The notes below the pieces were generated by a model. That model was not told the DNA's origin, did not search any database, and saw only the letters and a list, made by a program, of their open reading frames with translations. A DNA stretch of 64,000 nt from an uncultured Defluviitaleaceae bacterium (GTDB lineage: Bacteria > Bacillota > Clostridia > Lachnospirales > WRBF01): contig CAZBLK010000004.1 in assembly GCA_964492715.1 (NCBI GenBank), forward strand, positions 16,286 through 80,285. Direction: 5' to 3'. Each line of letters starts with the position of its first letter. Positions within the stretch are counted from its first letter, which is position 1. This document shows, one piece after another, positions 1-64,000 of the stretch. The translations under genes were made by a program, and so were the position numbers.

Positions 1-1499
1 TTATAAACCTTAGAAAACTTGTTTTCCAAATACTCCACATAATAATCAGCGTTAAGTTCCTCGCCGTTTATCGCTTTCAAAATAGTTGAAGGCTCGTAAA
101 GCGAACCAAACTTATGAAGCTTTTCTGAAAGCCATTCCCTAATTGCATCAACATTTCCGTTTTTAATGTTACCAAAAACGTCCATGTCTTTTTGCATGTA
201 GCTTAAAAGCTGGGCTGCATAAGCGTTGCCAAGTGAGTACGAAGGGAAGTAGCCAAACAAACCGCTCGACCAGTGAACATCTTGCAGTACACCTTCGGAG
301 TCGTTCTTAGGAGTAACGCCCAAATATTCCTCCATTTTTTTGTTCCAAATGGAAGGCAAGTCGTTTACATCTACCTCGCCGCCAAAAATAAGCTTTTCAA
401 TTTCATACCTAACCATAATGTGCAGAGAATATGTCAGCTCGTCTGCTTCAATTCTAATTAAAGATGGGTTAACTACGTTTGCAGCTTCATAGAACATTTC
501 TGGCGTAACATCTTTAAAGTCGTCTCCCAAAATTTCCATAAACTCGTCATATGAATTTTGCCAAAACTCATAGCTTCTGCAAATGATGTTCTCAAAGAAC
601 CTAGACTGTGACTCGTGCAACCCAAAAGACACGCCATCGCTTAAAACAGTGTCTGCAAACTCGCTTGAAATGTTTTGCTCATAAATGCCGTGTCCGCTTT
701 CATGGGCAACGCTGAACATCGAAGAAAGGAAATTGTTTTCATAATAGTGTGTCGAAATTCTAACGTCGTTTTGTGAAATTGTAAGGCAAAATGGGTGCTC
801 TGTTTCTGCAATCAAACCTCTGTTAAGGTCAAACCCAACCTTTTTCATAACAAGTGCCGCAATTTTCTTTTGCTTGTCAATTGAAATAGTGCGAAATGTA
901 AAGCTGTTGTCAATTTTCTTTTCACTAGCGACAACCTTTTTCAAAAGTGGAACAATTGTTTTACGCATTTTGTCAAAGTATACGTCAAGCTTTTCCATTG
1001 TCATGCCAGGCTCATACTCGTCAAGCATCATATCGTAAGGCTTTGCATCGCTTCCCCTGTACTTTATGAGCCTTTTGTTTGTTTCTACAAGCTCCTTCAA
1101 GTATGGTGCAAACGAAGCAAAGTCGTTGTTATGCTTTGCCTTGCGCCAAACCTCGTATGCAACAGCTTGAAGTTCAAAATATTTGCGTGCTTCTTCTGCG
1201 GGAACATTTTTTGCTTCATTATACTTTTTGCTAAAAATGCGGTGCATTGCTTTTGTTTCGTCGCTAAGCGTGTTTAAATGTGGCTCAAGCGCATCTAAAA
1301 AGCCTTTCATTTCATCTGAAATTGTCATTTGGAAAGATTCTGCACCAAGTATTGACACAAGCTTTGCCCTTGACTCTTGGCCGCCCTCTGGAGGGTTTCC
1401 TGTTTGCATGTCCCAATGAAACAACGATTCAGCCATTCTGATAGCATGATAACGTTCTAGGTAGCTTTTAAAACATTTTACTGTTTCGTCGATTTGCAT
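1..1499 (-). CDS. M32 family metallocarboxypeptidase (carboxypeptidase Taq-like); C-terminal end runs off the window
   Basis: Absent from the ORF track because the stop lies beyond position 1. ATG at 1499-1497 is preceded by GGAGG (rc of 1505-1509). My translation begins MQIDETVKCF and contains HPF, DVRIS, HESGH (690-704), IRIEADE and GVLQDVHWS, the M32 motif set. Confidence 0.85.
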   Translation of the reverse strand, partial: MQIDETVKCFKSYLERYHAIRMAESLFHWDMQTGNPPEGGQESRAKLVSILGAESFQMTISDEMKGFLDALEPHLNTLSDETKAMHRIFSKKYNEAKNVPAEEARKYFELQAVAYEVWRKAKHNNDFASFAPYLKELVETNKRLIKYRGSDAKPYDMMLDEYEPGMTMEKLDVYFDKMRKTIVPLLKKVVASEKKIDNSFTFRTISIDKQKKIAALVMKKVGFDLNRGLIAETEHPFCLTISQNDVRISTHYYENNFLSSMFSVAHESGHGIYEQNISSEFADTVLSDGVSFGLHESQSRFFENIICRSYEFWQNSYDEFMEILGDDFKDVTPEMFYEAANVVNPSLIRIEADELTYSLHIMVRYEIEKLIFGGEVDVNDLPSIWNKKMEEYLGVTPKNDSEGVLQDVHWSSGLFGYFPSYSLGNAYAAQLLSYMQKDMDVFGNIKNGNVDAIREWLSEKLHKFGSLYEPSTILKAINGEELNADYYVEYLENKFSKVY

Positions 1500-1664
1500 A
1501 ATTACCTCCGTTTAAAAAAATAAAAAACTGTAGCTAAAAGCTTATCCCTAAATTAAAAATCTAGTCATTTTCCTGTCAAATTGACTTCGTGTTTGATTTA
1601 GAAAAAAGCTCTAAAGTTAAAACAGGTCAAATGAAAACATTCGACCTGTTTTGAAAGCTTTATA

Positions 1665-1738
1665 TGAAGGCAACAGGGTTTGAACCTGTGACCCCCTGCA
1701 CGTCAAGCAGGTACTCTAGCCAGCTGAGCTATGCCTCC
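1665..1738 (-). tRNA. tRNA-Val (anticodon GAC)
   Basis: The reverse complement GGAGGCATAGCTCAGCTGGCTAGAGTACCTGCTTGACGTGCAGGGGGTCACAGGTTCAAACCCTGTTGCCTTCA folds as a cloverleaf. It has a 7-bp acceptor stem, a GCTC/GAGT D stem, a CCTGC/GCAGG anticodon stem with loop TTGACGT, and a GGTTCAAAC T loop. No CCA is encoded. Confidence 0.9.
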
Positions 1739-1793
1739 CTAGCGAAATTATTATAACATTTGCTGGGAGGGTTGTCAAATGTTTACTTGATTT

Positions 1794-2375
1794 TTACATA
1801 AATAATGATATAGCACAATAAACTAATAAAAACGCCATAATTCCGTTCACAAGCTTTGCGTGTTTTGCCAAAAGCCTGCAAAACATAGAGCCAAAAAAAG
1901 CCCATGTTAATGTTGACGTAAATGCAACAAATGCAAGCAAAAATGCAAACCCAACCAAAACAAACGTTGAATCAAACACAGGAATGACAAATGTAGACAT
2001 TGATGTAATTGTATATATGTAAATTTTAGGGTTTATAAACTGTAAAAACATTCCAGAGCCAAAGCTTGCTCCTTTTGTTTCCGAAACACCAATGTCAGAC
2101 GAGCTTTTCCACGTTTTCCAAGCAAGATAAAGCATGTATAAAGCACCCACGGCAAGCATATAAATTTTAATTTTGGGTATAAATTGGTAAAGTGTTGCAC
2201 TAAATAAAGTGCAGACAGGCATTATAATGGAAAAACCTGCCAATATTCCTAAATTGAACGGAAAGCTTTTTTTAAACCCTAGCCTTGCAGCATTGCTCAT
2301 TGACATAATATTGTTTGGCCCAGGGGTAAAAGCTGTGACAAAAATGTAAATTAAAAAGGTGTAAGTATTAAACAT
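1794..2375 (-). CDS. LysE/RhtB family amino-acid exporter
   Basis: 193-aa polytopic membrane protein with the N-terminal TPGPNN motif typical of the LysE/RhtB family. Confidence 0.75.
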   Translation of the reverse strand: MFNTYTFLIYIFVTAFTPGPNNIMSMSNAARLGFKKSFPFNLGILAGFSIIMPVCTLFSATLYQFIPKIKIYMLAVGALYMLYLAWKTWKSSSDIGVSETKGASFGSGMFLQFINPKIYIYTITSMSTFVIPVFDSTFVLVGFAFLLAFVAFTSTLTWAFFGSMFCRLLAKHAKLVNGIMAFLLVYCAISLFM

Positions 2376-2475
2376 TAGTATGCCCTCATTTTAAAGTATT
2401 TTGTTGTGTAACAGTTTAATTATAGTATTTTAATGAAAAGTTTGTCAAATGTTTACTTGGCGTAACAAAACTTCT

Positions 2476-3750
2476 TTAAAGGCAGCAAAGCTTAACCAAA
2501 CCATCAACATCAAACCAACCGATTAAAGTGTCAATCAACTTATTTTCATTTATGTAAACAGCGCATGGAACGCTTGAAATTCCAAGCCTTCTTGCTATCC
2601 AATCTGATTTGTAAACGTCTACTCGTGTAACACCTACTACATCTTTATGTGCATTTTCAAATTGTTCAACAACAGACAGAAGCTCTCTTGATTGTTGTTC
2701 TACAGCATTAAAAAAGTAAACAAGCAAAGGCTTGCCATTGTTTAAAATTTGCTGCTCGTAAATTTCGCTTTCAGCTATATATTTTTCAACGCAATACCCA
2801 GCAATTGCACCGTCACCAACAGCAGTTGAAACTTGCTTCAAAAATTTGTCACGCACGTCACCAGCTGCAAAAACACCTTGGATATTTGTTTCCATTTTTT
2901 CGTTTGTCAACAAGTATCCGCCGTAGTTCATGTTTAAAATACCTTTAAAAATTTCTGTGTTCGGAGTATAACCAATGAACAAGAAGCAGCTATCAACTTT
3001 TACTTGGATAAGTTCGTTAGTTTTTACATTTTTAAGCACGACCTTTTCAAGGTGTATTTCTCCCTCGAAACTTTCTACTACTGTGTTCCAAACAAATTCC
3101 ATTTTTGGGTTTGAAAGTGCTTGTGCTTTTGCACTTTCGTTACAATCCATTTTACCTTTGTCGTGCATTACAGAAACTATAACTTTGCTTGCAAACTTGG
3201 TTAAAAACATTCCTTCTTCAATTGCAGCATCACCGCTTCCAATTACCATTACTGTTTTGTCAGCGTTTGCCGCTGCATCACATGTTGCACAAAAAGAAAT
3301 TCCTTTGACGAAAAGGTAGTTTTCTTCGTTTTTTGCTCCTGTAAGCCTTGGCTTGCAGCCGCTTGCTACAACTACGGCTTTTGCTTCATAAATTGTGCGG
3401 TAAGTTTCAACCTTCTTAACTTCGCCCTCAAGGCTTACAACTTTTACGTCAGTTAGCTTAAAATTTACGCCAAACTTTTTGGCTTGTTTATGGAAAAGCT
3501 CCATTAGTATAGTGCCTGTTGTTCCTTCTGGGAAGCCTGGGTAGTTTTCTATTTCGTTTGTATATGTTGCAAGCCCCCCAATAATTGATTTTTCTAAAAC
3601 CAAAGTTTTAAGCCTTGCACGCCCACAGTAAATGCCTGCTGTAAGCCCAGCAGCACCACCACCAATTATTACTACGTCATATTGCTCTGTTTTTTTGATC
3701 AAACTTTCACCCCCAAAATTATTGGGGCAATATATAAATAACTGCCCCAA
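2476..3750 (-). CDS. Thioredoxin-reductase-like FAD/NAD(P) disulfide oxidoreductase fused to a C-terminal thioredoxin-fold domain
   Basis: Contains GGGAAG FAD-binding motif, CATC redox motif (SFCATCDAA), GSGDAA NAD(P) motif and a C-terminal GD motif. About 100 extra C-terminal residues look thioredoxin-like but lack CxxC. The likely true start is TTG at 3702, behind GGGGGTGA. Confidence 0.75.
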   Translation of the reverse strand: MGQLFIYCPNNFGGESLIKKTEQYDVVIIGGGAAGLTAGIYCGRARLKTLVLEKSIIGGLATYTNEIENYPGFPEGTTGTILMELFHKQAKKFGVNFKLTDVKVVSLEGEVKKVETYRTIYEAKAVVVASGCKPRLTGAKNEENYLFVKGISFCATCDAAANADKTVMVIGSGDAAIEEGMFLTKFASKVIVSVMHDKGKMDCNESAKAQALSNPKMEFVWNTVVESFEGEIHLEKVVLKNVKTNELIQVKVDSCFLFIGYTPNTEIFKGILNMNYGGYLLTNEKMETNIQGVFAAGDVRDKFLKQVSTAVGDGAIAGYCVEKYIAESEIYEQQILNNGKPLLVYFFNAVEQQSRELLSVVEQFENAHKDVVGVTRVDVYKSDWIARRLGISSVPCAVYINENKLIDTLIGWFDVDGLVKLCCL

Positions 3751-3758
3751 ATAAGTTT

Positions 3759-3986
3759 TTACTTTGTTTTTTCAATGATAACTTCCCATGTTTCCTTGCC
3801 AACTTCTTCAATTTCAACGTAATGCCCATACCGTCTTGCCCATTCAGGAACACTTCTTAATGCACACTTATTGCTTATAGAAACAATTAAAGCATCACCT
3901 ACTGCTATGCTAAATAGCTTTTTCTTTACCTTATCAAGTGTCACAGGGCATACATCGCCTATACAATTTAGTGTAAAATCTGCCAT
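3759..3986 (-). CDS. TusA/SirA-family sulfurtransferase-like protein
   Basis: 75 aa with an N-terminal C-I-G-D-V-C-P-V motif followed by KKKL, which is the TusA-type CPxP-like signature and size. Confidence 0.65.
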   Translation of the reverse strand: MADFTLNCIGDVCPVTLDKVKKKLFSIAVGDALIVSISNKCALRSVPEWARRYGHYVEIEEVGKETWEVIIEKTK

Positions 3987-4226
3987 ATTAAAAACTCCTT
4001 GTTTTTTAGTTAAAAAAATAACGTTGTTTTATTATTATGTACATTTCCCAATTTGTGTTACATAAGAAGGCTTATAGCAAAAATACCCTCTCTTGGTAAA
4101 ATATCAAAAAATTAGTTTAATTCTTTTAGTCGAAATTTTGATAAATATTAAAATTTCTATTGTGTTTTATTTTTAAATAGTGTAACATTATTCAAGAACT
4201 TTACTTAATTTATTGGAGGCAGCACA

Positions 4227-7070
4227 ATGTCACATGACAAAATTATTATAAAAGGTGCAAGAGAACATAACCTTAAAAATATAGACCTTGAAATTCCAAG
4301 AAACGAATTTGTCGTTTTCACTGGTTTGTCAGGCTCTGGCAAGTCGTCCCTTGCTTTTGACACAATTTATGCAGAAGGTCAAAGAAGATATGTCGAGTCA
4401 CTCTCTGCGTATGCACGGCAGTTTTTGGGGCAAATGGAAAAGCCAGATGTTGACTTTATCGAAGGGCTTTCCCCTGCCATATCAATTGACCAAAAGACAA
4501 CAAACCGTAACCCACGCTCTACTGTTGGAACAGTTACTGAAATATACGACTATTTAAGGCTGCTTTTTGCAAGGGTTGGCGTGCCGCATTGCCACAAATG
4601 CGGAAAAGAAATTAAACGCCAAACTATCGACCAAATTGTAGACCAAATTACAGAGCTTCCAGAGCGCACAAAAATACAGCTTTTAGCGCCTGTTGTGCGT
4701 GCAAGAAAAGGCGAACACACAAAGCTTTTGGACGACGCCAGAAAAAGCGGCTACGTCCGCTGCCGTGTTGACGGAATTATTTACGAGCTTACAGAAGAAA
4801 TTAAGCTTGACAAAAACAAAAAGCATACAATTGAAATTGTCATCGACAGACTTATTGTAAAAGAAGGAATCGGCAAACGCCTTACGGAATCTATTGAAAC
4901 TGTTATGTCTCTTTCTGGTGGCATTCTTCTTGTGCTTACGGAAGATATAGAAGGCAAAGCAGACGAAATTACTTTTAGCCAAAGCTTTTCGTGCGTTGAC
5001 TGCGGTGTAAGCCTTGAAGAAGTTGAGCCACGTCTGTTTTCTTTCAATAACCCTCAAGGTGCTTGCCCCGACTGTACAGGGCTTGGTATTCAAATGAAGT
5101 TTGACCCAGAGCTTGTTGTTCCAAACGGCGACTTGTCGCTTATGGAAGGCGCAATTACAGCCCCAGGCTGGAACTCGGCTTCGTCCGATTCTAGCATGGC
5201 AAATGCACTTTTTAAGGCACTTTCAAAGCAATACGGCTTTGACATAAGCACACCGTTTAACATGCTGCCTGAAAAAATAAAGGAAATTTTATTTTACGGC
5301 ACAAACGGAACAAAGCTTAACATTGAATACTTTCGTGACGGCGAAACAAAAACGTACCAATGGAGCTTTGAAGGAATTATAACTAACCTTCAAAGAAGGT
5401 ACAAGGAAACTACGTCCGACTACATGAAGCAAGAATATGAAGGGTACATGACAAACATTGTTTGCCCAACATGCAAAGGAAAAAGGCTGAAGCCCGAAGT
5501 TCTTGCCGTTACAGTGAACGACAAAAACATTTCGGACATTACGACAATGACTGTCGTTTCTATACAAGAGTTTTTTAACAACTTAACACTTACTGAAACA
5601 CAGCTTTTAATTGCAGAGCAAATTTTAAAGGAAATAAACGCTCGCACTGGCTTTTTGGTAGACGTTGGGCTTGATTATTTAACGCTTTCACGCTCGGCTG
5701 GCACGCTTTCCGGCGGTGAAGCACAGCGCATTAGGCTTGCTACACAAATTGGCTCTGGGCTTGTCGGCGTAGTTTACATTTTGGACGAGCCGTCAATTGG
5801 GCTTCACCAAAAGGATAATGACAAGCTCTTAAAAACGCTTCGTCATTTAAAAGATATCGGAAACACGCTAATTGTTGTAGAGCATGACCAAGACACAATT
5901 ATGCAGTCTGACTTTTTGGTTGACATTGGGCCTTTTGCCGGCAGCCACGGCGGTGAAATTGTTTTTGCTGGAAAAGTTGAAGACATTATGAACTGTGAAA
6001 ACTCTCTTACAGGTGCTTATTTAAGCGGACGTAAAAAAATTGAGCTTCCTGCTGAAAGAAGAAAGCCTAACGGTAAATATCTTGAGGTAAAAGGTGCAGC
6101 CGAAAACAATTTAAAAAATATAGACGTAAGTATACCCCTAAATTTGTTTACATGCGTAACAGGCGTTTCTGGTTCTGGCAAAAGCTCGCTTGTAAATGAA
6201 ATTATTTACAAAAGGCTTGCAAAGGAACTTAACAGGGCAAAAACAAAACCAGGAAAACACGAATCTATTACAGGGATTGAACACCTTGACAAAATAATTG
6301 ACATAGACCAGTCGCCAATTGGAAGAACGCCACGCTCTAACCCAGCCACTTACACAGGGTTGTTTGACCTTATCCGTGACGTTTTCGCCCAAACGCCAGA
6401 AGCCAAAATTCGTGGCTACCAAAAAGGACGGTTTAGCTTTAACACAAAAGGCGGACGGTGCGAAGCTTGTGCAGGCGGCGGAATTATAAAAATTGAAATG
6501 CACTTTTTGCCAGACATTTACGTTCCGTGTGAAGTTTGCGGAGGCAAAAGGTACAACAGAGAAACGCTTGAAGTTAAATATAAAGGCAAAAGCATTTCGG
6601 ACGTTTTGGACATGACAATCGAAGAAGGGTTAGCATTTTTTGACAACCTTTCAAAGCTTAGGGAAAAACTGCAAACGCTTAATGATGTAGGGCTTTCCTA
6701 TGTTAAGCTTGGGCAGTCGTCAACTACACTTTCTGGCGGCGAAGCACAGCGTGTAAAACTTGCAGCAGAGCTTTCAAAAAGGAACACTGGAAAAACTTTT
6801 TACGTGCTGGACGAACCTACTACAGGGCTTCACACAGCCGATGTTCACAAGCTTATTGGCATTATGCAAAGGCTTGCCGAAGGTGGAAACACTGTACTTG
6901 TTATTGAACATAACCTTGACGTAATTAAAACTGCGGATTATATTATAGATATAGGTCCAGACGGTGGGACGAGGGGTGGACAAGTTGTCGCTTGCGGAAC
7001 GCCAGAAGAAGTTGCCGCAAATGAAAAGTCTTACACTGGTCTGTATTTAAAGAGTATGTTGGATGCTTAA
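4227..7070 (+). CDS. uvrA: Excinuclease ABC subunit A
   Basis: 947 aa with two ABC ATPase modules (GLSGSGKSS and GVSGSGKSS Walker A; two LSGGE signatures), zinc-finger CxxC pairs and the canonical UvrA N-terminus. Confidence 0.97.
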
Positions 7071-7080
7071 CACATTTGGT

Positions 7081-7136
7081 CGGGGTTGTTTAAAGCTTTA
7101 ATAGCAAAACCTTGTGGCTCTGCCCCAAACCCCGCC
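7081..7136. repeat. GC-rich nested-hairpin repeat, copy A
   Basis: The sequence cggggtt...aaaaccttgtggctctgccccaaaccccgcc has a reverse complement that aligns with the second half of the copy at 22261-22330. It shares the core CCCC(A/T)AA(A)CCCC. Confidence 0.7.
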
Positions 7137-7170
7137 ACTTTTGAAAAAGTGGACAAAACTTTTGTTTTAA
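7135..7170 (+). terminator. Putative intrinsic terminator of uvrA
   Basis: Hairpin ccacttttgaaaaagtgg followed by a T-rich tract (acaaaacttttgtttt). Confidence 0.5.
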
Positions 7171-7201
7171 AATCTATAATTCTTCAATTAGGGGGCTGCA
7201 A

Positions 7202-7726
7202 ATGATACTTTCGGGATTAGAAATTAAAAAACGGTTGGGAACCGACATTAACATAACTCCCTTTGACGAAAAGGCGTTAAACCCAAACAGCTACAATTTA
7301 AAGCTACACAACGAGCTTTTGGTTTACAATTCGCCTGTGCTTGACATGAAAAAACCAAACGATTTTACAGCAATTGAAATTCCTGAAAGCGGTCTTCTGC
7401 TTGAAACAGGAAAACTTTATTTAGGCAGGACAGTTGAATTTACAGAAACAAAAAACCTTGTGCCAATGCTTGAAGGGCGTTCGTCCGTTGGGCGTCTTGG
7501 GCTTTTCATTCATGTAACGGCAGGGTTCGGTGACATAGGGTTTAAAGGGTATTGGACGCTGGAAATTTTTTGCGTTCAGCCAATTATTATTTACCCATTT
7601 GTTGAAATTTGCCAAATTTATTATCACGACATAAAAGGCGAACATGTAGAGTATGTTTCGGGGAAATATCAAGGCAATTCGGGCATTCAGCCTAGCCTTT
7701 TGTACAAGGATTTTATTGGGAAGTAG
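7202..7726 (+). CDS. dcd: dCTP deaminase
   Basis: 174 aa with the N-terminus MILSGLEIKKRL and the NPNSYNLKL and GRSSVGRLGL motifs characteristic of Dcd/dUTPase-fold deaminases. Confidence 0.85.
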   Translation: MILSGLEIKKRLGTDINITPFDEKALNPNSYNLKLHNELLVYNSPVLDMKKPNDFTAIEIPESGLLLETGKLYLGRTVEFTETKNLVPMLEGRSSVGRLGLFIHVTAGFGDIGFKGYWTLEIFCVQPIIIYPFVEICQIYYHDIKGEHVEYVSGKYQGNSGIQPSLLYKDFIGK

Positions 7727-7733
7727 GTGTGTT

Positions 7734-8024
7734 ATGACAAGTCCGATTGCAGATTTTTTATTTTCCAAAAAACAAGTAATGGATTTCTTTGATTGTGACG
7801 ATAACTATTTTATAAAGCCGATGGTTGACGCAAGCTGGAAAACTAAGGCAGAAGATGGCATGTGGTTTTTGTCATACTACGACGACGGCAAAAACAACAG
7901 CGCAGTAATCGTAAAAAATGGAAACAGGCCGCTTATTTTTAAGCGAGATGAATATACTATGGTTATAGCTATTGAATGTATAAAAATAGCATTTATTTTT
8001 AAAAACTGTAACCAACAATACTAG
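7734..8024 (+). CDS. Hypothetical small protein (96 aa)
   Basis: An in-frame ATG at 7734 lies 8 nt after the dcd stop. The longer track ORF (7653) would overlap dcd. No recognisable motifs. Confidence 0.45.
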   Translation: MTSPIADFLFSKKQVMDFFDCDDNYFIKPMVDASWKTKAEDGMWFLSYYDDGKNNSAVIVKNGNRPLIFKRDEYTMVIAIECIKIAFIFKNCNQQY

Positions 8025-8096
8025 AGCATGTTTTAAATCGCTAGAACGGATTTTTCAAACAGCTCCTAGTACAAACCTCGTAAAGCAGGTGATTTT

Positions 8097-9443
8097 ATGC
8101 AAGACGATTTGTTTAACGAAAGTGAATTAGATGAGCAGTACATTCTTTCTGAAAAAGAGCGCAAACCTTCGTTTTTAAGCCGCATTGTAGGTTTTTTTAC
8201 CAAGCTTTTTGTTAAAAAGAAAGAGGAAACCGAACAAGTTGACTTTTCTCGTTTCAGCAGCTTTTTATATGGTTTAACCGAAGGAACGGACGTTTATGCC
8301 CAAATTGAAGAAACCGTAATTCTTTGTGACAACGCCCTTAGAACAGCACGCCAACGTGTTACGCTTGCAAAAAAAATTAAAGTAATTGACGACACACTTG
8401 CAGAGCTTGAATGTTTTAACCGTTTGACCGAAGACGAAACGAAAAAGCTTAAAAACATGCTTGAAAGTTTTGTCGCTTTAACGAAGGAAAGAAACGTGCT
8501 TTTGTACCAGCTTACAAGCTTCGACCGTGCGCTTGGCTACATGGTAGACCTTGTGGACGATGCTGAAAACGCCATGCCACAAATTTTGAATGCCGAGAAA
8601 AACCAGCGCATTTTCCGCCAAGACATAGGCCAGCTTGAAGGCGAAAAGACCGACCTTGAATACGAAAGGGAAGCACTCGAAAAAGGCATTTCGTTTTTGA
8701 GCAAGTTTTCTTTGGGGTGCATTGCAGCTTTTGGGCTGTCAGCAGTTTACCTTGGTTATACATTCATTTTGGACAAAGGAAGCATTTTCATTCCAACGAC
8801 TGTTATTGTGCTTTTAACTATAGCTGTTGCTACGTTGATTTACGTTTTTAGAAAGAGAATGGTTTTTGAGCTTACAATGAACATTAGAAAACAGCGGCGG
8901 TTGGTTGAAATGCTTAACAAAAAGTCGGTAGTTTATGCTTACTACACAAACTACCTTCGCTTCGTTTACAAAAAATATAAGGTAACAAATTCGTCAATGC
9001 TTCGCACCACAATTAACGACTTCGAGCACTACAAGCACATTACTTCAAGGATTGACTCTATAAGAAGCATATTGTACGAAACAGAAGCACGAATTGAAGC
9101 TTTCCTCAAACAGAAGAAAATTGTAAACGTTAAAACTACGCTTGAGCAGTTTGCAAAAACTATAAACGTTGAAGATAAGCGTGAATATTATAATGAACTT
9201 ATAGAAAAAAAGGCGGCTTTTGAAGCCGAGCTTTTGGCACTTGACCAAACCAACGCAGAACTTTTTGAAAAAATTGAGGAAAACAACAAAAATGACATTT
9301 CCGAAGAAAAGCTTGTTAATACAATGATAAAAGTTTACTTTGACGAAGTTAGCAGGCTTATGCAAACTATAGATAGTAGTGATGAGCTTGAGTTTTTGGA
9401 GGAAGATGACGAGGTTCAAAACGGAAATTCTTCTATAGCTTAA
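8097..9443 (+). CDS. Coiled-coil membrane protein with two central TM helices (hypothetical)
   Basis: 448 aa. It has a long charged heptad-like N-terminal region and two hydrophobic helices (FSLGCIAAFGLSAVYLGYTFIL and IFIPTTVIVLLTIAVATLIYVF). A second coiled-coil region and an acidic tail follow. Confidence 0.6.
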   Translation: MQDDLFNESELDEQYILSEKERKPSFLSRIVGFFTKLFVKKKEETEQVDFSRFSSFLYGLTEGTDVYAQIEETVILCDNALRTARQRVTLAKKIKVIDDTLAELECFNRLTEDETKKLKNMLESFVALTKERNVLLYQLTSFDRALGYMVDLVDDAENAMPQILNAEKNQRIFRQDIGQLEGEKTDLEYEREALEKGISFLSKFSLGCIAAFGLSAVYLGYTFILDKGSIFIPTTVIVLLTIAVATLIYVFRKRMVFELTMNIRKQRRLVEMLNKKSVVYAYYTNYLRFVYKKYKVTNSSMLRTTINDFEHYKHITSRIDSIRSILYETEARIEAFLKQKKIVNVKTTLEQFAKTINVEDKREYYNELIEKKAAFEAELLALDQTNAELFEKIEENNKNDISEEKLVNTMIKVYFDEVSRLMQTIDSSDELEFLEEDDEVQNGNSSIA

Positions 9444-9487
9444 AAACTATCTTGTATTTTTCCCTTTATTTGACAATGTTTAATCTA

Positions 9488-9525
9488 AAGGCGCATATTA
9501 TCTGCCAATATGCGCCTTTTTTTAT
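9488..9525 (+). terminator. Intrinsic terminator after the 8097-9443 gene
   Basis: Stem aaggcgcatat / atatgcgcctt with loop tatctgcca, followed by a T-run (ttttttta). Confidence 0.85.
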
Positions 9526-9556
9526 TTATAATGTAAATTTATGTATTAAAAAATTA

Positions 9557-9585
9557 TAGACAAACTGCACATCAACTATTATAAT
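9557..9585 (+). promoter_or_regulatory. SigmaA-type promoter of the VWA/tubulin-like operon
   Basis: TAGACA (9557-9562), an exact 17-nt spacer and TATAAT (9580-9585), about 30 nt upstream of the VWA gene start. Confidence 0.6.
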
Positions 9586-9614
9586 ACTTGTATTATATTA
9601 ACACGGTGTGAGGG

Positions 9615-11522
9615 ATGTCAATGCTGCCAGATGTTTTTAAAATGAAAAAGGTTTTAAAATTCTTTACTATTTTTGCAATTGTTACATTTGCACTTAGTTT
9701 ACCTGTGGGTATATTTGCTCAAAATTTGCAAACTATTGCAGAAGTTAATGGTATTGATGTAATTCTGCTAATTGACACAAGCGGTTCTATGCGTGCATCG
9801 GATAAAGGGCGAAATGCAATTGAAGCGGCAAACCTCTTTATCGACATGATGGAAACAAAAAATTCTCGTGTAGGAATTATTGCGTTTAACGACAACGCAA
9901 GAGCTGTCATTGATATGACTGTTTTGAACAGCCAAGAAGACAAAGAGCTTTTGAAACAAAAAATTTCAAGCTTTGAATACGAAGGATACACAGACATTGG
10001 AATGTGGCTTAAAGAAGCTGTAGCTTCAATTCTTGGAAACGTCCGTGACAAAAACAGCCCAATGGTTTTGCTGCTTACAGACGGAAACATTGAAATTGAC
10101 CCTGAAAGTAATGCAAGAACTGCTGAAGCTTCCTACAACGACATAGTCGAAGTTTTGGCAACTGTTGGGAAAAAGCTTCCTATATACACAATTGGCTTAA
10201 ACTATAATGGAAATGTTGACACAGAGCTTTTAAAAACTGTTTCCGAGTCAACAGATGCAAGAAACTACATAGTAAAAGAAGCAAACAACCTTCCACAAAT
10301 TTTTAACGAAATTTTTGCAGACCACATTCAATCTTCGCTTTTGGAGCTTGCTTCTTTTGTTGCAGACGGCGAAAACTACAACGAGGTGAAAATTGACATT
10401 CAAAGCGACTTTGTTGCAGAGGCAAACATAATTATGCTTTCGGAAAAAGAAGTTGCTGACGTTTTGCTTTTTAACCCTCAAGGTGTGCAAACAGAGTTTA
10501 ACCATGATAAAATAAATTTTTCAAAATCTAATAAATATTCTATTATAAAAGTTATTTCACCTGAAAAAGGTGTATGGACACTTAAAGCAAAAGGTGTGAA
10601 GGGCGACAACATTCGTGTTAACCTTATTTATCAGTTTGACTTTGATGTGGAGCTTTCGGCTCAGCCGTCCAAAGACGGTTCGCCTTACGTTTTTACTGGT
10701 AGCCTTATAGTTAATGGTAAAAAAGTTTCTGATGAAACTATTTATAAAGCAACTGCCTCTACTTTGGTTGTAACAGATTCTATGGGCAACGTTTTGGAAG
10801 AGTTTCCCATGAAAGCAACAAAAGATGGGCTTGTTTGTGAGTATACGCCAACTGCTGCTTCAAACATTGAGCTTTTTATACAAACTACTGGTAAAGATTT
10901 CACCAAAAAAAGCAATATATATAAAATTGAATACGTACCAGCAGAAACGCAACAGCCTGTTCCTGTGGAAACTAAAGCACCAGAACAACCACCTTCTGCT
11001 ACCCCTACCCCACCAATGCCCGAACAGGCCGCAAAACCTCTTTTTTCAACTTCGACTATTTTGCTTTTAGCCGTTACTGTTGTAATTGTCGTTTTGCTAA
11101 TTGTGTTTGTAGCGTTCTACCTTAAATCAAACAAAGCAAAGGTATTTACTGGGTATATTGAAGTTAGGGCTATGGATATAAACGAAAAATATACTTCGCT
11201 TGAAACACCTAGCCTTGCTACTTATGTAAACAAAACTTCGCTTTCCGACTTTCTTTCGACAAGCCTAAAGCCAAAAACTGAGCAGGCTGTTAGAGAACTT
11301 CCTTTTAAGGTTGACAACATTTGGCTTTCGCCTGGAAATGCAGGAAATGAGTTTGTAATTAACTTGGAAAACAAGTCGGACTGCATAGTTTCTGACATCT
11401 TTGGTTTTGTAATGGAGCAAAATAAAATTATTTGGCACAAAGACCAGTCTATTGTAATTAAAGGGCGTGGTGATACAACAGGTGCTAAACTTGAAATGAC
11501 TTATAGAACTGACGAAGTTTAA
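9615..11522 (+). CDS. Exported, single-pass membrane-anchored von Willebrand factor A (VWA) domain protein
   Basis: Signal-like N-terminus (KKVLKFFTIFAIVTFALSLPVGIFAQ). MIDAS motif DTSGS at 9774-9788 plus a downstream LLLTDGN. A beta-rich middle region is followed by a Pro-rich linker, a TM helix (ILLLAVTVVIVVLLIVFVAFYL) and a cytoplasmic tail of about 130 aa. The start may be ATG 9621, which has better spacing from GAGGGA. Confidence 0.85.
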   Translation: MSMLPDVFKMKKVLKFFTIFAIVTFALSLPVGIFAQNLQTIAEVNGIDVILLIDTSGSMRASDKGRNAIEAANLFIDMMETKNSRVGIIAFNDNARAVIDMTVLNSQEDKELLKQKISSFEYEGYTDIGMWLKEAVASILGNVRDKNSPMVLLLTDGNIEIDPESNARTAEASYNDIVEVLATVGKKLPIYTIGLNYNGNVDTELLKTVSESTDARNYIVKEANNLPQIFNEIFADHIQSSLLELASFVADGENYNEVKIDIQSDFVAEANIIMLSEKEVADVLLFNPQGVQTEFNHDKINFSKSNKYSIIKVISPEKGVWTLKAKGVKGDNIRVNLIYQFDFDVELSAQPSKDGSPYVFTGSLIVNGKKVSDETIYKATASTLVVTDSMGNVLEEFPMKATKDGLVCEYTPTAASNIELFIQTTGKDFTKKSNIYKIEYVPAETQQPVPVETKAPEQPPSATPTPPMPEQAAKPLFSTSTILLLAVTVVIVVLLIVFVAFYLKSNKAKVFTGYIEVRAMDINEKYTSLETPSLATYVNKTSLSDFLSTSLKPKTEQAVRELPFKVDNIWLSPGNAGNEFVINLENKSDCIVSDIFGFVMEQNKIIWHKDQSIVIKGRGDTTGAKLEMTYRTDEV

Positions 11523-11565
11523 AACAAGAATTGCTATAGTTACGCCTTTTGGCGTAGAAATTTTA

Positions 11566-11585
11566 GGCAGGGGTAGCCCCCTGCC
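11566..11585 (+). promoter_or_regulatory. Intercistronic GC-rich hairpin between the VWA and tubulin-like genes
   Basis: ggcagggg-tagc-cccctgcc is a perfect 8-bp stem followed by only ttt. A second small hairpin tacgcc-tttt-ggcgta lies just upstream. Confidence 0.5.
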
Positions 11586-11613
11586 TTTAGGACTATTGTA
11601 AAGGAGAATACAA

Positions 11614-14600
11614 ATGAAGTTAGGTGCTGATATAATAAACAACCTCAAGCTTTTAGACTATGAATACGGCGGAGGTATAACTGTTGACGACGCTAGGGTT
11701 GACACTATATCAAAGCCCATACTTATAGTAGGCCTTGGCGGAACAGGCGCAGAAGCGCTTATCCGTGTGAAAAAGTCAATAAACAAGCACTTTAAGCTTC
11801 ACACAGCATCAGATGGGCGCAGGCTTGACCGCCCACTTAACATTGAATATTTAGCAATAGACTCTGATGACAATACAGAAAACTTAAAGTACGACGGCAT
11901 TAGCTTTTCAAGAGAAAGCAAGGAGTTTGTGCTTTTAAACAGCTCAAACCTTACTTCAATTTACAAAAACAAAGACGCCGTTTTTAAAGCGTTCACAAGA
12001 GACTGGATTTCGGACAACTTGCGGCTTCAACAGGTGAAGCACGGCGCAGGCGGCATTAGGCAAGCTGGGCGTTTTCTTTTCTTTATAAACATGAATAATG
12101 TGCTTAGCGTTATTACCGAAAAAATAAACAGGCTTGTTACAAACAGAGAGTCTAAAGACTTGCTGTACGTTTTTATAATTGCTGGCGTTTCTGGAGGTAC
12201 AGGAAGCGGAACTTTTATAGATATTCCTTACATAATTCGTAAAGTAGCAGAAGCAAAGGGCTTTGGCACAGAAAACATTGGTATGCTTTTTTTGCCCGAC
12301 GTTACACTTTCTGACAACACAATAGATGGTGCTGCTGCACTAAACATAAAGGCAAACGGCTTTGCTGGGCTTAAAGAGCTTGACTATTTAATGAACATAG
12401 AGCGAAACGGTGAAGTTTTCAAGCAAAAATATTCTGATATTGAAGTGGAGACAAACCTTCCGCCCTATGACCTTTGCCATTTGATAAGCTCTAAAGACGA
12501 AAGCGGAAAGCTTATTAAAAACGCCAAAAACTACTGCATGAACGTAGCCGCAGAAACTATTATAAACTTTATTGCAAGCGAGGAAATTACAGACGGGCAA
12601 AATTACACAATTAATTCTTACCTGTCTAACATAGAAAACACAAAAACTACTTTTTTAATGACACACAGCCAAAAACAGCCTACAAACTACATTTATAACA
12701 TTGTAGGTACGTCAAGCGCAGTTTTGCCTATTGACTATTTAATTAACCATTTAACATACAAAGTTTTCAACGAGCTTTCACCGCTTTACGAAAACAGCCC
12801 CACACAAGACGAGCTTGTTCAAACTTTGCAAGCTTTAAAAATTGACCTCATTTCAATTGAGCGTGAAATTGAAATGGACAAACCAAAACCAAAAGATTTA
12901 AGCAGGTACGACTACAACGTTTTAAAGCTTCACCCGGAAATTGTTGAAGATGCAATTAATTCTGAAATTTTAAGGAACAAGGAATACATTGATCAAAAGG
13001 CAATGCAAATTATTTTTCGGCTAAAGGAGCAGCTAGAGGGCAATCAAAACATAATTGCCAGCCACTTTACCGACTTGGAGCTTGGCCCTTTTTACGCAAG
13101 AAAAGAGCTTTCTGCTGTTTACGACAACTCGCTTTTAAAGCTAATTGACGGAATTAGAAAGCGTGATTTAGTTCAAAAAAAGGAATCGCCCGAAGCTATA
13201 AAGGCGCTTGAAGCAAAAAAGCAAGCTGCCATGAGCAAGCTTTTGGGCAAATTTGCCATTATGAAAGGTGCAATTGCTGACAATGTAATTGACGCACACG
13301 AACAATATTGCAAGGCGATTATCCGAAACGAAATGTATTCGGCTATTGACAAAATTTACGAAGAAGCGTACAGAATGCTTGAAGAGTTGGGCTACAAAAT
13401 TGTTGACACATATTGCGAGCTTCTTCTTTCGCTTAAAGAACTTTTTGACAAGTTTAAAAACCCCGAAGCAAAAGCAGCAAATGAAACACTCGGCGAAAGC
13501 TTTACATGGGACATTGTGGACGCAAAAGAATTTTGTGAAAGCGTAACGTCGGACCGTGATTTAATGCAGGACATTAACAACAAGGCAATTTTGCAACAAC
13601 TTTTAAAGGACATTATTTCTTCACCCGAAAAATGGATTTTGGGTAAAGGCGCAAACGTTGCCGACAGCATTAACCACTTTATTACAAGAGAGCTTCACGC
13701 AGCAACAACAAAGTCTATGGACTATTACCTTGCGCTAATTGCAAAAGAAAAAAACATGACCGCCCTACAATACATTGAACATAAAGTGGAAGAACTTAAA
13801 ACAAACGCAAAAGTTATGTTCCCAATGAACCACATTCCAACAGGGCTTTACATTGAGTTTCCGCCATACTCGTACCTTTCAATTCCGCACAATGCGCCAA
13901 GCATTCGGAACAAGGTGCGCTCGCTTGCTGGAACAGGCAACAATTACAACTTAAAATTTAGCAAAATGTTAAACCGCATTTATATGTTAAACCTAAAAAT
14001 TGCCGTGCCTTTATACTGCTACAAAGAACTTAACGACTATGAAGCCGTTTATGAAGCTTCGGCCGGCAAGCTTTCTGGGTTGCATTTATATGAGGGCGAA
14101 AGCCCAAACATGAATTGGCGCAACCTCCCCTCCCCCAACTATGACAAGTTGTGGGTTGCTGGCTATGAAAACCGCAATGAGCTTGAAAGAAACGAGCATA
14201 TACGCCAGGTTTTCGACAAAGGCTTGGATTATTCGTTAATTCAGTTTGACGAAAGAAACCGCCGTTACGTTTGCCGTTTCGGCGAGCCAGTAAACATTTT
14301 TGAAGCGTATAACATTAAAAAAGCTGATATTATGGGCAATGCAATTTCAATTACAGATGCAGTTAAGCTTGCTTCCAAGTTGCGCAGTTTTTTGGCGGAC
14401 AAGTCACGGCTTATCCATGAAAAAAGCATTTTTGACGTTGAGTTTCTTGCAGACAAAAAAACTCCAGACAATGAGTATGTAAAAGGTGTTTTCATTTATA
14501 TGCCAGAACTAAACACAAAAATTGCTGAGGAAGTAAAAACTTACGAAGAAGCAACTGAAATTTTAAAGGCTCTTTCCAAAATTGAAGAAACCGAAGTTAA

Positions 14601-14994
14601 GTACAGCAACTTTGCACAGCTTGTTTACATGGGTAAAGTTTTCAAAAGCCGCAAAAACTATAAATATACAATTAACGGTGAAGAAAAAATTCTTTTTACG
14701 CTTGATAATATGCAGGAAAAGTTTGTTGAGTACAAGCTGTTTCAAGCTTTTTTGAAGATGGAGCAAGCAGACGCTACTGTTCTTTTGGCAGAAGCCATTG
14801 ACGAGGAAAACAACTGCTCCGACCAACGTTATGAAGAAATTTTAAGCACAATCGACACAATTATCGAAAGCTACAACGAAAAACTAACTTTGCTTACAGA
14901 CATTTTTTCAAATGAAGCTGGCATGGCACAAACTGTAGCTTTTTACAGCACAATGCTTGAAGTGCTGAACAAAGAAAAAGAAGCGTTAAAATAA
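11614..14994 (+). CDS. Giant tubulin/FtsZ-like GTPase-domain protein (Tubulin_2-type) with a long helical C-terminal extension
   Basis: 1126 aa. GLGGTG at 11731-11748 is T1-loop-like and AGVSGGTGSG at 12181-12210 matches the tubulin signature GGTGSG. GGIRQAGR lies between them. About 850 aa of mostly helical, charged sequence follow. RBS AAGGAG is 8 nt upstream. Confidence 0.8.
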   Translation: MKLGADIINNLKLLDYEYGGGITVDDARVDTISKPILIVGLGGTGAEALIRVKKSINKHFKLHTASDGRRLDRPLNIEYLAIDSDDNTENLKYDGISFSRESKEFVLLNSSNLTSIYKNKDAVFKAFTRDWISDNLRLQQVKHGAGGIRQAGRFLFFINMNNVLSVITEKINRLVTNRESKDLLYVFIIAGVSGGTGSGTFIDIPYIIRKVAEAKGFGTENIGMLFLPDVTLSDNTIDGAAALNIKANGFAGLKELDYLMNIERNGEVFKQKYSDIEVETNLPPYDLCHLISSKDESGKLIKNAKNYCMNVAAETIINFIASEEITDGQNYTINSYLSNIENTKTTFLMTHSQKQPTNYIYNIVGTSSAVLPIDYLINHLTYKVFNELSPLYENSPTQDELVQTLQALKIDLISIEREIEMDKPKPKDLSRYDYNVLKLHPEIVEDAINSEILRNKEYIDQKAMQIIFRLKEQLEGNQNIIASHFTDLELGPFYARKELSAVYDNSLLKLIDGIRKRDLVQKKESPEAIKALEAKKQAAMSKLLGKFAIMKGAIADNVIDAHEQYCKAIIRNEMYSAIDKIYEEAYRMLEELGYKIVDTYCELLLSLKELFDKFKNPEAKAANETLGESFTWDIVDAKEFCESVTSDRDLMQDINNKAILQQLLKDIISSPEKWILGKGANVADSINHFITRELHAATTKSMDYYLALIAKEKNMTALQYIEHKVEELKTNAKVMFPMNHIPTGLYIEFPPYSYLSIPHNAPSIRNKVRSLAGTGNNYNLKFSKMLNRIYMLNLKIAVPLYCYKELNDYEAVYEASAGKLSGLHLYEGESPNMNWRNLPSPNYDKLWVAGYENRNELERNEHIRQVFDKGLDYSLIQFDERNRRYVCRFGEPVNIFEAYNIKKADIMGNAISITDAVKLASKLRSFLADKSRLIHEKSIFDVEFLADKKTPDNEYVKGVFIYMPELNTKIAEEVKTYEEATEILKALSKIEETEVKYSNFAQLVYMGKVFKSRKNYKYTINGEEKILFTLDNMQEKFVEYKLFQAFLKMEQADATVLLAEAIDEENNCSDQRYEEILSTIDTIIESYNEKLTLLTDIFSNEAGMAQTVAFYSTMLEVLNKEKEALK

Positions 14995-15008
14995 TTGGAG
15001 CGAAGCTT

Positions 15009-16952
15009 ATGCCAAAAAAGATACATTGTAACGAAATTAAACAGCGTAGCCCAATTGTTTACATCTTTGTTGGTGAAATTGATGAAGGCATAAAAGACGG
15101 CATAAAACATATACATAAAAAGCGTGTTGGTGCAGGCGGCATAGGCTACATTACGGCTTACCCCCAGAACACACGTGAAGAAATTGTTTCCGAAGTTAAT
15201 TTGCTTAGACGTGAGTTTATCAAAAATACTTACTCTGCCGCTGGAGAAATTAAGTTAAACTATGTCGTTTCGGCAGACAATGCTGACGGGCTTTTTTTAG
15301 CAACAGTTAAATCTTGGCTTAACGAACATTTTAAGCTTTTGTACCCAGCGGCCATTGCGACAGATGTTTTTTTGCTTTTAGATGATGTAAATGTGTCACC
15401 AAACGAACACCGAAACGCTGTTTTAAAAATTGCTGACGAAATGGGCATGCAAGACTCGGCAATGGTTTACATTTTGTCCAACCTTAATAACAGTGGCATA
15501 TATAATGAGGAAAGTAAGCTAAATATTATAAATTCAATTGCACTAATTGCACTTTTTAAGGAATATGCTTCACCGCAACCTGATGGTACAACTAGATACA
15601 TTTATAACGAACACTTTTTTAAAGAAGATTGCTTTCGCCAAGGAAATGGCGGAAAGTTTGCAACGCTTGGGCACTATAAACTTAAAAAGCCTATGGGCTT
15701 AATAAAAAAAATTGTGCTGACTAAGCTTCTTTTGCTAATGCAAAATGGAAAAGGCTTTGACGGCGGCTTCGACCCAACGATAAACACAACAAGCAATCAG
15801 TTGAACTTAACTTTAGATGACTTGCTTGCACTACCTTTAAACCGCACAATTTCTGCTGGCGAAAAAACAAGCATGTCAAACATGGGTGCATTGCAAGCTT
15901 TATTCGGCAAACGGCTTGATTTATTTTACAAAGTGAATGAGCAGTCACAAGCAGATAATGTTTTAGTTGAGCTTAAAAAATATTTTGAGGAAGCTGTTTG
16001 CAGCGTAAACGTAGGTTTTTTTAAAACGTTTGACGAAACATCGCCAGACGGTGCACTGACAAAGAGGCTTTTGCAAATGCTTGATGAATTAAAATACGCT
16101 GCAAAAATCGCCGAAGCCCAATTTGAAAGCTGGAAAGGGCAACCAATTTCCGACAACGGCAAGATTTCTCTTTCGGTTTTAACTTCAATTCAGGCATTCC
16201 CTTACAAGCTTGCCGAAAAATATTTGAAATTTAAGCACACTTTGTCAAGCTATAAACACCAAATAAACCAGCTTGAAAAAGCAATTGAAGAAGTAAAACA
16301 GTTTCATTTTAAGCTTGCTTTAACCAAACAAAAAATAGACGAAATTGTGTCACGCTATAACAAAGAAATTGACGAAACAGAAGAAAAGCTTATGCCTATG
16401 CAAAGCTCTGTTCGCAAGTTTTACGAAGCAGCACTCATTGACTGCATCGGTGAAAGCATGACAGAATTTTTAAACATATATTCAAGCCTTTTTAACCTTT
16501 CAGAGGAAGGAAAATTTTCTTTATTCATTGAAAAGCTAGAAACGTTTGTTGAAGAAAATGTTTTCAAAAAACACACGGCGTTCCAAAAGCCATTTGCCGA
16601 AAGTACGGCGCAAATTCTTTGCTTCAACAGCGAAGCCCAAACTGACGATGAAGCTTATCGGCTTATTTTTGACGAGATTGTAGCTGGCAAAACGTTTAAC
16701 GTGTTTTTAAAAACAGGCATGTCAAGGCTTCACTGTGAAATTAACGTTATGCTTGGCACAGAAAGCAAGCTTGCACACACAATTAGGTCGGGCGCTGCTT
16801 CTTGCGCAAACAAAGTAAATATTTTTTACGAAGCTGAAAAGGAAATCGGTGACGTCGACATAATTTACCACGCAGGTGGCTTTTCGCAGGAAGATTTATA
16901 TTACAACGAGCTTTTTCCAGAAAAACTTAACGGAGACAGGCATGGACGCTGA
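15009..16952 (+). CDS. Hypothetical 647-aa protein, possibly a degenerate (glycine-loop-less) paralog of the upstream tubulin-like protein
   Basis: Starts 14 nt after the upstream stop. The N-terminal SPIVYIFVGEIDEG sits where the neighbour has KPILIVGLGGTGAE. Alternating beta/alpha-like segments (LNYVVSADNADG, DVFLLLDDV, MVYILSNLNNSG) precede a helical C-terminal half. The similarity is weak. Confidence 0.55.
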   Translation: MPKKIHCNEIKQRSPIVYIFVGEIDEGIKDGIKHIHKKRVGAGGIGYITAYPQNTREEIVSEVNLLRREFIKNTYSAAGEIKLNYVVSADNADGLFLATVKSWLNEHFKLLYPAAIATDVFLLLDDVNVSPNEHRNAVLKIADEMGMQDSAMVYILSNLNNSGIYNEESKLNIINSIALIALFKEYASPQPDGTTRYIYNEHFFKEDCFRQGNGGKFATLGHYKLKKPMGLIKKIVLTKLLLLMQNGKGFDGGFDPTINTTSNQLNLTLDDLLALPLNRTISAGEKTSMSNMGALQALFGKRLDLFYKVNEQSQADNVLVELKKYFEEAVCSVNVGFFKTFDETSPDGALTKRLLQMLDELKYAAKIAEAQFESWKGQPISDNGKISLSVLTSIQAFPYKLAEKYLKFKHTLSSYKHQINQLEKAIEEVKQFHFKLALTKQKIDEIVSRYNKEIDETEEKLMPMQSSVRKFYEAALIDCIGESMTEFLNIYSSLFNLSEEGKFSLFIEKLETFVEENVFKKHTAFQKPFAESTAQILCFNSEAQTDDEAYRLIFDEIVAGKTFNVFLKTGMSRLHCEINVMLGTESKLAHTIRSGAASCANKVNIFYEAEKEIGDVDIIYHAGGFSQEDLYYNELFPEKLNGDRHGR

Positions 16953-17577
16953 AAGATTTATTATTCAAACCGAAGCACCGCTTAACGAGCAAATTGCACA
17001 GCTAGAACACTTTCTTGACAAAAAAAATAGTTTAGAACTTAAATGGAAGTGGCCAAAAAGTGCTGACATAAAGCTTGCAGCAGTTTTTTTTGTTGAAACC
17101 GGGGAAGAACAGCTTGAAACGCTTATTCGTGAAGGTTTTCCGTGTACCCTGGTAACAAAGTCAATTGACATGCACTACAAGGGTATGCTTGAAGTTCAAA
17201 AGCGAATGTACAAAGTTTACCCTGCAAAATTTGGGGCAGACAATAAAATTATTTTAGTTCCGCAAGAAGAAGGCAATGCTACACCGCTTGTTTTAAGGAA
17301 AATTCAGGTTTCATATACCGTTAAGTATAAGCCAATTTTAGGAAGCGAATACAAACAAGCGACAATAAAGCTTGCACCTTCCGAAAAGCTTGACATTTCG
17401 GAAAGCTTGGCCTACACAACAAGCCGAAGCAATCGTCTTTTTCCGCTTGAACAAGCTATGTGCACAGGTAATACTCCGTTTTACATAAAGAAATATGATA
17501 CAATTCAAATTCACGCTTTAGCGCAGTTTAAAGACGTAATACAGCTCCAAGAAGCAAAACTGCAAAAGGAGGATTGA
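16942..17577 (+). CDS. Hypothetical 211-aa protein, translationally coupled
   Basis: ATG at 16942 overlaps the upstream stop (16950-16952) by 11 nt. The longer track ORF from 16876 would overlap further. No recognisable motifs; appears beta-rich. Confidence 0.55.
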   Translation: MDAERFIIQTEAPLNEQIAQLEHFLDKKNSLELKWKWPKSADIKLAAVFFVETGEEQLETLIREGFPCTLVTKSIDMHYKGMLEVQKRMYKVYPAKFGADNKIILVPQEEGNATPLVLRKIQVSYTVKYKPILGSEYKQATIKLAPSEKLDISESLAYTTSRSNRLFPLEQAMCTGNTPFYIKKYDTIQIHALAQFKDVIQLQEAKLQKED

Positions 17578-19091
17578 CAGCCTTGCAAGAAAAAAAAGTT
17601 AAAGATATTCTTTGCCCCTACTGCTGCCACAGGTTTCACCCAAACGAAGCACACTTTCGGCTTAATGCGCCATGCACAGACGAGCCGCCCTCCCCTTCCG
17701 CTAAAAAAGGAAAGAAAAAGTCTGCAAAAGACGAGGGCTTAGGCAAAGTGCTTGACGAAAAGCTTTACCGCTACAACATGGACGTGCTGAAAAACGACAG
17801 CAGCGAAGCAGAAAAAAACTCAATGCAATTTTTGGCTGTCAGCCTTGAAACAGAAGGGGTTTCACCGTCTGAATTTGACATTGAAAAGTACGGCTTTACA
17901 CAAAAAGTTACATATACAATATATAACGAAAATTCGCAAAGCCACGAAAGCCCAAAAACTTTCACCACGCAAAAAAGGCTTTGCCCAAACTGCCACAACC
18001 AGCTTCCAATAGGCTACGGCTTGCGTGAAACTATTTTAATTTCGATAATCGGCGACGCAAGGGCAGGCAAGTCCATTTACTTGACAATGCTAATTAACGA
18101 GCTTGAAAGCAACCCCGACTTTGTTTCAAAGCTTAATTTTATAGGCGACCAGCACGCAAAGGACAGCATTTTTGAAAGCTACCAAAAGCCTCTTTTGCAC
18201 AATCACGTTTTGGTTGACTCTACAAAGCGCAAAAAAATTCCTCCTTTTTCTTACAACTTTTGGTACCAGTACCGTGGCGAGGACGGCATTTTAAAGGAAA
18301 ACACAATTGACATAATTTTTTACGACATTGCAGGCGAAGACCTTAGAGACGACCACGCCATGCGCCAAAACGGATTTAATATAAGGGATTCTTCTGGGCT
18401 TATTTTCCTTATAGACCCAACGAGCTTTAAAAAAATGGAAGACGTTTTCATGCTTGCCGACAGAAGCTTAATTGACAATAAACCAACGGACAACTCGACA
18501 TCAAGCATTTTTACTGCAATGTACAACTACTTCCTTGGGCTTGACACAGAAAAAAGCGACATACCCGTAGCAATGGCAATTTCAAAGGCGGACCTTTTTC
18601 GCTACGTAAACATGAGCTTTTTTGACGAAAAGCCAGAAAGCCGAATTAGAAAAGTTTTGGAAGGTGAAAGCTACAACGGCTACGTCCACATGAACAGCGC
18701 AAGGGGCATAAACACAGAGGTACGAGAGCTTTTGTCGTACCTTGGCGAGGAACAAGTTTTGAACAACGCTTTGGGCTGCTTTAAAAACGTGGGCTGCTTT
18801 GCTGTGTCGTCACTTGGAAAAAAGCCTGTTGTGGAAACTATAACCAACGAAAAAACAGGCGAAACTACCGAGAAAGGTTATGTTGACGGCGAGCTAGAAC
18901 CGTTTAGGGTGAAAGAGCCGTTTTACTGGCTACTTATGAAGAACAACTTGCTATACAGGTTTGACAACGGCGTTTACTATAAAAATGGCGAAACACCTGT
19001 TGTTGAAAAAGGAAAAGCAGGCTTTGTAGAAGTATTAAAAAAGATGTTTTCTTCCCTGTTTGCTTTTTCGTTTAATAAAAGAAAACGCTAA
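17574..19091 (+). CDS. Split zinc-ribbon + P-loop small-GTPase-fold protein
   Basis: The TTG start overlaps the upstream TGA (TTGA) and is preceded by AAAGGAGGA. CPYC (17613-17624) and CPNC (17982-17993) are separated by about 120 aa. G1 is GDARAGKS (18051-18074), G3 is DIAGED (18324-18341), G4 is SKAD (18582-18593) and G5-like is VSSLG. Confidence 0.75.
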   Translation: MTALQEKKVKDILCPYCCHRFHPNEAHFRLNAPCTDEPPSPSAKKGKKKSAKDEGLGKVLDEKLYRYNMDVLKNDSSEAEKNSMQFLAVSLETEGVSPSEFDIEKYGFTQKVTYTIYNENSQSHESPKTFTTQKRLCPNCHNQLPIGYGLRETILISIIGDARAGKSIYLTMLINELESNPDFVSKLNFIGDQHAKDSIFESYQKPLLHNHVLVDSTKRKKIPPFSYNFWYQYRGEDGILKENTIDIIFYDIAGEDLRDDHAMRQNGFNIRDSSGLIFLIDPTSFKKMEDVFMLADRSLIDNKPTDNSTSSIFTAMYNYFLGLDTEKSDIPVAMAISKADLFRYVNMSFFDEKPESRIRKVLEGESYNGYVHMNSARGINTEVRELLSYLGEEQVLNNALGCFKNVGCFAVSSLGKKPVVETITNEKTGETTEKGYVDGELEPFRVKEPFYWLLMKNNLLYRFDNGVYYKNGETPVVEKGKAGFVEVLKKMFSSLFAFSFNKRKR

Positions 19092-19136
19092 ATAAAATAT
19101 TTTTCCCAAAAAAAGAAAAAATATTCATTTTTGCTA

Positions 19137-19163
19137 TAAAGTTTTTTTAATCTATGCCGATAT
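19137..19163 (+). promoter_or_regulatory. Sigma-28 (SigD/FliA) promoter of flagellin
   Basis: TAAA (19137-19140), exactly 15 nt, then GCCGATAT (19156-19163), against the consensus TAAA-N15-GCCGATAA. Confidence 0.85.
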
Positions 19164-19179
19164 ATAATACAAGGCTAAT

Positions 19180-19255
19180 AACATGGGTTGGGCCCCCCAT
19201 GTTTTGCTAATAAATTTGGGGCAGGGCAAGGATGCCCGCCTAATCTCAAGGAGGA
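19180..19255 (+). promoter_or_regulatory. Flagellin 5' leader: 5'-proximal stem-loop plus two CsrA-type GGA sites
   Basis: Perfect hairpin aacatggg/cccatgtt at 19180-19203. Hairpin gggca-AGGA-tgccc presents GGA in its loop (19224-19237). A second AAGGAGGA overlaps the SD (19247-19255). Confidence 0.55.
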
Positions 19256-19262
19256 AAAACAC

Positions 19263-20807
19263 ATGAGTAATATGGTTATTAACACAAACGTTCTCGCTCT
19301 TAACAGCCACCGTGCATTAAAAGGCGTTGGCGGTACTCAAGCTAAGGCTTCTGAAAGACTTTCTAGCGGTCTTCGCATCAACCGTGCGGCTGACGACGCT
19401 GCTGGCTTGGCTATTTCTGAAAAAATGCGCAGCCAAATCCGTGGTCTTGACCAAGCTTCAAGAAACTCTCAAGACGGCATTAGCTTAATTCAAACTGCTG
19501 AAGGTGCTTTGCAAGAAACTGAAAACATGCTTCAACGTATGCGTGAGCTTACTGTTCAAGCTTCAAATGACACTCTTGAACCAGAAGATAGAGACAAAAT
19601 CGCTCTTGAGCTTAACCAGCTTTCAGACGAAATTGACAAGACTGCTGAAAAGACAGAGTTCAACAAGAAGAAGCTTATCGATGGTAGCTGGTCTTCTCAA
19701 TCACTTTACTTCCAAACTGGTGCTAACGCTGGCCAAGGCCTTACAATTAACATTGGTGCTATGGATGCTAAAACTCTTGGCGTTACAAAGGCTTCAATTG
19801 GCGGTGTTGTAGGCAATGCTGGTGCTGGTGCTGCTGCTGGCACTACAATTACTGCTGGTAATGCTATCTTTACTGCTGCTGGTGCTGCTGCTAGTACAAT
19901 TGACTTTGCTTTGTCTACAACTGCTTCTGTTAATGCTGGAAACTACATCATCAGCGACAAATCTAGGTTTGAAATCTCTGAAGATGGCAAAGTTACTCTT
20001 TTTGGTTTTGATGGTCATGAAAATGGTTCAGTTATCGACATGAAGACGTTAAAATCTGGCTTCACACTAGAAGCTGATAATGGTTCTACTCTTGCATTTG
20101 CCCCTTCTGCTTTAGGTAATGGGTCTCCAGGTGAATTAACATACACTGCTAGTGCTACTGCAGGTAATGCAATCACTGCTGACCCTGGTTCAGTAGGAGC
20201 AACACAAGTTTTATCAACTAGCGGTGATAATGTTCTTGTTATTACAGGCGGTAGCAAATCTGACGGTACTTATGATAAGGCAAATTCAACTTATAAATTT
20301 AGTGGTTCATCTACAGTTTATGCCTTAGATATAAGCGGAAAAGCAATTACTCTTCAAAAGGGTAAGGAATATACTACTGCTGAACTTAAAGATTTATATG
20401 GCGGAGCTGCTCCAACTACTATGCAATTTACTGTTGACGGCAAGCAATATGAAATTACTTTTGGCACTTCGCTTGTATCTGCTGGTGCATCCGCTGTTGT
20501 AAAAGGCTCTGCTTCAGGTTCTGGCGCATCAATTTCAAAGCTTACTGACACTATCGACGCAGCTATTGAAAAAGTTTCTGCACAACGTGCAAACCTTGGT
20601 GCATACCAAAACAGACTTGAGCACACAATTAAGAACCTTGACGTAGCATCAGAAAACTTGTCAGCTTCTGAGTCTCGTATCCGTGACACAGACATGGCTA
20701 AAGAAATGATGACTATGACAAAGAGCAGCGTTCTTTCACAAGCTGCTATGTCAATGCTTGCACAAGCAAACCAAGGACCACAAAACTTGTTGCAATTGTT
20801 GAGATAA
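19263..20807 (+). CDS. fliC: Flagellin
   Basis: Conserved N-terminus (MSNMVINTNVLALNSHRAL...RLSSGLRINRAADDAAGLAISEKM) and C-terminus (QRANLGAYQNRLEHTI...LSQA...LLQLLR), with an Ala/Gly/Thr-rich variable middle. ATG 19263 sits behind AAGGAGGA. The track start 19188 is an artefactual extension. Confidence 0.95.
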   Translation: MSNMVINTNVLALNSHRALKGVGGTQAKASERLSSGLRINRAADDAAGLAISEKMRSQIRGLDQASRNSQDGISLIQTAEGALQETENMLQRMRELTVQASNDTLEPEDRDKIALELNQLSDEIDKTAEKTEFNKKKLIDGSWSSQSLYFQTGANAGQGLTINIGAMDAKTLGVTKASIGGVVGNAGAGAAAGTTITAGNAIFTAAGAAASTIDFALSTTASVNAGNYIISDKSRFEISEDGKVTLFGFDGHENGSVIDMKTLKSGFTLEADNGSTLAFAPSALGNGSPGELTYTASATAGNAITADPGSVGATQVLSTSGDNVLVITGGSKSDGTYDKANSTYKFSGSSTVYALDISGKAITLQKGKEYTTAELKDLYGGAAPTTMQFTVDGKQYEITFGTSLVSAGASAVVKGSASGSGASISKLTDTIDAAIEKVSAQRANLGAYQNRLEHTIKNLDVASENLSASESRIRDTDMAKEMMTMTKSSVLSQAAMSMLAQANQGPQNLLQLLR

Positions 20808-20844
20808 TTTGTCTTAAATTAACATACATACAAAAGATAGCTTT

Positions 20845-20877
20845 AAAGAGGTTGGGTTTTCCAACCTCTTTTTATTT
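20845..20877 (+). terminator. Intrinsic terminator of fliC
   Basis: aaagaggttgg-gtttt-ccaacctcttt followed by ttatttg. Confidence 0.85.
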
Positions 20878-20886
20878 GATATTCTC

Positions 20887-20913
20887 AAAAAAAAAGGCGC
20901 TTTTGCAAGCGCC
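20887..20913 (-). terminator. Intrinsic terminator of metK
   Basis: On the minus strand: gggcgc-ttgcaaaa-gcgcc followed by tttttttt. Confidence 0.8.
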
Positions 20914-20928
20914 CAAAACATACTCTTA

Positions 20929-22101
20929 TTAAATATACTTTTTAAGTTTTTCTACCATATCAAGCTTTTCCCAAGGTAAGTCAAGCTCGTTCCTGCCGAA
21001 ATGTCCATAAGCCGCAACTTGCTTGTAAATTGGTCGCCTAAGGTTAAAGTGGCTGATAATTGCCGCTGGGCGCATATCAAACGTTTCTCTTATAGCTTCA
21101 ACCAACTGCTCGTCTGAAATTCTGCCAGTGCCGTAAGTGTTTACAAGAATGGAAAGCGGCTGTGCAACGCCAATTGCATAAGCAACCTCAATTTCACATT
21201 TTTTTGCAAGCCCTGCTGCAACAATGTTTTTTGCAACGTACCTTGCCATATAAGCCGCTGAACGGTCAACCTTTGTTGGGTCTTTGCCCGAGAAACAGCC
21301 GCCGCCGTGCGAAGCATACCCACCATAAGTATCAACAATTATTTTTCTTCCAGTAAGCCCACAGTCACCTTGCGGCCCACCAATTACAAAACGCCCTGTT
21401 GGGTTTACATAATATTTTGTGTCTTGCGAAAGCAAGTGTTCTGGAATAACAGCCTTTATAACGTGTTCTATTATGTCTTTTTCAATTGTGTCGTGGTCTA
21501 CGTCTGGGCTGTGCTGTGACGAAATAACAACATTTTTTACAGCTACTGGTAAGTCGTTCACATACTCCACCGTAACTTGCGACTTTCCGTCTGGGCGAAG
21601 GTAAGAAAGTGTTCCGTCCTTCCGAACTTCTGTCAACCTCTTTGTAAGCTTGTGTGCAAGATAAATTGGCATAGGCATAAGCTCGTCCGTTTCGTCACAA
21701 GCAAAGCCAAACATCATGCCTTGGTCGCCTGCGCCTGTGTCATGTGCGTCCTCTGCACGCCCTTCTAGCGCATTGTCTACACCCATAGCAATGTCTGGCG
21801 ACTGCCCTTTAAGCGAAACTATAACAGCGCACGTTTTGCCGTCAAAGCAAAACTCGGCGTTGTCATACCCAATTCCGCAAACCGTGTCACGCACAATTTG
21901 CTCAATGTCAACGTAACAGCTTGTTGTAATTTCACCTGCAACCATTATAAGCCCAGTTGTCGCAATTGTTTCGCACGCAACACGAGCGGCAGGGTCATTT
22001 GCGACAATTGCGTCCAAAACGGCGTCCGAAATTTGGTCGCAAATTTTGTCTGGGTGTCCTTCTGTTACCGATTCTGATGTAAAAACTCTAATAGATGACA
22101 T
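20929..22101 (-). CDS. metK: S-adenosylmethionine synthetase
   Basis: [31 protein letters not shown] and [19 protein letters not shown] motifs. True start is ATG 22101 behind AAGGAGGA. The 48-codon upstream extension in the track reads through repeat DNA. Confidence 0.97.
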
Positions 22102-22140
22102 ATTATTTTCCTCCTTATGAAAACATAAAAATACTAGGAA

Positions 22141-22215
22141 TGTTGGGGGAGAGAACCTTTTTTCAAACGGCGAAAAAAGGTTCTCTCCCCCAAACCCCCT
22201 CTCTCCAAAAAAGCC
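22141..22215. repeat. GC-rich nested-hairpin repeat, copy B1 (inside the metK leader)
   Basis: Perfect 19-bp inverted repeat gggggagagaacctttttt / aaaaaaggttctctccccc (22144-22190) with a 9-nt loop, followed by the core cccccaaaccccc. Confidence 0.8.
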
Positions 22216-22260
22216 GATTATAAAAGGCAATTGTAGATTCATCAATTACTTTAAAAAAAT

Positions 22261-22330
22261 GGGTCAAGGGGCAAGCCCCTTGCGGGGGGTTGGGGGCAGC
22301 GCCCCCAAGGTTTTAAGCCTTTATCGCTCA
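22261..22330. repeat. GC-rich nested-hairpin repeat, copy B2 (inside the metK leader)
   Basis: gggtcaaggggcaagccccttgcggggggttgggggcagcgcccccaaggtttt. The first half matches the reverse complement of the copy at 33722-33800. The second half matches the reverse complement of the copy at 7081-7136. Confidence 0.8.
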
Positions 22331-22341
22331 AAAAAAGGGTA

Positions 22342-22476
22342 CAAAAAAAGCCCTGACGGGCTATTTCCATTAAAATGCCTCATCTTTCCGCTTTAACACG
22401 GGGGAATTGGCACCGTGCATAAAAGCCGGTTGCCGGGTTTCGTAGGGCCCTGTCCCTCCACCTCTCTTGATAAGTT
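22342..22476 (-). promoter_or_regulatory. SAM-I (S-box) riboswitch with short terminator-like hairpin
   Basis: Minus strand CTTATCAAGAGAGGTGGAGGGACAGGGCCCTACGAAACCCGGCAACCGG...CGGTGCCAATTCCCCCGTG...GAAAGATGAGG (22476-22378) matches the S-box consensus blocks. AGCCC-GTCA-GGGCT plus a U7 run follows at 22366-22342. Confidence 0.9.
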
Positions 22477-22514
22477 TAAAGTTGTCTGTTTAAAAAAACT
22501 AACCCTCGCCCAGC

Positions 22515-22877
22515 CTACTCCTCGCTTGGCATGTTCATTGAAAGCTGCTTGTACATAAAATTAGCAAGCCCAAGCCCTCCAGCTTTAGCCGAGTTTTTGG
22601 ACACTTCTTCGTCCAGCATTTCCTCAAAAATCTTTTCAGTGCTGCTCTTAGGCAAAATACCGCCGCTTGTGTCTACAGTTTTGCGCATTTCCTTATACAT
22701 CATTTGTATAAAGTATGACTCAAAGTTAACACATGCGTCCATCAATTCCTTTTTTTTGCCTTCGCTTGCCGCCTTTTCAAGCTGCAATTGAAAATTGTCT
22801 GTTTTAGAAATTTCGTCGTTAAGCTGGGTTCTAGCTTGCGTTATATATCCATCAGAGACTACTGAGCCAATGTTCAT
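22515..22877 (-). CDS. Flagellar rod-binding protein (FlgJ N-terminal-domain-like)
   Basis: 120 aa. FESYFIQMMYKEMRKT and GGLGLANFMYKQL are typical of the rod-binding domain. It lies downstream of the rod genes. Confidence 0.7.
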   Translation of the reverse strand: MNIGSVVSDGYITQARTQLNDEISKTDNFQLQLEKAASEGKKKELMDACVNFESYFIQMMYKEMRKTVDTSGGILPKSSTEKIFEEMLDEEVSKNSAKAGGLGLANFMYKQLSMNMPSEE

Positions 22878-22909
22878 TAAAAAGCCCTCCCCTTCCTAAA
22901 AAGAAGCAA

Positions 22910-23731
22910 CTATCCACGCTTCAAGTTGTTAGCAAGCCCAAGCATATCATCAGAACTTTGGATAGCTTTTGAGTTAAGCTCGTAAGCACGCTGTGCAACA
23001 ATAAGGTCTACCATTTCCTGCGCAACTTGAACGTTTGAAAGCTCTATGGTTCCTTGCACTACGTTACTTCTAGTTGCAACTTCCCCTTCACTTTCCTTAA
23101 TAGGCGCACCAGAAGCAGGCGTTGAAGCTAAAAGGTTGCTGCCAACAGCCATAAGTCCTTGGTCATTTGTAAACTGAACAATGTCAAATTGCATTCCAAG
23201 GTCTATAATTTCGTTGCCAGTTGTTACATACCCAATTTCACCAATTTCAGAAACGGTAATGTCTGCAACTTTAACAATGTCAGGAATTGCAATAGGTTGG
23301 TCGTCAACACCCAAAACTTGATACCCCTCAGAAGTAACAAGCTGATATTCACCATCGCCGAGGCTAACTTTAAATGTACCGTCTTTTGTGTAGCCAACTT
23401 CACCGTTTGGCATTTGTACAGCAAAAAAGCCTGGGCCTTCAAGCGCAAAGTCAAGCTTGTGTGCCGTGTTGCTTAAATTACCAATTGTAAACATTCTGCT
23501 TACAGCAATAGGCTTTACACCATGCCCAACTTGCAGGTTTACAGGCCTGCCAGCAGGGTTTGCTGCGTCAAGGTCGGCACGCTTCATTGTTTCATACAAA
23601 AGCGACTTAAATTCCAAACGTTCCTTTTTATATCCAGCGGTGTTTACGTTGGCAAGGTTGTTTGAAATTGTGTCAACGTTCATTTGCTGACCAATCATGC
23701 CCGAAGCCGCCGTCCATAATGACCTAATCAT
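22910..23731 (-). CDS. flgG: Flagellar basal-body rod protein FlgG
   Basis: N-terminus MIRSLWTAASGMIGQQMNVDTISNNLANVNTAGYK and C-terminus GTIELSNVQVAQEMVDLIVAQRAYELNSK. Confidence 0.9.
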   Translation of the reverse strand: MIRSLWTAASGMIGQQMNVDTISNNLANVNTAGYKKERLEFKSLLYETMKRADLDAANPAGRPVNLQVGHGVKPIAVSRMFTIGNLSNTAHKLDFALEGPGFFAVQMPNGEVGYTKDGTFKVSLGDGEYQLVTSEGYQVLGVDDQPIAIPDIVKVADITVSEIGEIGYVTTGNEIIDLGMQFDIVQFTNDQGLMAVGSNLLASTPASGAPIKESEGEVATRSNVVQGTIELSNVQVAQEMVDLIVAQRAYELNSKAIQSSDDMLGLANNLKRG

Positions 23732-23750
23732 AGTTTGTTACCCCCTAAAA

Positions 23751-24521
23751 TTATTTCCTGCCAATTTCGTTTACAGCTTTTGCTAAAATTGTGTCGTGTA
23801 TAGTAACCATGCGCTGGTTCGCTTCATAAGTTCTTGAAACATTAATTATGTCAACCATTTCTTTAACAGAATTTATGTTTGAATTTTCTAAAGCACCCTG
23901 TGTAAGCAAGCCGACAAACTGCTTTTCTGTCGAGCCTTCTGTTGTGTTGTAAAGGTTTGAACCATGCTTTCTAAGCGTGTGCGTGTCCTCAAAGTCTGTC
24001 AGCCTAAGTTTGTCAACAAATGTGTCGCCAACGTAAACTTCGCCACCATTATGAATTGAAACAAAGCCGTCAGGCAAAACAAGAGGGCCGTTTTCGCCCA
24101 TTACAGCGTACCCGTCCTTTGTTCTAAGAGTGCCTTCAGCGTCAAGCGTAAAAGCACCGTCACGAGTGTACCTTAAAACTTGTTCGCCGTTTGCATTAGT
24201 GTCAGAAACTACAAAGAAACCGCTTCCAGAAATTGCAACGTCAAGCGGAGCATCAGTCATTTTAAAAGAGCCGTTTTCAAAATTTGTGTAAATGTCGTCA
24301 ATAAAAAGCCCTTGCGACAACTTTCCAACCCTTGACGTAGGCTTCCCTACCTCTGTGCTGTCGTTTAAGCGGTGCATAAGCTCCTCTGTGAACGACCTTG
24401 TAACAACTGTATCTTTTTTAAATGCGTTTGTGTTTACGTTTGCAATATTGTTGGAAACAACGTCAAGCTTGCTCATTTGAGTTGTCATACCCAAAGCCGA
24501 GATGTATAACCCTTTAATCAT
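23751..24521 (-). CDS. Flagellar hook-basal body rod protein (FlgF/FlhO-like)
   Basis: MIKGLYISALGMTTQMSKLDVVSNNIANVNTNAFKK at the N-terminus and the conserved ALENSNINSVKEMVDIINVSRTYEANQR at the C-terminus. Confidence 0.85.
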   Translation of the reverse strand: MIKGLYISALGMTTQMSKLDVVSNNIANVNTNAFKKDTVVTRSFTEELMHRLNDSTEVGKPTSRVGKLSQGLFIDDIYTNFENGSFKMTDAPLDVAISGSGFFVVSDTNANGEQVLRYTRDGAFTLDAEGTLRTKDGYAVMGENGPLVLPDGFVSIHNGGEVYVGDTFVDKLRLTDFEDTHTLRKHGSNLYNTTEGSTEKQFVGLLTQGALENSNINSVKEMVDIINVSRTYEANQRMVTIHDTILAKAVNEIGRK

Positions 24522-25558
24522 ATGCTCCTCCTATTGCTATTTCCTCTAGTTCGAGAAAAATCAACATGCCTGTTCATTGCAGCATATTCTATATATTTTC
24601 CAGTTCCAATTGCCACACACGAAAGTGCGTCTTCGGCAATTATTGCATTAATCCCAATATTATCGCTTATTAGCTTGTCAAGCCCATAAAGCAAGCTTCC
24701 ACCGCCTGTAAGAACAAGCCCTCGCTCTGAAATATCCGCAACAAGTTCTGGCGGTGTTTTTTCAAGCACAAACCGAACGGTTTCAACGACGTTCTCCACA
24801 GGTTCAGAAAGTGCTTCACGCATTTCATCAGATGTAACCGTAATGTTGTTTGGAAGCCCTGTAACAAGGTTTCGCCCACGAACAACCATTGAAACAGGCA
24901 TTGTTCGTGCATAAACTGTGCCTATGTTAATTTTTAGTTCTTCGGCTGTTCGTTCGCCAATTAAAATGCTGTGTTTTTTCCTAATATATCTAATGATTGC
25001 TTCGTCAAAGTTGTTTCCTGCAATTTTAATTGACTCGCTGACAACAGTTCCCCCAAGCGAAATTACTGCTACGTCGGTTGTTCCACCGCCAATGTCAACC
25101 ACCATACTTCCGCAAGCACGTGCAATGTCAATGCCTGCACCAATTGCGGCCGCTATAGGTTCTTCAATTGTAAAAACTTCCCTTACTCCAACTTGCCTTG
25201 TGGCGTCTTCAACCGCTCGGCATTCAACCTCGGTTGCCTTGCTTGGAACACAAATGCAAATGCGTGGCTTGCGCCGCATAAAGGAGTAACGCCCCAGTGC
25301 TCTGTTTACAAAATGCTTGAGCATTTTTTCTGTTATTTCAAAGTCTGAAATAACGCCCTCGCTAAGTGGGCGAATTGCAACGATGTTGCCTGGGGTACGC
25401 CCCAACATGCTTCTAGCTTCCTCACCCACAGCCAAAACCTCGTTGCTCGACTTGTTTACAGCAACAACGGACGGCTCTCTAAGGACAATCCCTCGCCCCT
25501 CTATGTAGACGAGAACGTTGGCTGTACCCAAATCAATGCCAATGTCCGTACCAAACAT
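24518..25558 (-). CDS. mreB: Actin-like rod-shape protein MreB/Mbl
   Basis: DIGIDLGTANVLVY, VVDIGGGTTDVAVISLGG and LTGGGSL motifs. Its position upstream of two rod genes mirrors Bacillus mbl-flhO-flhP. Confidence 0.9.
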   Translation of the reverse strand: MFGTDIGIDLGTANVLVYIEGRGIVLREPSVVAVNKSSNEVLAVGEEARSMLGRTPGNIVAIRPLSEGVISDFEITEKMLKHFVNRALGRYSFMRRKPRICICVPSKATEVECRAVEDATRQVGVREVFTIEEPIAAAIGAGIDIARACGSMVVDIGGGTTDVAVISLGGTVVSESIKIAGNNFDEAIIRYIRKKHSILIGERTAEELKINIGTVYARTMPVSMVVRGRNLVTGLPNNITVTSDEMREALSEPVENVVETVRFVLEKTPPELVADISERGLVLTGGGSLLYGLDKLISDNIGINAIIAEDALSCVAIGTGKYIEYAAMNRHVDFSRTRGNSNRRSI

Positions 25559-25713
25559 AAAATTACTCCTTTTACTATTATCGGCAAAACAAGAAAAAAT
25601 ATTTATACTTCTATACGATTCCTTTAATATGTAAGTTTATTTTTACAAAATGTTCATTAAAATTAATTATACAACATTTGGCGTGTTTTAACAACTAGTT
25701 TTTTATTATCGTA

Positions 25714-25746
25714 AAAAAAGCCATAAGGCAGAACCGCCTTATAGCT
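25714..25746 (-). terminator. Intrinsic terminator after the MoaD-like gene
   Basis: On the minus strand: gctataaggc-ggttct-gccttatggc followed by ttttttt. Confidence 0.7.
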
Positions 25747-25753
25747 TTTTACA

Positions 25754-25975
25754 TCACCCTCCTGCAACAGGAGGGAAAATAGCCAAAATATCATTATCTT
25801 TTACACCATCTGCAAACTTTGCATGAAAGCCGTTTATTAAAAAAATTGCAACGTCCTTTTCGGAAATTGAAAGCTGTGCAAGCACGTCCGAGCATGTGGA
25901 AACATTTTCCGCACTCATAAACACAACTTTTCCACGCCCTTCACGAAAATACGCAAACAACCGAACCTCTATCAT
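25754..25975 (-). CDS. MoaD/ThiS-family ubiquitin-like sulfur-carrier protein
   Basis: 73 aa ending in ...FPPVAGG (C-terminal Gly-Gly). Its start overlaps the AOR stop by 4 nt. Confidence 0.75.
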   Translation of the reverse strand: MIEVRLFAYFREGRGKVVFMSAENVSTCSDVLAQLSISEKDVAIFLINGFHAKFADGVKDNDILAIFPPVAGG

Positions 25976-27762
25976 ACAAGCCCCAGCTTTTCAAGTGTTT
26001 CAGCTTTAGGGAACGCATTTTCCCAGCCTCGAGCTTCATAATATTCAGGTAAAGTTACTTCAAGCTTGCTTATCATTCCTTTTGAAGGCCCGTTTACAAT
26101 TGGCTCAAACATACGCTTTGGAAGCTTGTCGTCCTCTGGCTTCATTCCTGCTTCTTTGTTGAACAAACGCTCCACGTTATAAATGCGGTCGCCTGCTTCC
26201 ATCAATTTTTCAACGGAATATTCTTTTCCAGTTGCGTTTGATAAAAGAGCTGCATATTCAGGCGCACCAAGTGCAAACGAAGTGAACAAGCACATTCCGC
26301 AAGAGTCTATAACAGCCGTTAAATCTTGGAAAACTTTTGTCCATACAGCTTTGTTTTCTGTCAATGTACGGTCAAGCCCTTCTGGCATTCCCAGTATTTC
26401 TGGGCTAATCATGTAGCCACGCACATGGCAACCGCCACGGTTCGACGTTGCATAGTTTATGCCAATGCCTTGTATTCCACGTGCATCGTAAGCAGGAAGT
26501 TCTTGCTTTTTAACCGACATAGAAAATTCTGGGTGACCGTAGTGCTCACAAAGCCTGTATGAGCCTTGCGCCATTAGCTTGCCAAGTGCAGTTTCCCCTG
26601 CTCCCATGCGCTTTGTCCACTCAACAATTGCTTCACTGCTACCCCATTCAAGCGGAACACCTTCACATTCCTCTGGCTTAATTGCGCCAATTTGGTAAAG
26701 CTCCATAGCGGCGGCAATTGTACAAGGTGTTGAAATTGCGTCCAAGCCGTATTCGTTGCACCAATAGTTTGCTTCGTTTATTGCTGGCAAGTCGTTAATA
26801 CCGCAGTTGCTGCCGTAAGCCCACAGAACTTCGTATTCTGGGCCGCCAATGTTTTTGCCATTGCGGTTTATTACACGCCCACAACCAATTGGGCAGCGGT
26901 GACAAAAGCCTTGCTTTACAATGTGCTTTTCTGTTAAAGCTTCGCCGCTAATATCTTCCGCTTGTTCAAAGTAGCTTTCTTGCCAGTTTTTTGTAGGTAG
27001 CGAACCAACATTGTTAATTATGTTTACAAGAACAGCCGTACCATAAGTAGGAAGCCCTGTTCCTGTAACTCCATTTTCCTTAATTTTAGCTTGACATTCC
27101 GAGACGGCTGCCTTTAACCCCTCTGCGTTTGCAGGCTCTAAAGACGATTTTGAAGCTGTCACTGTAATTGCCTTTAAATTTTTGCTGCCCATAACAGCAC
27201 CAACGCCACTTCTGCCTGCTGCACGGTCATAGTCGTTCATAATTGCGGCTATTAAAGAAAGAGTTTCGCCGCCAATTCCTATGTTTAAAACCGATGCGTC
27301 CTTATGTAATTTTTGCAATTCCAAAACAGTTTCTTCAGTGTTTTTACCCCAAACGTTCTCTGCGCTTAAAAGCTCGACTTTTTCGTCCTCAATGTTTAAA
27401 TAAACTGGCTTTTCACTTTTCCCCTCAAAAATAAGCCCATCGTAACCAGCATATTTAAGCTTTGCGCCCCATTTGCCGCCAGAATTGGAGCACGCAATCA
27501 TGCCCGTAAGAGGTGACTTTGTAATTGCCATATACCTGCCGCCAGTTGGAACAGATGCACCAGTCAAAGGCCCTGTCATAAAAACAAGCTTGTTTTCAGG
27601 CGACAAAGGTTCTACCTTTGCAACACCTTCGTCTAAAAGCATTTTTGTCGCCAACCCACGCCCACCAATAAACTTGTTTGCTAAGTCTAGGTTTAACGCT
27701 TCTTCCCTAATTGTGCCGTCAGTAAGGTTAATTCTTAAAAGCTTTCCGTTGTACGTAGACAT
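25972..27762 (-). CDS. aor: Aldehyde:ferredoxin oxidoreductase (tungstopterin AOR family)
   Basis: About 596 aa. N-terminus YNGKLLRINLTDG, the cluster region CHRCPIGCG and RGGCH are typical of the AOR family. ATG 27762 sits behind AGGGGG and is preferred to the track start 27777. Confidence 0.88.
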   Translation of the reverse strand: MSTYNGKLLRINLTDGTIREEALNLDLANKFIGGRGLATKMLLDEGVAKVEPLSPENKLVFMTGPLTGASVPTGGRYMAITKSPLTGMIACSNSGGKWGAKLKYAGYDGLIFEGKSEKPVYLNIEDEKVELLSAENVWGKNTEETVLELQKLHKDASVLNIGIGGETLSLIAAIMNDYDRAAGRSGVGAVMGSKNLKAITVTASKSSLEPANAEGLKAAVSECQAKIKENGVTGTGLPTYGTAVLVNIINNVGSLPTKNWQESYFEQAEDISGEALTEKHIVKQGFCHRCPIGCGRVINRNGKNIGGPEYEVLWAYGSNCGINDLPAINEANYWCNEYGLDAISTPCTIAAAMELYQIGAIKPEECEGVPLEWGSSEAIVEWTKRMGAGETALGKLMAQGSYRLCEHYGHPEFSMSVKKQELPAYDARGIQGIGINYATSNRGGCHVRGYMISPEILGMPEGLDRTLTENKAVWTKVFQDLTAVIDSCGMCLFTSFALGAPEYAALLSNATGKEYSVEKLMEAGDRIYNVERLFNKEAGMKPEDDKLPKRMFEPIVNGPSKGMISKLEVTLPEYYEARGWENAFPKAETLEKLGLV

Positions 27763-27952
27763 AATTACCCCCTTCAATTTAAACTGGAACTGTATATAGC
27801 AATTTGAGTTTTTTTAGTCACCATCTTGTTGCAGATGCAAAATAGTGAACATGTTTTTCAAATTGCGATATTTATTAAAAGTTAATAATATTATAAGGTT
27901 AAAACTAATTTTTGGCAACATAATTAACAAATTTTAATATGTAATTTTACAT

Positions 27953-27990
27953 AAAAAAACTGTATCAAAATGTGTTTAATTTTGATACAG
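27953..27990 (-). terminator. Intrinsic terminator of rny
   Basis: On the minus strand: ctgtatcaaaat...attttgatacag hairpin followed by ttttttt. Confidence 0.8.
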
Positions 27991-28016
27991 CCCATCTTTA
28001 AGTTTATAGTTACGCC

Positions 28017-29588
28017 CTATTTAGCATAGTCAATGGCTCTAGTTTCCCTTATCAAATTAACTTTAATTTGACCGGGATATTCAAGCTCGTTTTCAATTTG
28101 TTTAACAACGCTTCTAGCCAAAACAGTAAGCTCGCTTTCGCCCACTTCCTCTGGAATAATAATAATGCGAAGCTCACGCCCTGCTTGAATAGCAAACGAC
28201 TTTTCAACGCCCTTAAAGCCATCAGCAATTGCTTCAAGCTTTTGCAGCCTTTTAATGTACGACTCAAGTGTTTCACGCCTAGCACCTGGGCGTGAAGCCG
28301 AAATAGCATCAGCAGTTTGAGTAATAATTGAAATTATATTAGTTGGCTCACAATCTCCGTGGTGTGATTCTACAGCGTTAATAATTATGTCAGACTCCTT
28401 GTACTTCTTGCAAAGAGCTGCCCCAATAGTAATGTGCGAGCCTTCAACGTCGTGGTCTACAGACTTTCCAATGTCATGCAAAAGCCCTGCACGCTTTGCA
28501 AGAGTAACGTCTGCACCAAGCTCGGCGGCAATAAGCCCACAAAGGTGTGAAACTTCAATTGAATGTTTAAGCACGTTTTGTCCATAGCTTGTCCTAAACT
28601 TCATTTTACCGAGTAACCTAATTAAGTCTGGGTGTATGCCATGAACACCTGCTTCAAAGGTAGCAGCTTCACCTTCTTCACGAATGGAAACTTCAACTTC
28701 CTTCCGTGCTTTTTCAACCATTTCTTCAATGCGAGCTGGGTGTACACGTCCGTCAACAATCAGCTTTTCAAGTGCAATACGTGCAATTTCACGGCGCATT
28801 GTGTCAAAGCCAGAAAGTATAACTGCTTCTGGCGTATCATCAATTATGAAATCAATACCTGTAAGCGACTCAAGCGTTCTAATGTTTCTGCCTTCACGAC
28901 CAATAATTCTACCTTTCATTTCGTCGTTCGGAAGCGAAACAACAGAAACTGTAGTTTCTGCCACATGGTCAACTGCACAGCGTTGAATTGCATTTGCAAG
29001 TATTTCCTTGCCACGCTTTTCACATTCTTGTTTAGCTTTAGCTTCGTAATCTTTGATAATTCTAGCTGTTTCAACCTTTATTTCACTTTCAACAGAAGCA
29101 AGCAAAAATTCCTTCGCCTGTTCTCTGGTTAAGCCAGAAATGCGCTCAAGTTCCTCTGTGTGCTTTTCGATAATTTGGTCAACTTCACGACTTTTTGCCT
29201 CAAGCGACTCAAGTTTTGTATGAAGCTGCTCCTCTTTCTTTTCAATAGCCTCAGCCTTTTTGTCAAGGCTTTCTTCCTTTTGTAAAAGCCTGCGTTCCTG
29301 CCGCTGAACTTCAATTCGGCGTTCCTTGGCTTCCTTTTCAACTTCATTTTTTGTTTTGATGCTTTCTTCCTTAGCCTCTAACAGAATCTCTTTTTTAGTA
29401 GCTTCTGCCTGCCGCTTTGCTTCCTCTACAATAAAAGAAGCCTCTTTTTCGGCCGACCCAAGCTTTGACTCTGCAACCTTTTTTCTATATATAATCCCTG
29501 CGAAAAATCCAGCAATTCCGAAGCAAAGAGAAATAGCAGTAACAATAATTATTGTAAGTATTTGCGGATTCATACTTTGCGGATTCAT
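28017..29588 (-). CDS. rny: Ribonuclease Y
   Basis: N-terminal TM helix, long coiled coil, KH domain ([12 protein letters not shown]) and HD domain (LLHDIGK...HH). The track start GTG 29603 overlaps the GGAGG RBS, so the first ATG (29588) is preferred. Confidence 0.93.
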
Positions 29589-29590
29589 AC
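29561..29590. repeat. Perfect 15-bp tandem duplication at the 5' end of rny
   Basis: tttgcggattcatac occurs twice in tandem (29561-29575 and 29576-29590). This duplicates the start codon and the first residues (MNPQS-MNPQ). Confidence 0.95.
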
Positions 29591-29957
29591 TTTTCGTATG
29601 CACCTCCCCACATGTTAATTAATGTAAGTTCAATAAACATTGTAAACAACTGTTTATTGAACCGTAAGTGTATTTGCATAAATTAAAGGAATACCACCTG
29701 AAATATATGCTTGTAACGTGAATTTTCTACACGGTGAAACCGCTGAACTCACGTTAAACTATAGCAATTTCGTTTTAAACAATGCTTAAAAACATAAGTT
29801 GCCATAAGGCGACAAAAACCGCCGCATTTTCACTTTATAATTGTGTAAATTGAAATAAGTGGAAATGCTTTTGAATATATTCGGCCCAAACGTTTGTACA
29901 AAAAAATTTCTTTTCACAATTGAACCGTATAAAGATAAATGCAAAATTACTTGTTAT

Positions 29958-29986
29958 ATTTTATAGTGTTTTACTACTTATGTCAA
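29958..29986 (-). promoter_or_regulatory. SigmaA-type promoter upstream of rny
   Basis: On the minus strand: TTGACA (29986-29981), a 17-nt spacer and TAAAAT (29963-29958). This implies a 5' UTR of about 350 nt. Confidence 0.55.
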
Positions 29987-30041
29987 GCACATGTAAAAGA
30001 CATTGGCATTTTTTGTTCAAATTGACGGTTTAACAAAGCAA

Positions 30042-31598
30042 TTATTTATATAAACAAACTTTGTTTCTTCCTGTCATTTTTGCTTCATATAGGGCAGCAT
30101 CTGCGTCTGAAATTATCTCCTCAATCTGTTCGTAATATTTAAAGTCAAACTCTGCTATTCCAATGCTTACAGTTAACTTCATTTCAACTCCGTTGTAAGA
30201 AAAAACATTTTCTTCTACAGCTTCACGTATATCCTCTGCCAGAGTTCTTGCGCCAACTATGTCTGTGTTTATTGTCAAAATGCAAAATTCTTCGCCACCA
30301 TAACGTGCAAAAATGTCAGCAATTCGTACACGCTTGTTGCATACGTTTACAAATTCTTTTAGCACATAGTCACCAAATAAATGTCCACCTTTGTCGTTAA
30401 CATTTTTAAAATAGTCAAGGTCAAGTATTAGCAAGCACAAGGGTACATTAGTGCGCTTGGCAGAAGCAATTGCCTTTGTAGCAAGCAAAAAGAACTGCCG
30501 CCTGTTGTAAACACCTGTAAGTGCGTCTGTAGTAGCCAGCTTTTGTAACGAATCCATAAGCTTTGTAACTTCTGTTACGTCATAAATCATTATACTTTTA
30601 CCAATTTTTTTGCCGTGGTAAAAAATGTCGGATATAGAAGAACGGTAAAACTTTGTTTCGCCCTCTGCTTCAAGTGAAAAACGACTGTCTGTTCCGTCCC
30701 CCATTATTTCATTAAAAGGAAACCCTGCTAGTGCATATAAGTCCTCACCATAGTCTGTGTTTTCTAGCACTTTAAAAATCTGCTTTGCCGACTGGTTGCA
30801 CTCGGAAAGTCTTCCTTCCTCATCTACAATAATTAAAGCATCTCGCATACTTTCCATTACATTTTCTTTTCCCAAAGGAACAAGTGTATAAATGCCTAAA
30901 TTATAAATCATATAAACAAAAATTAAAGAGCTAATGGACAGCGCAATTGGTATTAAGTTTACTCCATAAAAAGACAATTTTAAAGCGTTCAATACACTTC
31001 CAATAAAAGGCAATGTAACAGTTATTGCAATACAAACCGCTTGTCTTTTTTGAATTTCACTGCTTTTTTTAATTTGTTTAATTAGTAAAAAAATGGTGGC
31101 TATATAAATAATAGAGGTATAAGCAATAAAAATATAATAAAACCAGCCAAATTCAAATTTAATGCCACTTCTAAATTCCGTTTTTAAATAACTAATTGAT
31201 TTATAAAATATATTTGTAAAGTCAAAAAATTCTGATGAAATAAATGTAATAAAAGGAATAAGGATAATTAAGCCCTTAACTGATTTTGATTTAACTTCAT
31301 ACTTGCAAAATGATGCAACAAAAAGAAAAAACAATGTAGCAATAAATGGTGTACCAAAATGTTGCAAGCGCAAAGCTATTAAAGCCGTTTCAAAACCGTT
31401 TGAAACAACTTCAACTGCGTACCCAGCAGTGTAAATAGAAATTGAAAGTGAAAGTAAAATGAAATAAAGCGACTGTAACGATTTTTTGTGAACAATAGAA
31501 TTTATAGTAACAAAAACCGAGGCAAACGCAGAAAAAACCGAAAATATTAAAACTAAAATCTTAACCACGCAAACCCTCCACTCAAAAAACTTTATCAT
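30042..31598 (-). CDS. Membrane-bound diguanylate cyclase (multi-TM N-terminal sensor, PAS-like linker, GGDEF domain)
   Basis: About 7 predicted TM helices, then a GGEEF active site with the RxxD I-site (RIAD) five residues upstream. The likely start is GTG 31568 behind GGAGGG. Confidence 0.85.
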   Translation of the reverse strand: MIKFFEWRVCVVKILVLIFSVFSAFASVFVTINSIVHKKSLQSLYFILLSLSISIYTAGYAVEVVSNGFETALIALRLQHFGTPFIATLFFLFVASFCKYEVKSKSVKGLIILIPFITFISSEFFDFTNIFYKSISYLKTEFRSGIKFEFGWFYYIFIAYTSIIYIATIFLLIKQIKKSSEIQKRQAVCIAITVTLPFIGSVLNALKLSFYGVNLIPIALSISSLIFVYMIYNLGIYTLVPLGKENVMESMRDALIIVDEEGRLSECNQSAKQIFKVLENTDYGEDLYALAGFPFNEIMGDGTDSRFSLEAEGETKFYRSSISDIFYHGKKIGKSIMIYDVTEVTKLMDSLQKLATTDALTGVYNRRQFFLLATKAIASAKRTNVPLCLLILDLDYFKNVNDKGGHLFGDYVLKEFVNVCNKRVRIADIFARYGGEEFCILTINTDIVGARTLAEDIREAVEENVFSYNGVEMKLTVSIGIAEFDFKYYEQIEEIISDADAALYEAKMTGRNKVCLYK

Positions 31599-31726
31599 TG
31601 GATAGAACCAAACTTTTTACAAATTTAGGTTATAATCTTATTATACTCTGTTGTACTTACATTTTCAAGTTTAAATTAAAAAGCATACTCTTTAGTACCA
31701 ACCTAAAAAGTATGCCTAATATTGTT

Positions 31727-33019
31727 TTATCCTGCCGAAACAGTTTTTGCCCTACGCCTTTTGGCACGGCGTGCAATTGGTTGCCTGTTTTCATTATAAA
31801 TAATTTGTGGCTTTGTTTTTTTGAAAACTGTGTCCTTGTTTATTACAACCTTCTCAATTGTTTCATCAGAAGGAATGTCGTACATAATTTCAGTCATAAA
31901 GTTTTCAACAATAGCTCTAAGCCCTCTTGCGCCTGTTTCACGCTCGATAGCTAAAGCGGCAATTGCACGAATAGCCTCGTCGTCAAACTCAAGAAGAACG
32001 TTGTCAAGCTCGAACAAATATTTATACTGCTTTGTCAAAGCGTTTTTTGGCTGTGTTAAAATTGCCGCAAGCGCTTCTTCATCAAGCCCCGAAAGAGTAA
32101 TTAAAACGGGAAGCCTTCCAATTAATTCTGGAATAATGCCGTACTTCAACAAGTCTTGCGGAGTTAAATCCTTCAATACGTTGTCGGCAAGGCGTTCCTT
32201 TTTATTTTTGTTGTCAGCACCAAAGCCGATAACCTTTTTGTTCAAGCGGCTTTCAACAATTTTTTCAATTCCGCCGAATGCACCGCCACAAATAAACAAA
32301 ATGTTTGTAGTGTCAATTTGGATAAAGTCTTGGTGTGGGTGCTTTCTTCCGCCTTGCGGTGGAACAGAAGCAACTGTTCCTTCAAGAATTTTCAAAAGCG
32401 CCTGTTGAACACCTTCACCGCTTACGTCCCTTGTAATTGAAGGGTTGTCAGACTTCCTTGCAATTTTGTCAACTTCGTCAATATAAATAATTCCTCTTTC
32501 AGCCCATTCAATGTCGTAGTCTGCCGCTTGAATAAGCTTTAAAAGAATGTTTTCTACGTCTTCACCCACATAGCCTGCTTCTGTAAGGCTTGTTGCGTCT
32601 GCAATTGCAAACGGAACGTTTAACATTTTTGCAAGTGTTTGCGCCAAAAATGTTTTACCAACGCCTGTCGGACCAACTACCAAAATGTTGCTTTTTACAA
32701 GCTCAACATCGTCTGGCGAGTCCATCATAACACGCTTGTAGTGGTTGTACACGGCAACAGCTAAGCCTCGTTTAGCTTCGTCCTGACCAATTACATATTG
32801 GTCAAGAAACTCTTTAATTTCCTTTGGCTTAGGAACTTTAAATTCTCCGTCGTTGCCCTTTTTTTCAATTCCTTCTTCTTCCAGTAAGTCATAGCACAAG
32901 TCTACACATTCGTTACAAATATAAATATTTGGCCCTGCGATAAGCTTGCCTACATGCTCCTGTGCCTTGCCGCAAAACGAACAGCGCAGCATTCTTTTTT
33001 CGTCTGCCTTTGACGCCAT
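31727..33019 (-). CDS. clpX: ATP-dependent Clp protease ATP-binding subunit ClpX
   Basis: N-terminal zinc finger CSFCGK...CNEC, Walker A GPTGVGKT and the ClpX-typical sequence throughout. Confidence 0.97.
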
Positions 33020-33043
33020 TTTTCACCCTCCATCTGCAAAGCA

Positions 33044-33628
33044 CTATTTCTTTCTAGTAATAACAGCATCAATTAAGCCATAAGCTTTTGCTTCTTCCGC
33101 CGTCATAAAGTTGTCTCTATCTGTGTCTTTTGTAATAACATCAATAGGTTGACCAGTCATTTCTGAAAGCATAGTGTTCATTTTTTGTTTAGTTTTAAGA
33201 AGGTGCTCCACATGAATTTGAACGTCAGATGCTTGCCCCCTTGCACCGCCCAAAGGCTGATGAATCATAACTTCGGCGTTTGGAAGTGCGTAGCGCTTGC
33301 CCTTTGTGCCGCCTGCAAGCAAGAAAGCACCCATGCTTGCCGCCATACCAATACAAATTGTAGAAACGTCTGCCTTAATGTGGTTCATTGTGTCGTATAT
33401 TGCAAGCCCTGCCGTAATAGAGCCGCCTGGGCTGTTTATATAAAGGCTAATGTCCTTGTCTGGGTCTTCAGCGTCCAAAAACAAAAGCTGTGCAACGATA
33501 ACACTTGCCGAAATGTCTGTTACTTCTTCATGTAAGAAAATAATTCTGTCCTTTAAAAGCCTTGAATAAATGTCGTAGGAACGCTCGCCCCTATTTGTTT
33601 GTTCAATTACATATGGAATTAAGCTCAT
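33044..33628 (-). CDS. clpP: ATP-dependent Clp protease proteolytic subunit ClpP
   Basis: 194 aa with [15 protein letters not shown] and the catalytic-region GMAASMGA motif. Confidence 0.97.
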
Positions 33629-33721
33629 TTACTAACCTCCTTAAAAAAACTACTCGTAGTGTAATAGCGGTTTGTCTGTAGTTTAAAGCAAGAGTTGAAT
33701 AAAAACATTAAAAAGCGAAGA

Positions 33722-33800
33722 CTTTAGGGGATTTTCCCCTAAAACCCCACAAGGGGTTTACCCCTTGACTCCAGCTTAAAAAGATTTTCGCTCAAGTTTT
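33722..33800. repeat. GC-rich nested-hairpin repeat, copy C
   Basis: tttaggggattttcccctaaaaccccacaaggggtttaccccttgactcc. Its reverse complement aligns with 22261-22300 (gtcaagggg-N4-ccccttg-yggggttt). Confidence 0.8.
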
Positions 33801-33852
33801 TAACTTTAAATATGCTAAACGTGCAAACCGCTTGCAACTAAATAATTTATTT

Positions 33853-35139
33853 TTATTCGTGAATTGCAACAGCATTGTCACGAACAAGTGCAAAAGCCTT
33901 TTTAATTTTTATGTCATTTTTAATTGCCTTTAAGTCTTTTTCGCCCAAAACGTTTCCAAGAACTTCTCTTTCCATCTTGTACGCTTCTGCAATTGTTTGA
34001 AGCTCTTTTTCAAGTTCTTCTTCTGAAGCTTCAAGGTTTTCTGCTTTAGCAACAGCTTCAAGCGCAAGGCGCCCCTTGATGTTTTGCTCTGCAACAGTTT
34101 TTTGTGACTGTGCAAGAACTTCCTTTGTTATGCCAGTAAATTGTGTGTAAACATCAACAGTAAGCCCTCTTGCTTCTAACGTACGCTCAAAATCTTTCAT
34201 CAAGTTTTTAGCTTCGTTATCAAACATAACTTCAGGAATTTCGCCTTCCATCTTTTCGATAAGTCCGTCCATAATTTTGCGCTCATTAGCGTTGTCAACA
34301 TGTTCTTCTTTTTGCTTTTGCATTGATTCCTTTAGATTTTTTTTGTATTCCTCTAAAGTTTCAAATTCAGAAACATCTTGTGCAAAGTCGTCGTTAAGCT
34401 CTGGCAATTCTTTTGAGTTTATGCCGTTAATTGTAACTTTAAATAAAGCAGCTTTTCCAGCAAGCTCTGTTGCACGGTAGTCTTGTGGAAAAGTAACGTT
34501 TACTTCAACTTCGTCACCAATGTTTTTGCCAACAAGCTGTTCTTCAAAATTATCTATAAAAGTGTGCGAGCCAATTTCAAGCTCGTAGTTGTTGCCTGCG
34601 CCTCCTGGGAAAGGCACACCGTCAACCATGCCAACAAAGTCGATAGAAACAACATCTTTTTCTTGAACAGCTCTGTCAGTAATTGTGTTTACTCTTGCAT
34701 TTTTGTTTCTTTCTTTGTTTATAACGTCGTTAAGCTCTGCTTCTGTAACTTCCTTATCTTCTGCCTTGTATGTAATGCCTTTGTAGTTACTAATTGTCAT
34801 AACAGGTTTTGTGTAAACTTCAGCAGTAAACTTGACGCCTGTTTCTTCTGAAATTTCCAAAACATCAATTTCTGGACGTGAAACAATGTCAAGCCCCGAC
34901 TCCTCAAGAGCTTCTGCGTAAGCAATGTTTAAAACATAATCTATTGCATCGTTATAGAAAATATCTTTACCATAAGCAATTTCAAGCATTTTGCGTGGTG
35001 CTTTGCCTTTTCTAAAGCCGTCAAGCTTTAGCTTGCCCCTGTTCTTTTCATACGAATGCTTTATGCCTTCTGCAAACTGCTCGGCGCTTGCCTCAAAGCT
35101 AATTTTAACTTTGTTCTTCTCTAATTGTTCTACGTTCAT
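33853..35139 (-). CDS. tig: Trigger factor
   Basis: 428 aa with FRKGKAP motif, a central PPIase-like domain, and the conserved position upstream of clpP-clpX. Confidence 0.93.
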   Translation of the reverse strand: MNVEQLEKNKVKISFEASAEQFAEGIKHSYEKNRGKLKLDGFRKGKAPRKMLEIAYGKDIFYNDAIDYVLNIAYAEALEESGLDIVSRPEIDVLEISEETGVKFTAEVYTKPVMTISNYKGITYKAEDKEVTEAELNDVINKERNKNARVNTITDRAVQEKDVVSIDFVGMVDGVPFPGGAGNNYELEIGSHTFIDNFEEQLVGKNIGDEVEVNVTFPQDYRATELAGKAALFKVTINGINSKELPELNDDFAQDVSEFETLEEYKKNLKESMQKQKEEHVDNANERKIMDGLIEKMEGEIPEVMFDNEAKNLMKDFERTLEARGLTVDVYTQFTGITKEVLAQSQKTVAEQNIKGRLALEAVAKAENLEASEEELEKELQTIAEAYKMEREVLGNVLGEKDLKAIKNDIKIKKAFALVRDNAVAIHE

Positions 35140-35595
35140 AATATCCTCCTCTGTATAAGCAGTCTGCTAAACTGCTGTGAATCAAAACGGCTTTGTATAA
35201 CTTCGTAAGGGAGGAAACTTTAAAAAGTGCTTTCTTTTTAAAATTTCTGTAGTTCAAAACTAATTAATGTTTTTAAATTCACGCCTAACTCAGTATAAAT
35301 TCAAAACACGTCTTAAATACAATTTTATGCGGCTTGTTTTTATGCGGCAATATCAATTCCGTTTTAAGCGACGTTATATATAAGTAAAAGCATTAAACGC
35401 AAGGCGTTTAGCTTCACTTTGGCAGTATCGTTAAAATTGGAATTTCTTAATAAAATAAAAGTGCAAAAAGCCACTTGCGCTCCAGACCAAAACGTAAATT
35501 AGGAACACTTTAGCATACTAAAAAATTATAACATATAATTTTTATAAAAGCTATAATTTTCATTAACAATATTAGACATTTCTCTTACAAAATAA

Positions 35596-35877
35596 TTACA
35601 AAACTTCTGTAAAAACATCATCAACAACTGCGTCTGTGTTTCGCTCAATAAAGCTTAAAACGTTTTGCAGCATAGAAGTTGCGTGTTCCTTGCTGCTTGA
35701 AACGCACGCAAGCCCCAAAACAATGCTTCTATGAATATCCTGCTTGTCAACTTCCGCAATTGATACATTAAATCTATGCCTAGTTTTTTCAATTATGCTT
35801 TTAACAACCATTCTTTTTTCCTTAAGAGAATATACCCATTCTGCACTCATATATACGTTTGCTGTAGCAATAAACAT
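35596..35877 (-). CDS. DUF503 (YlxP-like) family protein
   Basis: 93 aa. SLKEKRMVVKSIIEK...FNVSIAEVD...D matches the pattern typical of DUF503. Confidence 0.6.
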   Translation of the reverse strand: MFIATANVYMSAEWVYSLKEKRMVVKSIIEKTRHRFNVSIAEVDKQDIHRSIVLGLACVSSSKEHATSMLQNVLSFIERNTDAVVDDVFTEVL

Positions 35878-35900
35878 TGTTTTTTCACCTGCTTTTTCGA

Positions 35901-36067
35901 CTAGGGTCTGCTTTAAAAATAGCTTTTAGTGCATTTTCGAGAAAATTTTTTGAAGTGCGAGGAAGCGAAAACCGCACGTACCCAAAGGTACGTAAGGTTT
36001 TTGCTGACGAAGTAATTCGGAAAATTTACCGAAAAGGCGCAAAATTGATTTTTAAAACAGCCCCTAA
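35901..36067. repeat. MITE-like long imperfect palindromic element, copy D
   Basis: About 167 bp with termini ctagggtctg / cagcccctaa and internal arms that pair (gcgaaaaccgcacgtacc vs ggtacgtaaggtttttgc). It is related to the element at 39665-39829. Confidence 0.65.
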
Positions 36068-36119
36068 AATAATTAATTTGTGATGGGGTGTTTAAAAAAC
36101 CAACTAAAAACTTTTACTT

Positions 36120-36653
36120 CTAATATTTTTGGTTTATATACCCATCAATAAGCGACTGTCTAGTTTCATTTAAGAAAACGCCCTCGTCCTTTAAACAGTT
36201 TAAAATCATTTTGTTTGCCGAGTGCAAAATCATTCCGTATTCCTCAATTACAATTTCAAACAAAATTCCTTTCAAATATTTTGAGCGAACTTTAATGAAA
36301 TATGCTGTTACACCACGGAAGTCTAAAAGCCGCAAAACTGAAAGCGTAGCCTTGTCCTTTTTGGTGTAAAAAAAGTTTACCTCGCCAAGCATTTCGTCTG
36401 CAAGAAGCCTATCGCCCATTGCTTCTGCCTGCACCTTTGCGTTTTTTGCCATTGCGTTGTAATACTGATAATTAAAAAGCCCTTTCTCGACCGTATCAAT
36501 GTTTTTAAACGGCTTAATGTTAAGCGACAACACAGCCTCAAAGTTTCGTTCCAAATATTCCGCCTTCGACATATCTCCTTTTACATATTGGTCAATAAGT
36601 GACTGCCTGTGCCGAAAATATTTTTGTATTATGTTCAAAATAAGCACTCCCAT
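36120..36653 (-). CDS. Hypothetical protein (177 aa)
   Basis: Clean ORF divergent from the neighbouring gene. No motif recognised. Confidence 0.5.
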   Translation of the reverse strand: MGVLILNIIQKYFRHRQSLIDQYVKGDMSKAEYLERNFEAVLSLNIKPFKNIDTVEKGLFNYQYYNAMAKNAKVQAEAMGDRLLADEMLGEVNFFYTKKDKATLSVLRLLDFRGVTAYFIKVRSKYLKGILFEIVIEEYGMILHSANKMILNCLKDEGVFLNETRQSLIDGYINQKY

Positions 36654-36729
36654 TAATTACATTTTGCTTTAATTTCTGCTTGTGTTAAACTACTTACAGC
36701 AAATTATAAACACAGCAGAGGAGAATTTT

Positions 36730-37158
36730 ATGACGAAAGAAGCCAAGCAGTCAGAATATGGCACATTTTTAGAATATTACGTTACAGTAATTCGTCCGCA
36801 GCTAATGGAAATTGACCTTCTTATAAAAACGTCATGCAAAAGGCTGCCAGTTTCCGAGGCGGCAAACGCTCTTTGCCTTACAAATGACGAAGTTAAACAA
36901 ATTATGCAAAACCAGCATATAAAAGCAATAAACCGCCGAAACTTCTTTAAAATAATGGAACAAGGCAGCAGCAACATATGTAAGCTTTTTAAGCGTGAAG
37001 TAGAGAGTGGCTCTCCGCACATTTATTCAAGGGAAAATATTTCATACATATATGGGCTTGAACTTTCAGAAGTAAACAAAGTTTGCGACAAGCTTAAAAT
37101 AAAAGAAATTACACCCTTCACGCTTCCCGACGTTTTTTCAGAAATTCATGTGCATTAA
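36730..37158 (+). CDS. Hypothetical protein with possible helix-turn-helix
   Basis: ATG 36730 behind AGAGGAG. The LPVSEAANALCLTNDEVKQIM segment resembles an excisionase/MerR-type HTH. Confidence 0.45.
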   Translation: MTKEAKQSEYGTFLEYYVTVIRPQLMEIDLLIKTSCKRLPVSEAANALCLTNDEVKQIMQNQHIKAINRRNFFKIMEQGSSNICKLFKREVESGSPHIYSRENISYIYGLELSEVNKVCDKLKIKEITPFTLPDVFSEIHVH

Positions 37159-37564
37159 AAATATTAAAAACACAAATGGGGCGGTAGCAAAAAACTTTTA
37201 TTGTCTTTTGCTATGCCCCTTTGCATTACATTACTTTAGCAATTCTGTTTTTAATCGACATTTTTTAAGCTTCCAAACGGCTGACGTTTGGCTTACTTAT
37301 TCCAATGTAGTTAAAAGGAGACTGCTATAAACGCTTGTTTTTTAACCTCGTATCGATTTTTTAGTTCTTTAGTGCTTGTAAGTAAATTCAAACACTAAGT
37401 CGTCTAAGTACCGCTTGAATATTTTCGATACAAAATTATATTTCCCTTTTTTTAAAAAATAATTCTAAAATAGCAATAATCAAATTTAAAATTTTTAGTT
37501 TTTAAAATAGTATCCTCGCCCAAACTTTGCTAAGTAAGAACGAGGACACAATAAGCCTCTCGAA

Positions 37565-38122
37565 TTAAGCTCTGCCCAAATATTCGCCATTTCTTGTATC
37601 AATTTTAATAACATCGTCTACGTTTACAAATAGAGGTACGTTTACGTTTGCACCTGTTTCAACGGTAGCAGGCTTTGTTGCGCCTTGTGCTGTGTCGCCC
37701 TTAAAGCCTGGCTCAGTTTCAATAACTTTAAGCTCTACAAACGTAGGCGGCTCTATGCCAAAAACTTTGCCGTTGTGCGAAAGCACTTTAACCATTTCAT
37801 TTTCCTTAACAAACTTCAAAGTGTCGCCAATGTCCGACGCATTTACTGCGCTTTGCTCATACGTTTCTGTGTCCATAAAGTGGTAAAGCTCGCCGTCGTT
37901 GTACAAATATTGCATGTCTACACGGTCAATATGTGCCTTTGGCATTTTTTCTGATGGTCTGAATGTACGTTCTACAATGCTTCCTGTAACAAGGTTTTTA
38001 ATTTTTGTTCTTACAAAGGCTGCACCTTTGCCTGGCTTAACGTGCTGGAACTCTTGAATAACAAAAATACCGCCATCAAACTCTATAGTTATGCCGTTTC
38101 TAAATTCGCCTGCTGAAATCAT
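37565..38122 (-). CDS. efp: Elongation factor P
   Basis: 185 aa with [17 protein letters not shown] and [16 protein letters not shown] (the conserved modified-Lys loop). Confidence 0.96.
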
Positions 38123-38226
38123 AACAGCTGTTCCTCCTTGGAGATTCTAATTTGCTTGCAAAGGGATTATAAACTAAAACTAGTCATTTTTCAATAGTAA
38201 AAACGAAATTTATAGGTTGTTTAACC

Positions 38227-39552
38227 CTAACTATGTTTATTATCGTTCAATTGACTATTTTCATGCCCAAAAAAAACTTCATCGCCCCAAACTGTATACC
38301 TGTTTCGCCCGCCTCTTTTTGACATATAAAGTGCCTTGTCAGCGTTTTCTATATATTTACTAATTGCATAGTCTTCGTTTGTATCTGGAATTACTGTAAA
38401 AACGCCTTGCGAAACTGTAACCGTGTCTTTTACTTTGCTCCCCTTATGCTCAATGTTAAGTTCCGAAACATTTTCTGCAATGTTTTTTGCAATACGTACA
38501 GCGCCGTATGTATCTGTATTTTTTAAAAGAATAAGAATTTCTTCGCCGCCGTAACGTATTACAATATCAAAAGCCCTTTTGCACGCCGAACGTATAGCGC
38601 TGGCAATGTCAGAAATGCACTTATCACCTTTTTGATGCCCATAAGTGTCGTTGTACGACTTAAAGAAGTCGATATCAAGCAAAATTATAGAAAGTGGCTG
38701 CCTGTTTCTTCGTGCTTCTTTAACTAGCAATGGGTAAATATGGTCATAGTATGTTCGGTTGTACATTCCTGTAAGTGCATCAGTAAATGAAACTGTCTTT
38801 AAAAGCCTGGAATATTTAATTCCATTAATTGTAAACAAAATAATAAATAAAGCCGTAGGTAAAATAAAAGTAAAAAGCAAAGCAATTGTAGTTTGCCTTC
38901 TATACCCCAAAATTTTTGAAAATTTTATGTCAACGCCAATAATGCCTGCATAACTTCCTTCTACCGTATAAATTGGCGCAAAGCCCGAAACGTGTTCTCC
39001 CATATAGTCGTTCACAAATTGATATGTAGCTTTTTTTTCGTTGAATATGTTTTCTATAAATTCATAGGCATACTCATACCTGTTTTTGTCCTCGAAATAA
39101 CTTGGGTCGGTTTCAAATGGGTGCCAGCCTAAATAAATGTCAAGTAAATAAACTGTGTTTAACGGCGTTCCAACTGGAAGGTCGTATTTTTCCTTGTCTT
39201 CATCTGCAACAAAATATTTATATTCATCTGGCTGTAAAACTTTGTACATGTAAATGTTGCTTACTTCGTCGTTACCCATGCTTACATCTTTAAACAAGCT
39301 TTGAAGGTTTTTGTTTGTTTCGTTTTCGTTTAGCTCTGAAAACTTAATACTTTCAAGCTCTAAAACTTCTGCATCAGTTAGCTTTAACGCATTTGAAGTA
39401 AGAGCAGCAAAGTCTACAGCCTTTTGCCCTAGCACTTTAAAATATCTGTCCTGCAAAAATTTAATGCCAACAACAAAAAAAATTGTTGCAAAAGACAGGT
39501 ATATAACAGCTAAAACAATTGCTATTGTAATATGCGCATTCTTTTTTTTCAT
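38227..39552 (-). CDS. Diguanylate cyclase with extracytoplasmic sensor domain between two TM helices
   Basis: N-terminal TM, an external domain of about 190 aa and a second TM. The GGDEF domain has GGEEI with an RxxD I-site (RAFD) five residues upstream. Confidence 0.85.
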   Translation of the reverse strand: MKKKNAHITIAIVLAVIYLSFATIFFVVGIKFLQDRYFKVLGQKAVDFAALTSNALKLTDAEVLELESIKFSELNENETNKNLQSLFKDVSMGNDEVSNIYMYKVLQPDEYKYFVADEDKEKYDLPVGTPLNTVYLLDIYLGWHPFETDPSYFEDKNRYEYAYEFIENIFNEKKATYQFVNDYMGEHVSGFAPIYTVEGSYAGIIGVDIKFSKILGYRRQTTIALLFTFILPTALFIILFTINGIKYSRLLKTVSFTDALTGMYNRTYYDHIYPLLVKEARRNRQPLSIILLDIDFFKSYNDTYGHQKGDKCISDIASAIRSACKRAFDIVIRYGGEEILILLKNTDTYGAVRIAKNIAENVSELNIEHKGSKVKDTVTVSQGVFTVIPDTNEDYAISKYIENADKALYMSKRGGRNRYTVWGDEVFFGHENSQLNDNKHS

Positions 39553-39664
39553 ATACTACCTCTAACCTGCTTTTATCTTTATGCTTAATAACCTTCCATA
39601 TCAATTCAATTAAAACTCTTTACAAAATGCTTTGCTTCTATTTTTATTTTCTTTGTTTTTTCTT

Positions 39665-39829
39665 TAGGGTGTATCCGATAATTATAAGTTTTGCACAAAT
39701 CGAGCAGTTTTTTTGTCTGACGAGGCAGAATTTCGCAGGCATAACTAGAAGTTAGACAAGAAATTCTAACGAAGTCAGGCGGAAAAACTGCCGATTTTGT
39801 GCAAATTTTATTTGTCGGATAGACCCTAG
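39665..39829. repeat. MITE-like long imperfect palindromic element, copy E
   Basis: About 165 bp with ~70-bp arms about 80 percent complementary. The left arm is tagggtgtatccgataa...ttgcacaaatcgagcagttttttt. The right arm is aaaaactgccgattttgtgcaa...gtcggatagaccctag. Confidence 0.75.
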
Positions 39830-39843
39830 TTACTCTAATTACA

Positions 39844-40281
39844 TTATTTTTGTAGCTGAATTAATGCTTGAACTGCCAAAACATAAGAATACCAAGAAAA
39901 ACCAGATATCTGTCCGACACAAACCGGCGCAACTACAGATTTGTGCCTAAACTCTTCCCTTGCGTAAACGTTTGACAAATGCACCTCTGCAACAGGGGTG
40001 GAAACAGAAGCAACTGCATCACGAATTGCATAGCTGTAGTGAGTGAAAGCCCCTGCATTTAGAACTATGCCAAAAAAACCCTCGTTGTGCGCCTTTTGTA
40101 TTTCATCAATAATTTTGCCTTCGCAGTTCGACTGGAAAAAGCCTAATAAAACACCCATGTCTTGACACGCTTCAATTATTAAGGTGTTAACTTCTTCTAG
40201 CGTAAAACTGCCGTAAACTTCGGGTTGCCTTACACCTAAAAAATTTAGGTTTGGGCCGTTAATTATTTTTATACGCTTCAT
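39844..40281 (-). CDS. aroQ: Type II 3-dehydroquinate dehydratase
   Basis: 145 aa with INGPNLNFLG, NAGAFTHYS and the HLSNV motif. Confidence 0.93.
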   Translation of the reverse strand: MKRIKIINGPNLNFLGVRQPEVYGSFTLEEVNTLIIEACQDMGVLLGFFQSNCEGKIIDEIQKAHNEGFFGIVLNAGAFTHYSYAIRDAVASVSTPVAEVHLSNVYAREEFRHKSVVAPVCVGQISGFSWYSYVLAVQALIQLQK

Positions 40282-40792
40282 AATTCCTCAACCTTTTAAT
40301 AATTTCAAAAACTACTTCGCTAACTTCCATATTAGAAACATCTATTTGTATGTCGCTGTTAATTAAATATAAAGGCTCTCGCTCGGCAAGAAGGTTTTTT
40401 ATTGTTCCGTAAACATCATCTACCATAAGAAGCGGTCTATCAGTTTTTCCTTGACAATTTCTATGTATTTTGTCAACATTAGCTTTTAAGTAAATTACAA
40501 CACTGCCTTGTTTTAAAATTTTAAATTGTTCACTGTGCTTTACAGCACCGCCCCCACATGATACAACAACATTTTCTAGCGTGCTTACATGAAGCAATGC
40601 TTCTTTTTCAAGTTTTCTAAAATAATGTTCCCCATATTTTTCAAATATACAGGGAACATCTAGTTTTGCTTTATTTTGAATTAATTGGTCGGTGTCAACA
40701 AACGTCACGTTTAAAGCTTTAGAAAGCTCGAAGCCACAAGTTGTTTTGCCGCAGCACATAAAGCCGATAAGTACAATTTTTTTACTTTTCAT
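40259..40792 (-). CDS. aroK: Shikimate kinase
   Basis: 177 aa with Walker A GFMCCGKTT, and in shikimate-pathway context. Confidence 0.85.
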   Translation of the reverse strand: MKSKKIVLIGFMCCGKTTCGFELSKALNVTFVDTDQLIQNKAKLDVPCIFEKYGEHYFRKLEKEALLHVSTLENVVVSCGGGAVKHSEQFKILKQGSVVIYLKANVDKIHRNCQGKTDRPLLMVDDVYGTIKNLLAEREPLYLINSDIQIDVSNMEVSEVVFEIIKRLRNYEAYKNN

Positions 40793-40812
40793 TTTAATCT
40801 TCTTTAATCTTT

Positions 40813-41085
40813 TTAATCTTCGTGGCGAGGGTTTTTGCTAACCATAGAAGACGCCTTAGTAATTGATGCAATTATATCAACCTCAAATTGGTTTTGCAAT
40901 GAAGAAAGCTTTGTGTAAAACTGCCCTTTTCTAGTTACAACATACTTTGGAGGTAAATTATTTAAAACAATTGCCTTTACATCTAAAATGCACGACTCAC
41001 AAGTGCAACTGTTTATGCGCTTTAACACTGGAATAATTAGGTCATCTACACAGTCTTCCATATAATTTTTAAGAATAGCAGGCAT
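40813..41085 (-). CDS. comFB: ComFB-family protein
   Basis: 90 aa. NYMEDCVDDLI...CTCESCILDVKAIVLNNLPPKYV matches the ComFB domain pattern. Confidence 0.7.
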   Translation of the reverse strand: MPAILKNYMEDCVDDLIIPVLKRINSCTCESCILDVKAIVLNNLPPKYVVTRKGQFYTKLSSLQNQFEVDIIASITKASSMVSKNPRHED

Positions 41086-41153
41086 ATATAGTCCTCCTTA
41101 ATTTGATTAACTTAAACCGTTTTCTGCTTTAATGGCAACAGAAACAGATTTAT

Positions 41154-42071
41154 TTATTTAACCGAGAATAAAGCCAACTCAGCTTTAACCTCGTTTGAAA
41201 TCCTTTTCGCAAAATACATTGACAAATTAACATTGTGCCATACTTCATAAGCTTTAATAGCCTGAAATATTAAAATATCAAAGCCATTAATTGCTTGACG
41301 TTTACACATTTTAGCCTGCTTTAAAAAAAATGTTTCCCACGGGGTATATATAAAGTCAATTGCAGTATTTACATTTTCAAAAAAAGCCTTGTCTTTTACA
41401 GGTGAACGCCCTTCGTTTGCAGAAAAGCCAAGAGATGTAGTTTGAATAGCAAGTTCAAACTGTGCACCTTCTACATCTTTTTCATCTACACACACCATGG
41501 CATTTATATTATAATACGTTCTTATATGGTTAGCAAGTAATTTTGCATTTTCAATTGTACGATTTATTATTACAATTTGTGAAGCCTTTTGTTCGGCGGC
41601 GTAAACCGAAGCGGCATAAGCACTTCCACCTGCCCCAAATATTACAACTGGCTTTCCAGTTATAGAAACAGAAGCTGCCTCCAAAGTCATTGCAAGCCCC
41701 AAAATGTCAGTGTTGTACCCTACGTAGCCATGCTTTTCACGTTTTAGCGTGTTAACTGCACCAACACGCTTTGCCGCTTCGTCTATGTCACTAAGAAATG
41801 GCATAACACTTTGCTTATGAGGAATTGTTACGTTTAACCCCATAATTCCAAGGGAAAATGCGCCTTCTATAGCCGACTTTAAGCTGCTGTTTTCAACTTG
41901 GAACGGCAAGTAAGCAATATTTTTAGAAAGTGCTTCCGCTATTTTTTTATGTATAAGCGGCGAAAGTGTGTGCTTTATGGGGCTTCCAATTACACCGTAA
42001 ACTAAAGTTTCACCGTTAATTTCGCTCAAACTATCACCTAACTTCCTATTTTGCACCAAATGTTTTAACAC
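41154..42071 (-). CDS. aroE: Shikimate dehydrogenase
   Basis: GVIGSPIKHTLSP, NVTIPHK and GAGGSA motifs. The real start may be an internal TTG, which would remove the 26-nt overlap with the upstream gene. Confidence 0.9.
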   Translation of the reverse strand: MLKHLVQNRKLGDSLSEINGETLVYGVIGSPIKHTLSPLIHKKIAEALSKNIAYLPFQVENSSLKSAIEGAFSLGIMGLNVTIPHKQSVMPFLSDIDEAAKRVGAVNTLKREKHGYVGYNTDILGLAMTLEAASVSITGKPVVIFGAGGSAYAASVYAAEQKASQIVIINRTIENAKLLANHIRTYYNINAMVCVDEKDVEGAQFELAIQTTSLGFSANEGRSPVKDKAFFENVNTAIDFIYTPWETFFLKQAKMCKRQAINGFDILIFQAIKAYEVWHNVNLSMYFAKRISNEVKAELALFSVK

Positions 42072-42570
42072 CTTTGCTTTTTCGTAAGTAGCTGTTTACA
42101 ACTACACGTTCCACCCCTCGTTTAAGCCTAACTGTAAACTCGTCACGCTCGGAAACTGGCTTAACCAAAATTGTGTAAATTCCAAACCTGTTTCCGCACC
42201 AAACGTCAGTAAAAACTTGGTCGCCTATTAAAGCTGTGTTTTCAAAGTTTCCACCCAAAAGACATAACGCTTTTTTAAGCCCTGCCGCCCAAGGTTTTTT
42301 TGCGCTGTAAACGTATGGCACGCCTATGCCTATGTTAAACCCCTCTACCCTTGCTTTGTTGTTGTTTGACAAAAGGCAGACAGAAAAGCCAAGCTCTTTA
42401 AGCTGTGAAAAAAGTTTGATTATACGCTCTGTAGGCTCTTTTACATCATGCGGAACAAGAGTGTTGTCTATGTCGAATATCAAATTACGGAAACCTTTTT
42501 TGTAAAGCATGTTGTAGTCTATTTTAAAAATTGAATCCAAGTAAAGTTTTGGGTAAAACCGTTTAAGCAT
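42046..42570 (-). CDS. yqeG: YqeG-family HAD-IIIA phosphatase
   Basis: The DIDNTLV motif and its position upstream of aroE match Bacillus yqeG. ATG 42570 behind AAGGAGAG avoids overlap with addA. Confidence 0.8.
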   Translation of the reverse strand: MLKRFYPKLYLDSIFKIDYNMLYKKGFRNLIFDIDNTLVPHDVKEPTERIIKLFSQLKELGFSVCLLSNNNKARVEGFNIGIGVPYVYSAKKPWAAGLKKALCLLGGNFENTALIGDQVFTDVWCGNRFGIYTILVKPVSERDEFTVRLKRGVERVVVNSYLRKSKGVKTFGAK

Positions 42571-42625
42571 TTGTAAACTCTCCTTACGGAATAATTGTGC
42601 CAGTTGATAAAGTATAAGACATTTT

Positions 42626-45600
42626 CTATTGAATAATAACAAAATCGTCTATTCCAAACAAATATAGAACACATTCTTTAACTTTTTTTCCTGTGCTTTG
42701 CTCTACACTTTTTTTGTAAAGCATTAGCTGAATTTTGTATCTGTCTACTATATCTTGTACGTTTTTAACATAGTCGGACTTGTAGTCAACAATTACAACC
42801 TCGTCACCCTCAAAAAAGAAACAGTCGATAATTCCATGAACAAGCACAGTTGCCTTGCTGTCCTTTAAACTTTCATCAAAGTAAATTTCATACGGGCTTA
42901 CACCCATAACAAACGGCACTTCGGTTTTAATTTGGCTTGAAGCCCTCATTCTTTGTGCAAGTGCTGAAGCTGTAAAACTGTAAATTTTTTCTATGGGAAT
43001 TGCACTTGCTTCCTTTTCGTTTAAAATTAATTTACCAACAAGGCTTTTTATTAAGCTTTCAATTGCTTCAGCCGTTGTATGCAAAGAAATGTCTAAATGC
43101 TCCATAACAGTGTGAATTGCTGTACCAAGCTGTGCGCCTGTAATGCCCTTTTCTTCTGACAAAAACGATGGCTTTTCCGTAAGCTTTTTTGTATAAAAGC
43201 TGTATTCTTCACCTGTTGCTTGAAGCTGTCTTTGGTAGTTTCTTTTAATTTCAGAAATTGAAACTTTCGCCATTACGCCAGTCTCTTTTTTAAAAGGATA
43301 CTCCCATAAAAGCTTTTCGTCAAGAACTTTATACTTCTCATTGTTTTCTATCTTCAGATTTTGTACTGACAAACTTGTTTCAACAGAAAATTTTGCTTCA
43401 TTATAATTTTCATCGTTAGCTTCATTTTCACTTTCCAAAGCCTCTGACAAAACTTCTTCGGCTGTTTTTAAAAAAAGCTTAAACAAACCGCTATCTTCGT
43501 TTTGTAAATTATTGTGCCTTAAAATAGCATACATTATCCAGTCCAAAAAAGAAGAAGCGTTTAACATAAAATGAATTGGTAGCTTGCAATTATTCCCTTT
43601 TACAAAAAGCCCTGCGTTCCACTTATCCATACTTTTTTCAATGTCAGAAACTGTTCCTGTAAGAATTAGCTTTTCTCTTGCACGAGTAAGCGCAACGTAA
43701 AGGTTTCGCAATTCTTCGCTCATGTTTTCTGTATATATTTTTCGTGAAATTGCCGACCGAATAATTGTCCCTGTTTTTGTTCTGTTTTCAAGGTCAACAT
43801 AGTAAGGGCCAAGCCCCATTTCTTGGTGAAGAATTAATGGACGCTTTTCGTCTTCTCTATTAAACTGCTTGCCAAGCATACTTACAAAAACAATTGGAAA
43901 CTCAAGCCCTTTGCTTTTGTGAATTGTCATTATACGTACAACATCATCATTTTCAGAAAGAAGCTTTGCTTCCTGCGTTGACACACCTGCCTTTTGAAGT
44001 TTCTCCATATATTTAATAAAGTGGAACAAGCCCTTATATGTTGTTTCTTCAAACTTGACGGCTTTGTCTTTTAAAACTGCAATGTTTGCTTGCCGCACCT
44101 TGCCAATTGGCATTACACCAACATAGTTGTAGTAACCTGTGTCGTCAAGAACTGTGTCCATAAGCTGGCTTGTAGACACGTATGTTGAAAGCCGTCGCCA
44201 TTTTTCCAGGTCTGTTAAAAATGTATTAAGCTTTTGGGAAAGCTCTGTTTCCACAGCTTCGTTTGCCGATAAGTAGCTTTTTACGCAATTATAAAAAAAG
44301 CCCTCTTTCTGAACGCTTCGCACCTGCACAAGCTCGTCACTTGTAACGCCGTAAACAGGCGAATATAAAACAGCAATCAAATGAATGTCTTGCAAAGGGT
44401 TGTCTATAACTTGCAAAAACGAAAGCGTCGTCATAATTTCAAGTGATGAGAAAAAATCCCCAGAGCTGTTTGCAAATGTTGGTATACCTACACGCTCTAA
44501 TTCACTTGCAATTACATCAACTGTTGTAGAAGCCGAACGAACAATTATAACAATGTCGCTAAACGTAGCTGGGCGGTATTCTTTTTTGTCCTTGTCAAAA
44601 ACAAAAAGCTTGTCTTCGCCGTTTACAAGCTGGTCTATACGCCGTGCAATTGCCTTTGCTTCAAATTCTGCCTTTGTAAAATCAAAAAGTTCACTTTCGT
44701 CATCTTCGTCCTTTGACGTTCCGACAATTAAAACTTCAGCGTCCGTTGAAATGTTTGTTCCTTCTTCTTCCTGCATGAAGTTTGCACCGTAATACAAAGC
44801 TGCCCTGTCGTCATAGCAAACACCGCCCATTTCCTCGCTCATAAGCTGCATAAAAACGGCATTTACTGCATTTATAACTATTTTTCTGCTGCGGAAGTTT
44901 CCTGACAAGTCTATCTTTTGGTTTAAAGAATTTATATCGTCCGAAAACTCCCTATACTTTTGCATAAAAAGTTCTGGCTTCGCTTGCCTAAACTTGTAAA
45001 TGCTTTGCTTAATGTCACCGACCATAAAGCGGTTTGGCGGATTATCTTTTGAAATTGCTGTTAGTATAAGCTCTTGAAGTTCGTTAATGTCTTGATACTC
45101 GTCAATTAAAACTTCCACAAACTTTTCACGGAAATAAAGTGCTGCGTCCGTTGGAACAATTTTACCTTTTTCAGACGACTGGTCTGCCAAAACTTTTGCG
45201 CAAAAATGTTCTAAGTCGCCAAAGTCCAAAAGGTTGCGTTCCTTTTTTGCTTCGGCATATGCTTTTGAAAAGGCAGAAACAAGCTGCATAAGAGCCTTAA
45301 CAGTTGGGTAAAGCTTTTTCAAATCATTAACCATTTTTCCAGCCGATTTTGGAAAAAACTTTTTTTGAACATATTCTATCGGCTTTTTTATGTCGTTGTC
45401 ACGAATGTCCGTAACTTGCTTTTTTATGTCGGCATCAGCCTTTGAGCGTGCAAACGCCTGCAACGTAATCCCTTTTACAGCTTCGCCAAGTTCGTTAAAA
45501 CTTCCGTCACATTTTGCTATTACTTCTTCAAGCTTTTGCTTGTTGTCCAAAAAAGATGGAACGTATTCACTAGGCCCGTCTGCTTGCTCCGAAAGAACAA

Positions 45601-46318
45601 TTCCCCTTTCACATCCATAAACAGCACCTGTAAGCAAAACTTTAGTTTCATGCTTCACAACCTTTGCCCAAGCTGTGTTGTCAATGTCTGTTGCTTCGCT
45701 TATGTTAAAAGCTTCTGCGCTTTCTGTAAGCCAGCTTTCTTGCCACGGGTTTGCGCCTAAAAAGCTGTAAATTTCAAGCAAAAGGTCTTTTAAACCGTTA
45801 TCTCTTGTTTTGCCGCCATAAATTTCAACAAGGTTAAAAAACTCGTCGTTTCCTTCTTTGCCGTATTCGCATTCAAACAATTGCTCAAGAACTTGCGCTT
45901 TAATTAAACTTGTTTCGCCTTCATCACCAATTTTAAAGCTTGGGTCAATGTCAAGTATATGGAAGTTTTTCCGAACAACGTTAAGGCAAAATGAATGAAG
46001 CGTGCTTATTTGGGCTTTGTTTAGCAAAATAATTTGCCGCCGCAAATGCTCGTGCAAAAGCTCGTTTGCTTCTGCTTCATTTAGCATTTCGTAAAGGGCG
46101 TGAGAAATTCTTTCCCTCATTTCAGAAGCCGCCGCTGAGGTGAACGTAACGACCAAAAGCCTGTCTATATCGACAGGCTTTTCAATGTTTGTTATAAGCT
46201 CAATTATTCGTTTTACTAAAACTGCGGTTTTGCCAGAACCTGCCGCTGCCGCAACAAGCAGGTTGCAGCCCCTTGTGTAAATAGCTTGCTTTTGCTTTTG
46301 CGTGTATTCAAAAGCCAT
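42626..46318 (-). CDS. addA: ATP-dependent helicase/nuclease subunit A (AddA/RexA type)
   Basis: 1230 aa. N-terminus YTQKQKQAIYTRGCNLLVAAAAGSGKTAVLVKRI, UvrD-like helicase motifs, and a C-terminal PD-(D/E)XK nuclease motif GIIDCFF...VIVDYKSD. Confidence 0.9.
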   Translation of the reverse strand: MAFEYTQKQKQAIYTRGCNLLVAAAAGSGKTAVLVKRIIELITNIEKPVDIDRLLVVTFTSAAASEMRERISHALYEMLNEAEANELLHEHLRRQIILLNKAQISTLHSFCLNVVRKNFHILDIDPSFKIGDEGETSLIKAQVLEQLFECEYGKEGNDEFFNLVEIYGGKTRDNGLKDLLLEIYSFLGANPWQESWLTESAEAFNISEATDIDNTAWAKVVKHETKVLLTGAVYGCERGIVLSEQADGPSEYVPSFLDNKQKLEEVIAKCDGSFNELGEAVKGITLQAFARSKADADIKKQVTDIRDNDIKKPIEYVQKKFFPKSAGKMVNDLKKLYPTVKALMQLVSAFSKAYAEAKKERNLLDFGDLEHFCAKVLADQSSEKGKIVPTDAALYFREKFVEVLIDEYQDINELQELILTAISKDNPPNRFMVGDIKQSIYKFRQAKPELFMQKYREFSDDINSLNQKIDLSGNFRSRKIVINAVNAVFMQLMSEEMGGVCYDDRAALYYGANFMQEEEGTNISTDAEVLIVGTSKDEDDESELFDFTKAEFEAKAIARRIDQLVNGEDKLFVFDKDKKEYRPATFSDIVIIVRSASTTVDVIASELERVGIPTFANSSGDFFSSLEIMTTLSFLQVIDNPLQDIHLIAVLYSPVYGVTSDELVQVRSVQKEGFFYNCVKSYLSANEAVETELSQKLNTFLTDLEKWRRLSTYVSTSQLMDTVLDDTGYYNYVGVMPIGKVRQANIAVLKDKAVKFEETTYKGLFHFIKYMEKLQKAGVSTQEAKLLSENDDVVRIMTIHKSKGLEFPIVFVSMLGKQFNREDEKRPLILHQEMGLGPYYVDLENRTKTGTIIRSAISRKIYTENMSEELRNLYVALTRAREKLILTGTVSDIEKSMDKWNAGLFVKGNNCKLPIHFMLNASSFLDWIMYAILRHNNLQNEDSGLFKLFLKTAEEVLSEALESENEANDENYNEAKFSVETSLSVQNLKIENNEKYKVLDEKLLWEYPFKKETGVMAKVSISEIKRNYQRQLQATGEEYSFYTKKLTEKPSFLSEEKGITGAQLGTAIHTVMEHLDISLHTTAEAIESLIKSLVGKLILNEKEASAIPIEKIYSFTASALAQRMRASSQIKTEVPFVMGVSPYEIYFDESLKDSKATVLVHGIIDCFFFEGDEVVIVDYKSDYVKNVQDIVDRYKIQLMLYKKSVEQSTGKKVKECVLYLFGIDDFVIIQ

Positions 46319-46320
46319 AT

Positions 46321-46758
46321 CTATTTACTTTCCTCAATTGCTGGCTGTGGTGTAAGCTTTGGCTCTTTAATTGCCAAAATCTCCGACTTTCTAACAGGAA
46401 TACGAACACCCTTGTTTGTTCCAAATTCAACAACAAAGCAATCTTCGCCAACGCCTACAACTTTGCCGTAAAGTCCGCTGTTTGTAACGATGTTGTCGCC
46501 AGTTTTAATACCTTGTTGCATTTCTTTAATAGTTTTTTCACGTTTTTTCTGCGGCCTTATCCAAAGAAAATAAGCTATACCAAAAATTGCAGCATACATA
46601 ATAACTAATGTAACCATGCTAAATGGGCTGCCTGAACCTGACGCTTGTTGCGCTGATGCCTGCGCTGCTACTTGTGCAGTAGAATCAGCCGACTGCCCAC
46701 CTGTAATTACTGTGCTTCCAAGAAGTGAAACGTATTTTAAAATTCCCAAAGTATACAA
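46321..46758 (-). CDS. yajC: Preprotein translocase subunit YajC (with extended Ala/Gln/Ser-rich N-terminus)
   Basis: TM helix followed by RPQKKREK and GDNIVTNSGLYGKVVGV, the YajC core. Confidence 0.8.
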   Translation of the reverse strand: MYTLGILKYVSLLGSTVITGGQSADSTAQVAAQASAQQASGSGSPFSMVTLVIMYAAIFGIAYFLWIRPQKKREKTIKEMQQGIKTGDNIVTNSGLYGKVVGVGEDCFVVEFGTNKGVRIPVRKSEILAIKEPKLTPQPAIEESK

Positions 46759-47077
46759 CTCCTTTTAATTAAGTCTTTTAATTATAGCTATAATTTGCCA
46801 AGCCGTCAATATGGTGGTTTGAATTTTAACGACAAACGCAAGAAGTAAGATTTTAGTTAAAAAAAATAAGAGTAATAACGAAAATATCTATGTAGATATA
46901 ATTTGAAATTTATAGAATGAATTATCAAAGAAGTTTTAACTTCTAACAGCTACTACTAGCGTTCATCAAGGAAATTTTCGTTTCGTGCGTTTGCCGTGTT
47001 GAATTTTCATTCATAAATAGAAGTTATTAGACATTTATGTCTATTTACATATAGAATTGCAAATGGTACATTTTTAG

Positions 47078-47248
47078 AATACAAAATATATTTTGTCGAC
47101 ATATGGTGTCTGGTCAAGAACACAATCATTAGGGCAGTCTTTATGTGGTCCAAATTTTAGACATGATGCAGCACATGGAGGCATTGGTTATTACCCTCAT
47201 TATCATAATCTTTCCTATGGCGGTAGCGCTCATTGTTGGCATTATTAA
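47078..47248 (+). pseudogene. Start-less 56-codon His-rich ORF remnant (possible C-terminal fragment of a toxin or metal-binding protein)
   Basis: The open frame reads NTKYILSTYGVWSRTQSLGQSLCGPNFRHDAAHGGIGYYPHYHNLSYGGSAHCWHY-stop. It has a stop immediately upstream and no start codon. Confidence 0.3.
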
Positions 47249-47306
47249 CACCAATTTTTAGTTAGTACATATTTATGTATGCAGGGGTTTTCTAATCTCT
47301 GCATAT

Positions 47307-47939
47307 TTGTTTGGCTTTTTCACTCGAGAGGAGTTGTATATTGCAATGTTAACAAAATGGCAATTACAGCCTGTTTTTAATTGGTCATGTTTTAATAAGA
47401 ACAGTGTAGATTTAATTGACTCAACTTTTTCACCGGTAAACATAACAGGAGATAATTATTATAAACTATTAGATATTTGCTTTAGTAAATGCGATGTTTT
47501 TTCTTTAAGCAAAACCTACAATTGGGAAAATATAAAGACGGCAAAAGTGTATAAATTTCTAAACACAATTGAACCTTTTAAGGTAAAAACTATTACTACT
47601 GATGTATGGCATTGTTTTCGTGCCAACCCTAATGAACACTTTGAAATATTTTTATACAATTGCAATGAAAAATGCAAAAATATACTGAAACAGCACACCG
47701 CTGACTTGTTTTTCCAAACTAGAGGGAGTATAAACGATTTGCCCGAAGATATATGCTTTTTTATTAATAATAAGCTTCTGCTTGGCACAGTTTCTCATGA
47801 ATATATATGCAACTTGTATACTCAAGATATGCAAACATTTGAGGAATTTAAACCTTTAGCAAAATGGTATAAAGCGGAAGAATTTCAACTTGGTTTGCTT
47901 GATAATTTTTCGATTGAAAAATATTTTTATTCCAAATAG
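47307..47939 (+). CDS. Hypothetical protein (immunity-protein-like context)
   Basis: About 197-210 aa, Cys/aromatic-rich, AT-rich codon usage and no motif recognised. The likely start is ATG 47346 after GAGAGGAG. Confidence 0.5.
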   Translation: MFGFFTREELYIAMLTKWQLQPVFNWSCFNKNSVDLIDSTFSPVNITGDNYYKLLDICFSKCDVFSLSKTYNWENIKTAKVYKFLNTIEPFKVKTITTDVWHCFRANPNEHFEIFLYNCNEKCKNILKQHTADLFFQTRGSINDLPEDICFFINNKLLLGTVSHEYICNLYTQDMQTFEEFKPLAKWYKAEEFQLGLLDNFSIEKYFYSK

Positions 47940-47940
47940 A

Positions 47941-47960
47941 GTTTATGAAACGGACGTGTA
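47941..47960. repeat. 20-bp direct repeat, copy 1
   Basis: gtttatgaaacggacgtgta matches 49863-49882 at 19 of 20 positions. Confidence 0.9.
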
Positions 47961-48073
47961 ATAAAATCAATTGTATACTTGATTAAGAAAATAACAATTA
48001 AAAAATATATTGACTCTTCCTTTGGGGAAGCATTTATAATGACTATAAAATCATTATAAGGGAGCGAAAAACT

Positions 48074-49030
48074 ATGCCTGGCTTAATTAAAATTAAAGAA
48101 GTATCAACCAAATACGACATTACAGCCCGTACCTTGCGATATTATGAAGATATGGGACTTATTATCAGCACAAGAAGCGATGATTACGCTTATAGGTTGT
48201 ATGACGAAGTTGCAGTAAAAAAGATTGAACAAATCCTAATTTTACGTAAGCTTAATATCAGTATAAAAGACATTCAACGTATTTTCAATGCTTCCAATTC
48301 TGAAATTGTTTTGGAGATTCTTGAAAAAAAAGTAGCGAATATCGACAATGAAGTTGCGGTTTTACATGAATTGAAAGAAATTGTACTGGAGTTTATTCAT
48401 CAATTTGAAAAGATAGATTTTGGCAGCGACTCTGATGTGAAAATGCTTTATGATAAGGCAAAAGAAATTGAAACTCATTTGGTAAACGTTGATTATATCG
48501 GTAAGCCTTCTGGAGTAAGCCACTTGCTTGAAACAGTGGAAAAACTCGAACGCGAGCCAGACATTCTTCTCGTTGAAATGCCACCATGTCGTATGGCAAC
48601 ATCAGGGTTGTTAGCAGATGATAACGAACAAAACCGTTTTGATGCCATGTGGATGCGTATAGGCTCTAGTATAGCTGATAAAATAAATCCCCGCGATTTT
48701 ATGTATTATGATGAAGAACACAAGCAAAATGTATGGTTGTACTTAGTTGAGGATAATATAACCGAAGCTGATACTGACGGCTTCAACATCATAACATTTG
48801 ATGGTGGTTTGTTTGCATCTGCGATAGCTGACAGTTGGGAATTTAGCGAATATGACCGCATATATAAGGGGATAAAAATATGGCTTTCAAAGCAAGAACA
48901 CCTTGAATTGGACGAATCAGCGCAACGCCATTTGTTATACCATTTTGCCGGACCCCATTCGGCTAAGATGAAAGAGTGGAACTACGGAAAGGTTCGTTAC
49001 TTTGTACCCATTAAAATTGCCTGTAACTAA
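48074..49030 (+). CDS. MerR-family transcriptional regulator with C-terminal effector-binding-like domain
   Basis: N-terminal HTH IKEVSTKYDITARTLRYYEDMGLI, a coiled-coil linker and a C-terminal domain of about 170 aa. Confidence 0.85.
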   Translation: MPGLIKIKEVSTKYDITARTLRYYEDMGLIISTRSDDYAYRLYDEVAVKKIEQILILRKLNISIKDIQRIFNASNSEIVLEILEKKVANIDNEVAVLHELKEIVLEFIHQFEKIDFGSDSDVKMLYDKAKEIETHLVNVDYIGKPSGVSHLLETVEKLEREPDILLVEMPPCRMATSGLLADDNEQNRFDAMWMRIGSSIADKINPRDFMYYDEEHKQNVWLYLVEDNITEADTDGFNIITFDGGLFASAIADSWEFSEYDRIYKGIKIWLSKQEHLELDESAQRHLLYHFAGPHSAKMKEWNYGKVRYFVPIKIACN

Positions 49031-49123
49031 TGAATAAATATTTATTCATATAGTCCGATATTATACTACTCGTTTCCTATATTTTACATCATATGCCATT
49101 TCATTATTTTACAATATTTTTAG

Positions 49124-49870
49124 ATTGTTATCAACTGCGTTGAGTATATAGGTCAATCATCAATTTCACATGAAGACAAGCCTAATGAAATTCCAGTGTT
49201 CCAATCAATGCTCGACTGCTTGGATATAAAAGGTAAAACAATAACATCAGATGCTACGCACTGTCAAAAAGATATTTGTGCCAAGAAAGATATTTGTGCC
49301 AAGATTGTAAAAAATGGCGGCAACTATATTTTAGGCTTAAAAGGCAACCAGAGCAATTTTTCGGAAGACATAAAATTATTTTTTGAAGATTCTATAAATG
49401 CTGACGAAATTATGACGTTTGAAACCCTTGAAAAAAATGGTGGTCGTATAGAAAAACGAACATGCCGTGCTACTTCTAACGTAAAATGGCTTCTCAACTT
49501 GTCGTTATGGGCTGGTTTTCGAACTGTTTTTTCGATAACCAGAACGATAACAACAAAAGGCGAAACAACTGAAGAAGTCAGCTACTATATCTCAAACCTT
49601 GCGCGCCAACCCGAAAACCTACTTGCCTCAAGCCGCTCGCACTGAAAAATTGAAAGTATGCACTGGATGCTTGACGTAATTTGGAACGAAGATACAAGCT
49701 GTATTTTGTCTGAAAACGGCAACAAAACTCTTAATTCTTTCAGAAAATTAGCACTGCTTGCACATAAACGCTACATCTCCAATCTTGCCAAAAAGCCAAG
49801 CATTAAAGGTAATGTTCTTTCCTCGCTCCTTAATGTTGAAGTTTTATTAAAGGTTATTAAATGTTTATGA
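49124..49870 (+). pseudogene. ISAs1-family transposase pseudogene (5'-truncated, with an in-frame TGA and an 18-bp tandem duplication)
   Basis: KPNEIPVFQSML...DATHCQK...GGNYILGLKGNQ...GGRIEKR...YYISNL...RSH-stop-KIESMHWMLDVIWNEDT matches the ISAs1 DDE transposase C-terminal two thirds. TGA at 49643-49645 sits where Trp is expected. aaagatatttgtgccaag is duplicated at 49268-49303. Confidence 0.8.
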
Positions 49871-49882
49871 AACGAACGTGTA
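49863..49882. repeat. 20-bp direct repeat, copy 2
   Basis: gtttatgaaacgaacgtgta overlaps the transposase stop codon and pairs with 47941-47960. Confidence 0.9.
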
Positions 49883-50050
49883 TTTTTCAAACAATTGACA
49901 ACCACTATAACCTCATGATATAATATTTCAAAATTTGCAAGGGGTATTGTATGTTTAAAATAAATTTACAATTAACTGAACAATTTTATTTTCAACGCAT
50001 TAAAACTTTATTTAATGTTATTATTGTAATTTATTATTTTCAGTCTTCCA

Positions 50051-50076
50051 GTCTTCCATTTGGAAGACTTTTTTTT
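50051..50076 (+). terminator. Intrinsic terminator/attenuator in the pyr operon leader
   Basis: gtcttcca-ttt-ggaagac followed by tttttttt, located 62 nt upstream of pyrB and preceded by a long T-rich tract. Confidence 0.7.
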
Positions 50077-50137
50077 GCCCTTTTTTATCAAAAAAGTATA
50101 AAAAGTATAAGCACCCCAAATCTAAAGGAGAGATAAC

Positions 50138-51061
50138 ATGCTAAAAGGAAGAAACCTGCTACAACCATTAGATTTTACAGTAGACGAGCTTGAAGAAATT
50201 TTTGTCCTAGCGGATAAAATTATCGAAAACCCAGAAAAATTCACTCATGCTTGTGACGGAAAACTGCTTGCTACGTTGTTTTACGAGCCAAGCACACGTA
50301 CACGCTTTAGCTTTGAAGCAGCTATGCTTAGGCTAGGCGGTCAAATAATTGGCTTTTCGGACCCAAGCGCAAGCTCTGTTTCCAAAGGCGAAAGCATTGC
50401 AGACACAATAAAAACAATTGAATGCTATGCCGACTTAGCTGTAATGCGCCACCCAAAAGAAGGTGCACCAAGAGTAGCCGCACAAAACTCTGCATTTCCA
50501 ATTATAAATGCTGGCGACGGCGGACACCAACACCCTACCCAAACTTTAACAGACCTTTTAACAATTAGGCGTGAGCTAGGTAGTTTTTCAAATTTAACAG
50601 TTGGGCTGTGTGGCGACTTAAAGTTTGGAAGAACAGTCCACTCATTAATCAAAGCATTGCTGCGCTATACAAACATCAACTTTGTTTTAATTTCCCCAGA
50701 GGAGCTTCGTGTTCCAGAATATGTAAGAAAAGAGCTTAAACTAAACAACACAAAATTTGTTGAAGTTGAACAAATGCAAGACGTGCTTCCAACTCTCGAC
50801 GTGCTTTACATGACAAGGGTACAAAAAGAGCGTTTCTTCAACGAAGAAGACTACATAAGGCTTAAAGATTCATACATTCTTGACGAAAAAAAGATGGCAA
50901 TTGCAAAAGAAAGCATGATTGTCCTTCACCCATTGCCAAGAGTAAACGAAATTGCAGTTGAAGTAGACAAAGACCCACGTGCGCTTTATTTTAAACAAGC
51001 AAAATACGGAATGTACGTAAGAATGGCGCTTATTATGTGTTTGTTAGGTATAAAGGAGTGA
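50138..51061 (+). CDS. pyrB: Aspartate carbamoyltransferase catalytic subunit
   Basis: STRTR, HPTQ and HPLPR motifs. Confidence 0.96.
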
Positions 51062-51066
51062 TATAA

Positions 51067-51516
51067 ATGATAGTAGACAGCATTGAAAAAGGAATTGTAA
51101 TTGACCACATTACAGCAGGTTTGGGAATGACAATTTTAGGCTACTTAAACATTGACAAAACAAAAAACACAGTTGCGTTTATAATGAACGCAACAAGTAG
51201 CAAGCACGGACGCAAAGACTTAATAAAAATTGAAAACGTAGTTGACGTAAACTTTACTGTTCTTGGTTTAATAGACCCAACAGCAACAGTAAACATAATT
51301 GAAAACAGCAAAATAGCAGAAAAAATTACGCTAAAGCTGCCAGAAACCGTAACAAACGTAATTAAATGCAAAAACCCACGCTGTGTTACATCTGTGGAAA
51401 AAGTGTCGCATGTTTTCCACCTTGTAGACGAAGAAACAAGAGAATACAAATGTGATTACTGTGATGACATTGTGTGCATGAAGGGCGGCTTCGCAAATGA
51501 CAATTTGCATAAGTAA
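51067..51516 (+). CDS. pyrI: Aspartate carbamoyltransferase regulatory subunit
   Basis: 149 aa with C-terminal zinc site CKNPRC...CDYC, immediately after pyrB. Confidence 0.9.
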   Translation: MIVDSIEKGIVIDHITAGLGMTILGYLNIDKTKNTVAFIMNATSSKHGRKDLIKIENVVDVNFTVLGLIDPTATVNIIENSKIAEKITLKLPETVTNVIKCKNPRCVTSVEKVSHVFHLVDEETREYKCDYCDDIVCMKGGFANDNLHK

Positions 51517-52732
51517 CGGAACATTAATAAACCCAAAAACAAACACTGTTCTTCAATGTGATGTATGGGCAGAAAACGGCATAACAACGAAAATATATGA
51601 AAGTAACTGCGTTTATAAAACGAACGACAAAAACGTAAAAGTAATTGACGCCACAAACAAATGGGTTGTACCTGGCTTTATTGACTTGCATGTACATTTT
51701 CGTGAACCAGGCTTTGAACATAAAGAAGACATTAAAAGCGGCTGTTTATCAGCCGCTAAAGGCGGCTTTACAACAGTTTGCTGTATGCCAAACACAAAAC
51801 CTTCTATAGACAGTAAAGAAGTAGTTGATTATGTTAACAAAAAAACTGCAGAAGCAAACGGTGTTGAGGTTTTAGCTGTTTCAGCAATTACAAAAAGCCA
51901 AGCAGGGCAAGAACTAGCAGACTATAGAAGTATGATGGAATTAAAGCCGCCAATTTGTGCAATAAGTGAAGACGGAAAAAGTGTGCTTAATGCAAAGCTT
52001 ATGCTTGAAGCAATGGCAGAGGCAAAGTCGTTAAACTTGCCTGTTTTTTCCCACGCCGAGGACGAAAGCTTAGGAACGCTTCCAATTTCCGAGGAAGTTA
52101 TTGTCGCAAGGGACATTCTTCTTGCAAAAGAAACAAACTGCAACCTTCACCTTTGCCACATAAGCACAAAAGGAAGCGTAGACTTAATAAGATGGGCAAA
52201 GTCAATTGGCGTAAACGTAACAGCAGAAACAGCACCGCATTATTTTGCTTTAACAAAGCTTGATGTAAACAACGACACAAACAAAAAAATGAACCCTCCT
52301 TTACGAAACGAAGAAGACAAGCAAGCAATTATAAAAGCGTTACAAGACGGCACAATTGATGCAATTGCAACCGACCATGCACCTCATTCAAAAGAAGAAA
52401 AACAAGTTGAATTTGAAAAAGCACCGTTTGGGGTAATAGGGCTTGAAACAGCCTTTGCTGTTTCGTACACACACTTAGTAAGGACAGGGCTTTTGACACC
52501 TTTACAGCTTATAGAAAAAATGACCACAGCACCAGCAAAAATTTTAGGCTTAGAGCGTGGCTCAATAGAAGTTGGAAAATCAGCAGACATTGCAGTAATT
52601 GACATTAATCACTTTCACAAAATAGCTTCAAATGAATTTGTTTCAAAAAGCAGTAATTCAGCTTTTGTTGAAGAAAAAGTGTACGGCAAAGTTGTTTGCA
52701 CAATAGCAAAGGGGAAAGTTATTTATGATTGA
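51497..52732 (+). CDS. pyrC: Dihydroorotase
   Basis: DLHVHFREPG and TDHAPH motifs. Overlaps pyrI by 20 nt. Confidence 0.93.
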   Translation: MTICISNGTLINPKTNTVLQCDVWAENGITTKIYESNCVYKTNDKNVKVIDATNKWVVPGFIDLHVHFREPGFEHKEDIKSGCLSAAKGGFTTVCCMPNTKPSIDSKEVVDYVNKKTAEANGVEVLAVSAITKSQAGQELADYRSMMELKPPICAISEDGKSVLNAKLMLEAMAEAKSLNLPVFSHAEDESLGTLPISEEVIVARDILLAKETNCNLHLCHISTKGSVDLIRWAKSIGVNVTAETAPHYFALTKLDVNNDTNKKMNPPLRNEEDKQAIIKALQDGTIDAIATDHAPHSKEEKQVEFEKAPFGVIGLETAFAVSYTHLVRTGLLTPLQLIEKMTTAPAKILGLERGSIEVGKSADIAVIDINHFHKIASNEFVSKSSNSAFVEEKVYGKVVCTIAKGKVIYD

Positions 52733-53636
52733 TACTTTAATAGAAAGAATTGATATGCTTAAAAACCCAACAGTAGTTGGGCTAGACCCTACATATGAAA
52801 TGCTGCCAGCTCACATTAAAGAAGAAATGCTTGAAACCCACGGCAAAACACCCAAAGCCGTTTCTCAAATGTTTTTACAATTTAACATAGGATTAATTGA
52901 TGCAATTTGCGACTTAGTTCCGGCGGTAAAGCCCCAAATTGCAATGTACGAGCGTTATGGGCTTGACGGAATTTCTGCTTACATAAAAACAACCGAGTAC
53001 GCAAAATCAAAAGGGCTTTTAGTAATCGGGGACATTAAGCGTGGCGATATAAGTTCAACAGCAGAAGCATACGCTTCACACATTGCAGGTGCAACAATTG
53101 AAGGAGAACACTACGACTTATGGCACGAGGACGCAGTTACACTAAACCCTTACTTAGGTACAGATAGTGTACAGCCTTTCCTAAACGTATGCGAACAAAA
53201 AGATAAAGCAATTTTTCTGCTTATAAAAACAAGCAACCCTTCAGGAAAAGAATTGCAGGATTTAATTTGTGAAGGCAAGCCACTATATATGCACGTGGCA
53301 GAGCTTGTAAAAAAATGGGGCAAAAGCTCGGTCGGCAAGTTTTGCTACAGCAATGTAGGCGCAGTTGTAGGCGCAACGTACAAAGAGCAAGGCGAAATTC
53401 TTAGGCAGTCTATGCCAAACACATTTTTCCTTGTTCCTGGTTATGGCGCACAAGGCGCAACAGCCGTCGACTTAAAAGGGTACTTTGACGCCGACGGCAA
53501 AGGCTGCATAGTAAATTCTTCAAGAGGAATAATTGCCGCATACAAGCAAAGCCCAAAATTTGGTGATAAAAACTATGCAGAAGCGGCAAGGGAAGAAGTT
53601 ATTGAAATGAAAAAAACTTTGGGTGAAATATTATGA
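52725..53636 (+). CDS. pyrF: Orotidine 5'-phosphate decarboxylase (long type 2)
   Basis: 303 aa with VVGLDP, GDIKRGDI and LVPGYGAQG motifs. Confidence 0.9.
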   Translation: MIDTLIERIDMLKNPTVVGLDPTYEMLPAHIKEEMLETHGKTPKAVSQMFLQFNIGLIDAICDLVPAVKPQIAMYERYGLDGISAYIKTTEYAKSKGLLVIGDIKRGDISSTAEAYASHIAGATIEGEHYDLWHEDAVTLNPYLGTDSVQPFLNVCEQKDKAIFLLIKTSNPSGKELQDLICEGKPLYMHVAELVKKWGKSSVGKFCYSNVGAVVGATYKEQGEILRQSMPNTFFLVPGYGAQGATAVDLKGYFDADGKGCIVNSSRGIIAAYKQSPKFGDKNYAEAAREEVIEMKKTLGEIL

Positions 53637-54409
53637 AGAAAATAATTGTTGGAACTGTAAAAGAAAAAGAACAGCTAACCCAAAATATTTTTAAGCTAAC
53701 AATCCATGCACCCAAAATTGCACAAGCGGCAATTGCAGGGCAATTTGTAAACATTTACCCAAAAGATAAAAGTACCTTACTTCCAAGACCTATAAGTATT
53801 TGCAATACAAACGGTACAGATACAGTAAACCTTGTAATTGCTGTAGTTGGAAAAGGTACAGCAGAGTTTTCAAGCTATGATACAACTGATAAAATTTACA
53901 TAAGCACACCGTTAGGAAACGGCTTTGACATAGAAAAAGCAAGCACTGCAAAAAACGTTGCTGTAGTTGGCGGCGGCGTAGGTGTTCCACCTATGCTTGT
54001 GCTTGCAAAGGAGTTGTCAAAAAAAGCTAACGTAACAGCATTTTTAGGTTACAGAACAGACACATTCCTTGTTGACGAGTTTAAAGCTTTCTGCAAGGAA
54101 GTGCACATAGCTACAGATGATGGCAGCGTTGGGCTAAAAGGAAACGTAGTTCAATTAATAAAGGAAAACCCGCTTTTTGAATACTATTTCTCGTGCGGCC
54201 CAAAGCCAATGTTAAAAGCTTTGTCCGAATACTTAACATATAAAAACGTACCTGTACAAGTTTCGCTTGAAGAACGAATGGGTTGCGGATACGGAGCATG
54301 TGTTGGCTGTGTTTGTAAAATAACTAGTGAAAATAAAGAGCAAGCTGTGCAAAAAAAGGTTTGCACTGATGGGCCAGTTTTTTTTGGGAGTGAAGTAGTT
54401 TGGAATTAA
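53633..54409 (+). CDS. pyrK: Dihydroorotate dehydrogenase electron-transfer subunit
   Basis: FAD/NAD-binding fold with RPISI motif and a C-terminal 2Fe-2S cysteine cluster CGYGACVGCVC...C. Confidence 0.9.
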   Translation: MKKIIVGTVKEKEQLTQNIFKLTIHAPKIAQAAIAGQFVNIYPKDKSTLLPRPISICNTNGTDTVNLVIAVVGKGTAEFSSYDTTDKIYISTPLGNGFDIEKASTAKNVAVVGGGVGVPPMLVLAKELSKKANVTAFLGYRTDTFLVDEFKAFCKEVHIATDDGSVGLKGNVVQLIKENPLFEYYFSCGPKPMLKALSEYLTYKNVPVQVSLEERMGCGYGACVGCVCKITSENKEQAVQKKVCTDGPVFFGSEVVWN

Positions 54410-55314
54410 ATTTATCAGTAAACATAGCCGGCATAACACTAGAAAACCCAGTAATGACAGCATCTGGCACTTTTTCAAAAGAAAGCACGCAGTTTTACAA
54501 CATAAACGAGCTTGGAGCAGTTATTACAAAAGGTGTAAGCAGTGAACCGTGGCAAGGCAATGAAACGCCTAGAATTGCAGAGGTTTACGGCGGTATGCTA
54601 AACGCAATAGGTTTGCAAAACGCAGGCGTTGATTCCTTCATTAAAAACGAGTTAGAATTTTTCTGCAAGCACAAAACAAAAATTATTGCAAACATAGTAG
54701 GCAAAACAATCGACGACTACTGCTATGTTGCAGAACGTTTAAACGAAACCGACATACATATGATGGAAGTAAACATATCATGCCCCAACGTAAAAAAAGG
54801 CGGCATAACGTTTGGCACAAAGCCAGAAATGGCGGCAGAAGTAACAAAAGCCATTAAAAGAGTTTCCAAAAAGCCAGTTATAATAAAGCTTTCACCAAAC
54901 ACAACCGACATAACAGAAATTGCAAAAGCAGTTGAAGCAGAAGGCGCAGATGCGGTTTCGCTTATAAACACTCTTTTAGGCATGAAAATAGACGTACACC
55001 GCTTTAAGCACACTCTTGCAAACAAAACAGGCGGTCTTTCAGGCCCAGCCATAAAGCCCGTAGCTGTACGAATGGTTTACGACGTAAGGCGTGCTGTAAA
55101 AATACCAATAATAGGTTTAGGCGGAATTATGAACGGCGAAGATGCAGCCGAGTTTATTATGGCTGGGGCAGATGCAGTTTGTGTAGGCACAGCAGCTTTA
55201 GCAAACCCAACAGCACCAGTTTTAGTAAAGCAAGGGCTAATAGATTATATGAACAAACACGGCTTTAAAACAATTAAAGAAATTCGAGAAGCTTTTGAGG
55301 AGGCAATAAAATGA
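54400..55314 (+). CDS. pyrD: Dihydroorotate dehydrogenase 1B catalytic subunit
   Basis: NPVMTASGTF, NISCPNVK and GGLSGPAIKP motifs. Confidence 0.95.
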   Translation: MELNLSVNIAGITLENPVMTASGTFSKESTQFYNINELGAVITKGVSSEPWQGNETPRIAEVYGGMLNAIGLQNAGVDSFIKNELEFFCKHKTKIIANIVGKTIDDYCYVAERLNETDIHMMEVNISCPNVKKGGITFGTKPEMAAEVTKAIKRVSKKPVIIKLSPNTTDITEIAKAVEAEGADAVSLINTLLGMKIDVHRFKHTLANKTGGLSGPAIKPVAVRMVYDVRRAVKIPIIGLGGIMNGEDAAEFIMAGADAVCVGTAALANPTAPVLVKQGLIDYMNKHGFKTIKEIREAFEEAIK

Positions 55315-55997
55315 GTTACAAAGAAGACTTTGTTAAGTTTATAGTTCGCTCAAACGTTTTACTTTTTGGCGACTTTGTAACAAAAAGCGGCAGAAACACC
55401 CCCTACTTTATAAACACAGGGAACTTTTGCACAGGAAAGCAAGCCGACTTGCTTGGTCAATATTACGCCGCATGTATAGCAGAAAATATGGAAAACGGGC
55501 TAATTTCAAAAAACGCAAACGTTCTATTCGGCCCAGCATACAAAGGTATACCACTTGCCGTTTCAACAGCAATGTCATTGTCAAAACTAATAGACAAAGA
55601 AATTTACTACTGCTTTGACAGAAAAGAAGCTAAAGACCACGGCGAAGGCGGCAACTTAATTGGGTACAAGCTAAAAGACGGAGATTCTGTAATAATAATT
55701 GAAGATGTTTTAACAGCAGGCACAGCAGTAAGAGCGTCAATTCCTTTGCTAAAATCTGTTGCCGATGTGAGCATAGAGGGGTTAGTTATATCCGTTGACC
55801 GCATGGAAAAAGGACAGGGCGGCGCAGACACTGCCATAAAAGAATTGCAAAAGGAGTTCGGCATAAAAACATTTTCGATAGTAAACGTACACGATATAAT
55901 TAATACTCTTTATAACACACCAGTTGACGGAAAAATTTATATTGATGATTCTATAAAAGAACGAATGGATAAATATTTGGCTGAATATACAGGGTGA
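55311..55997 (+). CDS. pyrE: Orotate phosphoribosyltransferase
   Basis: PRPP-binding motif VIIIEDVLTAGTA. It is the last gene of the pyr operon. Confidence 0.9.
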   Translation: MSYKEDFVKFIVRSNVLLFGDFVTKSGRNTPYFINTGNFCTGKQADLLGQYYAACIAENMENGLISKNANVLFGPAYKGIPLAVSTAMSLSKLIDKEIYYCFDRKEAKDHGEGGNLIGYKLKDGDSVIIIEDVLTAGTAVRASIPLLKSVADVSIEGLVISVDRMEKGQGGADTAIKELQKEFGIKTFSIVNVHDIINTLYNTPVDGKIYIDDSIKERMDKYLAEYTG

Positions 55998-56194
55998 TTC
56001 GTTGTACGTATTAAAGTAAATTGCAAATCAATATTTTCCAAGCAAATTGTTATAAATCATTGCAAAAAAATAAAAATTATTATATGATATGTATATATTT
56101 GTTTATTCTATAAATTTATACAGCAATTTGACTTTGCAAAATGCAGAGCATTGCTCCACAAGAGCTTTACTCCATAAATGAAAGGATTGATTTT

Positions 56195-57109
56195 ATGCGT
56201 TTACTTACAAGGTCAGACTTTGACGGGCTAATTTGCGGTGCTGTTTTAAAGCAAGCAGGTGTCATTGACCACTGGAAGTTTGTCCACCCTAAAGATATTC
56301 AAGACGGCATTATCGAAGTTACAGAAAATGACGTTTTAGCAAACATTCCATACGCAAAAGGCTGTGGCATGTGGTTTGACCACCATTCAAGCGAAGCTGA
56401 AAGAGTAGGGCTTGGAATTGAATTTAAAGGCGAAAGCAGGCTTGCGCCAAGCTGTGCCGGCATTGTGTATGAATATTACGGCGGCAAAGAAACTATGCCT
56501 CAATTTGAAGAAATGATTAAAGCTGTTGACAAGGTAGACTCTGCAAACCTTACAATTGAGGAAGTTTTAAACCCACAAGGTTGGATTTTCCTAGGCTTTA
56601 TTATGGACCCACGCACAGGGCTTGGGCGTTTTAGAAACTTTACAATAAGCAATTTAAGCTTAATGGATTCTTTAATTGAAATTTGCCGCACTACTCCAAT
56701 TGATGAAATTTTAGAACTTCCAAACGTTAAGGAACGTGTAGATGTTTACAACGAGCAGTCCGCTTTGTTTAAGGAAATGCTTCTTAAACATTCAAGGGTT
56801 GACGGAAACGTAATTATTACAGACTTACGTGGCGTTGACGTAATTAACGCAGGCAATCGCTTTATCATTTACAGCTTGTTCCCAGAGCAAAACATTAGCA
56901 TTTGGATAACAGACGGCAAAGGAAAGCTTAACTGCCCAATTGCAGTTGGCTACAGCATTATAAACAGAACGTCAAAAACAGACGTTGGACACCTTCTTTT
57001 AAAACACGGCGGCGGCGGACACAAGCAGGTTGGCACATGCCAAGTAGACTACCCAGAAGTTGACAGAGTAGTTGCCGAGCTTGTAGAGCAAATGAAAATT
57101 GACGGCTAG
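56195..57109 (+). CDS. DHH-superfamily phosphohydrolase-like protein (COG2404-type, often annotated exopolyphosphatase-related)
   Basis: MRLLTRSDFDGLICGAVL...WFDHHSSE...GGGHKQVGTCQ. ATG 56195 behind GAAAGGA is preferred to the track start 56141. Confidence 0.5.
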   Translation: MRLLTRSDFDGLICGAVLKQAGVIDHWKFVHPKDIQDGIIEVTENDVLANIPYAKGCGMWFDHHSSEAERVGLGIEFKGESRLAPSCAGIVYEYYGGKETMPQFEEMIKAVDKVDSANLTIEEVLNPQGWIFLGFIMDPRTGLGRFRNFTISNLSLMDSLIEICRTTPIDEILELPNVKERVDVYNEQSALFKEMLLKHSRVDGNVIITDLRGVDVINAGNRFIIYSLFPEQNISIWITDGKGKLNCPIAVGYSIINRTSKTDVGHLLLKHGGGGHKQVGTCQVDYPEVDRVVAELVEQMKIDG

Positions 57110-57118
57110 ACATTTAAA

Positions 57119-57895
57119 ATGAGTTTAAACATTGGTTCAAAAATTGTTTGGCTTGACGAAGTAGATTCTACGAACGACTACGCAAAGGTAAATTCAAGTA
57201 GGCTTGAAAGCGGAACAGTAATTGTTGCAAAAAAACAAACAAAGGGCAAAGGACGGCTTGGCAGAAGCTGGTCGTCTGATGCCCTTGGAAGTTTGTACAT
57301 GAGTGTCCTTTTAAAGCCGCAGCTAAAAAACATGCCTTCGACTGAAACCATTTCACAACTAACACTTGTTGCAGGACTTGCCGCAGCAAATTCAATTCAC
57401 AATTTAGCAGCACTAGAAGCTTTAATAAAATGGCCAAACGACATTGTTTTTAACGGAAAAAAGCTGTGCGGAATTCTTGTAGAAGCAGTTTATTCTGGTA
57501 GCAATTTGCAATGTATAGTCGTTGGAATAGGTCTGAATGTGAACAATGAAAGCTTTGATGAAGATATTTCAAACAAAGCAACGTCCGTTTTTTTAGAGTG
57601 TAGCAAAAAAATACCCAAAACGCATTTTATTAAAGAAATAAGCAGGCTGCTAAACAACTATTTTTATGCCTATTTTAACGGTAGCGATTTTTCACATTTT
57701 CGAGATGAATACATTTTGCTTTGTGCCACGCTAAATAAAGCCGTGTTAGTAACAGACTACTCTGAAAGTTCATTTGAGTGTTTTGCTTTTGACGTTTCAA
57801 ACAATGGAAGCCTTTTAGTAAAAGACTTATCAGGAAAAGTAAAGGAAGTCGCTTTTGGTGAGGTAAGTGTAAGAGGAATAAATGGTTATGTGTAA
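57119..57895 (+). CDS. birA: Biotin--[acetyl-CoA-carboxylase] ligase (group I, no HTH)
   Basis: GKGRLGRSWSS motif and KWPNDI, with a C-terminal SH3-like tail. Confidence 0.88.
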   Translation: MSLNIGSKIVWLDEVDSTNDYAKVNSSRLESGTVIVAKKQTKGKGRLGRSWSSDALGSLYMSVLLKPQLKNMPSTETISQLTLVAGLAAANSIHNLAALEALIKWPNDIVFNGKKLCGILVEAVYSGSNLQCIVVGIGLNVNNESFDEDISNKATSVFLECSKKIPKTHFIKEISRLLNNYFYAYFNGSDFSHFRDEYILLCATLNKAVLVTDYSESSFECFAFDVSNNGSLLVKDLSGKVKEVAFGEVSVRGINGYV

Positions 57896-57982
57896 AAGAG
57901 CGTAGATTAAACGCTCTTTAAATAACTTTTTATTGCGAAAAATGTCGTTTTTTATTTATAAAAATATAAAGAGGTGTTGTAA

Positions 57983-60900
57983 ATGACAAACAAATTTACT
58001 ACTGCTTTGTTGGCTTTTGCTTTTACTCTACTTTTCACATCGTTGTTTACAGCACCAGTGAAAGCTTACGGCACAAACATTGTTGCACGCACAAGTATAC
58101 TAAACCTTTCCGAAAACCCCACAGAGGACAAGCTTTCAACTCAAGGTTGGAAATGGGATTCTAGCACAAGCACATTGTTTTTAAACGGGGCTAACATAAA
58201 CGTTTCCCAAACTAACGAATATTACACAGCAGTTCTTCTTCCTAAAAACTCCACAATAATTATTAACGGCGAAAATTTTATTACATACGGCACAGACAAA
58301 TACTCTTACGCAATTTACTGCCAAGGTGACGGCGACCTTACAATAAAAGGTAGCGGCTCTCTTACAGCAACATCTGGAGAACTTACTTATTCATTTACAG
58401 AAACTATGTCGGCAGGCATTTATGTAAACGGCAATTTGCACATAAAAAGCGGAACAATAAATGCAGTAGGTGGAGATGCTTCAAACGGATATGTTAGCTG
58501 TGGAATTTTTTCTAAATCATTATATGTTTCGGGTGGCTCGCTTACTTCAACTAGCGGTAACTTTGACGAAAGCAGTGGCGGCGGAAGTTTTGGAATTTGC
58601 CTTGATGAACACGCAAAACCAATTTTTTCAGGCGGAACAACAAAAGTAACTGCTTTTTCGGACGAAGCAAATAATATATATGGTCGTGCCTTTAAATTTG
58701 AACTTGAAGATATAGAAAACAACTTTCAAAGCAATTTTCAAAATGACGTTGGCTTAACCGAAAACACTTTTCCTTATTTTTACTTGTTTGAGGCAACAAC
58801 AGGCAAAACTAAATATACCGCAACATTTCATAAAAACGACGGTTCTTTAGATTTTACAACACAAACATTTTTACATGCCCAACCCGAACCTCTAAATGCA
58901 AACACCTTTGCATTGTCTGGCTATTCATTCAGTGGTTGGTCAACAGACCCCAACGGTTTAGACACACCTTATTCAGGTGGACAAACTGTTTCTTTAACTG
59001 GAAACTTAGACTTCTACGCACAGTGGGAAGCTTCCATCAACAAATCAGCAGTAATTAGCGGAAGCCCAAGCTTAACTGCTCTAACAGAAGGCACAACAAG
59101 CTTTACACTTTCAACATCAAACGTTCTAACTGGCACAACTTTTAAAGTTACAGGTTTACCAACTGGCGTAACACAAGTTACAGCAGAAACAAGCGGCGAC
59201 AATACAAAAGTGATTTTGGCAGCTTCGTCGGCAACACCGTTTGTTAAAAACTCAGAACTTGGTGTAGTGTTTAGCGATGATAATATTGTAACTACTGGCA
59301 CAGTAAACTTAACAATGACTAAAAAACAATCAGAGCCTTTTCAAGTAGTAACAAGCAACGGAACGTTTAACGAAATTTACATAATTTGTGAAGGTTTTGG
59401 CAAGCTTACCGAAGCAAACTTTAACATAACCTTCAATGGTGAACCAGTTAATATATCATCTGTTTCGGCATATACAGGCGAGCGTTATATTTTAACAACA
59501 GAACCCCTTGATGGTGACAACAATAAAAAGCTTTCTGTTAAAATGCAAGGCGAATTAACAAATTACTTACCGTATGAAGAAACTGTAACAATTACCCCAA
59601 CAGCAATTGAAACAGTAAATGCAGAAACCCCTGTTTTATTATACAATTACGACATAACAACATTTAATTATTTTACTGGCGAAGAAGCAATAGAACTAAA
59701 TGCTCTGTCAGAAGTTTCTGACGGCGGACAATTAACATACCAATGGTACGTTAATGATGTAAACATAAGCATAGGCGGTTTACCAATTGAAGAAAATGGT
59801 ACATGTGCATCATACACCCCAAGCACTAATGCTTCAGGCACAGCATACTATTACTGTGTCGTCACAAACACAAACGAAGAAGTAACGGGGCTTAAAACAG
59901 CATCTGTAAAAACAGTTGTGTTTACAGTAAACGTAGCAGACGAAGCAAACACATTTCTGTTAAATTTTGAAGCCAACGAAGGAACAGGGACAATGTCTCC
60001 GCAACAATTTACTGCTGGAATTAGCCAACCAATTTGGCAAAACAGCTTTACAAGAAGCCGCTACCGCTTTGAGAGTTGGAACACTGCTGTCGATGGCAGC
60101 GGAACACGCTACTCAGATTGCCAAAGCATAACGTTGTATAGCAATTTAACTTTATATGCACAGTGGGTAATTCACTCGCCTAGCAGTGCGCCAAGTAATT
60201 CTAACAGTATTATAACTTATAGTAATGCAAAAATCAATACCTTAAATGAAAATATTTCTGTTGAAGACACAATAAAAAACGCAGAAATTGGAACAACTGT
60301 AAATGTTTTTTTAAACACAGAAACGTCAGTACCAAAAAGTGTTTTTGAAGCCGCAAAAGACAAAAACATAAACGTGGTCTTAAACTTTAAAAACTACAGT
60401 TGGGCTTTTAACGGCACGTCTGTTAAACTTCTAAACAACAGCTTAAATGAATATAACCTAGCGGTTAATACCATTAAAAGCACGCAAATTTCCAACCTTT
60501 CAGAAGGAAAAGAAGTTTTACAGCTTAATTTAGCACACAACGGAGCTTTACCATTTAAAGGAGTTTTAACATACCCAGTTAACAATAAGCTTAACAGTAA
60601 AACGCTATACCTTTCATATTTTAACCCAGTTACAAACAGGCTTGAATACAGTGGTATAGGCACTGTTGAAAAAGGAAATGTCAAGCTTGAATTTAGTCAC
60701 GCCTCTCAATATATTTTAAGCGAAACCGTTTTGTCTGGCACTTTTGTAAACAAGGAATTTGTAGGTGCAGATAATGACATATACACCTACGTTCCGTACT
60801 TTACAGACGCACAGAGTGGAGACAATTCGCTTGTAAAACAAAGCACTGTAAATGAAAAAAGTGTTTCATTTGTTATGCAAGATGATGGTTACTTTTACTT

Positions 60901-61465
60901 TAAAAATAACAAAAAGAACTTTAAAGACACAAGCACACATTGGGCAAAAAATGCAATTAGCTACATCACTTCAAGAGAAATTTTTTATGGAACAGGTGAT
61001 GAAATTTTTGACCCAAACAAAGAAATGACAAGGGCGATGTTTGTTACTGTTTCAGCAAAGCTTGATAATGCTTTGATAGATAACTACACCGTTCCCCCTT
61101 TTGAAGACTTCTCTGTAGAAACGTGGTATGGAAAGTACGTTGCTTGGGCATACGATACAGGCTTGCTTGGCTTTATTGAAAGCAAAACGTTCGAGCCCAA
61201 CAAGCCAATTACAAGGGAAGAAGCTGCATATATCCTAGACGTTTACATAAGCAAAATGGAAACTAAACCTTCATACAGCTATAACGTCCCTTACTTTGCA
61301 GACATTAGCGGCACAAGTGAATTTGCCCAAAATTCAGTTATGAACATGCGAAGATACGGAATTTTCAGCGGTATCGGTGACAATTTATTTTTGCCCAAGG
61401 AAAACATTAGCAGGGCAAGCGCAGCACAAATTTTAATGAACTTTATTTGCGCTTCTGTAAAGTAG
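57983..61465 (+). CDS. Large S-layer-homology (SLH) anchored cell-surface protein
   Basis: Signal peptide ending PVKAYG. Two Listeria-Bacteroides-type repeats (YTATFHKNDG...GYSFSGWSTDPNG...FYAQW and FLLNFEANEGTG...RYRFESWNT...LYAQW). Three C-terminal SLH modules (FKDTSTHWAKNAISY, FEDFSVETWYGKYVAWAY and FADISGTSEFAQNSVMNM). Confidence 0.85.
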   Translation: MTNKFTTALLAFAFTLLFTSLFTAPVKAYGTNIVARTSILNLSENPTEDKLSTQGWKWDSSTSTLFLNGANINVSQTNEYYTAVLLPKNSTIIINGENFITYGTDKYSYAIYCQGDGDLTIKGSGSLTATSGELTYSFTETMSAGIYVNGNLHIKSGTINAVGGDASNGYVSCGIFSKSLYVSGGSLTSTSGNFDESSGGGSFGICLDEHAKPIFSGGTTKVTAFSDEANNIYGRAFKFELEDIENNFQSNFQNDVGLTENTFPYFYLFEATTGKTKYTATFHKNDGSLDFTTQTFLHAQPEPLNANTFALSGYSFSGWSTDPNGLDTPYSGGQTVSLTGNLDFYAQWEASINKSAVISGSPSLTALTEGTTSFTLSTSNVLTGTTFKVTGLPTGVTQVTAETSGDNTKVILAASSATPFVKNSELGVVFSDDNIVTTGTVNLTMTKKQSEPFQVVTSNGTFNEIYIICEGFGKLTEANFNITFNGEPVNISSVSAYTGERYILTTEPLDGDNNKKLSVKMQGELTNYLPYEETVTITPTAIETVNAETPVLLYNYDITTFNYFTGEEAIELNALSEVSDGGQLTYQWYVNDVNISIGGLPIEENGTCASYTPSTNASGTAYYYCVVTNTNEEVTGLKTASVKTVVFTVNVADEANTFLLNFEANEGTGTMSPQQFTAGISQPIWQNSFTRSRYRFESWNTAVDGSGTRYSDCQSITLYSNLTLYAQWVIHSPSSAPSNSNSIITYSNAKINTLNENISVEDTIKNAEIGTTVNVFLNTETSVPKSVFEAAKDKNINVVLNFKNYSWAFNGTSVKLLNNSLNEYNLAVNTIKSTQISNLSEGKEVLQLNLAHNGALPFKGVLTYPVNNKLNSKTLYLSYFNPVTNRLEYSGIGTVEKGNVKLEFSHASQYILSETVLSGTFVNKEFVGADNDIYTYVPYFTDAQSGDNSLVKQSTVNEKSVSFVMQDDGYFYFKNNKKNFKDTSTHWAKNAISYITSREIFYGTGDEIFDPNKEMTRAMFVTVSAKLDNALIDNYTVPPFEDFSVETWYGKYVAWAYDTGLLGFIESKTFEPNKPITREEAAYILDVYISKMETKPSYSYNVPYFADISGTSEFAQNSVMNMRRYGIFSGIGDNLFLPKENISRASAAQILMNFICASVK

Positions 61466-61475
61466 CTTGCAAAAA

Positions 61476-61518
61476 GCAGAGTATTCCCCTATTAAAAGGA
61501 ATACTCTGCTCTGTTTTT
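61476..61518. terminator. Bidirectional intrinsic terminator between convergent genes
   Basis: Perfect 12-bp stem gcagagtattcc / ggaatactctgc flanked by A-run and T-run. Confidence 0.85.
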
Positions 61519-61524
61519 AAACAA

Positions 61525-63003
61525 TTAGGCGTTTGGCTTCCCTCTGCCAATATCGTTAAAAACTGGAATTGCTATATAGTGTGCTGAAATATTTTCAAAC
61601 ATACTAAGAAGCGTATTATCAAGCCCCAGCATTTTACAAATGTTAAGGGCATCTTTTGGCGGCATAGCGTTATTGTCAACACGCTCCAACCTATAATCCA
61701 TTGCTTTTGCAATTGCGTGAAGTGGGCTTTCCGTGTGCACCACAAGGTTTGCGGAAGAATTTTTAAGCCCCACAACTTGATACCGTGAAATATCTATGTC
61801 AAACGCAACATCAAAATGAGTAGTTATAACAGTTACAGACTTCATGCTGTTAAAAAACTTAGCAGCGGCAAGCACAAGAGCCGCCCCTTCCCTTGGGTTT
61901 GTGCCCCCTGCCAATTCGTCAATTGCAACAAAACAGCTTTTTTCTTGCACCGCTTTTATAACGGAGTTAAGCGCCATTACTTGCCCACCAAACTCGGAAA
62001 GCCCACTTTTAGCAGCCGAATTGTCACCGCTTATTAAAAAAGCTTCTTCTACAAATGGAAGCTGTGCCTTTTGACAAAAAACGTAAAAACCCAGCTTAAA
62101 CAAAGCAATGTTCAGGAAAAGTGTTTGAAGCACAACGCTTTTGCCACCCATGTTTGCACCTGTTATAACAGTAACTCCACCTTTAAGCTCGACACAAACA
62201 GGAACAAACTTTCTGCCATCTTTAGTTAAAATGGAATCAATATGTGGGTTTGTCATTTCAGACACCATGAGTCCACCATTTTCAGAAAACTCTGGTCTTA
62301 CGCAATTAAAAGAAATTGCAAGCAGTGCTTTTTGAAAAAGCAAGTCAATTCTAGCAAGCTTTTCAATTACCTCAATCATTTCTGAAAAATATCGTTTCAA
62401 TGACAAAGTAATATGCTTTCTTGCATATAGTTCTTCTTCTTCCTCTTTTGCCGCAAGCGACAACCATTCCATGTTTTCAGCCGCACAAAACCCTTGTGCA
62501 TTTTCTATTGCATTTTTTCTAGCACGAATGTCTGTAAGTGCAGAGTTAAAATCGGCACTAATGTAAAAGCTCATACCACGTTCTTTTGTCGGGTCAACAA
62601 TATTAAGCGGTTCTGTAAGCGGCACAAGCTTAATTTCTGCCAAGCTATATTCACTCTCCAGCCTGTACCAAACCTCAAGTAGCTGCTCATAAATTACTAA
62701 AAACACTTTAATTTCAAACAGTTCAACCTCAGAAAGCGTCCTGCCGTGCGATAAGCTTCCATGTATATCTTTAAAGTGCTGCATTAAAACAAAAATTTCG
62801 TCAACACTTTTTTTCTGCTCGTTGCAAATTAAAACAAATTGTGAAAGGAGGTGCAGCTCCTTTGACAAAAGCTCCTCGTTAGAAAAAGGCAAAATTCCAC
62901 GCAAAAAATTGTACCCAAACGGAGTTATAGGCTTAACCATTTCAAGCACAAACCTAACACCTTCAAGCGTATGAATGTTTCTAAGGCTTACCACTTCAAA
63001 CAT
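61525..63003 (-). CDS. MutS-domain-V ATPase family protein (no mismatch-binding or Smr domain evident)
   Basis: 492 aa with Walker A GANMGGKSVVLQT and DELAGGTNPREG (Walker B region), typical of the MutS ATPase core. Confidence 0.75.
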   Translation of the reverse strand: MFEVVSLRNIHTLEGVRFVLEMVKPITPFGYNFLRGILPFSNEELLSKELHLLSQFVLICNEQKKSVDEIFVLMQHFKDIHGSLSHGRTLSEVELFEIKVFLVIYEQLLEVWYRLESEYSLAEIKLVPLTEPLNIVDPTKERGMSFYISADFNSALTDIRARKNAIENAQGFCAAENMEWLSLAAKEEEEELYARKHITLSLKRYFSEMIEVIEKLARIDLLFQKALLAISFNCVRPEFSENGGLMVSEMTNPHIDSILTKDGRKFVPVCVELKGGVTVITGANMGGKSVVLQTLFLNIALFKLGFYVFCQKAQLPFVEEAFLISGDNSAAKSGLSEFGGQVMALNSVIKAVQEKSCFVAIDELAGGTNPREGAALVLAAAKFFNSMKSVTVITTHFDVAFDIDISRYQVVGLKNSSANLVVHTESPLHAIAKAMDYRLERVDNNAMPPKDALNICKMLGLDNTLLSMFENISAHYIAIPVFNDIGRGKPNA

Positions 63004-63009
63004 TCCTTT

Positions 63010-64000
63010 CTAATCAAAAATATTAAAAACAGGGCAACCTACAGCTTGCGACATCATTTCCAAAAACATATTTTTGTCATAGCTAAAGCCGTATGCCGAA
63101 ACAGGGTTAATGCACACAGCCGCAATTTTGCACGAGTTTTGAACTTGAAGCATTAAGCCCCTGTTTAAAAGCCTTGCATAAAGCTGTTGGCTAACAAAAA
63201 TTTTGCTGGGGTCGTCTACAACAAGCCGTGTGTTTGAAAGTGATTTTCCCAGGTTTGCAAGCAAAACATTGCAAAGCTCGTCCGTAACAGCACCGTTTAC
63301 AGAAATATAATCAATTTGTTTAAGAGACGAATAATCAAAGCATTGTTCAAGCCCTCTTGGGATATTTATTAAAGTTTCGCCATCTGAAATTAACATGCGA
63401 AAATCTTCACGGCAACGCACAACTCCCTCGCATTTATCAAGTGAAAACAGCTTGTAAGTATAAGCGGTGTCCGCTACAGTTTTGTCAATGCTTTTGTGGT
63501 AAGAAGCACCAGAGCACAAAATAGCCGCCTGTGTAATTGTTGGCGAAACTATGCTTTTTCTAGCCGCCGCACCGTCCAAAATTATTTTTTCTGCACCTAG
63601 CTTTTCAAAAACTCCAAATACATCTAAAATTTGCGTGCTAATAGAAGCACCTGCAAGGTGAACCAGCCCGTCGCTTAGTGCCCTTGCCAAAACAACTTGC
63701 CCTAGTGGCGTTTGTATTCCTGTTGTAAAAACAATTTCCCTTGTAACGTGACAAAAAGCCAAAAGGCTTGCGGCTGTTGCAAAAAGCGTACCCCTTTTTA
63801 CATAAATGTACGGCTTTTTTGTTCCAGTAACTACGTCAGTGCTTTCTCCGTCACGCCCAATTGACGTTACAGCCACTAAAACTTTTTCGTCACTAAGGCT
63901 ATGTAAAATGTTGTTCAACACCGTTGTTTTTCCAGCATTTTTACAAGTTCCTGTTATAGTTAACGTATAAAAATCTTTAACACAATTATAAAGAGCTTTG
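63010..64000 (-). CDS. P-loop protein, N-terminus beyond the window (partner of the MutS-like ATPase)
   Basis: The reading frame stays open upstream of the track start: ...KALYNCVKDFYTLTITGTCKNAGKTTVLNNILHSL gives a GxxxxGKT P-loop at about 63925-63950. The stop is 7 nt before the downstream start. Confidence 0.6.
   Translation of the reverse strand, partial: KALYNCVKDFYTLTITGTCKNAGKTTVLNNILHSLSDEKVLVAVTSIGRDGESTDVVTGTKKPYIYVKRGTLFATAASLLAFCHVTREIVFTTGIQTPLGQVVLARALSDGLVHLAGASISTQILDVFGVFEKLGAEKIILDGAAARKSIVSPTITQAAILCSGASYHKSIDKTVADTAYTYKLFSLDKCEGVVRCREDFRMLISDGETLINIPRGLEQCFDYSSLKQIDYISVNGAVTDELCNVLLANLGKSLSNTRLVVDDPSKIFVSQQLYARLLNRGLMLQVQNSCKIAAVCINPVSAYGFSYDKNMFLEMMSQAVGCPVFNIFD

Follow-up and report, generated by a model that had tools for sequence, protein, structure and literature searches.

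The gene at 9615..11522 of the window, by which we mean the whole 64,000-nucleotide stretch of DNA that was analysed, opens a GAP1-less tubulin/DO-GTPase cassette, and its product is probably a receptor of the bitopic, type I-like membrane class. An outside-in topology of this protein, with its VWA domain outside the cell and its tail in the cytoplasm, is well supported by hydropathy, by the positive-inside rule and by the folds of the ectodomain. The protein consists of a signal-like N-terminus, a MIDAS-bearing VWA domain, two beta-sandwich domains, a Pro-rich stalk, a transmembrane (TM) helix and a tail of ~130 aa, and its gene is followed by those for a Tubulin_2 (FtsZl1) protein, a 647-aa protein, a 211-aa protein and a DO-GTPase2. 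All features described here lie on the + strand.

Translation of the open reading frame 9615..11522 gave a protein of 635 aa from ATG 9615, or of 633 aa from ATG 9621. The second start is the more likely one, since the ribosome-binding sequence GAGGG touches ATG 9615 but stands at a proper distance from ATG 9621, and the database copy of the protein (P0001, 633 aa) also begins at ATG 9621. Two signals were found 5' of the gene. A terminator-like hairpin with a 13 bp stem and a T run (9487..9519) lies 3' of an upstream 448-aa gene, and a promoter-like site TAGACA-17-TATAAT (9557..9585, 11/12 matches) lies 30 nt 5' of the VWA start codon, this being a consensus match only, of a kind no commoner regionally than in shuffled sequence. 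Taken together the terminator and promoter signals indicate that the VWA gene is the first of its unit. The product of the upstream gene, a 448-aa coiled-coil/TM protein, was considered as a member of the cassette and rejected because the terminator and promoter intervene and a homologue was found in 0/83 related loci.

The N-terminus of the protein (aa 1-35, 9615..9719) has, on a heuristic reading, a basic n-region (KMKKVLK), a hydrophobic core and a small-x-small site IFA, with the predicted cut before QN. AlphaFold2 (AF2) modelled this part as a helix (8-33) followed by a low-confidence linker (34-42). By its sequence the segment is a candidate Sec-type signal or uncleaved anchor, and it has no lipobox Cys. 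The VWA domain (aa 47-237, 9753..10325) was modelled with pLDDT >90, and Pfam VWA (PF00092) covers residues 48-231 with a score of 67.4 bits against a cut-off of 23.8 (E 2.4e-18). Its MIDAS is complete, with D54, S56 and S58 of DTSGS (54-58) joined by T126 and D156, and these five positions were invariant in an alignment of 75 sequences. The first beta-sandwich domain (aa 240-341, 10332..10637), recognised from AF2 strands, is weakly like the post-VWA domain of hemicentin and CLCA proteins; GBD_Hemicentin matched it with E 0.0055, which is under the Pfam cut-off, and TIGR00868 hCaCC matched residues 49-325 of the protein with E 6e-11. The second (aa 343-438, 10641..10928) was recognised from the AF2 model.

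Between the second beta-sandwich domain and the membrane is a disordered stalk of ~40 aa rich in Pro, Thr and Glu (aa 439-476, 10929..11042), where AF2 gave pLDDT <50 for residues 453-475. The stalk sequence PVPVETKAPEQPPSATPTPPMPEQ (residues 448-471) comes directly before the TM helix, and among 139 relatives P/T/S/E/Q/A account on average for a fraction of 0.58 of the 40 aa that precede the TM. Pro-rich stalks are typical of wall-spanning spacers. The single TM helix (aa 477-503, 11043..11123; Kyte-Doolittle peak 3.56, AF2 helix 479-504) is followed by KSNKAK. Sortase-anchored proteins have an LPXTG motif followed by a hydrophobic segment and a short basic tail; the VWA open reading frame has no LPXTG and ends in a folded ~130-aa domain, which puts the protein outside that class. 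All complete relatives examined have the same layout, each with a hydrophobic N-terminal segment, DxSxS, one TM late in the sequence and a tail of 114-137 aa that matches a tail HMM.

Exactly two hydrophobic segments were detected in the VWA protein, at residues ~12-38 and ~472-508 (peak window 482-500), using a Kyte-Doolittle 19-residue mean of 1.6; the next best value elsewhere in the protein was 1.21. The N-terminal segment is present in 137/139 relatives. Lys and Arg (K+R) stood at 1.2 before the TM versus 3.9 after it, and they were more numerous after it in 129/139 relatives (Wilcoxon p 6e-23). Positive charge lies ahead of the first segment, in the basic n-region, and behind the second, in a K/R cluster, a pattern that puts both ends of the protein in the cytoplasm. 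The fold of the ectodomain resembles those of the extracellular VWA proteins SpaC, RrgA, Mfa5, ANTXR2 and CLCA1. The original prediction had described a signal-like N-terminus, a DTSGS...TDG MIDAS, a stalk immediately preceding the TM helix and an outside-in topology; the sequence features were borne out by the analysis, and the topology was supported by all of these indirect indicators.

In its model the predicted cytoplasmic tail domain (aa 504-635, 11124..11519) is a beta-sandwich of FHA-like fold into which two helices are inserted. The beta-rich tail that had been proposed at residues ~505-635 is confidently folded over ~504-635, with pLDDT 95.6 and pTM 0.88. It had been thought possibly FHA- or Ig-like, and the first of these suggestions is favoured. 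FHA domains made up nearly all of the best 30 matches in a fold search of the PDB, with probabilities up to 0.99 and otherwise weak scores (best E 0.013, TM 0.41-0.50, rmsd 5-9 A). An Ig-like fold was rejected, Ig domains being missing among the best fold matches. Pfam returned nothing for the window tail at E up to 10, its FHA family was matched by 0/31 tails, and a PDB profile search gave the Dun1 FHA domain only as a sub-threshold match (E 0.75). As neither the Pfam nor the PDB sequence searches gave a significant match, the tail is unassignable to any family by sequence. The positions of phosphothreonine-binding Gly-Arg, Ser-x-x-His and Asn are not conserved in the tail alignments, where G513 is the sole invariant residue, and the Dun1 alignment, itself sub-threshold, shows no conservation of the His and Asn positions. 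From the model we favour an FHA-like rather than an Ig-like fold, with weak fold matches and no FHA sequence signature. A Hanks motif, which would indicate a Ser/Thr kinase as FHA partner, was not found in the window, and a search of a viral structure library with the tail gave nothing meaningful. The domain is confined to its own protein family, being found in 103 clusters among 1.84e9 proteins; in the full-length members of these clusters it is C-terminal and just after the TM, and the short members are mostly gene fragments.

The gene directly downstream encodes the Tubulin_2 / FtsZ-like-1 protein (1126 aa, 11614..14994), whose C-terminal region is long and helical. Within the tubulin superfamily the FtsZ-like-1 (Tubulin_2) proteins count as some of the most diverged, and we know of none with an established function. 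Next come the conserved 647-aa protein (15009..16952), with homologues in the same position in 20 loci, and the conserved protein of ~211 aa (16942..17577), neither of which belongs to a Pfam family. The ~211-aa gene had been listed as an open reading frame from GTG 16876, and the start at ATG 16942 agrees with the lengths of its homologues. The 647-aa protein was compared with the tubulin domain as a possible second, degenerate tubulin of the sort that Kaur et al. describe in firmicutes, and the profile-profile comparison showed no similarity (hhalign probability 0.2); Tubulin_2 was marginally matched by 1/15 of its homologues (E 0.034). The last gene encodes a 505-aa P-loop GTPase of the DO-GTPase2 family (17574..19091; PF19993, 30.4 bits against a cut-off of 27, E 3.9e-7) with CxxC pairs at residues 14 and 137, Walker A GDARAGKS and Walker B DIAGE. 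Its C-terminus is an amphipathic basic peptide with W/F and K/R which is present in all reduced cassettes and is a candidate membrane binder. The downstream genes had been described in the original prediction as encoding cytoplasmic GTPases. This applies to one of them; the other partners are one tubulin-like protein and two others.

Hydrophobic or TM segments are absent from all four downstream proteins (maximum Kyte-Doolittle value of the Tubulin_2 protein, 1.41), making the VWA protein the only membrane protein of the five-gene cassette. The tubulin-like gene lies directly 3' of the VWA gene in 69/78 related loci across Clostridia and Bacilli, with a median of 39 nt from the VWA stop to the Tubulin_2 start, and the tubulin-like and GTPase genes are both present in 63/83 loci. 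Loci of the Defluviitaleaceae type have the same gene order. From gene adjacency, and from the VWA protein being the sole membrane protein of the cassette, we infer that the tail contacts cytoplasmic partners. In a mirror-tree comparison all parts of the cassette correlated (r 0.78-0.98), the tail no better than the ectodomain; since the whole cassette co-evolves, this comparison is uninformative on the specificity of the tail for a partner. The tail domain was also found away from tubulin genes, in 8 Brevibacillus paralogue loci and in stand-alone TM+tail genes. In relatives the cassette occupies differing genomic places and has a patchy distribution. In the window it sits among housekeeping genes; its GC content is normal and no base-composition signal of horizontal transfer was seen. 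The PADLOC defence models gave two weak matches only (E 0.002-0.005). The window also encodes an SLH-domain protein, which points to an S-layer.

We infer ligand binding, tail-partner contact and an output of the cassette as parts of one mechanism. The MIDAS metal would bind an acidic group of an extracellular ligand, which may be a cell-surface, wall or invader protein, and ligand-driven clustering would gather the FHA-like tails. Clustering is the only signal that a single TM helix easily passes. The clustered tails would then form a phospho-independent docking platform on which the tubulin-like coiled-coil protein and the GTPase could assemble at the membrane in a GTP-dependent manner, the GTPase adding its own candidate membrane-binding C-terminal peptide. 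A bolder version, which we regard as rather unlikely, is a bacterial form of integrin/ANTXR-like outside-in signalling, in which the clustered tails would directly nucleate a tubulin-superfamily polymer on the cytoplasmic side of the membrane and the DO-GTPase would serve as a switch bound to the membrane. If true, this would mean that a transmembrane receptor coupled to tubulin had been described in prokaryotes for the first time.

ZipA, FtsA and SepF are membrane anchors of FtsZ, and the VWA protein could be a structural rivet of a comparable kind. The tail would then be a permanent membrane anchor for tubulin-like filaments and the ectodomain would hold the wall or S-layer, giving constitutive remodelling without a ligand signal. 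We consider this the most credible of the alternatives, though clearly less probable than a receptor. Architecture and synteny agree with it equally well, and the housekeeping surroundings and normal GC content of the cassette, as well as the S-layer suggested by the SLH-domain protein, are in its favour, as is the membrane remodelling proposed by Makarova and Koonin for vWA/FtsZl1 operons (PMC2875224). However, an FtsZ-like C-terminal tether peptide with a disordered linker, which is what the FtsZ tethers bind, was not found on the tubulin-like protein, whose C-terminus is a conserved helical region, and the varied genomic places and patchy distribution of the cassette are like those of accessory systems.

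It is improbable that the VWA protein is an independent surface adhesin whose tail serves its own oligomerisation, sorting or stability, co-transcribed with the other genes and making no physical contact with their products. Pilus-tip adhesins are the closest fold matches of the ectodomain, paralogues and minimal TM+tail genes do occur with no adjoining tubulin gene, and the mirror-tree comparison gave no tail-specific signal. Against this stand the conservation of the closely spaced VWA-Tubulin_2 pair in most loci across Clostridia and Bacilli, the retention in every complete member of a highly ordered, family-restricted cytoplasmic domain of 130 aa, and the position of the VWA protein as the only route of the cassette to the cell exterior. 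We give very little credence to an inverted or non-exported topology, in which the tail would be outside and the VWA domain would be a cytoplasmic co-chaperone that binds peptides, like those of MoxR-vWA systems, because the basic n-region and the K/R cluster after the TM put the ends in the cytoplasm (a pattern seen in the same 129/139 relatives), the ectodomain is like extracellular VWA proteins and the Pro-rich stalk is of the wall-spanning type. In its favour are a second, CoxE-like vWA in a fuller Clostridium locus and the inclusion of cytoplasmic vWA proteins in related conflict systems (PMC7159879).

A membrane receptor of the proposed kind resembles several known proteins. In the eukaryotic outside-in receptors ANTXR1/2 and the integrin I-domains, an extracellular MIDAS VWA is likewise followed by an Ig-like domain, a single TM and a tail in the cytoplasm; ANTXR2, a VWA-Ig-TM-tail protein, was among the best fold matches of the ectodomain, and the tails of ANTXR1 and integrins link to the cytoskeleton. 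However, the sequence relationship is limited to the VWA fold, and the tail of the window protein is a predicted folded FHA-like domain, with a tubulin homologue in place of actin as the candidate cytoskeletal partner. PpkA, from the H1 type VI secretion system of Pseudomonas aeruginosa, is likewise single-pass, has its VWA outside the cytoplasmic membrane and relays to a cytoplasmic module, in a pathway which uses the FHA protein Fha1. What PpkA has in the cytoplasm is a Ser/Thr kinase, which precedes the TM helix in the sequence, whereas a kinase motif was not found in the window. In the type III proteins YscD/MxiG and the type VII protein EssC, FHA-fold domains lie beside a TM on the cytoplasmic face and serve protein docking, and several such TM-adjacent domains of secretion machines lack the phosphothreonine-binding residues. 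A sequence match of these proteins to the tail was not found (Pfam, E up to 10), and their orientation and partners differ. The sortase-anchored pilus-tip adhesins SpaC and RrgA share a Gram-positive extracellular MIDAS VWA and were the top fold matches of the ectodomain; unlike them, the VWA protein has no LPXTG and is predicted to remain membrane-bound, with a large domain in the cytoplasm.

The closest precedents are operons predicted from genomes. Makarova and Koonin described vWA/FtsZl1/GTPase operons in 2010 (PMC2875224), on prediction only, with a MIDAS-intact vWA carrying a signal or TM next to FtsZl1 and a diverged P-loop GTPase. The window has the same elements, the next gene matching PF13809 with E 2.9e-64 and a diverged P-loop GTPase lying in the operon, but its cassette has no OmpA or kinase gene. 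Topology was left unresolved in that paper, and a reviewer objected there that a secreted vWA could not contact cytoplasmic FtsZl1 (PMC2875224). In the VWA protein described here the single TM and predicted cytoplasmic tail would be a concrete bridge, and the family, with a MIDAS outside, one TM and a folded FHA-like domain inside, offers a concrete and testable answer to that reviewer.

Firmicute tubulin DO-GTPase systems were described by Kaur, Burroughs, Iyer and Aravind in 2020, who call the vWA extracellular (PMC7159879). The GAP1-N2-type systems of that paper share with the window a CxxC-paired DO-GTPase whose Walker B has a glutamate, a tubulin ending in a coiled coil and a membrane vWA; in the window GTPase the glutamate is that of DIAGE and the CxxC pairs correspond to the N-terminal zinc ribbon (PF19993, 30.4 bits). 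A relative from Clostridium sp. CF012 has the full GAP1-N2-type set. GAP1 was not found in the six neighbouring proteins (E up to 0.1) or in ten large open reading frames elsewhere in the window (E up to 0.001), and it is absent from loci L001 and L002 and present in L003. The firmicute theme of PMC7159879 has two tubulin genes and two vWA genes, whereas one Tubulin_2, one vWA and one GTPase gene are recognisable in the window. The extra C-terminal amphipathic peptide of the window GTPase is a further difference, and an FHA-like cytoplasmic tail is not described in the available part of PMC7159879. We class the window cassette with the firmicute tubulin-containing DO-GTPase systems, as a reduced form that lacks GAP1.

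Our literature search found no experimental paper on any member of the vWA/tubulin/GTPase family. The five-gene GAP1-less cassette is the smallest version among the loci compared, and being so compact it is a practical entry point for experiments on tubulin/GTPase systems. This type of system, extracellular vWA included, had already been predicted from genomes (PMC7159879, PMC2875224), and what is described here is a new member of it and arguably a variant. The kind of system is not new; what has been gained is a hypothesis of sharper form and a new cytoplasmic domain that is now defined.

The VWA membrane protein is encoded at 9615-11522 on the forward strand by a 635-aa ORF, whose residues are numbered here from ATG 9615. 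Since a Shine-Dalgarno-like GAGGG touches this codon and is spaced 6 nt from ATG 9621, and the identical protein in the database, P0001, has 633 aa, the true start is probably ATG 9621. In a Kyte-Doolittle scan (19-residue window), residues ~12-38 and ~472-508 were the only hydrophobic stretches, the second peaking at 482-500 with a score of 3.56, and no score above 1.21 in the rest of the protein. The first of these is built like a Gram-positive Sec signal: its basic n-region reads KMKKVLK, and it also has a hydrophobic core, a c-region with Pro/Gly, and IFA|QN; no lipobox cysteine was present at this N-terminus and no LPXTG motif was found in the protein. Pfam matched a VWA domain at residues 48-231 (E 2.4e-18), and all five MIDAS ligands (D54, S56, S58, T126 and D156) were invariant in a 75-sequence alignment. 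The Pro-rich peptide at residues 448-471 lies directly ahead of the second hydrophobic stretch, which is followed immediately by KSNKAK. These analyses confirmed the ORF, signal-like N-terminus, MIDAS and Pro-rich stalk before the TM segment of the original prediction.

A full-length AlphaFold2 model produced with the same alignment (mean pLDDT 88.3) contained a helix (residues 8-33), the VWA domain (47-237), two beta-sandwiches (240-341 and 343-438), a disordered stalk (453-475, pLDDT <50), the TM helix (479-504) and a compact domain which forms the tail (514-631, pLDDT ~96). Foldseek comparison of the whole model with the PDB returned extracellular VWA proteins, including the pilus-tip adhesins SpaC, RrgA and Mfa5, ANTXR2/CMG2 (VWA plus an Ig-like domain), CLCA1, alpha2-delta, the inter-alpha-inhibitor heavy chain and BatB. 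The first beta-sandwich showed a weak likeness to the post-VWA domain of hemicentin/CLCA.

Searching 5.8 billion proteins yielded 89 relatives, approximately 79 of them with the full layout. When one genome per species was scanned, 485 loci with relatives were obtained and 80 were kept, from Defluviitaleaceae, Lachnospiraceae, Clostridium, Lutispora, Paenibacillus, Brevibacillus, Bacillus and Aneurinibacillus; in every complete ORF among these, the 114-137 residues behind a late TM segment match the tail HMM (E 1e-8 to 1e-39). Charge and signal statistics were determined for 139 non-redundant relatives. Mean K+R was 1.2 over the 15 residues preceding the TM versus 3.9 after it, with the count larger after the TM in 129 of the 139 and smaller in one (Wilcoxon p 6e-23), and 137 carried a hydrophobic segment at the N-terminus with a mean of 2.7 K/R ahead of it. 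The outside-in arrangement proposed originally is supported by the two hydrophobic stretches, this charge bias and the N-terminal segment, all of which point indirectly to an N-out, C-in topology.

The tail is a family-specific folded domain on the cytoplasmic side. Modelled separately from 31 sequences (pLDDT 95.6, pTM 0.88), its PDB fold matches were nearly all FHA domains (Rad53 FHA1, kanadaptin, MDC1, Chk2, KIF1C, Pml1 and Mek1), together with IRF-3, of the related SMAD/FHA fold. These fold matches scored weakly, the best E being 0.013, with TM at 0.41-0.50 and probabilities of at most 0.99, and no Pfam family matched the tail of the window copy or of any of 31 relatives. The sole PDB match of the tail profile was the FHA domain of Dun1 (E 0.75), and in this alignment the conserved N-K-S of the family is placed opposite the FHA D-K-S-x-N-G loop and the canonical FHA His and Asn are not kept. 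Because of the weak scores, the lack of a Pfam match and the absence of His and Asn, the models weakly support a tail that is FHA-like in fold only, and it is probably not a phosphothreonine reader. An Ig-like fold, which the original prediction had offered beside FHA, was not supported by these matches.

The tail profile retrieved 103 clusters from 1.84 billion representative proteins. Full-length hits (~580-830 aa) matched at the C-terminus, right behind the TM helix, and many shorter hits were gene fragments. A few short forms look like real minimal proteins, namely P0093 (signal peptide, Pro stalk, TM and tail) and P0136 and P0166 (TM and tail, nothing more), whose stand-alone genes have no adjoining tubulin gene. 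Minimal proteins that combine the tail domain with a TM helix and a short exported segment, and have no VWA, are encoded by stand-alone genes at L084 8001-8603, L086 1902-2360 and L087 8001-8570; one of these genes is near ftsW, divIC and yabP/yabQ and another is 3.5 kb from a lone DO-GTPase2-like gene.

A strong terminator-like hairpin (9487-9519, 13-bp stem) and a promoter-like TAGACA-17-TATAAT site (9557-9585) both lie between the VWA gene and an upstream gene (8097-9443), whose 448-aa coiled-coil product is hydrophobic in its central region and matched no family. None of 83 related loci contains a homologue of this upstream gene, which, given also the hairpin, was ruled out as a cassette member. 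For these reasons, together with the promoter-like site, the VWA gene starts its own unit. The genes 3' of it, separated by short gaps or overlapping, encode a Tubulin_2/FtsZl1 protein of 1126 aa (PF13809, E 2.9e-64), a 647-aa protein (15009-16952) and a ~211-aa protein (ATG 16942 to 17577), both without family, and a 505-aa DO-GTPase2 protein (17574-19091; 30.4 bits versus a cut-off of 27). None of the four has a hydrophobic segment (maximum KD score 1.41), so within the cassette only the VWA protein is a membrane protein. The tubulin-like protein lacks a C-terminal tether peptide like that of FtsZ. The 647-aa protein occupies the same position in 20 loci, with P15, D119, S157, K184, G300, G623 and F625 invariant; it matched no Pfam family and had no profile similarity to the tubulin domain, and one homologue matched Tubulin_2 at E 0.034. 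The listed start of the ~211-aa gene, GTG 16876, falls within the gene before it; a product made from ATG 16942 has a length in line with the 204-217 aa of homologues. The GTPase start, TTG 17574, overlaps the stop of this gene by 4 nt, a sequence arrangement which suggests translational coupling. A flagellin-like gene (19188-20807) comes directly after the GTPase gene, and no terminator-like site separates the two; since its listed TTG start puts ~25 extra residues before the typical N-terminus MSNMVINTN, its true start is probably an internal ATG.

The last ~22 codons of the GTPase gene (19020-19088) encode an amphipathic W/F + K/R peptide, FVEVLKKMFSSLFAFSFNKRKR in the window copy and, for example, WWKRLFGLR or LWRRILAFFKR in relatives. 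We take it to be a candidate membrane-targeting sequence resembling those of MinD and FtsA. It was present in all GAP1-less cassettes (loci including L001, L005, L007-L011 and L014-L020), and the GTPases of GAP1-containing Paenibacillus/Clostridium-type loci were without it.

The five-gene order recurs in Defluviitaleaceae-type contigs with differing flanking genes. Linkage of the VWA and tubulin-like genes is strict: among 78 loci with sufficient sequence downstream, the tubulin-like gene came next in 69 (median distance 39 nt). Of the nine exceptions, eight are paralogue loci in Brevibacillus and one is a short contig. Mirror-tree analysis showed only joint inheritance of the whole cassette. 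The paralogous VWA-TM-tail genes (L043 9986-12932 in Brevibacillus fortis, and likewise L028, L030, L041, L048, L055, L065 and L076) encode an extra Big_9 Ig domain and have no tubulin gene nearby. At L043 a SUKH-family gene precedes the paralogue and a convergent Ser/Thr kinase gene overlaps its 3' end. Both B. fortis NRRL NRS-1210 (L041/L054) and Brevibacillus sp. FIR094 (L048/L082) carry a paralogue and a canonical tubulin locus.

A physical link between the tail and the downstream cassette proteins is plausible. The MIDAS site would bind an external acidic ligand, clustering would be relayed through the single TM helix, and the tubulin-like protein and the membrane-associated GTPase might then dock on the FHA-like tails, which would act as a platform. 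In the main rival reading the protein is a constitutive rivet joining envelope to filament with no signalling. Two weaker rivals are an adhesin that works independently of its operon partners and a topology that is inverted; the charge distribution argues against the latter. The 1160-aa protein encoded at 57983-61465 carries three SLH domains as well as Listeria-Bacteroides repeats. It suggests an S-layer-bearing monoderm envelope, which, if present, the VWA ectodomain and stalk would have to span.

Makarova and Koonin (2010) defined the FtsZl1 family, described operons in which it accompanies MIDAS-intact vWA proteins, some with signal/TM segments, and a diverged GTPase, and suggested that these systems remodel membranes; one reviewer's objection was that FtsZl1 in the cytoplasm would be out of reach of an exported vWA (PMC2875224). 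Kaur et al. (2020) class the firmicute versions with GAP1-N2-type DO-GTPase conflict systems and describe a second tubulin gene and an extracellular vWA in them. Clostridium sp. CF012 has the full set, with GAP1-N2 present two times, two GTPases and a further vWA, of the CoxE-like kind. The window cassette lacks GAP1, a second vWA and any second tubulin that can be recognised, and is a reduced form of the firmicute tubulin DO-GTPase system. No experimental study of any member of these systems was found in the literature. Because such systems had already been predicted by comparative genomics the novelty is modest; new relative to them are the FHA-like cytoplasmic domain defined here, the minimal cassette without GAP1, and the GTPase peptide as a candidate for membrane targeting.

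Follow-up and report, generated by a model that had tools for sequence, protein, structure and literature searches.

A probable diverged paralog of Tubulin_2 with decayed GTP-binding loops is encoded directly downstream of Tubulin_2 in an uncultured Defluviitaleaceae bacterium

The window analyzed here is a stretch of 64,000 nucleotides from an uncultured Defluviitaleaceae bacterium (GenBank assembly GCA_964492715.1, contig CAZBLK010000004.1, positions 16,286 to 80,285 of the forward strand). It contains a tightly packed operon in which genes for a vWA-domain protein, a Tubulin_2 (FtsZl1) protein, the target protein, a protein of about 210 amino acids and a DO-GTPase2 protein follow one another in this order. 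Table 1 lists their coordinates together with those of the segments of the target protein. The vWA gene is the conserved first gene of the operon, with homologs in 66 related loci and the same position in loci L001, L002 and L003. A 448-amino-acid coiled-coil/transmembrane protein encoded at positions 8097 to 9443 was considered as a further operon member and rejected, as homologs were found in zero related loci. The gene that follows the target probably starts at an ATG (position 16942) that overlaps the final codons of the target, although the mechanical list of open reading frames placed its start at a GTG (position 16876). Its product had phmmer matches in 22 loci, proteins of 199 to 251 amino acids occupy the same place in loci L001 to L009, and its position corresponds to that of CKL_1664, family B9. 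The start of the DO-GTPase2 gene overlaps the stop of the B9 gene by 4 nucleotides, and DO-GTPase2 homologs were found in 45 related loci. Membrane remodelling or a biological-conflict system has been proposed in the literature for the operon as a whole.

Table 1. Genes of the operon and segments of the target protein, in positions of the window
Feature	Coordinates	Strand	Basis or description
vWA-domain protein with signal/TM segments	9615..11522	+	Pfam VWA, E 2.4e-18
Upstream partner Tubulin_2 (FtsZl1), 1126 aa	11614..14994	+	PF13809, E 2.9e-64; PF00091, E 1.7e-4
Target gene ('B8' family)	15009..16952	+	647 aa; probable diverged Tubulin_2 paralog without GTP-binding loops
Tubulin/FtsZ-like alternating beta/alpha N-domain, residues 1-250	15009..15758	+	AF2, Foldseek, HHalign
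Strand S1 and degenerate T1 loop, residues 14-27, SPIVYIFVGEIDEG	15048..15089	+	Column map of profile alignment
Strand S4 and lost T4 signature loop, residues 81-94, IKLNYVVSADNADG	15249..15290	+	Profile alignment
S6-H7-(T7/H8)-S7-H8 core, residues 151-262	15459..15794	+	HHalign
Helical region, residues 263-560	15795..16688	+	AF2 secondary structure, weak HHalign
C-terminal beta/alpha domain, residues 561-647	16689..16949	+	AF2 strands, family motif
'B9'-type protein, 211 aa	16942..17577	+	Position, size, phmmer
DO-GTPase2 family P-loop GTPase	17574..19091	+	PF19993, E 3.9e-7, 30.4 bits (cut-off 27)

The target gene starts with an ATG, which is preceded by GGAG 8 nucleotides upstream and lies 14 nucleotides after the stop of the Tubulin_2 gene. 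The initial annotation had read this open reading frame as a possible catalytically dead paralog of the upstream protein and had quoted four peptides. The reading frame and all four peptides are present as described: SPIVYIFVGEIDEGIKDGIKHIHKK and LNYVVSADNADGLF are residues 14-38 and 83-96 of the target, and KPILIVGLGGTGAEALIRVKKSI and LLYVFIIAGVSGGTGSGTF are residues 34-56 and 183-201 of the upstream protein. In domain searches, the target had zero matches in Pfam (at E<=1) and NCBIfam, and PADLOC returned nothing meaningful. It fell below the gathering score of PF13809 (Tubulin_2), and one of 28 target-family members reached only an E value of 0.024. A word-indexed homolog search with the target recovered the target alone, an exhaustive HMMER search yielded 31 cluster representatives, and the use of four close target sequences as a query for related loci led to a single genome locus. 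Among the PDB sequences, the target-family profile matched only coiled-coil noise; the Tubulin_2 profile matched no PDB entry, neither tubulin nor FtsZ.

It was reported that FtsZl1 genes are adjoined by genes of two families, B8 and B9 (Makarova and Koonin 2010, PMC2875224 supplement). Using HHalign, we aligned the target with CKL_1665, the B8 protein of Clostridium kluyveri, at a probability of 99.1% (E 9.1e-19, 541 columns). The gene context agrees: a B8 gene lies directly 3' of an FtsZl1 gene and is followed by a B9 gene of about 200 codons, and this arrangement holds in the window. By profile similarity and position, the target belongs to this B8 family.

We compared B8 with Tubulin_2 using single sequences and profiles. 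In BLASTP, the best alignment of the target with the upstream protein had an E value of 0.18 and joined unrelated segments, which is chance level. With shallow profiles, HHalign gave probabilities of 26%, 0.3% and 3.3% for the target family against Tubulin_2. Significance was reached only after the gene 3' of Tubulin_2 had been harvested in 80 metagenome loci and the profiles had been iterated, with tubulin hits left out of the B8 iteration. The enlarged profiles, of 73 B8 relatives and 105 Tubulin_2 proteins, were aligned by HHalign at a probability of 96.1% (E 3.1e-9) over 671 collinear columns, which on the Tubulin_2 side begin at S1 and reach approximately residue 815. With reversed profiles as controls, the scores were 19 and 29, as compared with 91 for the actual alignment, and four unrelated large open reading frames of the same loci had probabilities below 1% against both profiles. 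In the block-shuffle controls, 1 of 40 scored 145, which we tentatively attribute to an N-terminal methionine block having been moved inside the alignment. By profile-profile comparison with these controls, B8 is homologous in sequence to the tubulin/FtsZ superfamily, and the paralogy that had been suspected from a weak resemblance is borne out at the level of enlarged profiles.

The strongest homology was found in the S6-H8 core, in which residues 151-262 of B8 align with residues 286-419 of Tubulin_2 (probability 95%, E 4e-8; reversed control, E 0.38). When the target residues 1-262 were aligned with Tubulin_2 residues 1-419, the probability was 92% (E 6.7e-7). The N-terminal 150 residues alone gave a non-significant probability of 4% (E 0.01), with the register unchanged. 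The alignment of the enlarged profiles pairs PIVYIFVGEIDE with PILIVGLGGTGA and IKLNYVVSADNADG with LYVFIIAGVSGGTG, and the N-terminal and later segments that the initial annotation had matched by eye are in the same register. The proposed equivalence of the N-terminal segments is based on the collinear continuation of the S6-H8 core alignment and also on two intermediates, L076 and L081, which match both the B8 and the Tubulin_2 profiles at probabilities of 94 to 98% and in which a T1-like GIGNQG (GxGxxG) is still present. The B8 HMM also matched an open reading frame of the Tubulin_2 family (L086:6544-9864, E 1.5e-4) in the helical region around its GPFYA motif.

Conserved columns common to both families are S157/S292, G163/G298, Y199/Y331, F204/Y336, N-D207/N339, G221/G365 and P228/P372 (B8/Tubulin_2). 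B8 thereby has in common with Tubulin_2 (PF13809) the P..G of S1, the S....G of S6, the Y....F..N of the T7/H8 region and the G......P of S7, and it also has a helical region behind the GTPase domain. In contrast to Tubulin_2, B8 is about 480 residues shorter, with the C-terminal third absent. The identity between B8 pairs is 20 to 31%, as compared with 26 to 57% between the neighbouring Tubulin_2 pairs. B8 has evolved about twice as fast as Tubulin_2 and is probably under relaxed constraint relative to it.

The GTP-holding loops, of which T1 and T3 touch the phosphates, were then compared column by column. The Tubulin_2 protein has intact T1, T3 and T4 loops, with G40, G42, G43, T44, G45, R149, Q150, G191 and G194-G199 invariant. 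At T1, GLGGTG lies opposite FVGEID, and a single glycine is kept, G22 opposite G42 (94% and 98% conserved). The column map also places P15 opposite P35 (95% and 90% conserved). The other Tubulin_2 residues of the loop, G40, G43, T44 and G45, which are 95 to 98% conserved, lie opposite F, D/E, a variable and a variable position in B8. At T3, the Tubulin_2 segment GAGGIRQAGR has no counterpart in the B8 column map and is deleted, as is the invariant NG motif after S5. At T4, GGTGSG is replaced by acidic residues and a 4-residue deletion, the aligned segment being S-A-D-N-A-D-G. In a motif census, the T4 signature [SAG]GG[TS]G[SAG]G was found in 101 of 105 Tubulin_2 proteins and in 0 of 73 B8 proteins, and none of the 73 B8 members had a glycine-rich phosphate-binding element. 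The glycine loops that the initial annotation had reported as lost in one protein are lost throughout the family. From this motif analysis, B8 appears to bind no GTP.

The segment after H7 is kept in both families, with Y199-N200-E201..F204..N/D207 in B8 and Y331..Y336..S338-N339 in Tubulin_2. In the tubulin/FtsZ superfamily, the T7 loop contributes an acidic residue by which GTP hydrolysis is activated in the adjoining subunit. At the end of H7, B8 K184 (80% K) lies opposite Tubulin_2 E323 (84% E). This pair presumably recalls, if loosely, alpha-E254 and beta-K254, and we take it as a lead only.

The structure predicted by AF2 for the full target had a pLDDT of 85.5 and a pTM of 0.78, and that for the N-domain had a pLDDT of 88.5 and a pTM of 0.85. 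The N-domain is modelled as a tubulin-like beta/alpha sandwich. Lack of profile similarity together with an unrelated predicted fold would have spoken against the paralogy, and neither was seen in the profiles and the model. In a Foldseek search of the PDB with the N-domain, about 47 of the top 50 matches were tubulins (probability 0.9 to 1.0, E 8e-4 to 1e-2), with weak TMq values of 0.37 to 0.48. The structural matches are modest (TM <0.5, rmsd 5 to 6 A), and one TIR domain was among them. In BFVD, which contains few tubulins, generic alpha/beta folds (hydrolases) led, and FtsZ first appeared at rank 12. The helical region includes a single helix of about 60 residues (397-458), and its alignment alone with the helical region behind the Tubulin_2 GTPase domain was weak (HHalign probability 11%, E 0.003). 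The C-terminal domain has model strands at residues 575-583, 602-608 and 616-625 and carries the motif (D/V)(I/L)LYHAGxF, in which G623 and F625 are invariant. Its pairing with Tubulin_2 residues 733-816 in the full alignment was dropped for lack of independent support, the HHalign sub-alignment of the C-terminal domain alone with Tubulin_2 being without signal.

Whether the two genes always co-occur was put forward as a check on the proposed pair, and the answer differs between the two directions. Of 59 informative metagenome loci, 45 have B8 directly 3' of Tubulin_2, the median distance between the two being about 3 nucleotides, and in the same survey of loci B8 was never seen without an upstream tubulin gene. 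Tubulin_2, on the other hand, has no B8 detectable by the HMM criterion in 14 of the 59 loci, which indicates that the active protein can work in the absence of B8. Two of those 14 loci, L076 and L081, contain a distant B8-like open reading frame after all. The gene order is unchanged in loci L001 to L009, down to about 20% identity.

The reading of the target as a dead paralog is thus supported by the sequence comparisons and the fold model, and a heterodimer of B8 and Tubulin_2 may reasonably be inferred, given that the two are neighbours and paralogs. We think it likely that the target is a pseudo-GTPase that descends from an ancient duplicate of Tubulin_2 (FtsZl1) and binds its active paralog as a non-hydrolysing partner. 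A fast-evolving duplicate of the adjacent Tubulin_2 gene would have kept the tubulin-like core along with the helical region that follows, while its GTP-holding loops would have decayed, with T1 reduced to one glycine, T3 deleted, T4 turned acidic and NG deleted. B8 would be co-produced with the active Tubulin_2 subunit and would bind it, and bound B8, being non-hydrolysing, may regulate, cap or nucleate the GTP-dependent assembly of Tubulin_2. The columns kept in B8 cluster at S6, H7, the T7/H8 segment and S7, and in tubulins this is the face that packs against the nucleotide bound by the adjoining subunit. The nucleotide-bearing face would be the decayed one. A more specific form of this proposal is possible but doubtful in our view: nucleotide-free B8 would dock its T7-side face on the GTP of Tubulin_2, while its dead top face would make it a cap, a nucleator or a determinant of filament polarity. 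The two proteins would then form an active/inactive pair that arose in Firmicutes independently of alpha/beta-tubulin and BtubA/B, controlled by a DO-GTPase acting as a switch and by a membrane vWA protein acting as a sensor.

On the other hand, B8 may be a tubulin-derived adaptor or scaffold that does not co-polymerise, in which the helical region links a Tubulin_2 filament to B9, DO-GTPase2 or vWA and the N-domain is a remnant without longitudinal contact. We regard this as rather unlikely, even though more than half of B8 is helical, including the helix of about 60 residues, and the strongest motifs outside the core (W375, LFGxRL and LYHAGxF) sit in the helical and C-terminal parts. The top-face loops are wholly gone from B8, and B9 and DO-GTPase2 always come after B8 with overlapping start and stop codons, which likewise favours an adaptor. 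However, the conservation shared with Tubulin_2 is highest in the columns of the S6-H7-T7/H8-S7 core, and a mere remnant would need none of them. It is improbable that B8 is instead not dead but a repurposed sensor, whose non-canonical residues still hold a nucleotide or some other small ligand. Such a sensor would account for the invariant or nearly invariant polar residues in the former pocket (D119, S157, N158 and K184), the acidic stretch in place of T4 (D90, 63%; D/E91) and the GxGxxG T1 loop of the two intermediate members, but T3 and the invariant NG are deleted, the T4 signature has disappeared along with 4 residues, and 0 of 73 members carry a glycine-rich phosphate-binding element. 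Moreover, an acidic pocket is unsuited to phosphates without metal ions.

The remaining alternative, that B8 is no tubulin homolog and contains a Rossmann- or flavodoxin-like domain of a generic kind (TIR-like, for example), the profile similarity being an artefact of helical composition and of how the alignments were built, seems to us very improbable indeed. It agrees with the empty BLASTP and Pfam searches, the TM-scores below 0.5, the TIR domain among the PDB matches, the alpha/beta hydrolases at the top of BFVD, the heavy over-representation of tubulins in the PDB and the one high-scoring shuffle control. But it is the beta/alpha domain, and not the coiled coil, that holds the significant core (E 4e-8), the reversed controls and unrelated open reading frames are at background, L076 and L081 match both profiles, and the two families have conserved P, G, S, G, G and P at corresponding columns.

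Proteins of the FtsZl1/Tubulin_2 family occur widely among bacteria and archaea, and we found no experimental studies of them in the literature searched. The regular pairing of an active GTPase with its own decayed copy would offer a testable handle on assembly and regulation. If the pseudo-GTPase reading is true, a bacterial pseudoenzyme partner would be added to the tubulin superfamily. For annotation, the 'hypothetical protein' 3' of Tubulin_2 could be renamed a putative GTP-loop-less tubulin-like paralog (B8 family).

The resemblance to alpha/beta-tubulin and BtubA/BtubB that had been suggested for the pair stands in part. As in those systems, two adjacent or co-expressed tubulin-fold paralogs have unequal catalytic roles. 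The analogy is imperfect, since both subunits of those systems bind GTP and keep their T1-T6 loops, whereas B8 keeps none and appears, from its motifs, not to bind GTP; the comparison with an obligate heterodimer is therefore at most a functional analogy. B8 and Tubulin_2 also both have long helical extensions, which tubulins lack.

A closer counterpart is the B8 (CKL_1665) locus of C. kluyveri, in which vWA, FtsZl1, B8 and then B9 (about 215 amino acids) follow in the same order as in the window. The B8 of the window is a shorter form, of 597 to 647 amino acids as compared with 775 to 860 in the Clostridium-type proteins, without their N-terminal extension and inserts, and this short form occurs for the most part in Defluviitaleaceae-like genomes and metagenomes. 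The C. kluyveri locus also carries GAP1-N2/GAP1-M and two DO-GTPases. In Firmicutes, GAP1-N2/DO-GTPase systems were described with two tubulin-domain genes and two vWA genes, and the absence of GTP loops in the second tubulin goes unmentioned (Kaur et al. 2020, PMC7159879). From gene order, we infer that this 'second tubulin' is B8. Since the B8 family and the two-tubulin Firmicutes systems are already published, the dead-paralog reading is largely known. The window operon resembles those systems in having a DO-GTPase gene. It contains two tubulin-derived genes, and it differs from the published systems in having one vWA, one DO-GTPase and no GAP1, no GAP1 Pfam match (GAP1-N2, GAP1-M or GAP1-C) being found among the operon proteins and the other large open reading frames scanned in the window. 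The same gene set without GAP1 is present in L002, in L007 and in the closest metagenome loci. The window operon is a reduced form, without GAP1, of the published DO-GTPase/tubulin systems.

The target gene encodes a member of the B8 family and starts 14 nt downstream of the stop codon of the Tubulin_2 gene, which belongs to the FtsZl1 family of Makarova and Koonin 2010 (PMC2875224). On the plus strand, the genes for a 448-aa protein, a vWA protein, Tubulin_2, the target, a protein of about 211 aa and a DO-GTPase2 protein follow in this order, with UvrA and dCTP deaminase ahead of the series and flagellin after it; housekeeping genes make up the remaining large ORFs that were scanned in the window. 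The target received no assignment from Pfam, NCBIfam or PADLOC. For the ~211-aa protein, of the B9 type, the mechanical ORF list gives a GTG start at 16876 (16876-17577), a 77-nt overlap with the target. The start is most likely ATG 16942, which yields 211 aa, in agreement with the 199-217 aa of orthologs. The DO-GTPase2 start in turn overlaps the stop codon of the B9-type gene, and these start/stop overlaps suggest that the last three operon genes may be translationally coupled. The 448-aa gene, just 5' of the vWA gene, had no Pfam match and no homolog among 89 related loci; it was not counted in the system because the related loci lack it, and it appears to be specific to the source genome. 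In the flagellin ORF, the listed TTG start adds about 25 N-terminal residues (MGPPCFANKF...), while the conserved N terminus begins at an internal MSNMVINTN, and the true start is probably the later ATG.

Features of the operon and of related loci, aligned columns and sub-region comparisons (target / Tubulin_2 where paired)
Feature	Location	Strand	Details
Coiled-coil/TM protein	8097-9443	+	448 aa; long coiled-coil segments, two predicted TM helices
vWA protein	9615-11522	+	Pfam VWA E 2.4e-18
Tubulin_2/PF13809 protein	11614-14994	+	1126 aa; Pfam E 2.9e-64; PF00091 E 1.7e-4
Target (B8)	15009-16952	+	647 aa; ATG, GGAG 8 nt upstream
B9-type protein	16942-17577	+	~211 aa; ATG preceded by GGAGA; overlaps target's last codons
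DO-GTPase2 protein	17574-19091	+	PF19993 E 3.9e-7; TTG start
Flagellin ORF	19188-20807	+	
K184 codon (target)	15558-15560		
E323 codon (Tubulin_2)	12580-12582		
Intermediate ORF	L076:13228-15540		770 aa; directly 3' of Tubulin_2
Intermediate ORF	L081:13228-15531		767 aa; directly 3' of Tubulin_2
Target N-domain	residues 16-245		alternating strands and helices (AlphaFold2 model)
Target helical region	residues ~270-560		includes one helix of ~60 residues (AlphaFold2 model)
Target C-terminal domain			small beta/alpha (AlphaFold2 model)
Shared column S1	P15 / P35		95% / 90%
Shared column S1	G22 / G42		94% / 98%
Shared column S6	S157 / S292		89% / 98%
Shared column S6	G163 / G298		53% / 96%
Shared column after H7	Y199 / Y331		aromatic Y or F; Y 83% / F 69%
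Shared column after H7	F204 / Y336		aromatic F or Y; F 80% / Y 71%
Shared column after H7	N-D207 / N339		58% / 99%
Shared column S7	G221 / G365		73% / 100%
Shared column S7	P228 / P372		86% / 100%
HHalign, S6 to H8	151-262 / 286-419		probability 95%, E 4e-8
HHalign, N-terminal part	1-262 / 1-419		probability 92%, E 6.7e-7
HHalign, helical middle	263-560 / 420-730		probability 11%, E 0.003
HHalign, 1-150 alone	1-150 / 1-285		probability 4%, E 0.01, same register

BLASTP of the target against the upstream Tubulin_2 protein found nothing (best E 0.18, in unrelated segments). The target family is small and divergent: when 1.84 billion cluster representatives were scanned exhaustively with HMMER, 31 proteins of 116-774 aa were recovered, the full-length members being about 580-775 aa. 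A 28-sequence alignment built from these matches (A1) gave weak HHalign results against a Tubulin_2 alignment, A2 (probability 26%, E 7e-4), a six-sequence alignment (0.3%) and a 37-sequence full-length alignment (3.3%), and all three runs paired the same segments (YLLSNL with DLCHLIS, and FLTAGS..L.vP with YxILGAS.A.LP). We then collected the ORF 3' of the tubulin gene in 80 metagenome loci retrieved by the Tubulin_2 profile, and iterated the B8 HMM with tubulin hits excluded to reach 73 members. HHalign of these against 105 full-length Tubulin_2 sequences gave a probability of 96.1% (E 3.1e-9, score 91.2) over 671 collinear columns, spanning target residues 8-641 and Tubulin_2 residues 1 to ~816. 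The B8 HMM also matched one Tubulin_2-family ORF (L086:6544-9864) at E 1.5e-4. At the level of sequence profiles, these results show B8 and Tubulin_2 to be paralogs.

The initial annotation had proposed, by eye, that the target may be a catalytically dead paralog of the tubulin-like protein. The four peptide segments that it quoted all lie where it placed them, and both of its pairings recur when the significant alignment is extended to the N terminus: at T1, PIVYIFVGEIDE of the target stands opposite PILIVGLGGTGA of Tubulin_2, and at T4, IKLNYVVSADNADG stands opposite LYVFIIAGVSGGTG. Column statistics showed that the B8 family has lost G40, G43, T44 and G45 of Tubulin_2 in T1, the T3 segment in its entirety (GAGGxRQxGR, conserved at 98% in Tubulin_2) and the invariant N248-G249, and has D/E-rich residues plus a 4-residue deletion in place of the T4 signature. 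In a regular-expression census, the T4 signature was present in 0 of 73 B8 proteins versus 101 of 105 Tubulin_2 proteins, which indicates that the glycine-loop loss belongs to the whole family, beyond this one gene. The dead-paralog reading is supported by checks that the initial annotation itself had suggested. The shared columns further show that the predicted S6-H7-T7/H8-S7 core is kept in B8, while the nucleotide-binding loops are lost family-wide. Where the H7-equivalent helix ends, B8 has K184 (80% K) and the aligned Tubulin_2 column has E323 (84% E); this charge reversal could reflect a contact between complementary residues or a difference in catalysis, and is a lead, not evidence.

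The order (vWA), Tubulin_2 (1114-1164 aa), B8, a 199-251-aa protein and DO-GTPase2 was seen in every target-relative locus with enough flank (L001, L002, L003/L004, L006 and L007/L008), and persisted down to about 20% identity; in one inspected locus, an additional gene separated B8 from the tubulin gene. Among the 80 Tubulin_2-retrieved loci, 59 were informative, in that the tubulin ORF was complete and followed by 2 kb or more of sequence, and 45 of these (76%) had a B8 homolog directly 3' of Tubulin_2; the gap had a median of about 3 nt, and 4-nt overlaps were frequent. The adjacency is tight and conserved. No B8 without an upstream tubulin gene was found in the 80 loci. Of the 59 loci, 14 scored B8-negative, two of them carrying intermediate forms. 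The other negative loci have different neighbours and come mostly from termite-gut metagenomes. In L044-L054, L064, L067, L071 and L074, mostly termite-gut contigs, a ~1100-aa Tubulin_2 has unrelated neighbours and no B8, B9 or DO-GTPase2 downstream, so the active tubulin-like protein occurs in another context too.

The two intermediate ORFs, from loci L076 and L081, matched the B8 profile at 97% and the Tubulin_2 profile at 94-96% probability (overall 94-98%). Both keep a T1-like loop (GIGNQG/GIGNHG) and have lost T4; the L076 protein aligns in the same register as the target, with LLVGIGNQGAKT opposite LIIGLGGTGxDA of the Tubulin_2 N-domain and IKIYVVSDLSED opposite the T4 loop. They look like evolutionary intermediates between an active and a decayed paralog. 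Identity to the window proteins in L001, L002, L007 and L003 was 31, 24, 21 and 19% for B8, and 57, 53, 50 and 31% for Tubulin_2, showing that B8, as judged from these identities, evolves faster than its partner. Locus L086 carries three consecutive Tubulin_2-family ORFs (823, 1106 and 1128 aa; L086:4043-13354) followed by a 642-aa B8 homolog, a tandem expansion absent from the other loci examined; its middle copy is the ORF matched by the B8 HMM.

A minor alternative is that B8 is not homologous to tubulin. Reversed-profile controls scored 19 and 29, against 91.2 for the real alignment, and 39 of 40 block shuffles scored 24-49. The remaining shuffle scored 145, above the real alignment; it was among the 20 with 40-column blocks, its N-terminal Met column block sat in the interior, and the score is apparently an artefact of that move. 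Controls of this type require the terminal block to be kept in place. Four unrelated ORFs from the same loci (694-1022 aa) gave probabilities below 1% against both profiles. HHalign gave no signal between the C-terminal beta domain (561-647) and Tubulin_2 731-830. The AlphaFold2 model of the target, from the 28-sequence alignment, was confident (pLDDT 85.5, pTM 0.78), and Foldseek against the PDB returned one dynamin-like match and then almost only tubulins (probability 0.97-0.99, ~290 columns, E ~1e-2). For the N-domain modelled alone (pLDDT 88.5), about 47 of the top 50 PDB matches were tubulins (E 8e-4 to 1e-2, TMq 0.37-0.48, rmsd 5-6 A), and a TIR domain ranked 24th. Among viral models (BFVD), generic alpha/beta hydrolases ranked on top and an FtsZ 12th. 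These predicted-structure matches support tubulin homology, weakly on their own because TM is below 0.5, the PDB is tubulin-rich and the matches include the TIR domain.

In tubulin/FtsZ polymers, nucleotide is held on the T1-T6 face, and the next subunit contributes its T7/H8 face to complete the active site. B8 would be produced alongside the active Tubulin_2 GTPase, and may associate with it as a non-hydrolysing subunit. It could sit on a Tubulin_2 subunit, and its own GTP-dependent extension would be impossible. Given conservation on the T7/H8 face and loss of the T1-T6 face, the simplest model is that B8 acts as a cap, as a nucleator or as a partner that sets polarity. The main rival is that B8 is a scaffold acting through its helical region, the part with the long predicted helix. 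That B8 binds a ligand in a non-canonical way is a minor rival. The B8-Tubulin_2 heterodimer raised by the initial annotation is an inference from adjacency and paralogy.

The target family aligned with Clostridium kluyveri CKL_1665, the representative of B8, by HHalign (probability 99.1%, E 9e-19). Makarova and Koonin 2010 (PMC2875224) listed B8 and B9, the latter represented by CKL_1664, as uncharacterised FtsZl1 neighbours and proposed membrane remodelling, while Kaur et al. 2020 (PMC7159879) classed such neighbourhoods with GAP1-N2-type DO-GTPase conflict systems, in which a DO-GTPase-GAP1 pair is the constant core. Of the two tubulin-domain genes that Kaur et al. 2020 give for the Firmicutes systems, the second is almost certainly B8, because the typical locus has only one PF13809 gene; GTP-loop loss in that copy is not mentioned there. 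Our search of the PDB and the literature turned up neither a solved structure nor an experimental study for B8 or the Tubulin_2 family. Unlike the systems of Kaur et al. 2020, the window operon has no GAP1 and no second vWA; it contains one vWA gene and one DO-GTPase gene. This reduced set of five genes (9615-19091 in the window) also occurs in L002, in L007 and in L010-L025, the closest metagenome loci. In the window, its neighbours are housekeeping genes (uvrA, dcd, flagellin and metK), with no obvious mobile or defence island. The target is a member of this reduced operon, from a family known since 2010 whose tubulin-domain nature was published in 2020; new here are an explicit alignment, a motif census across the family, the intermediate forms, and numbers on how often the two genes co-occur.
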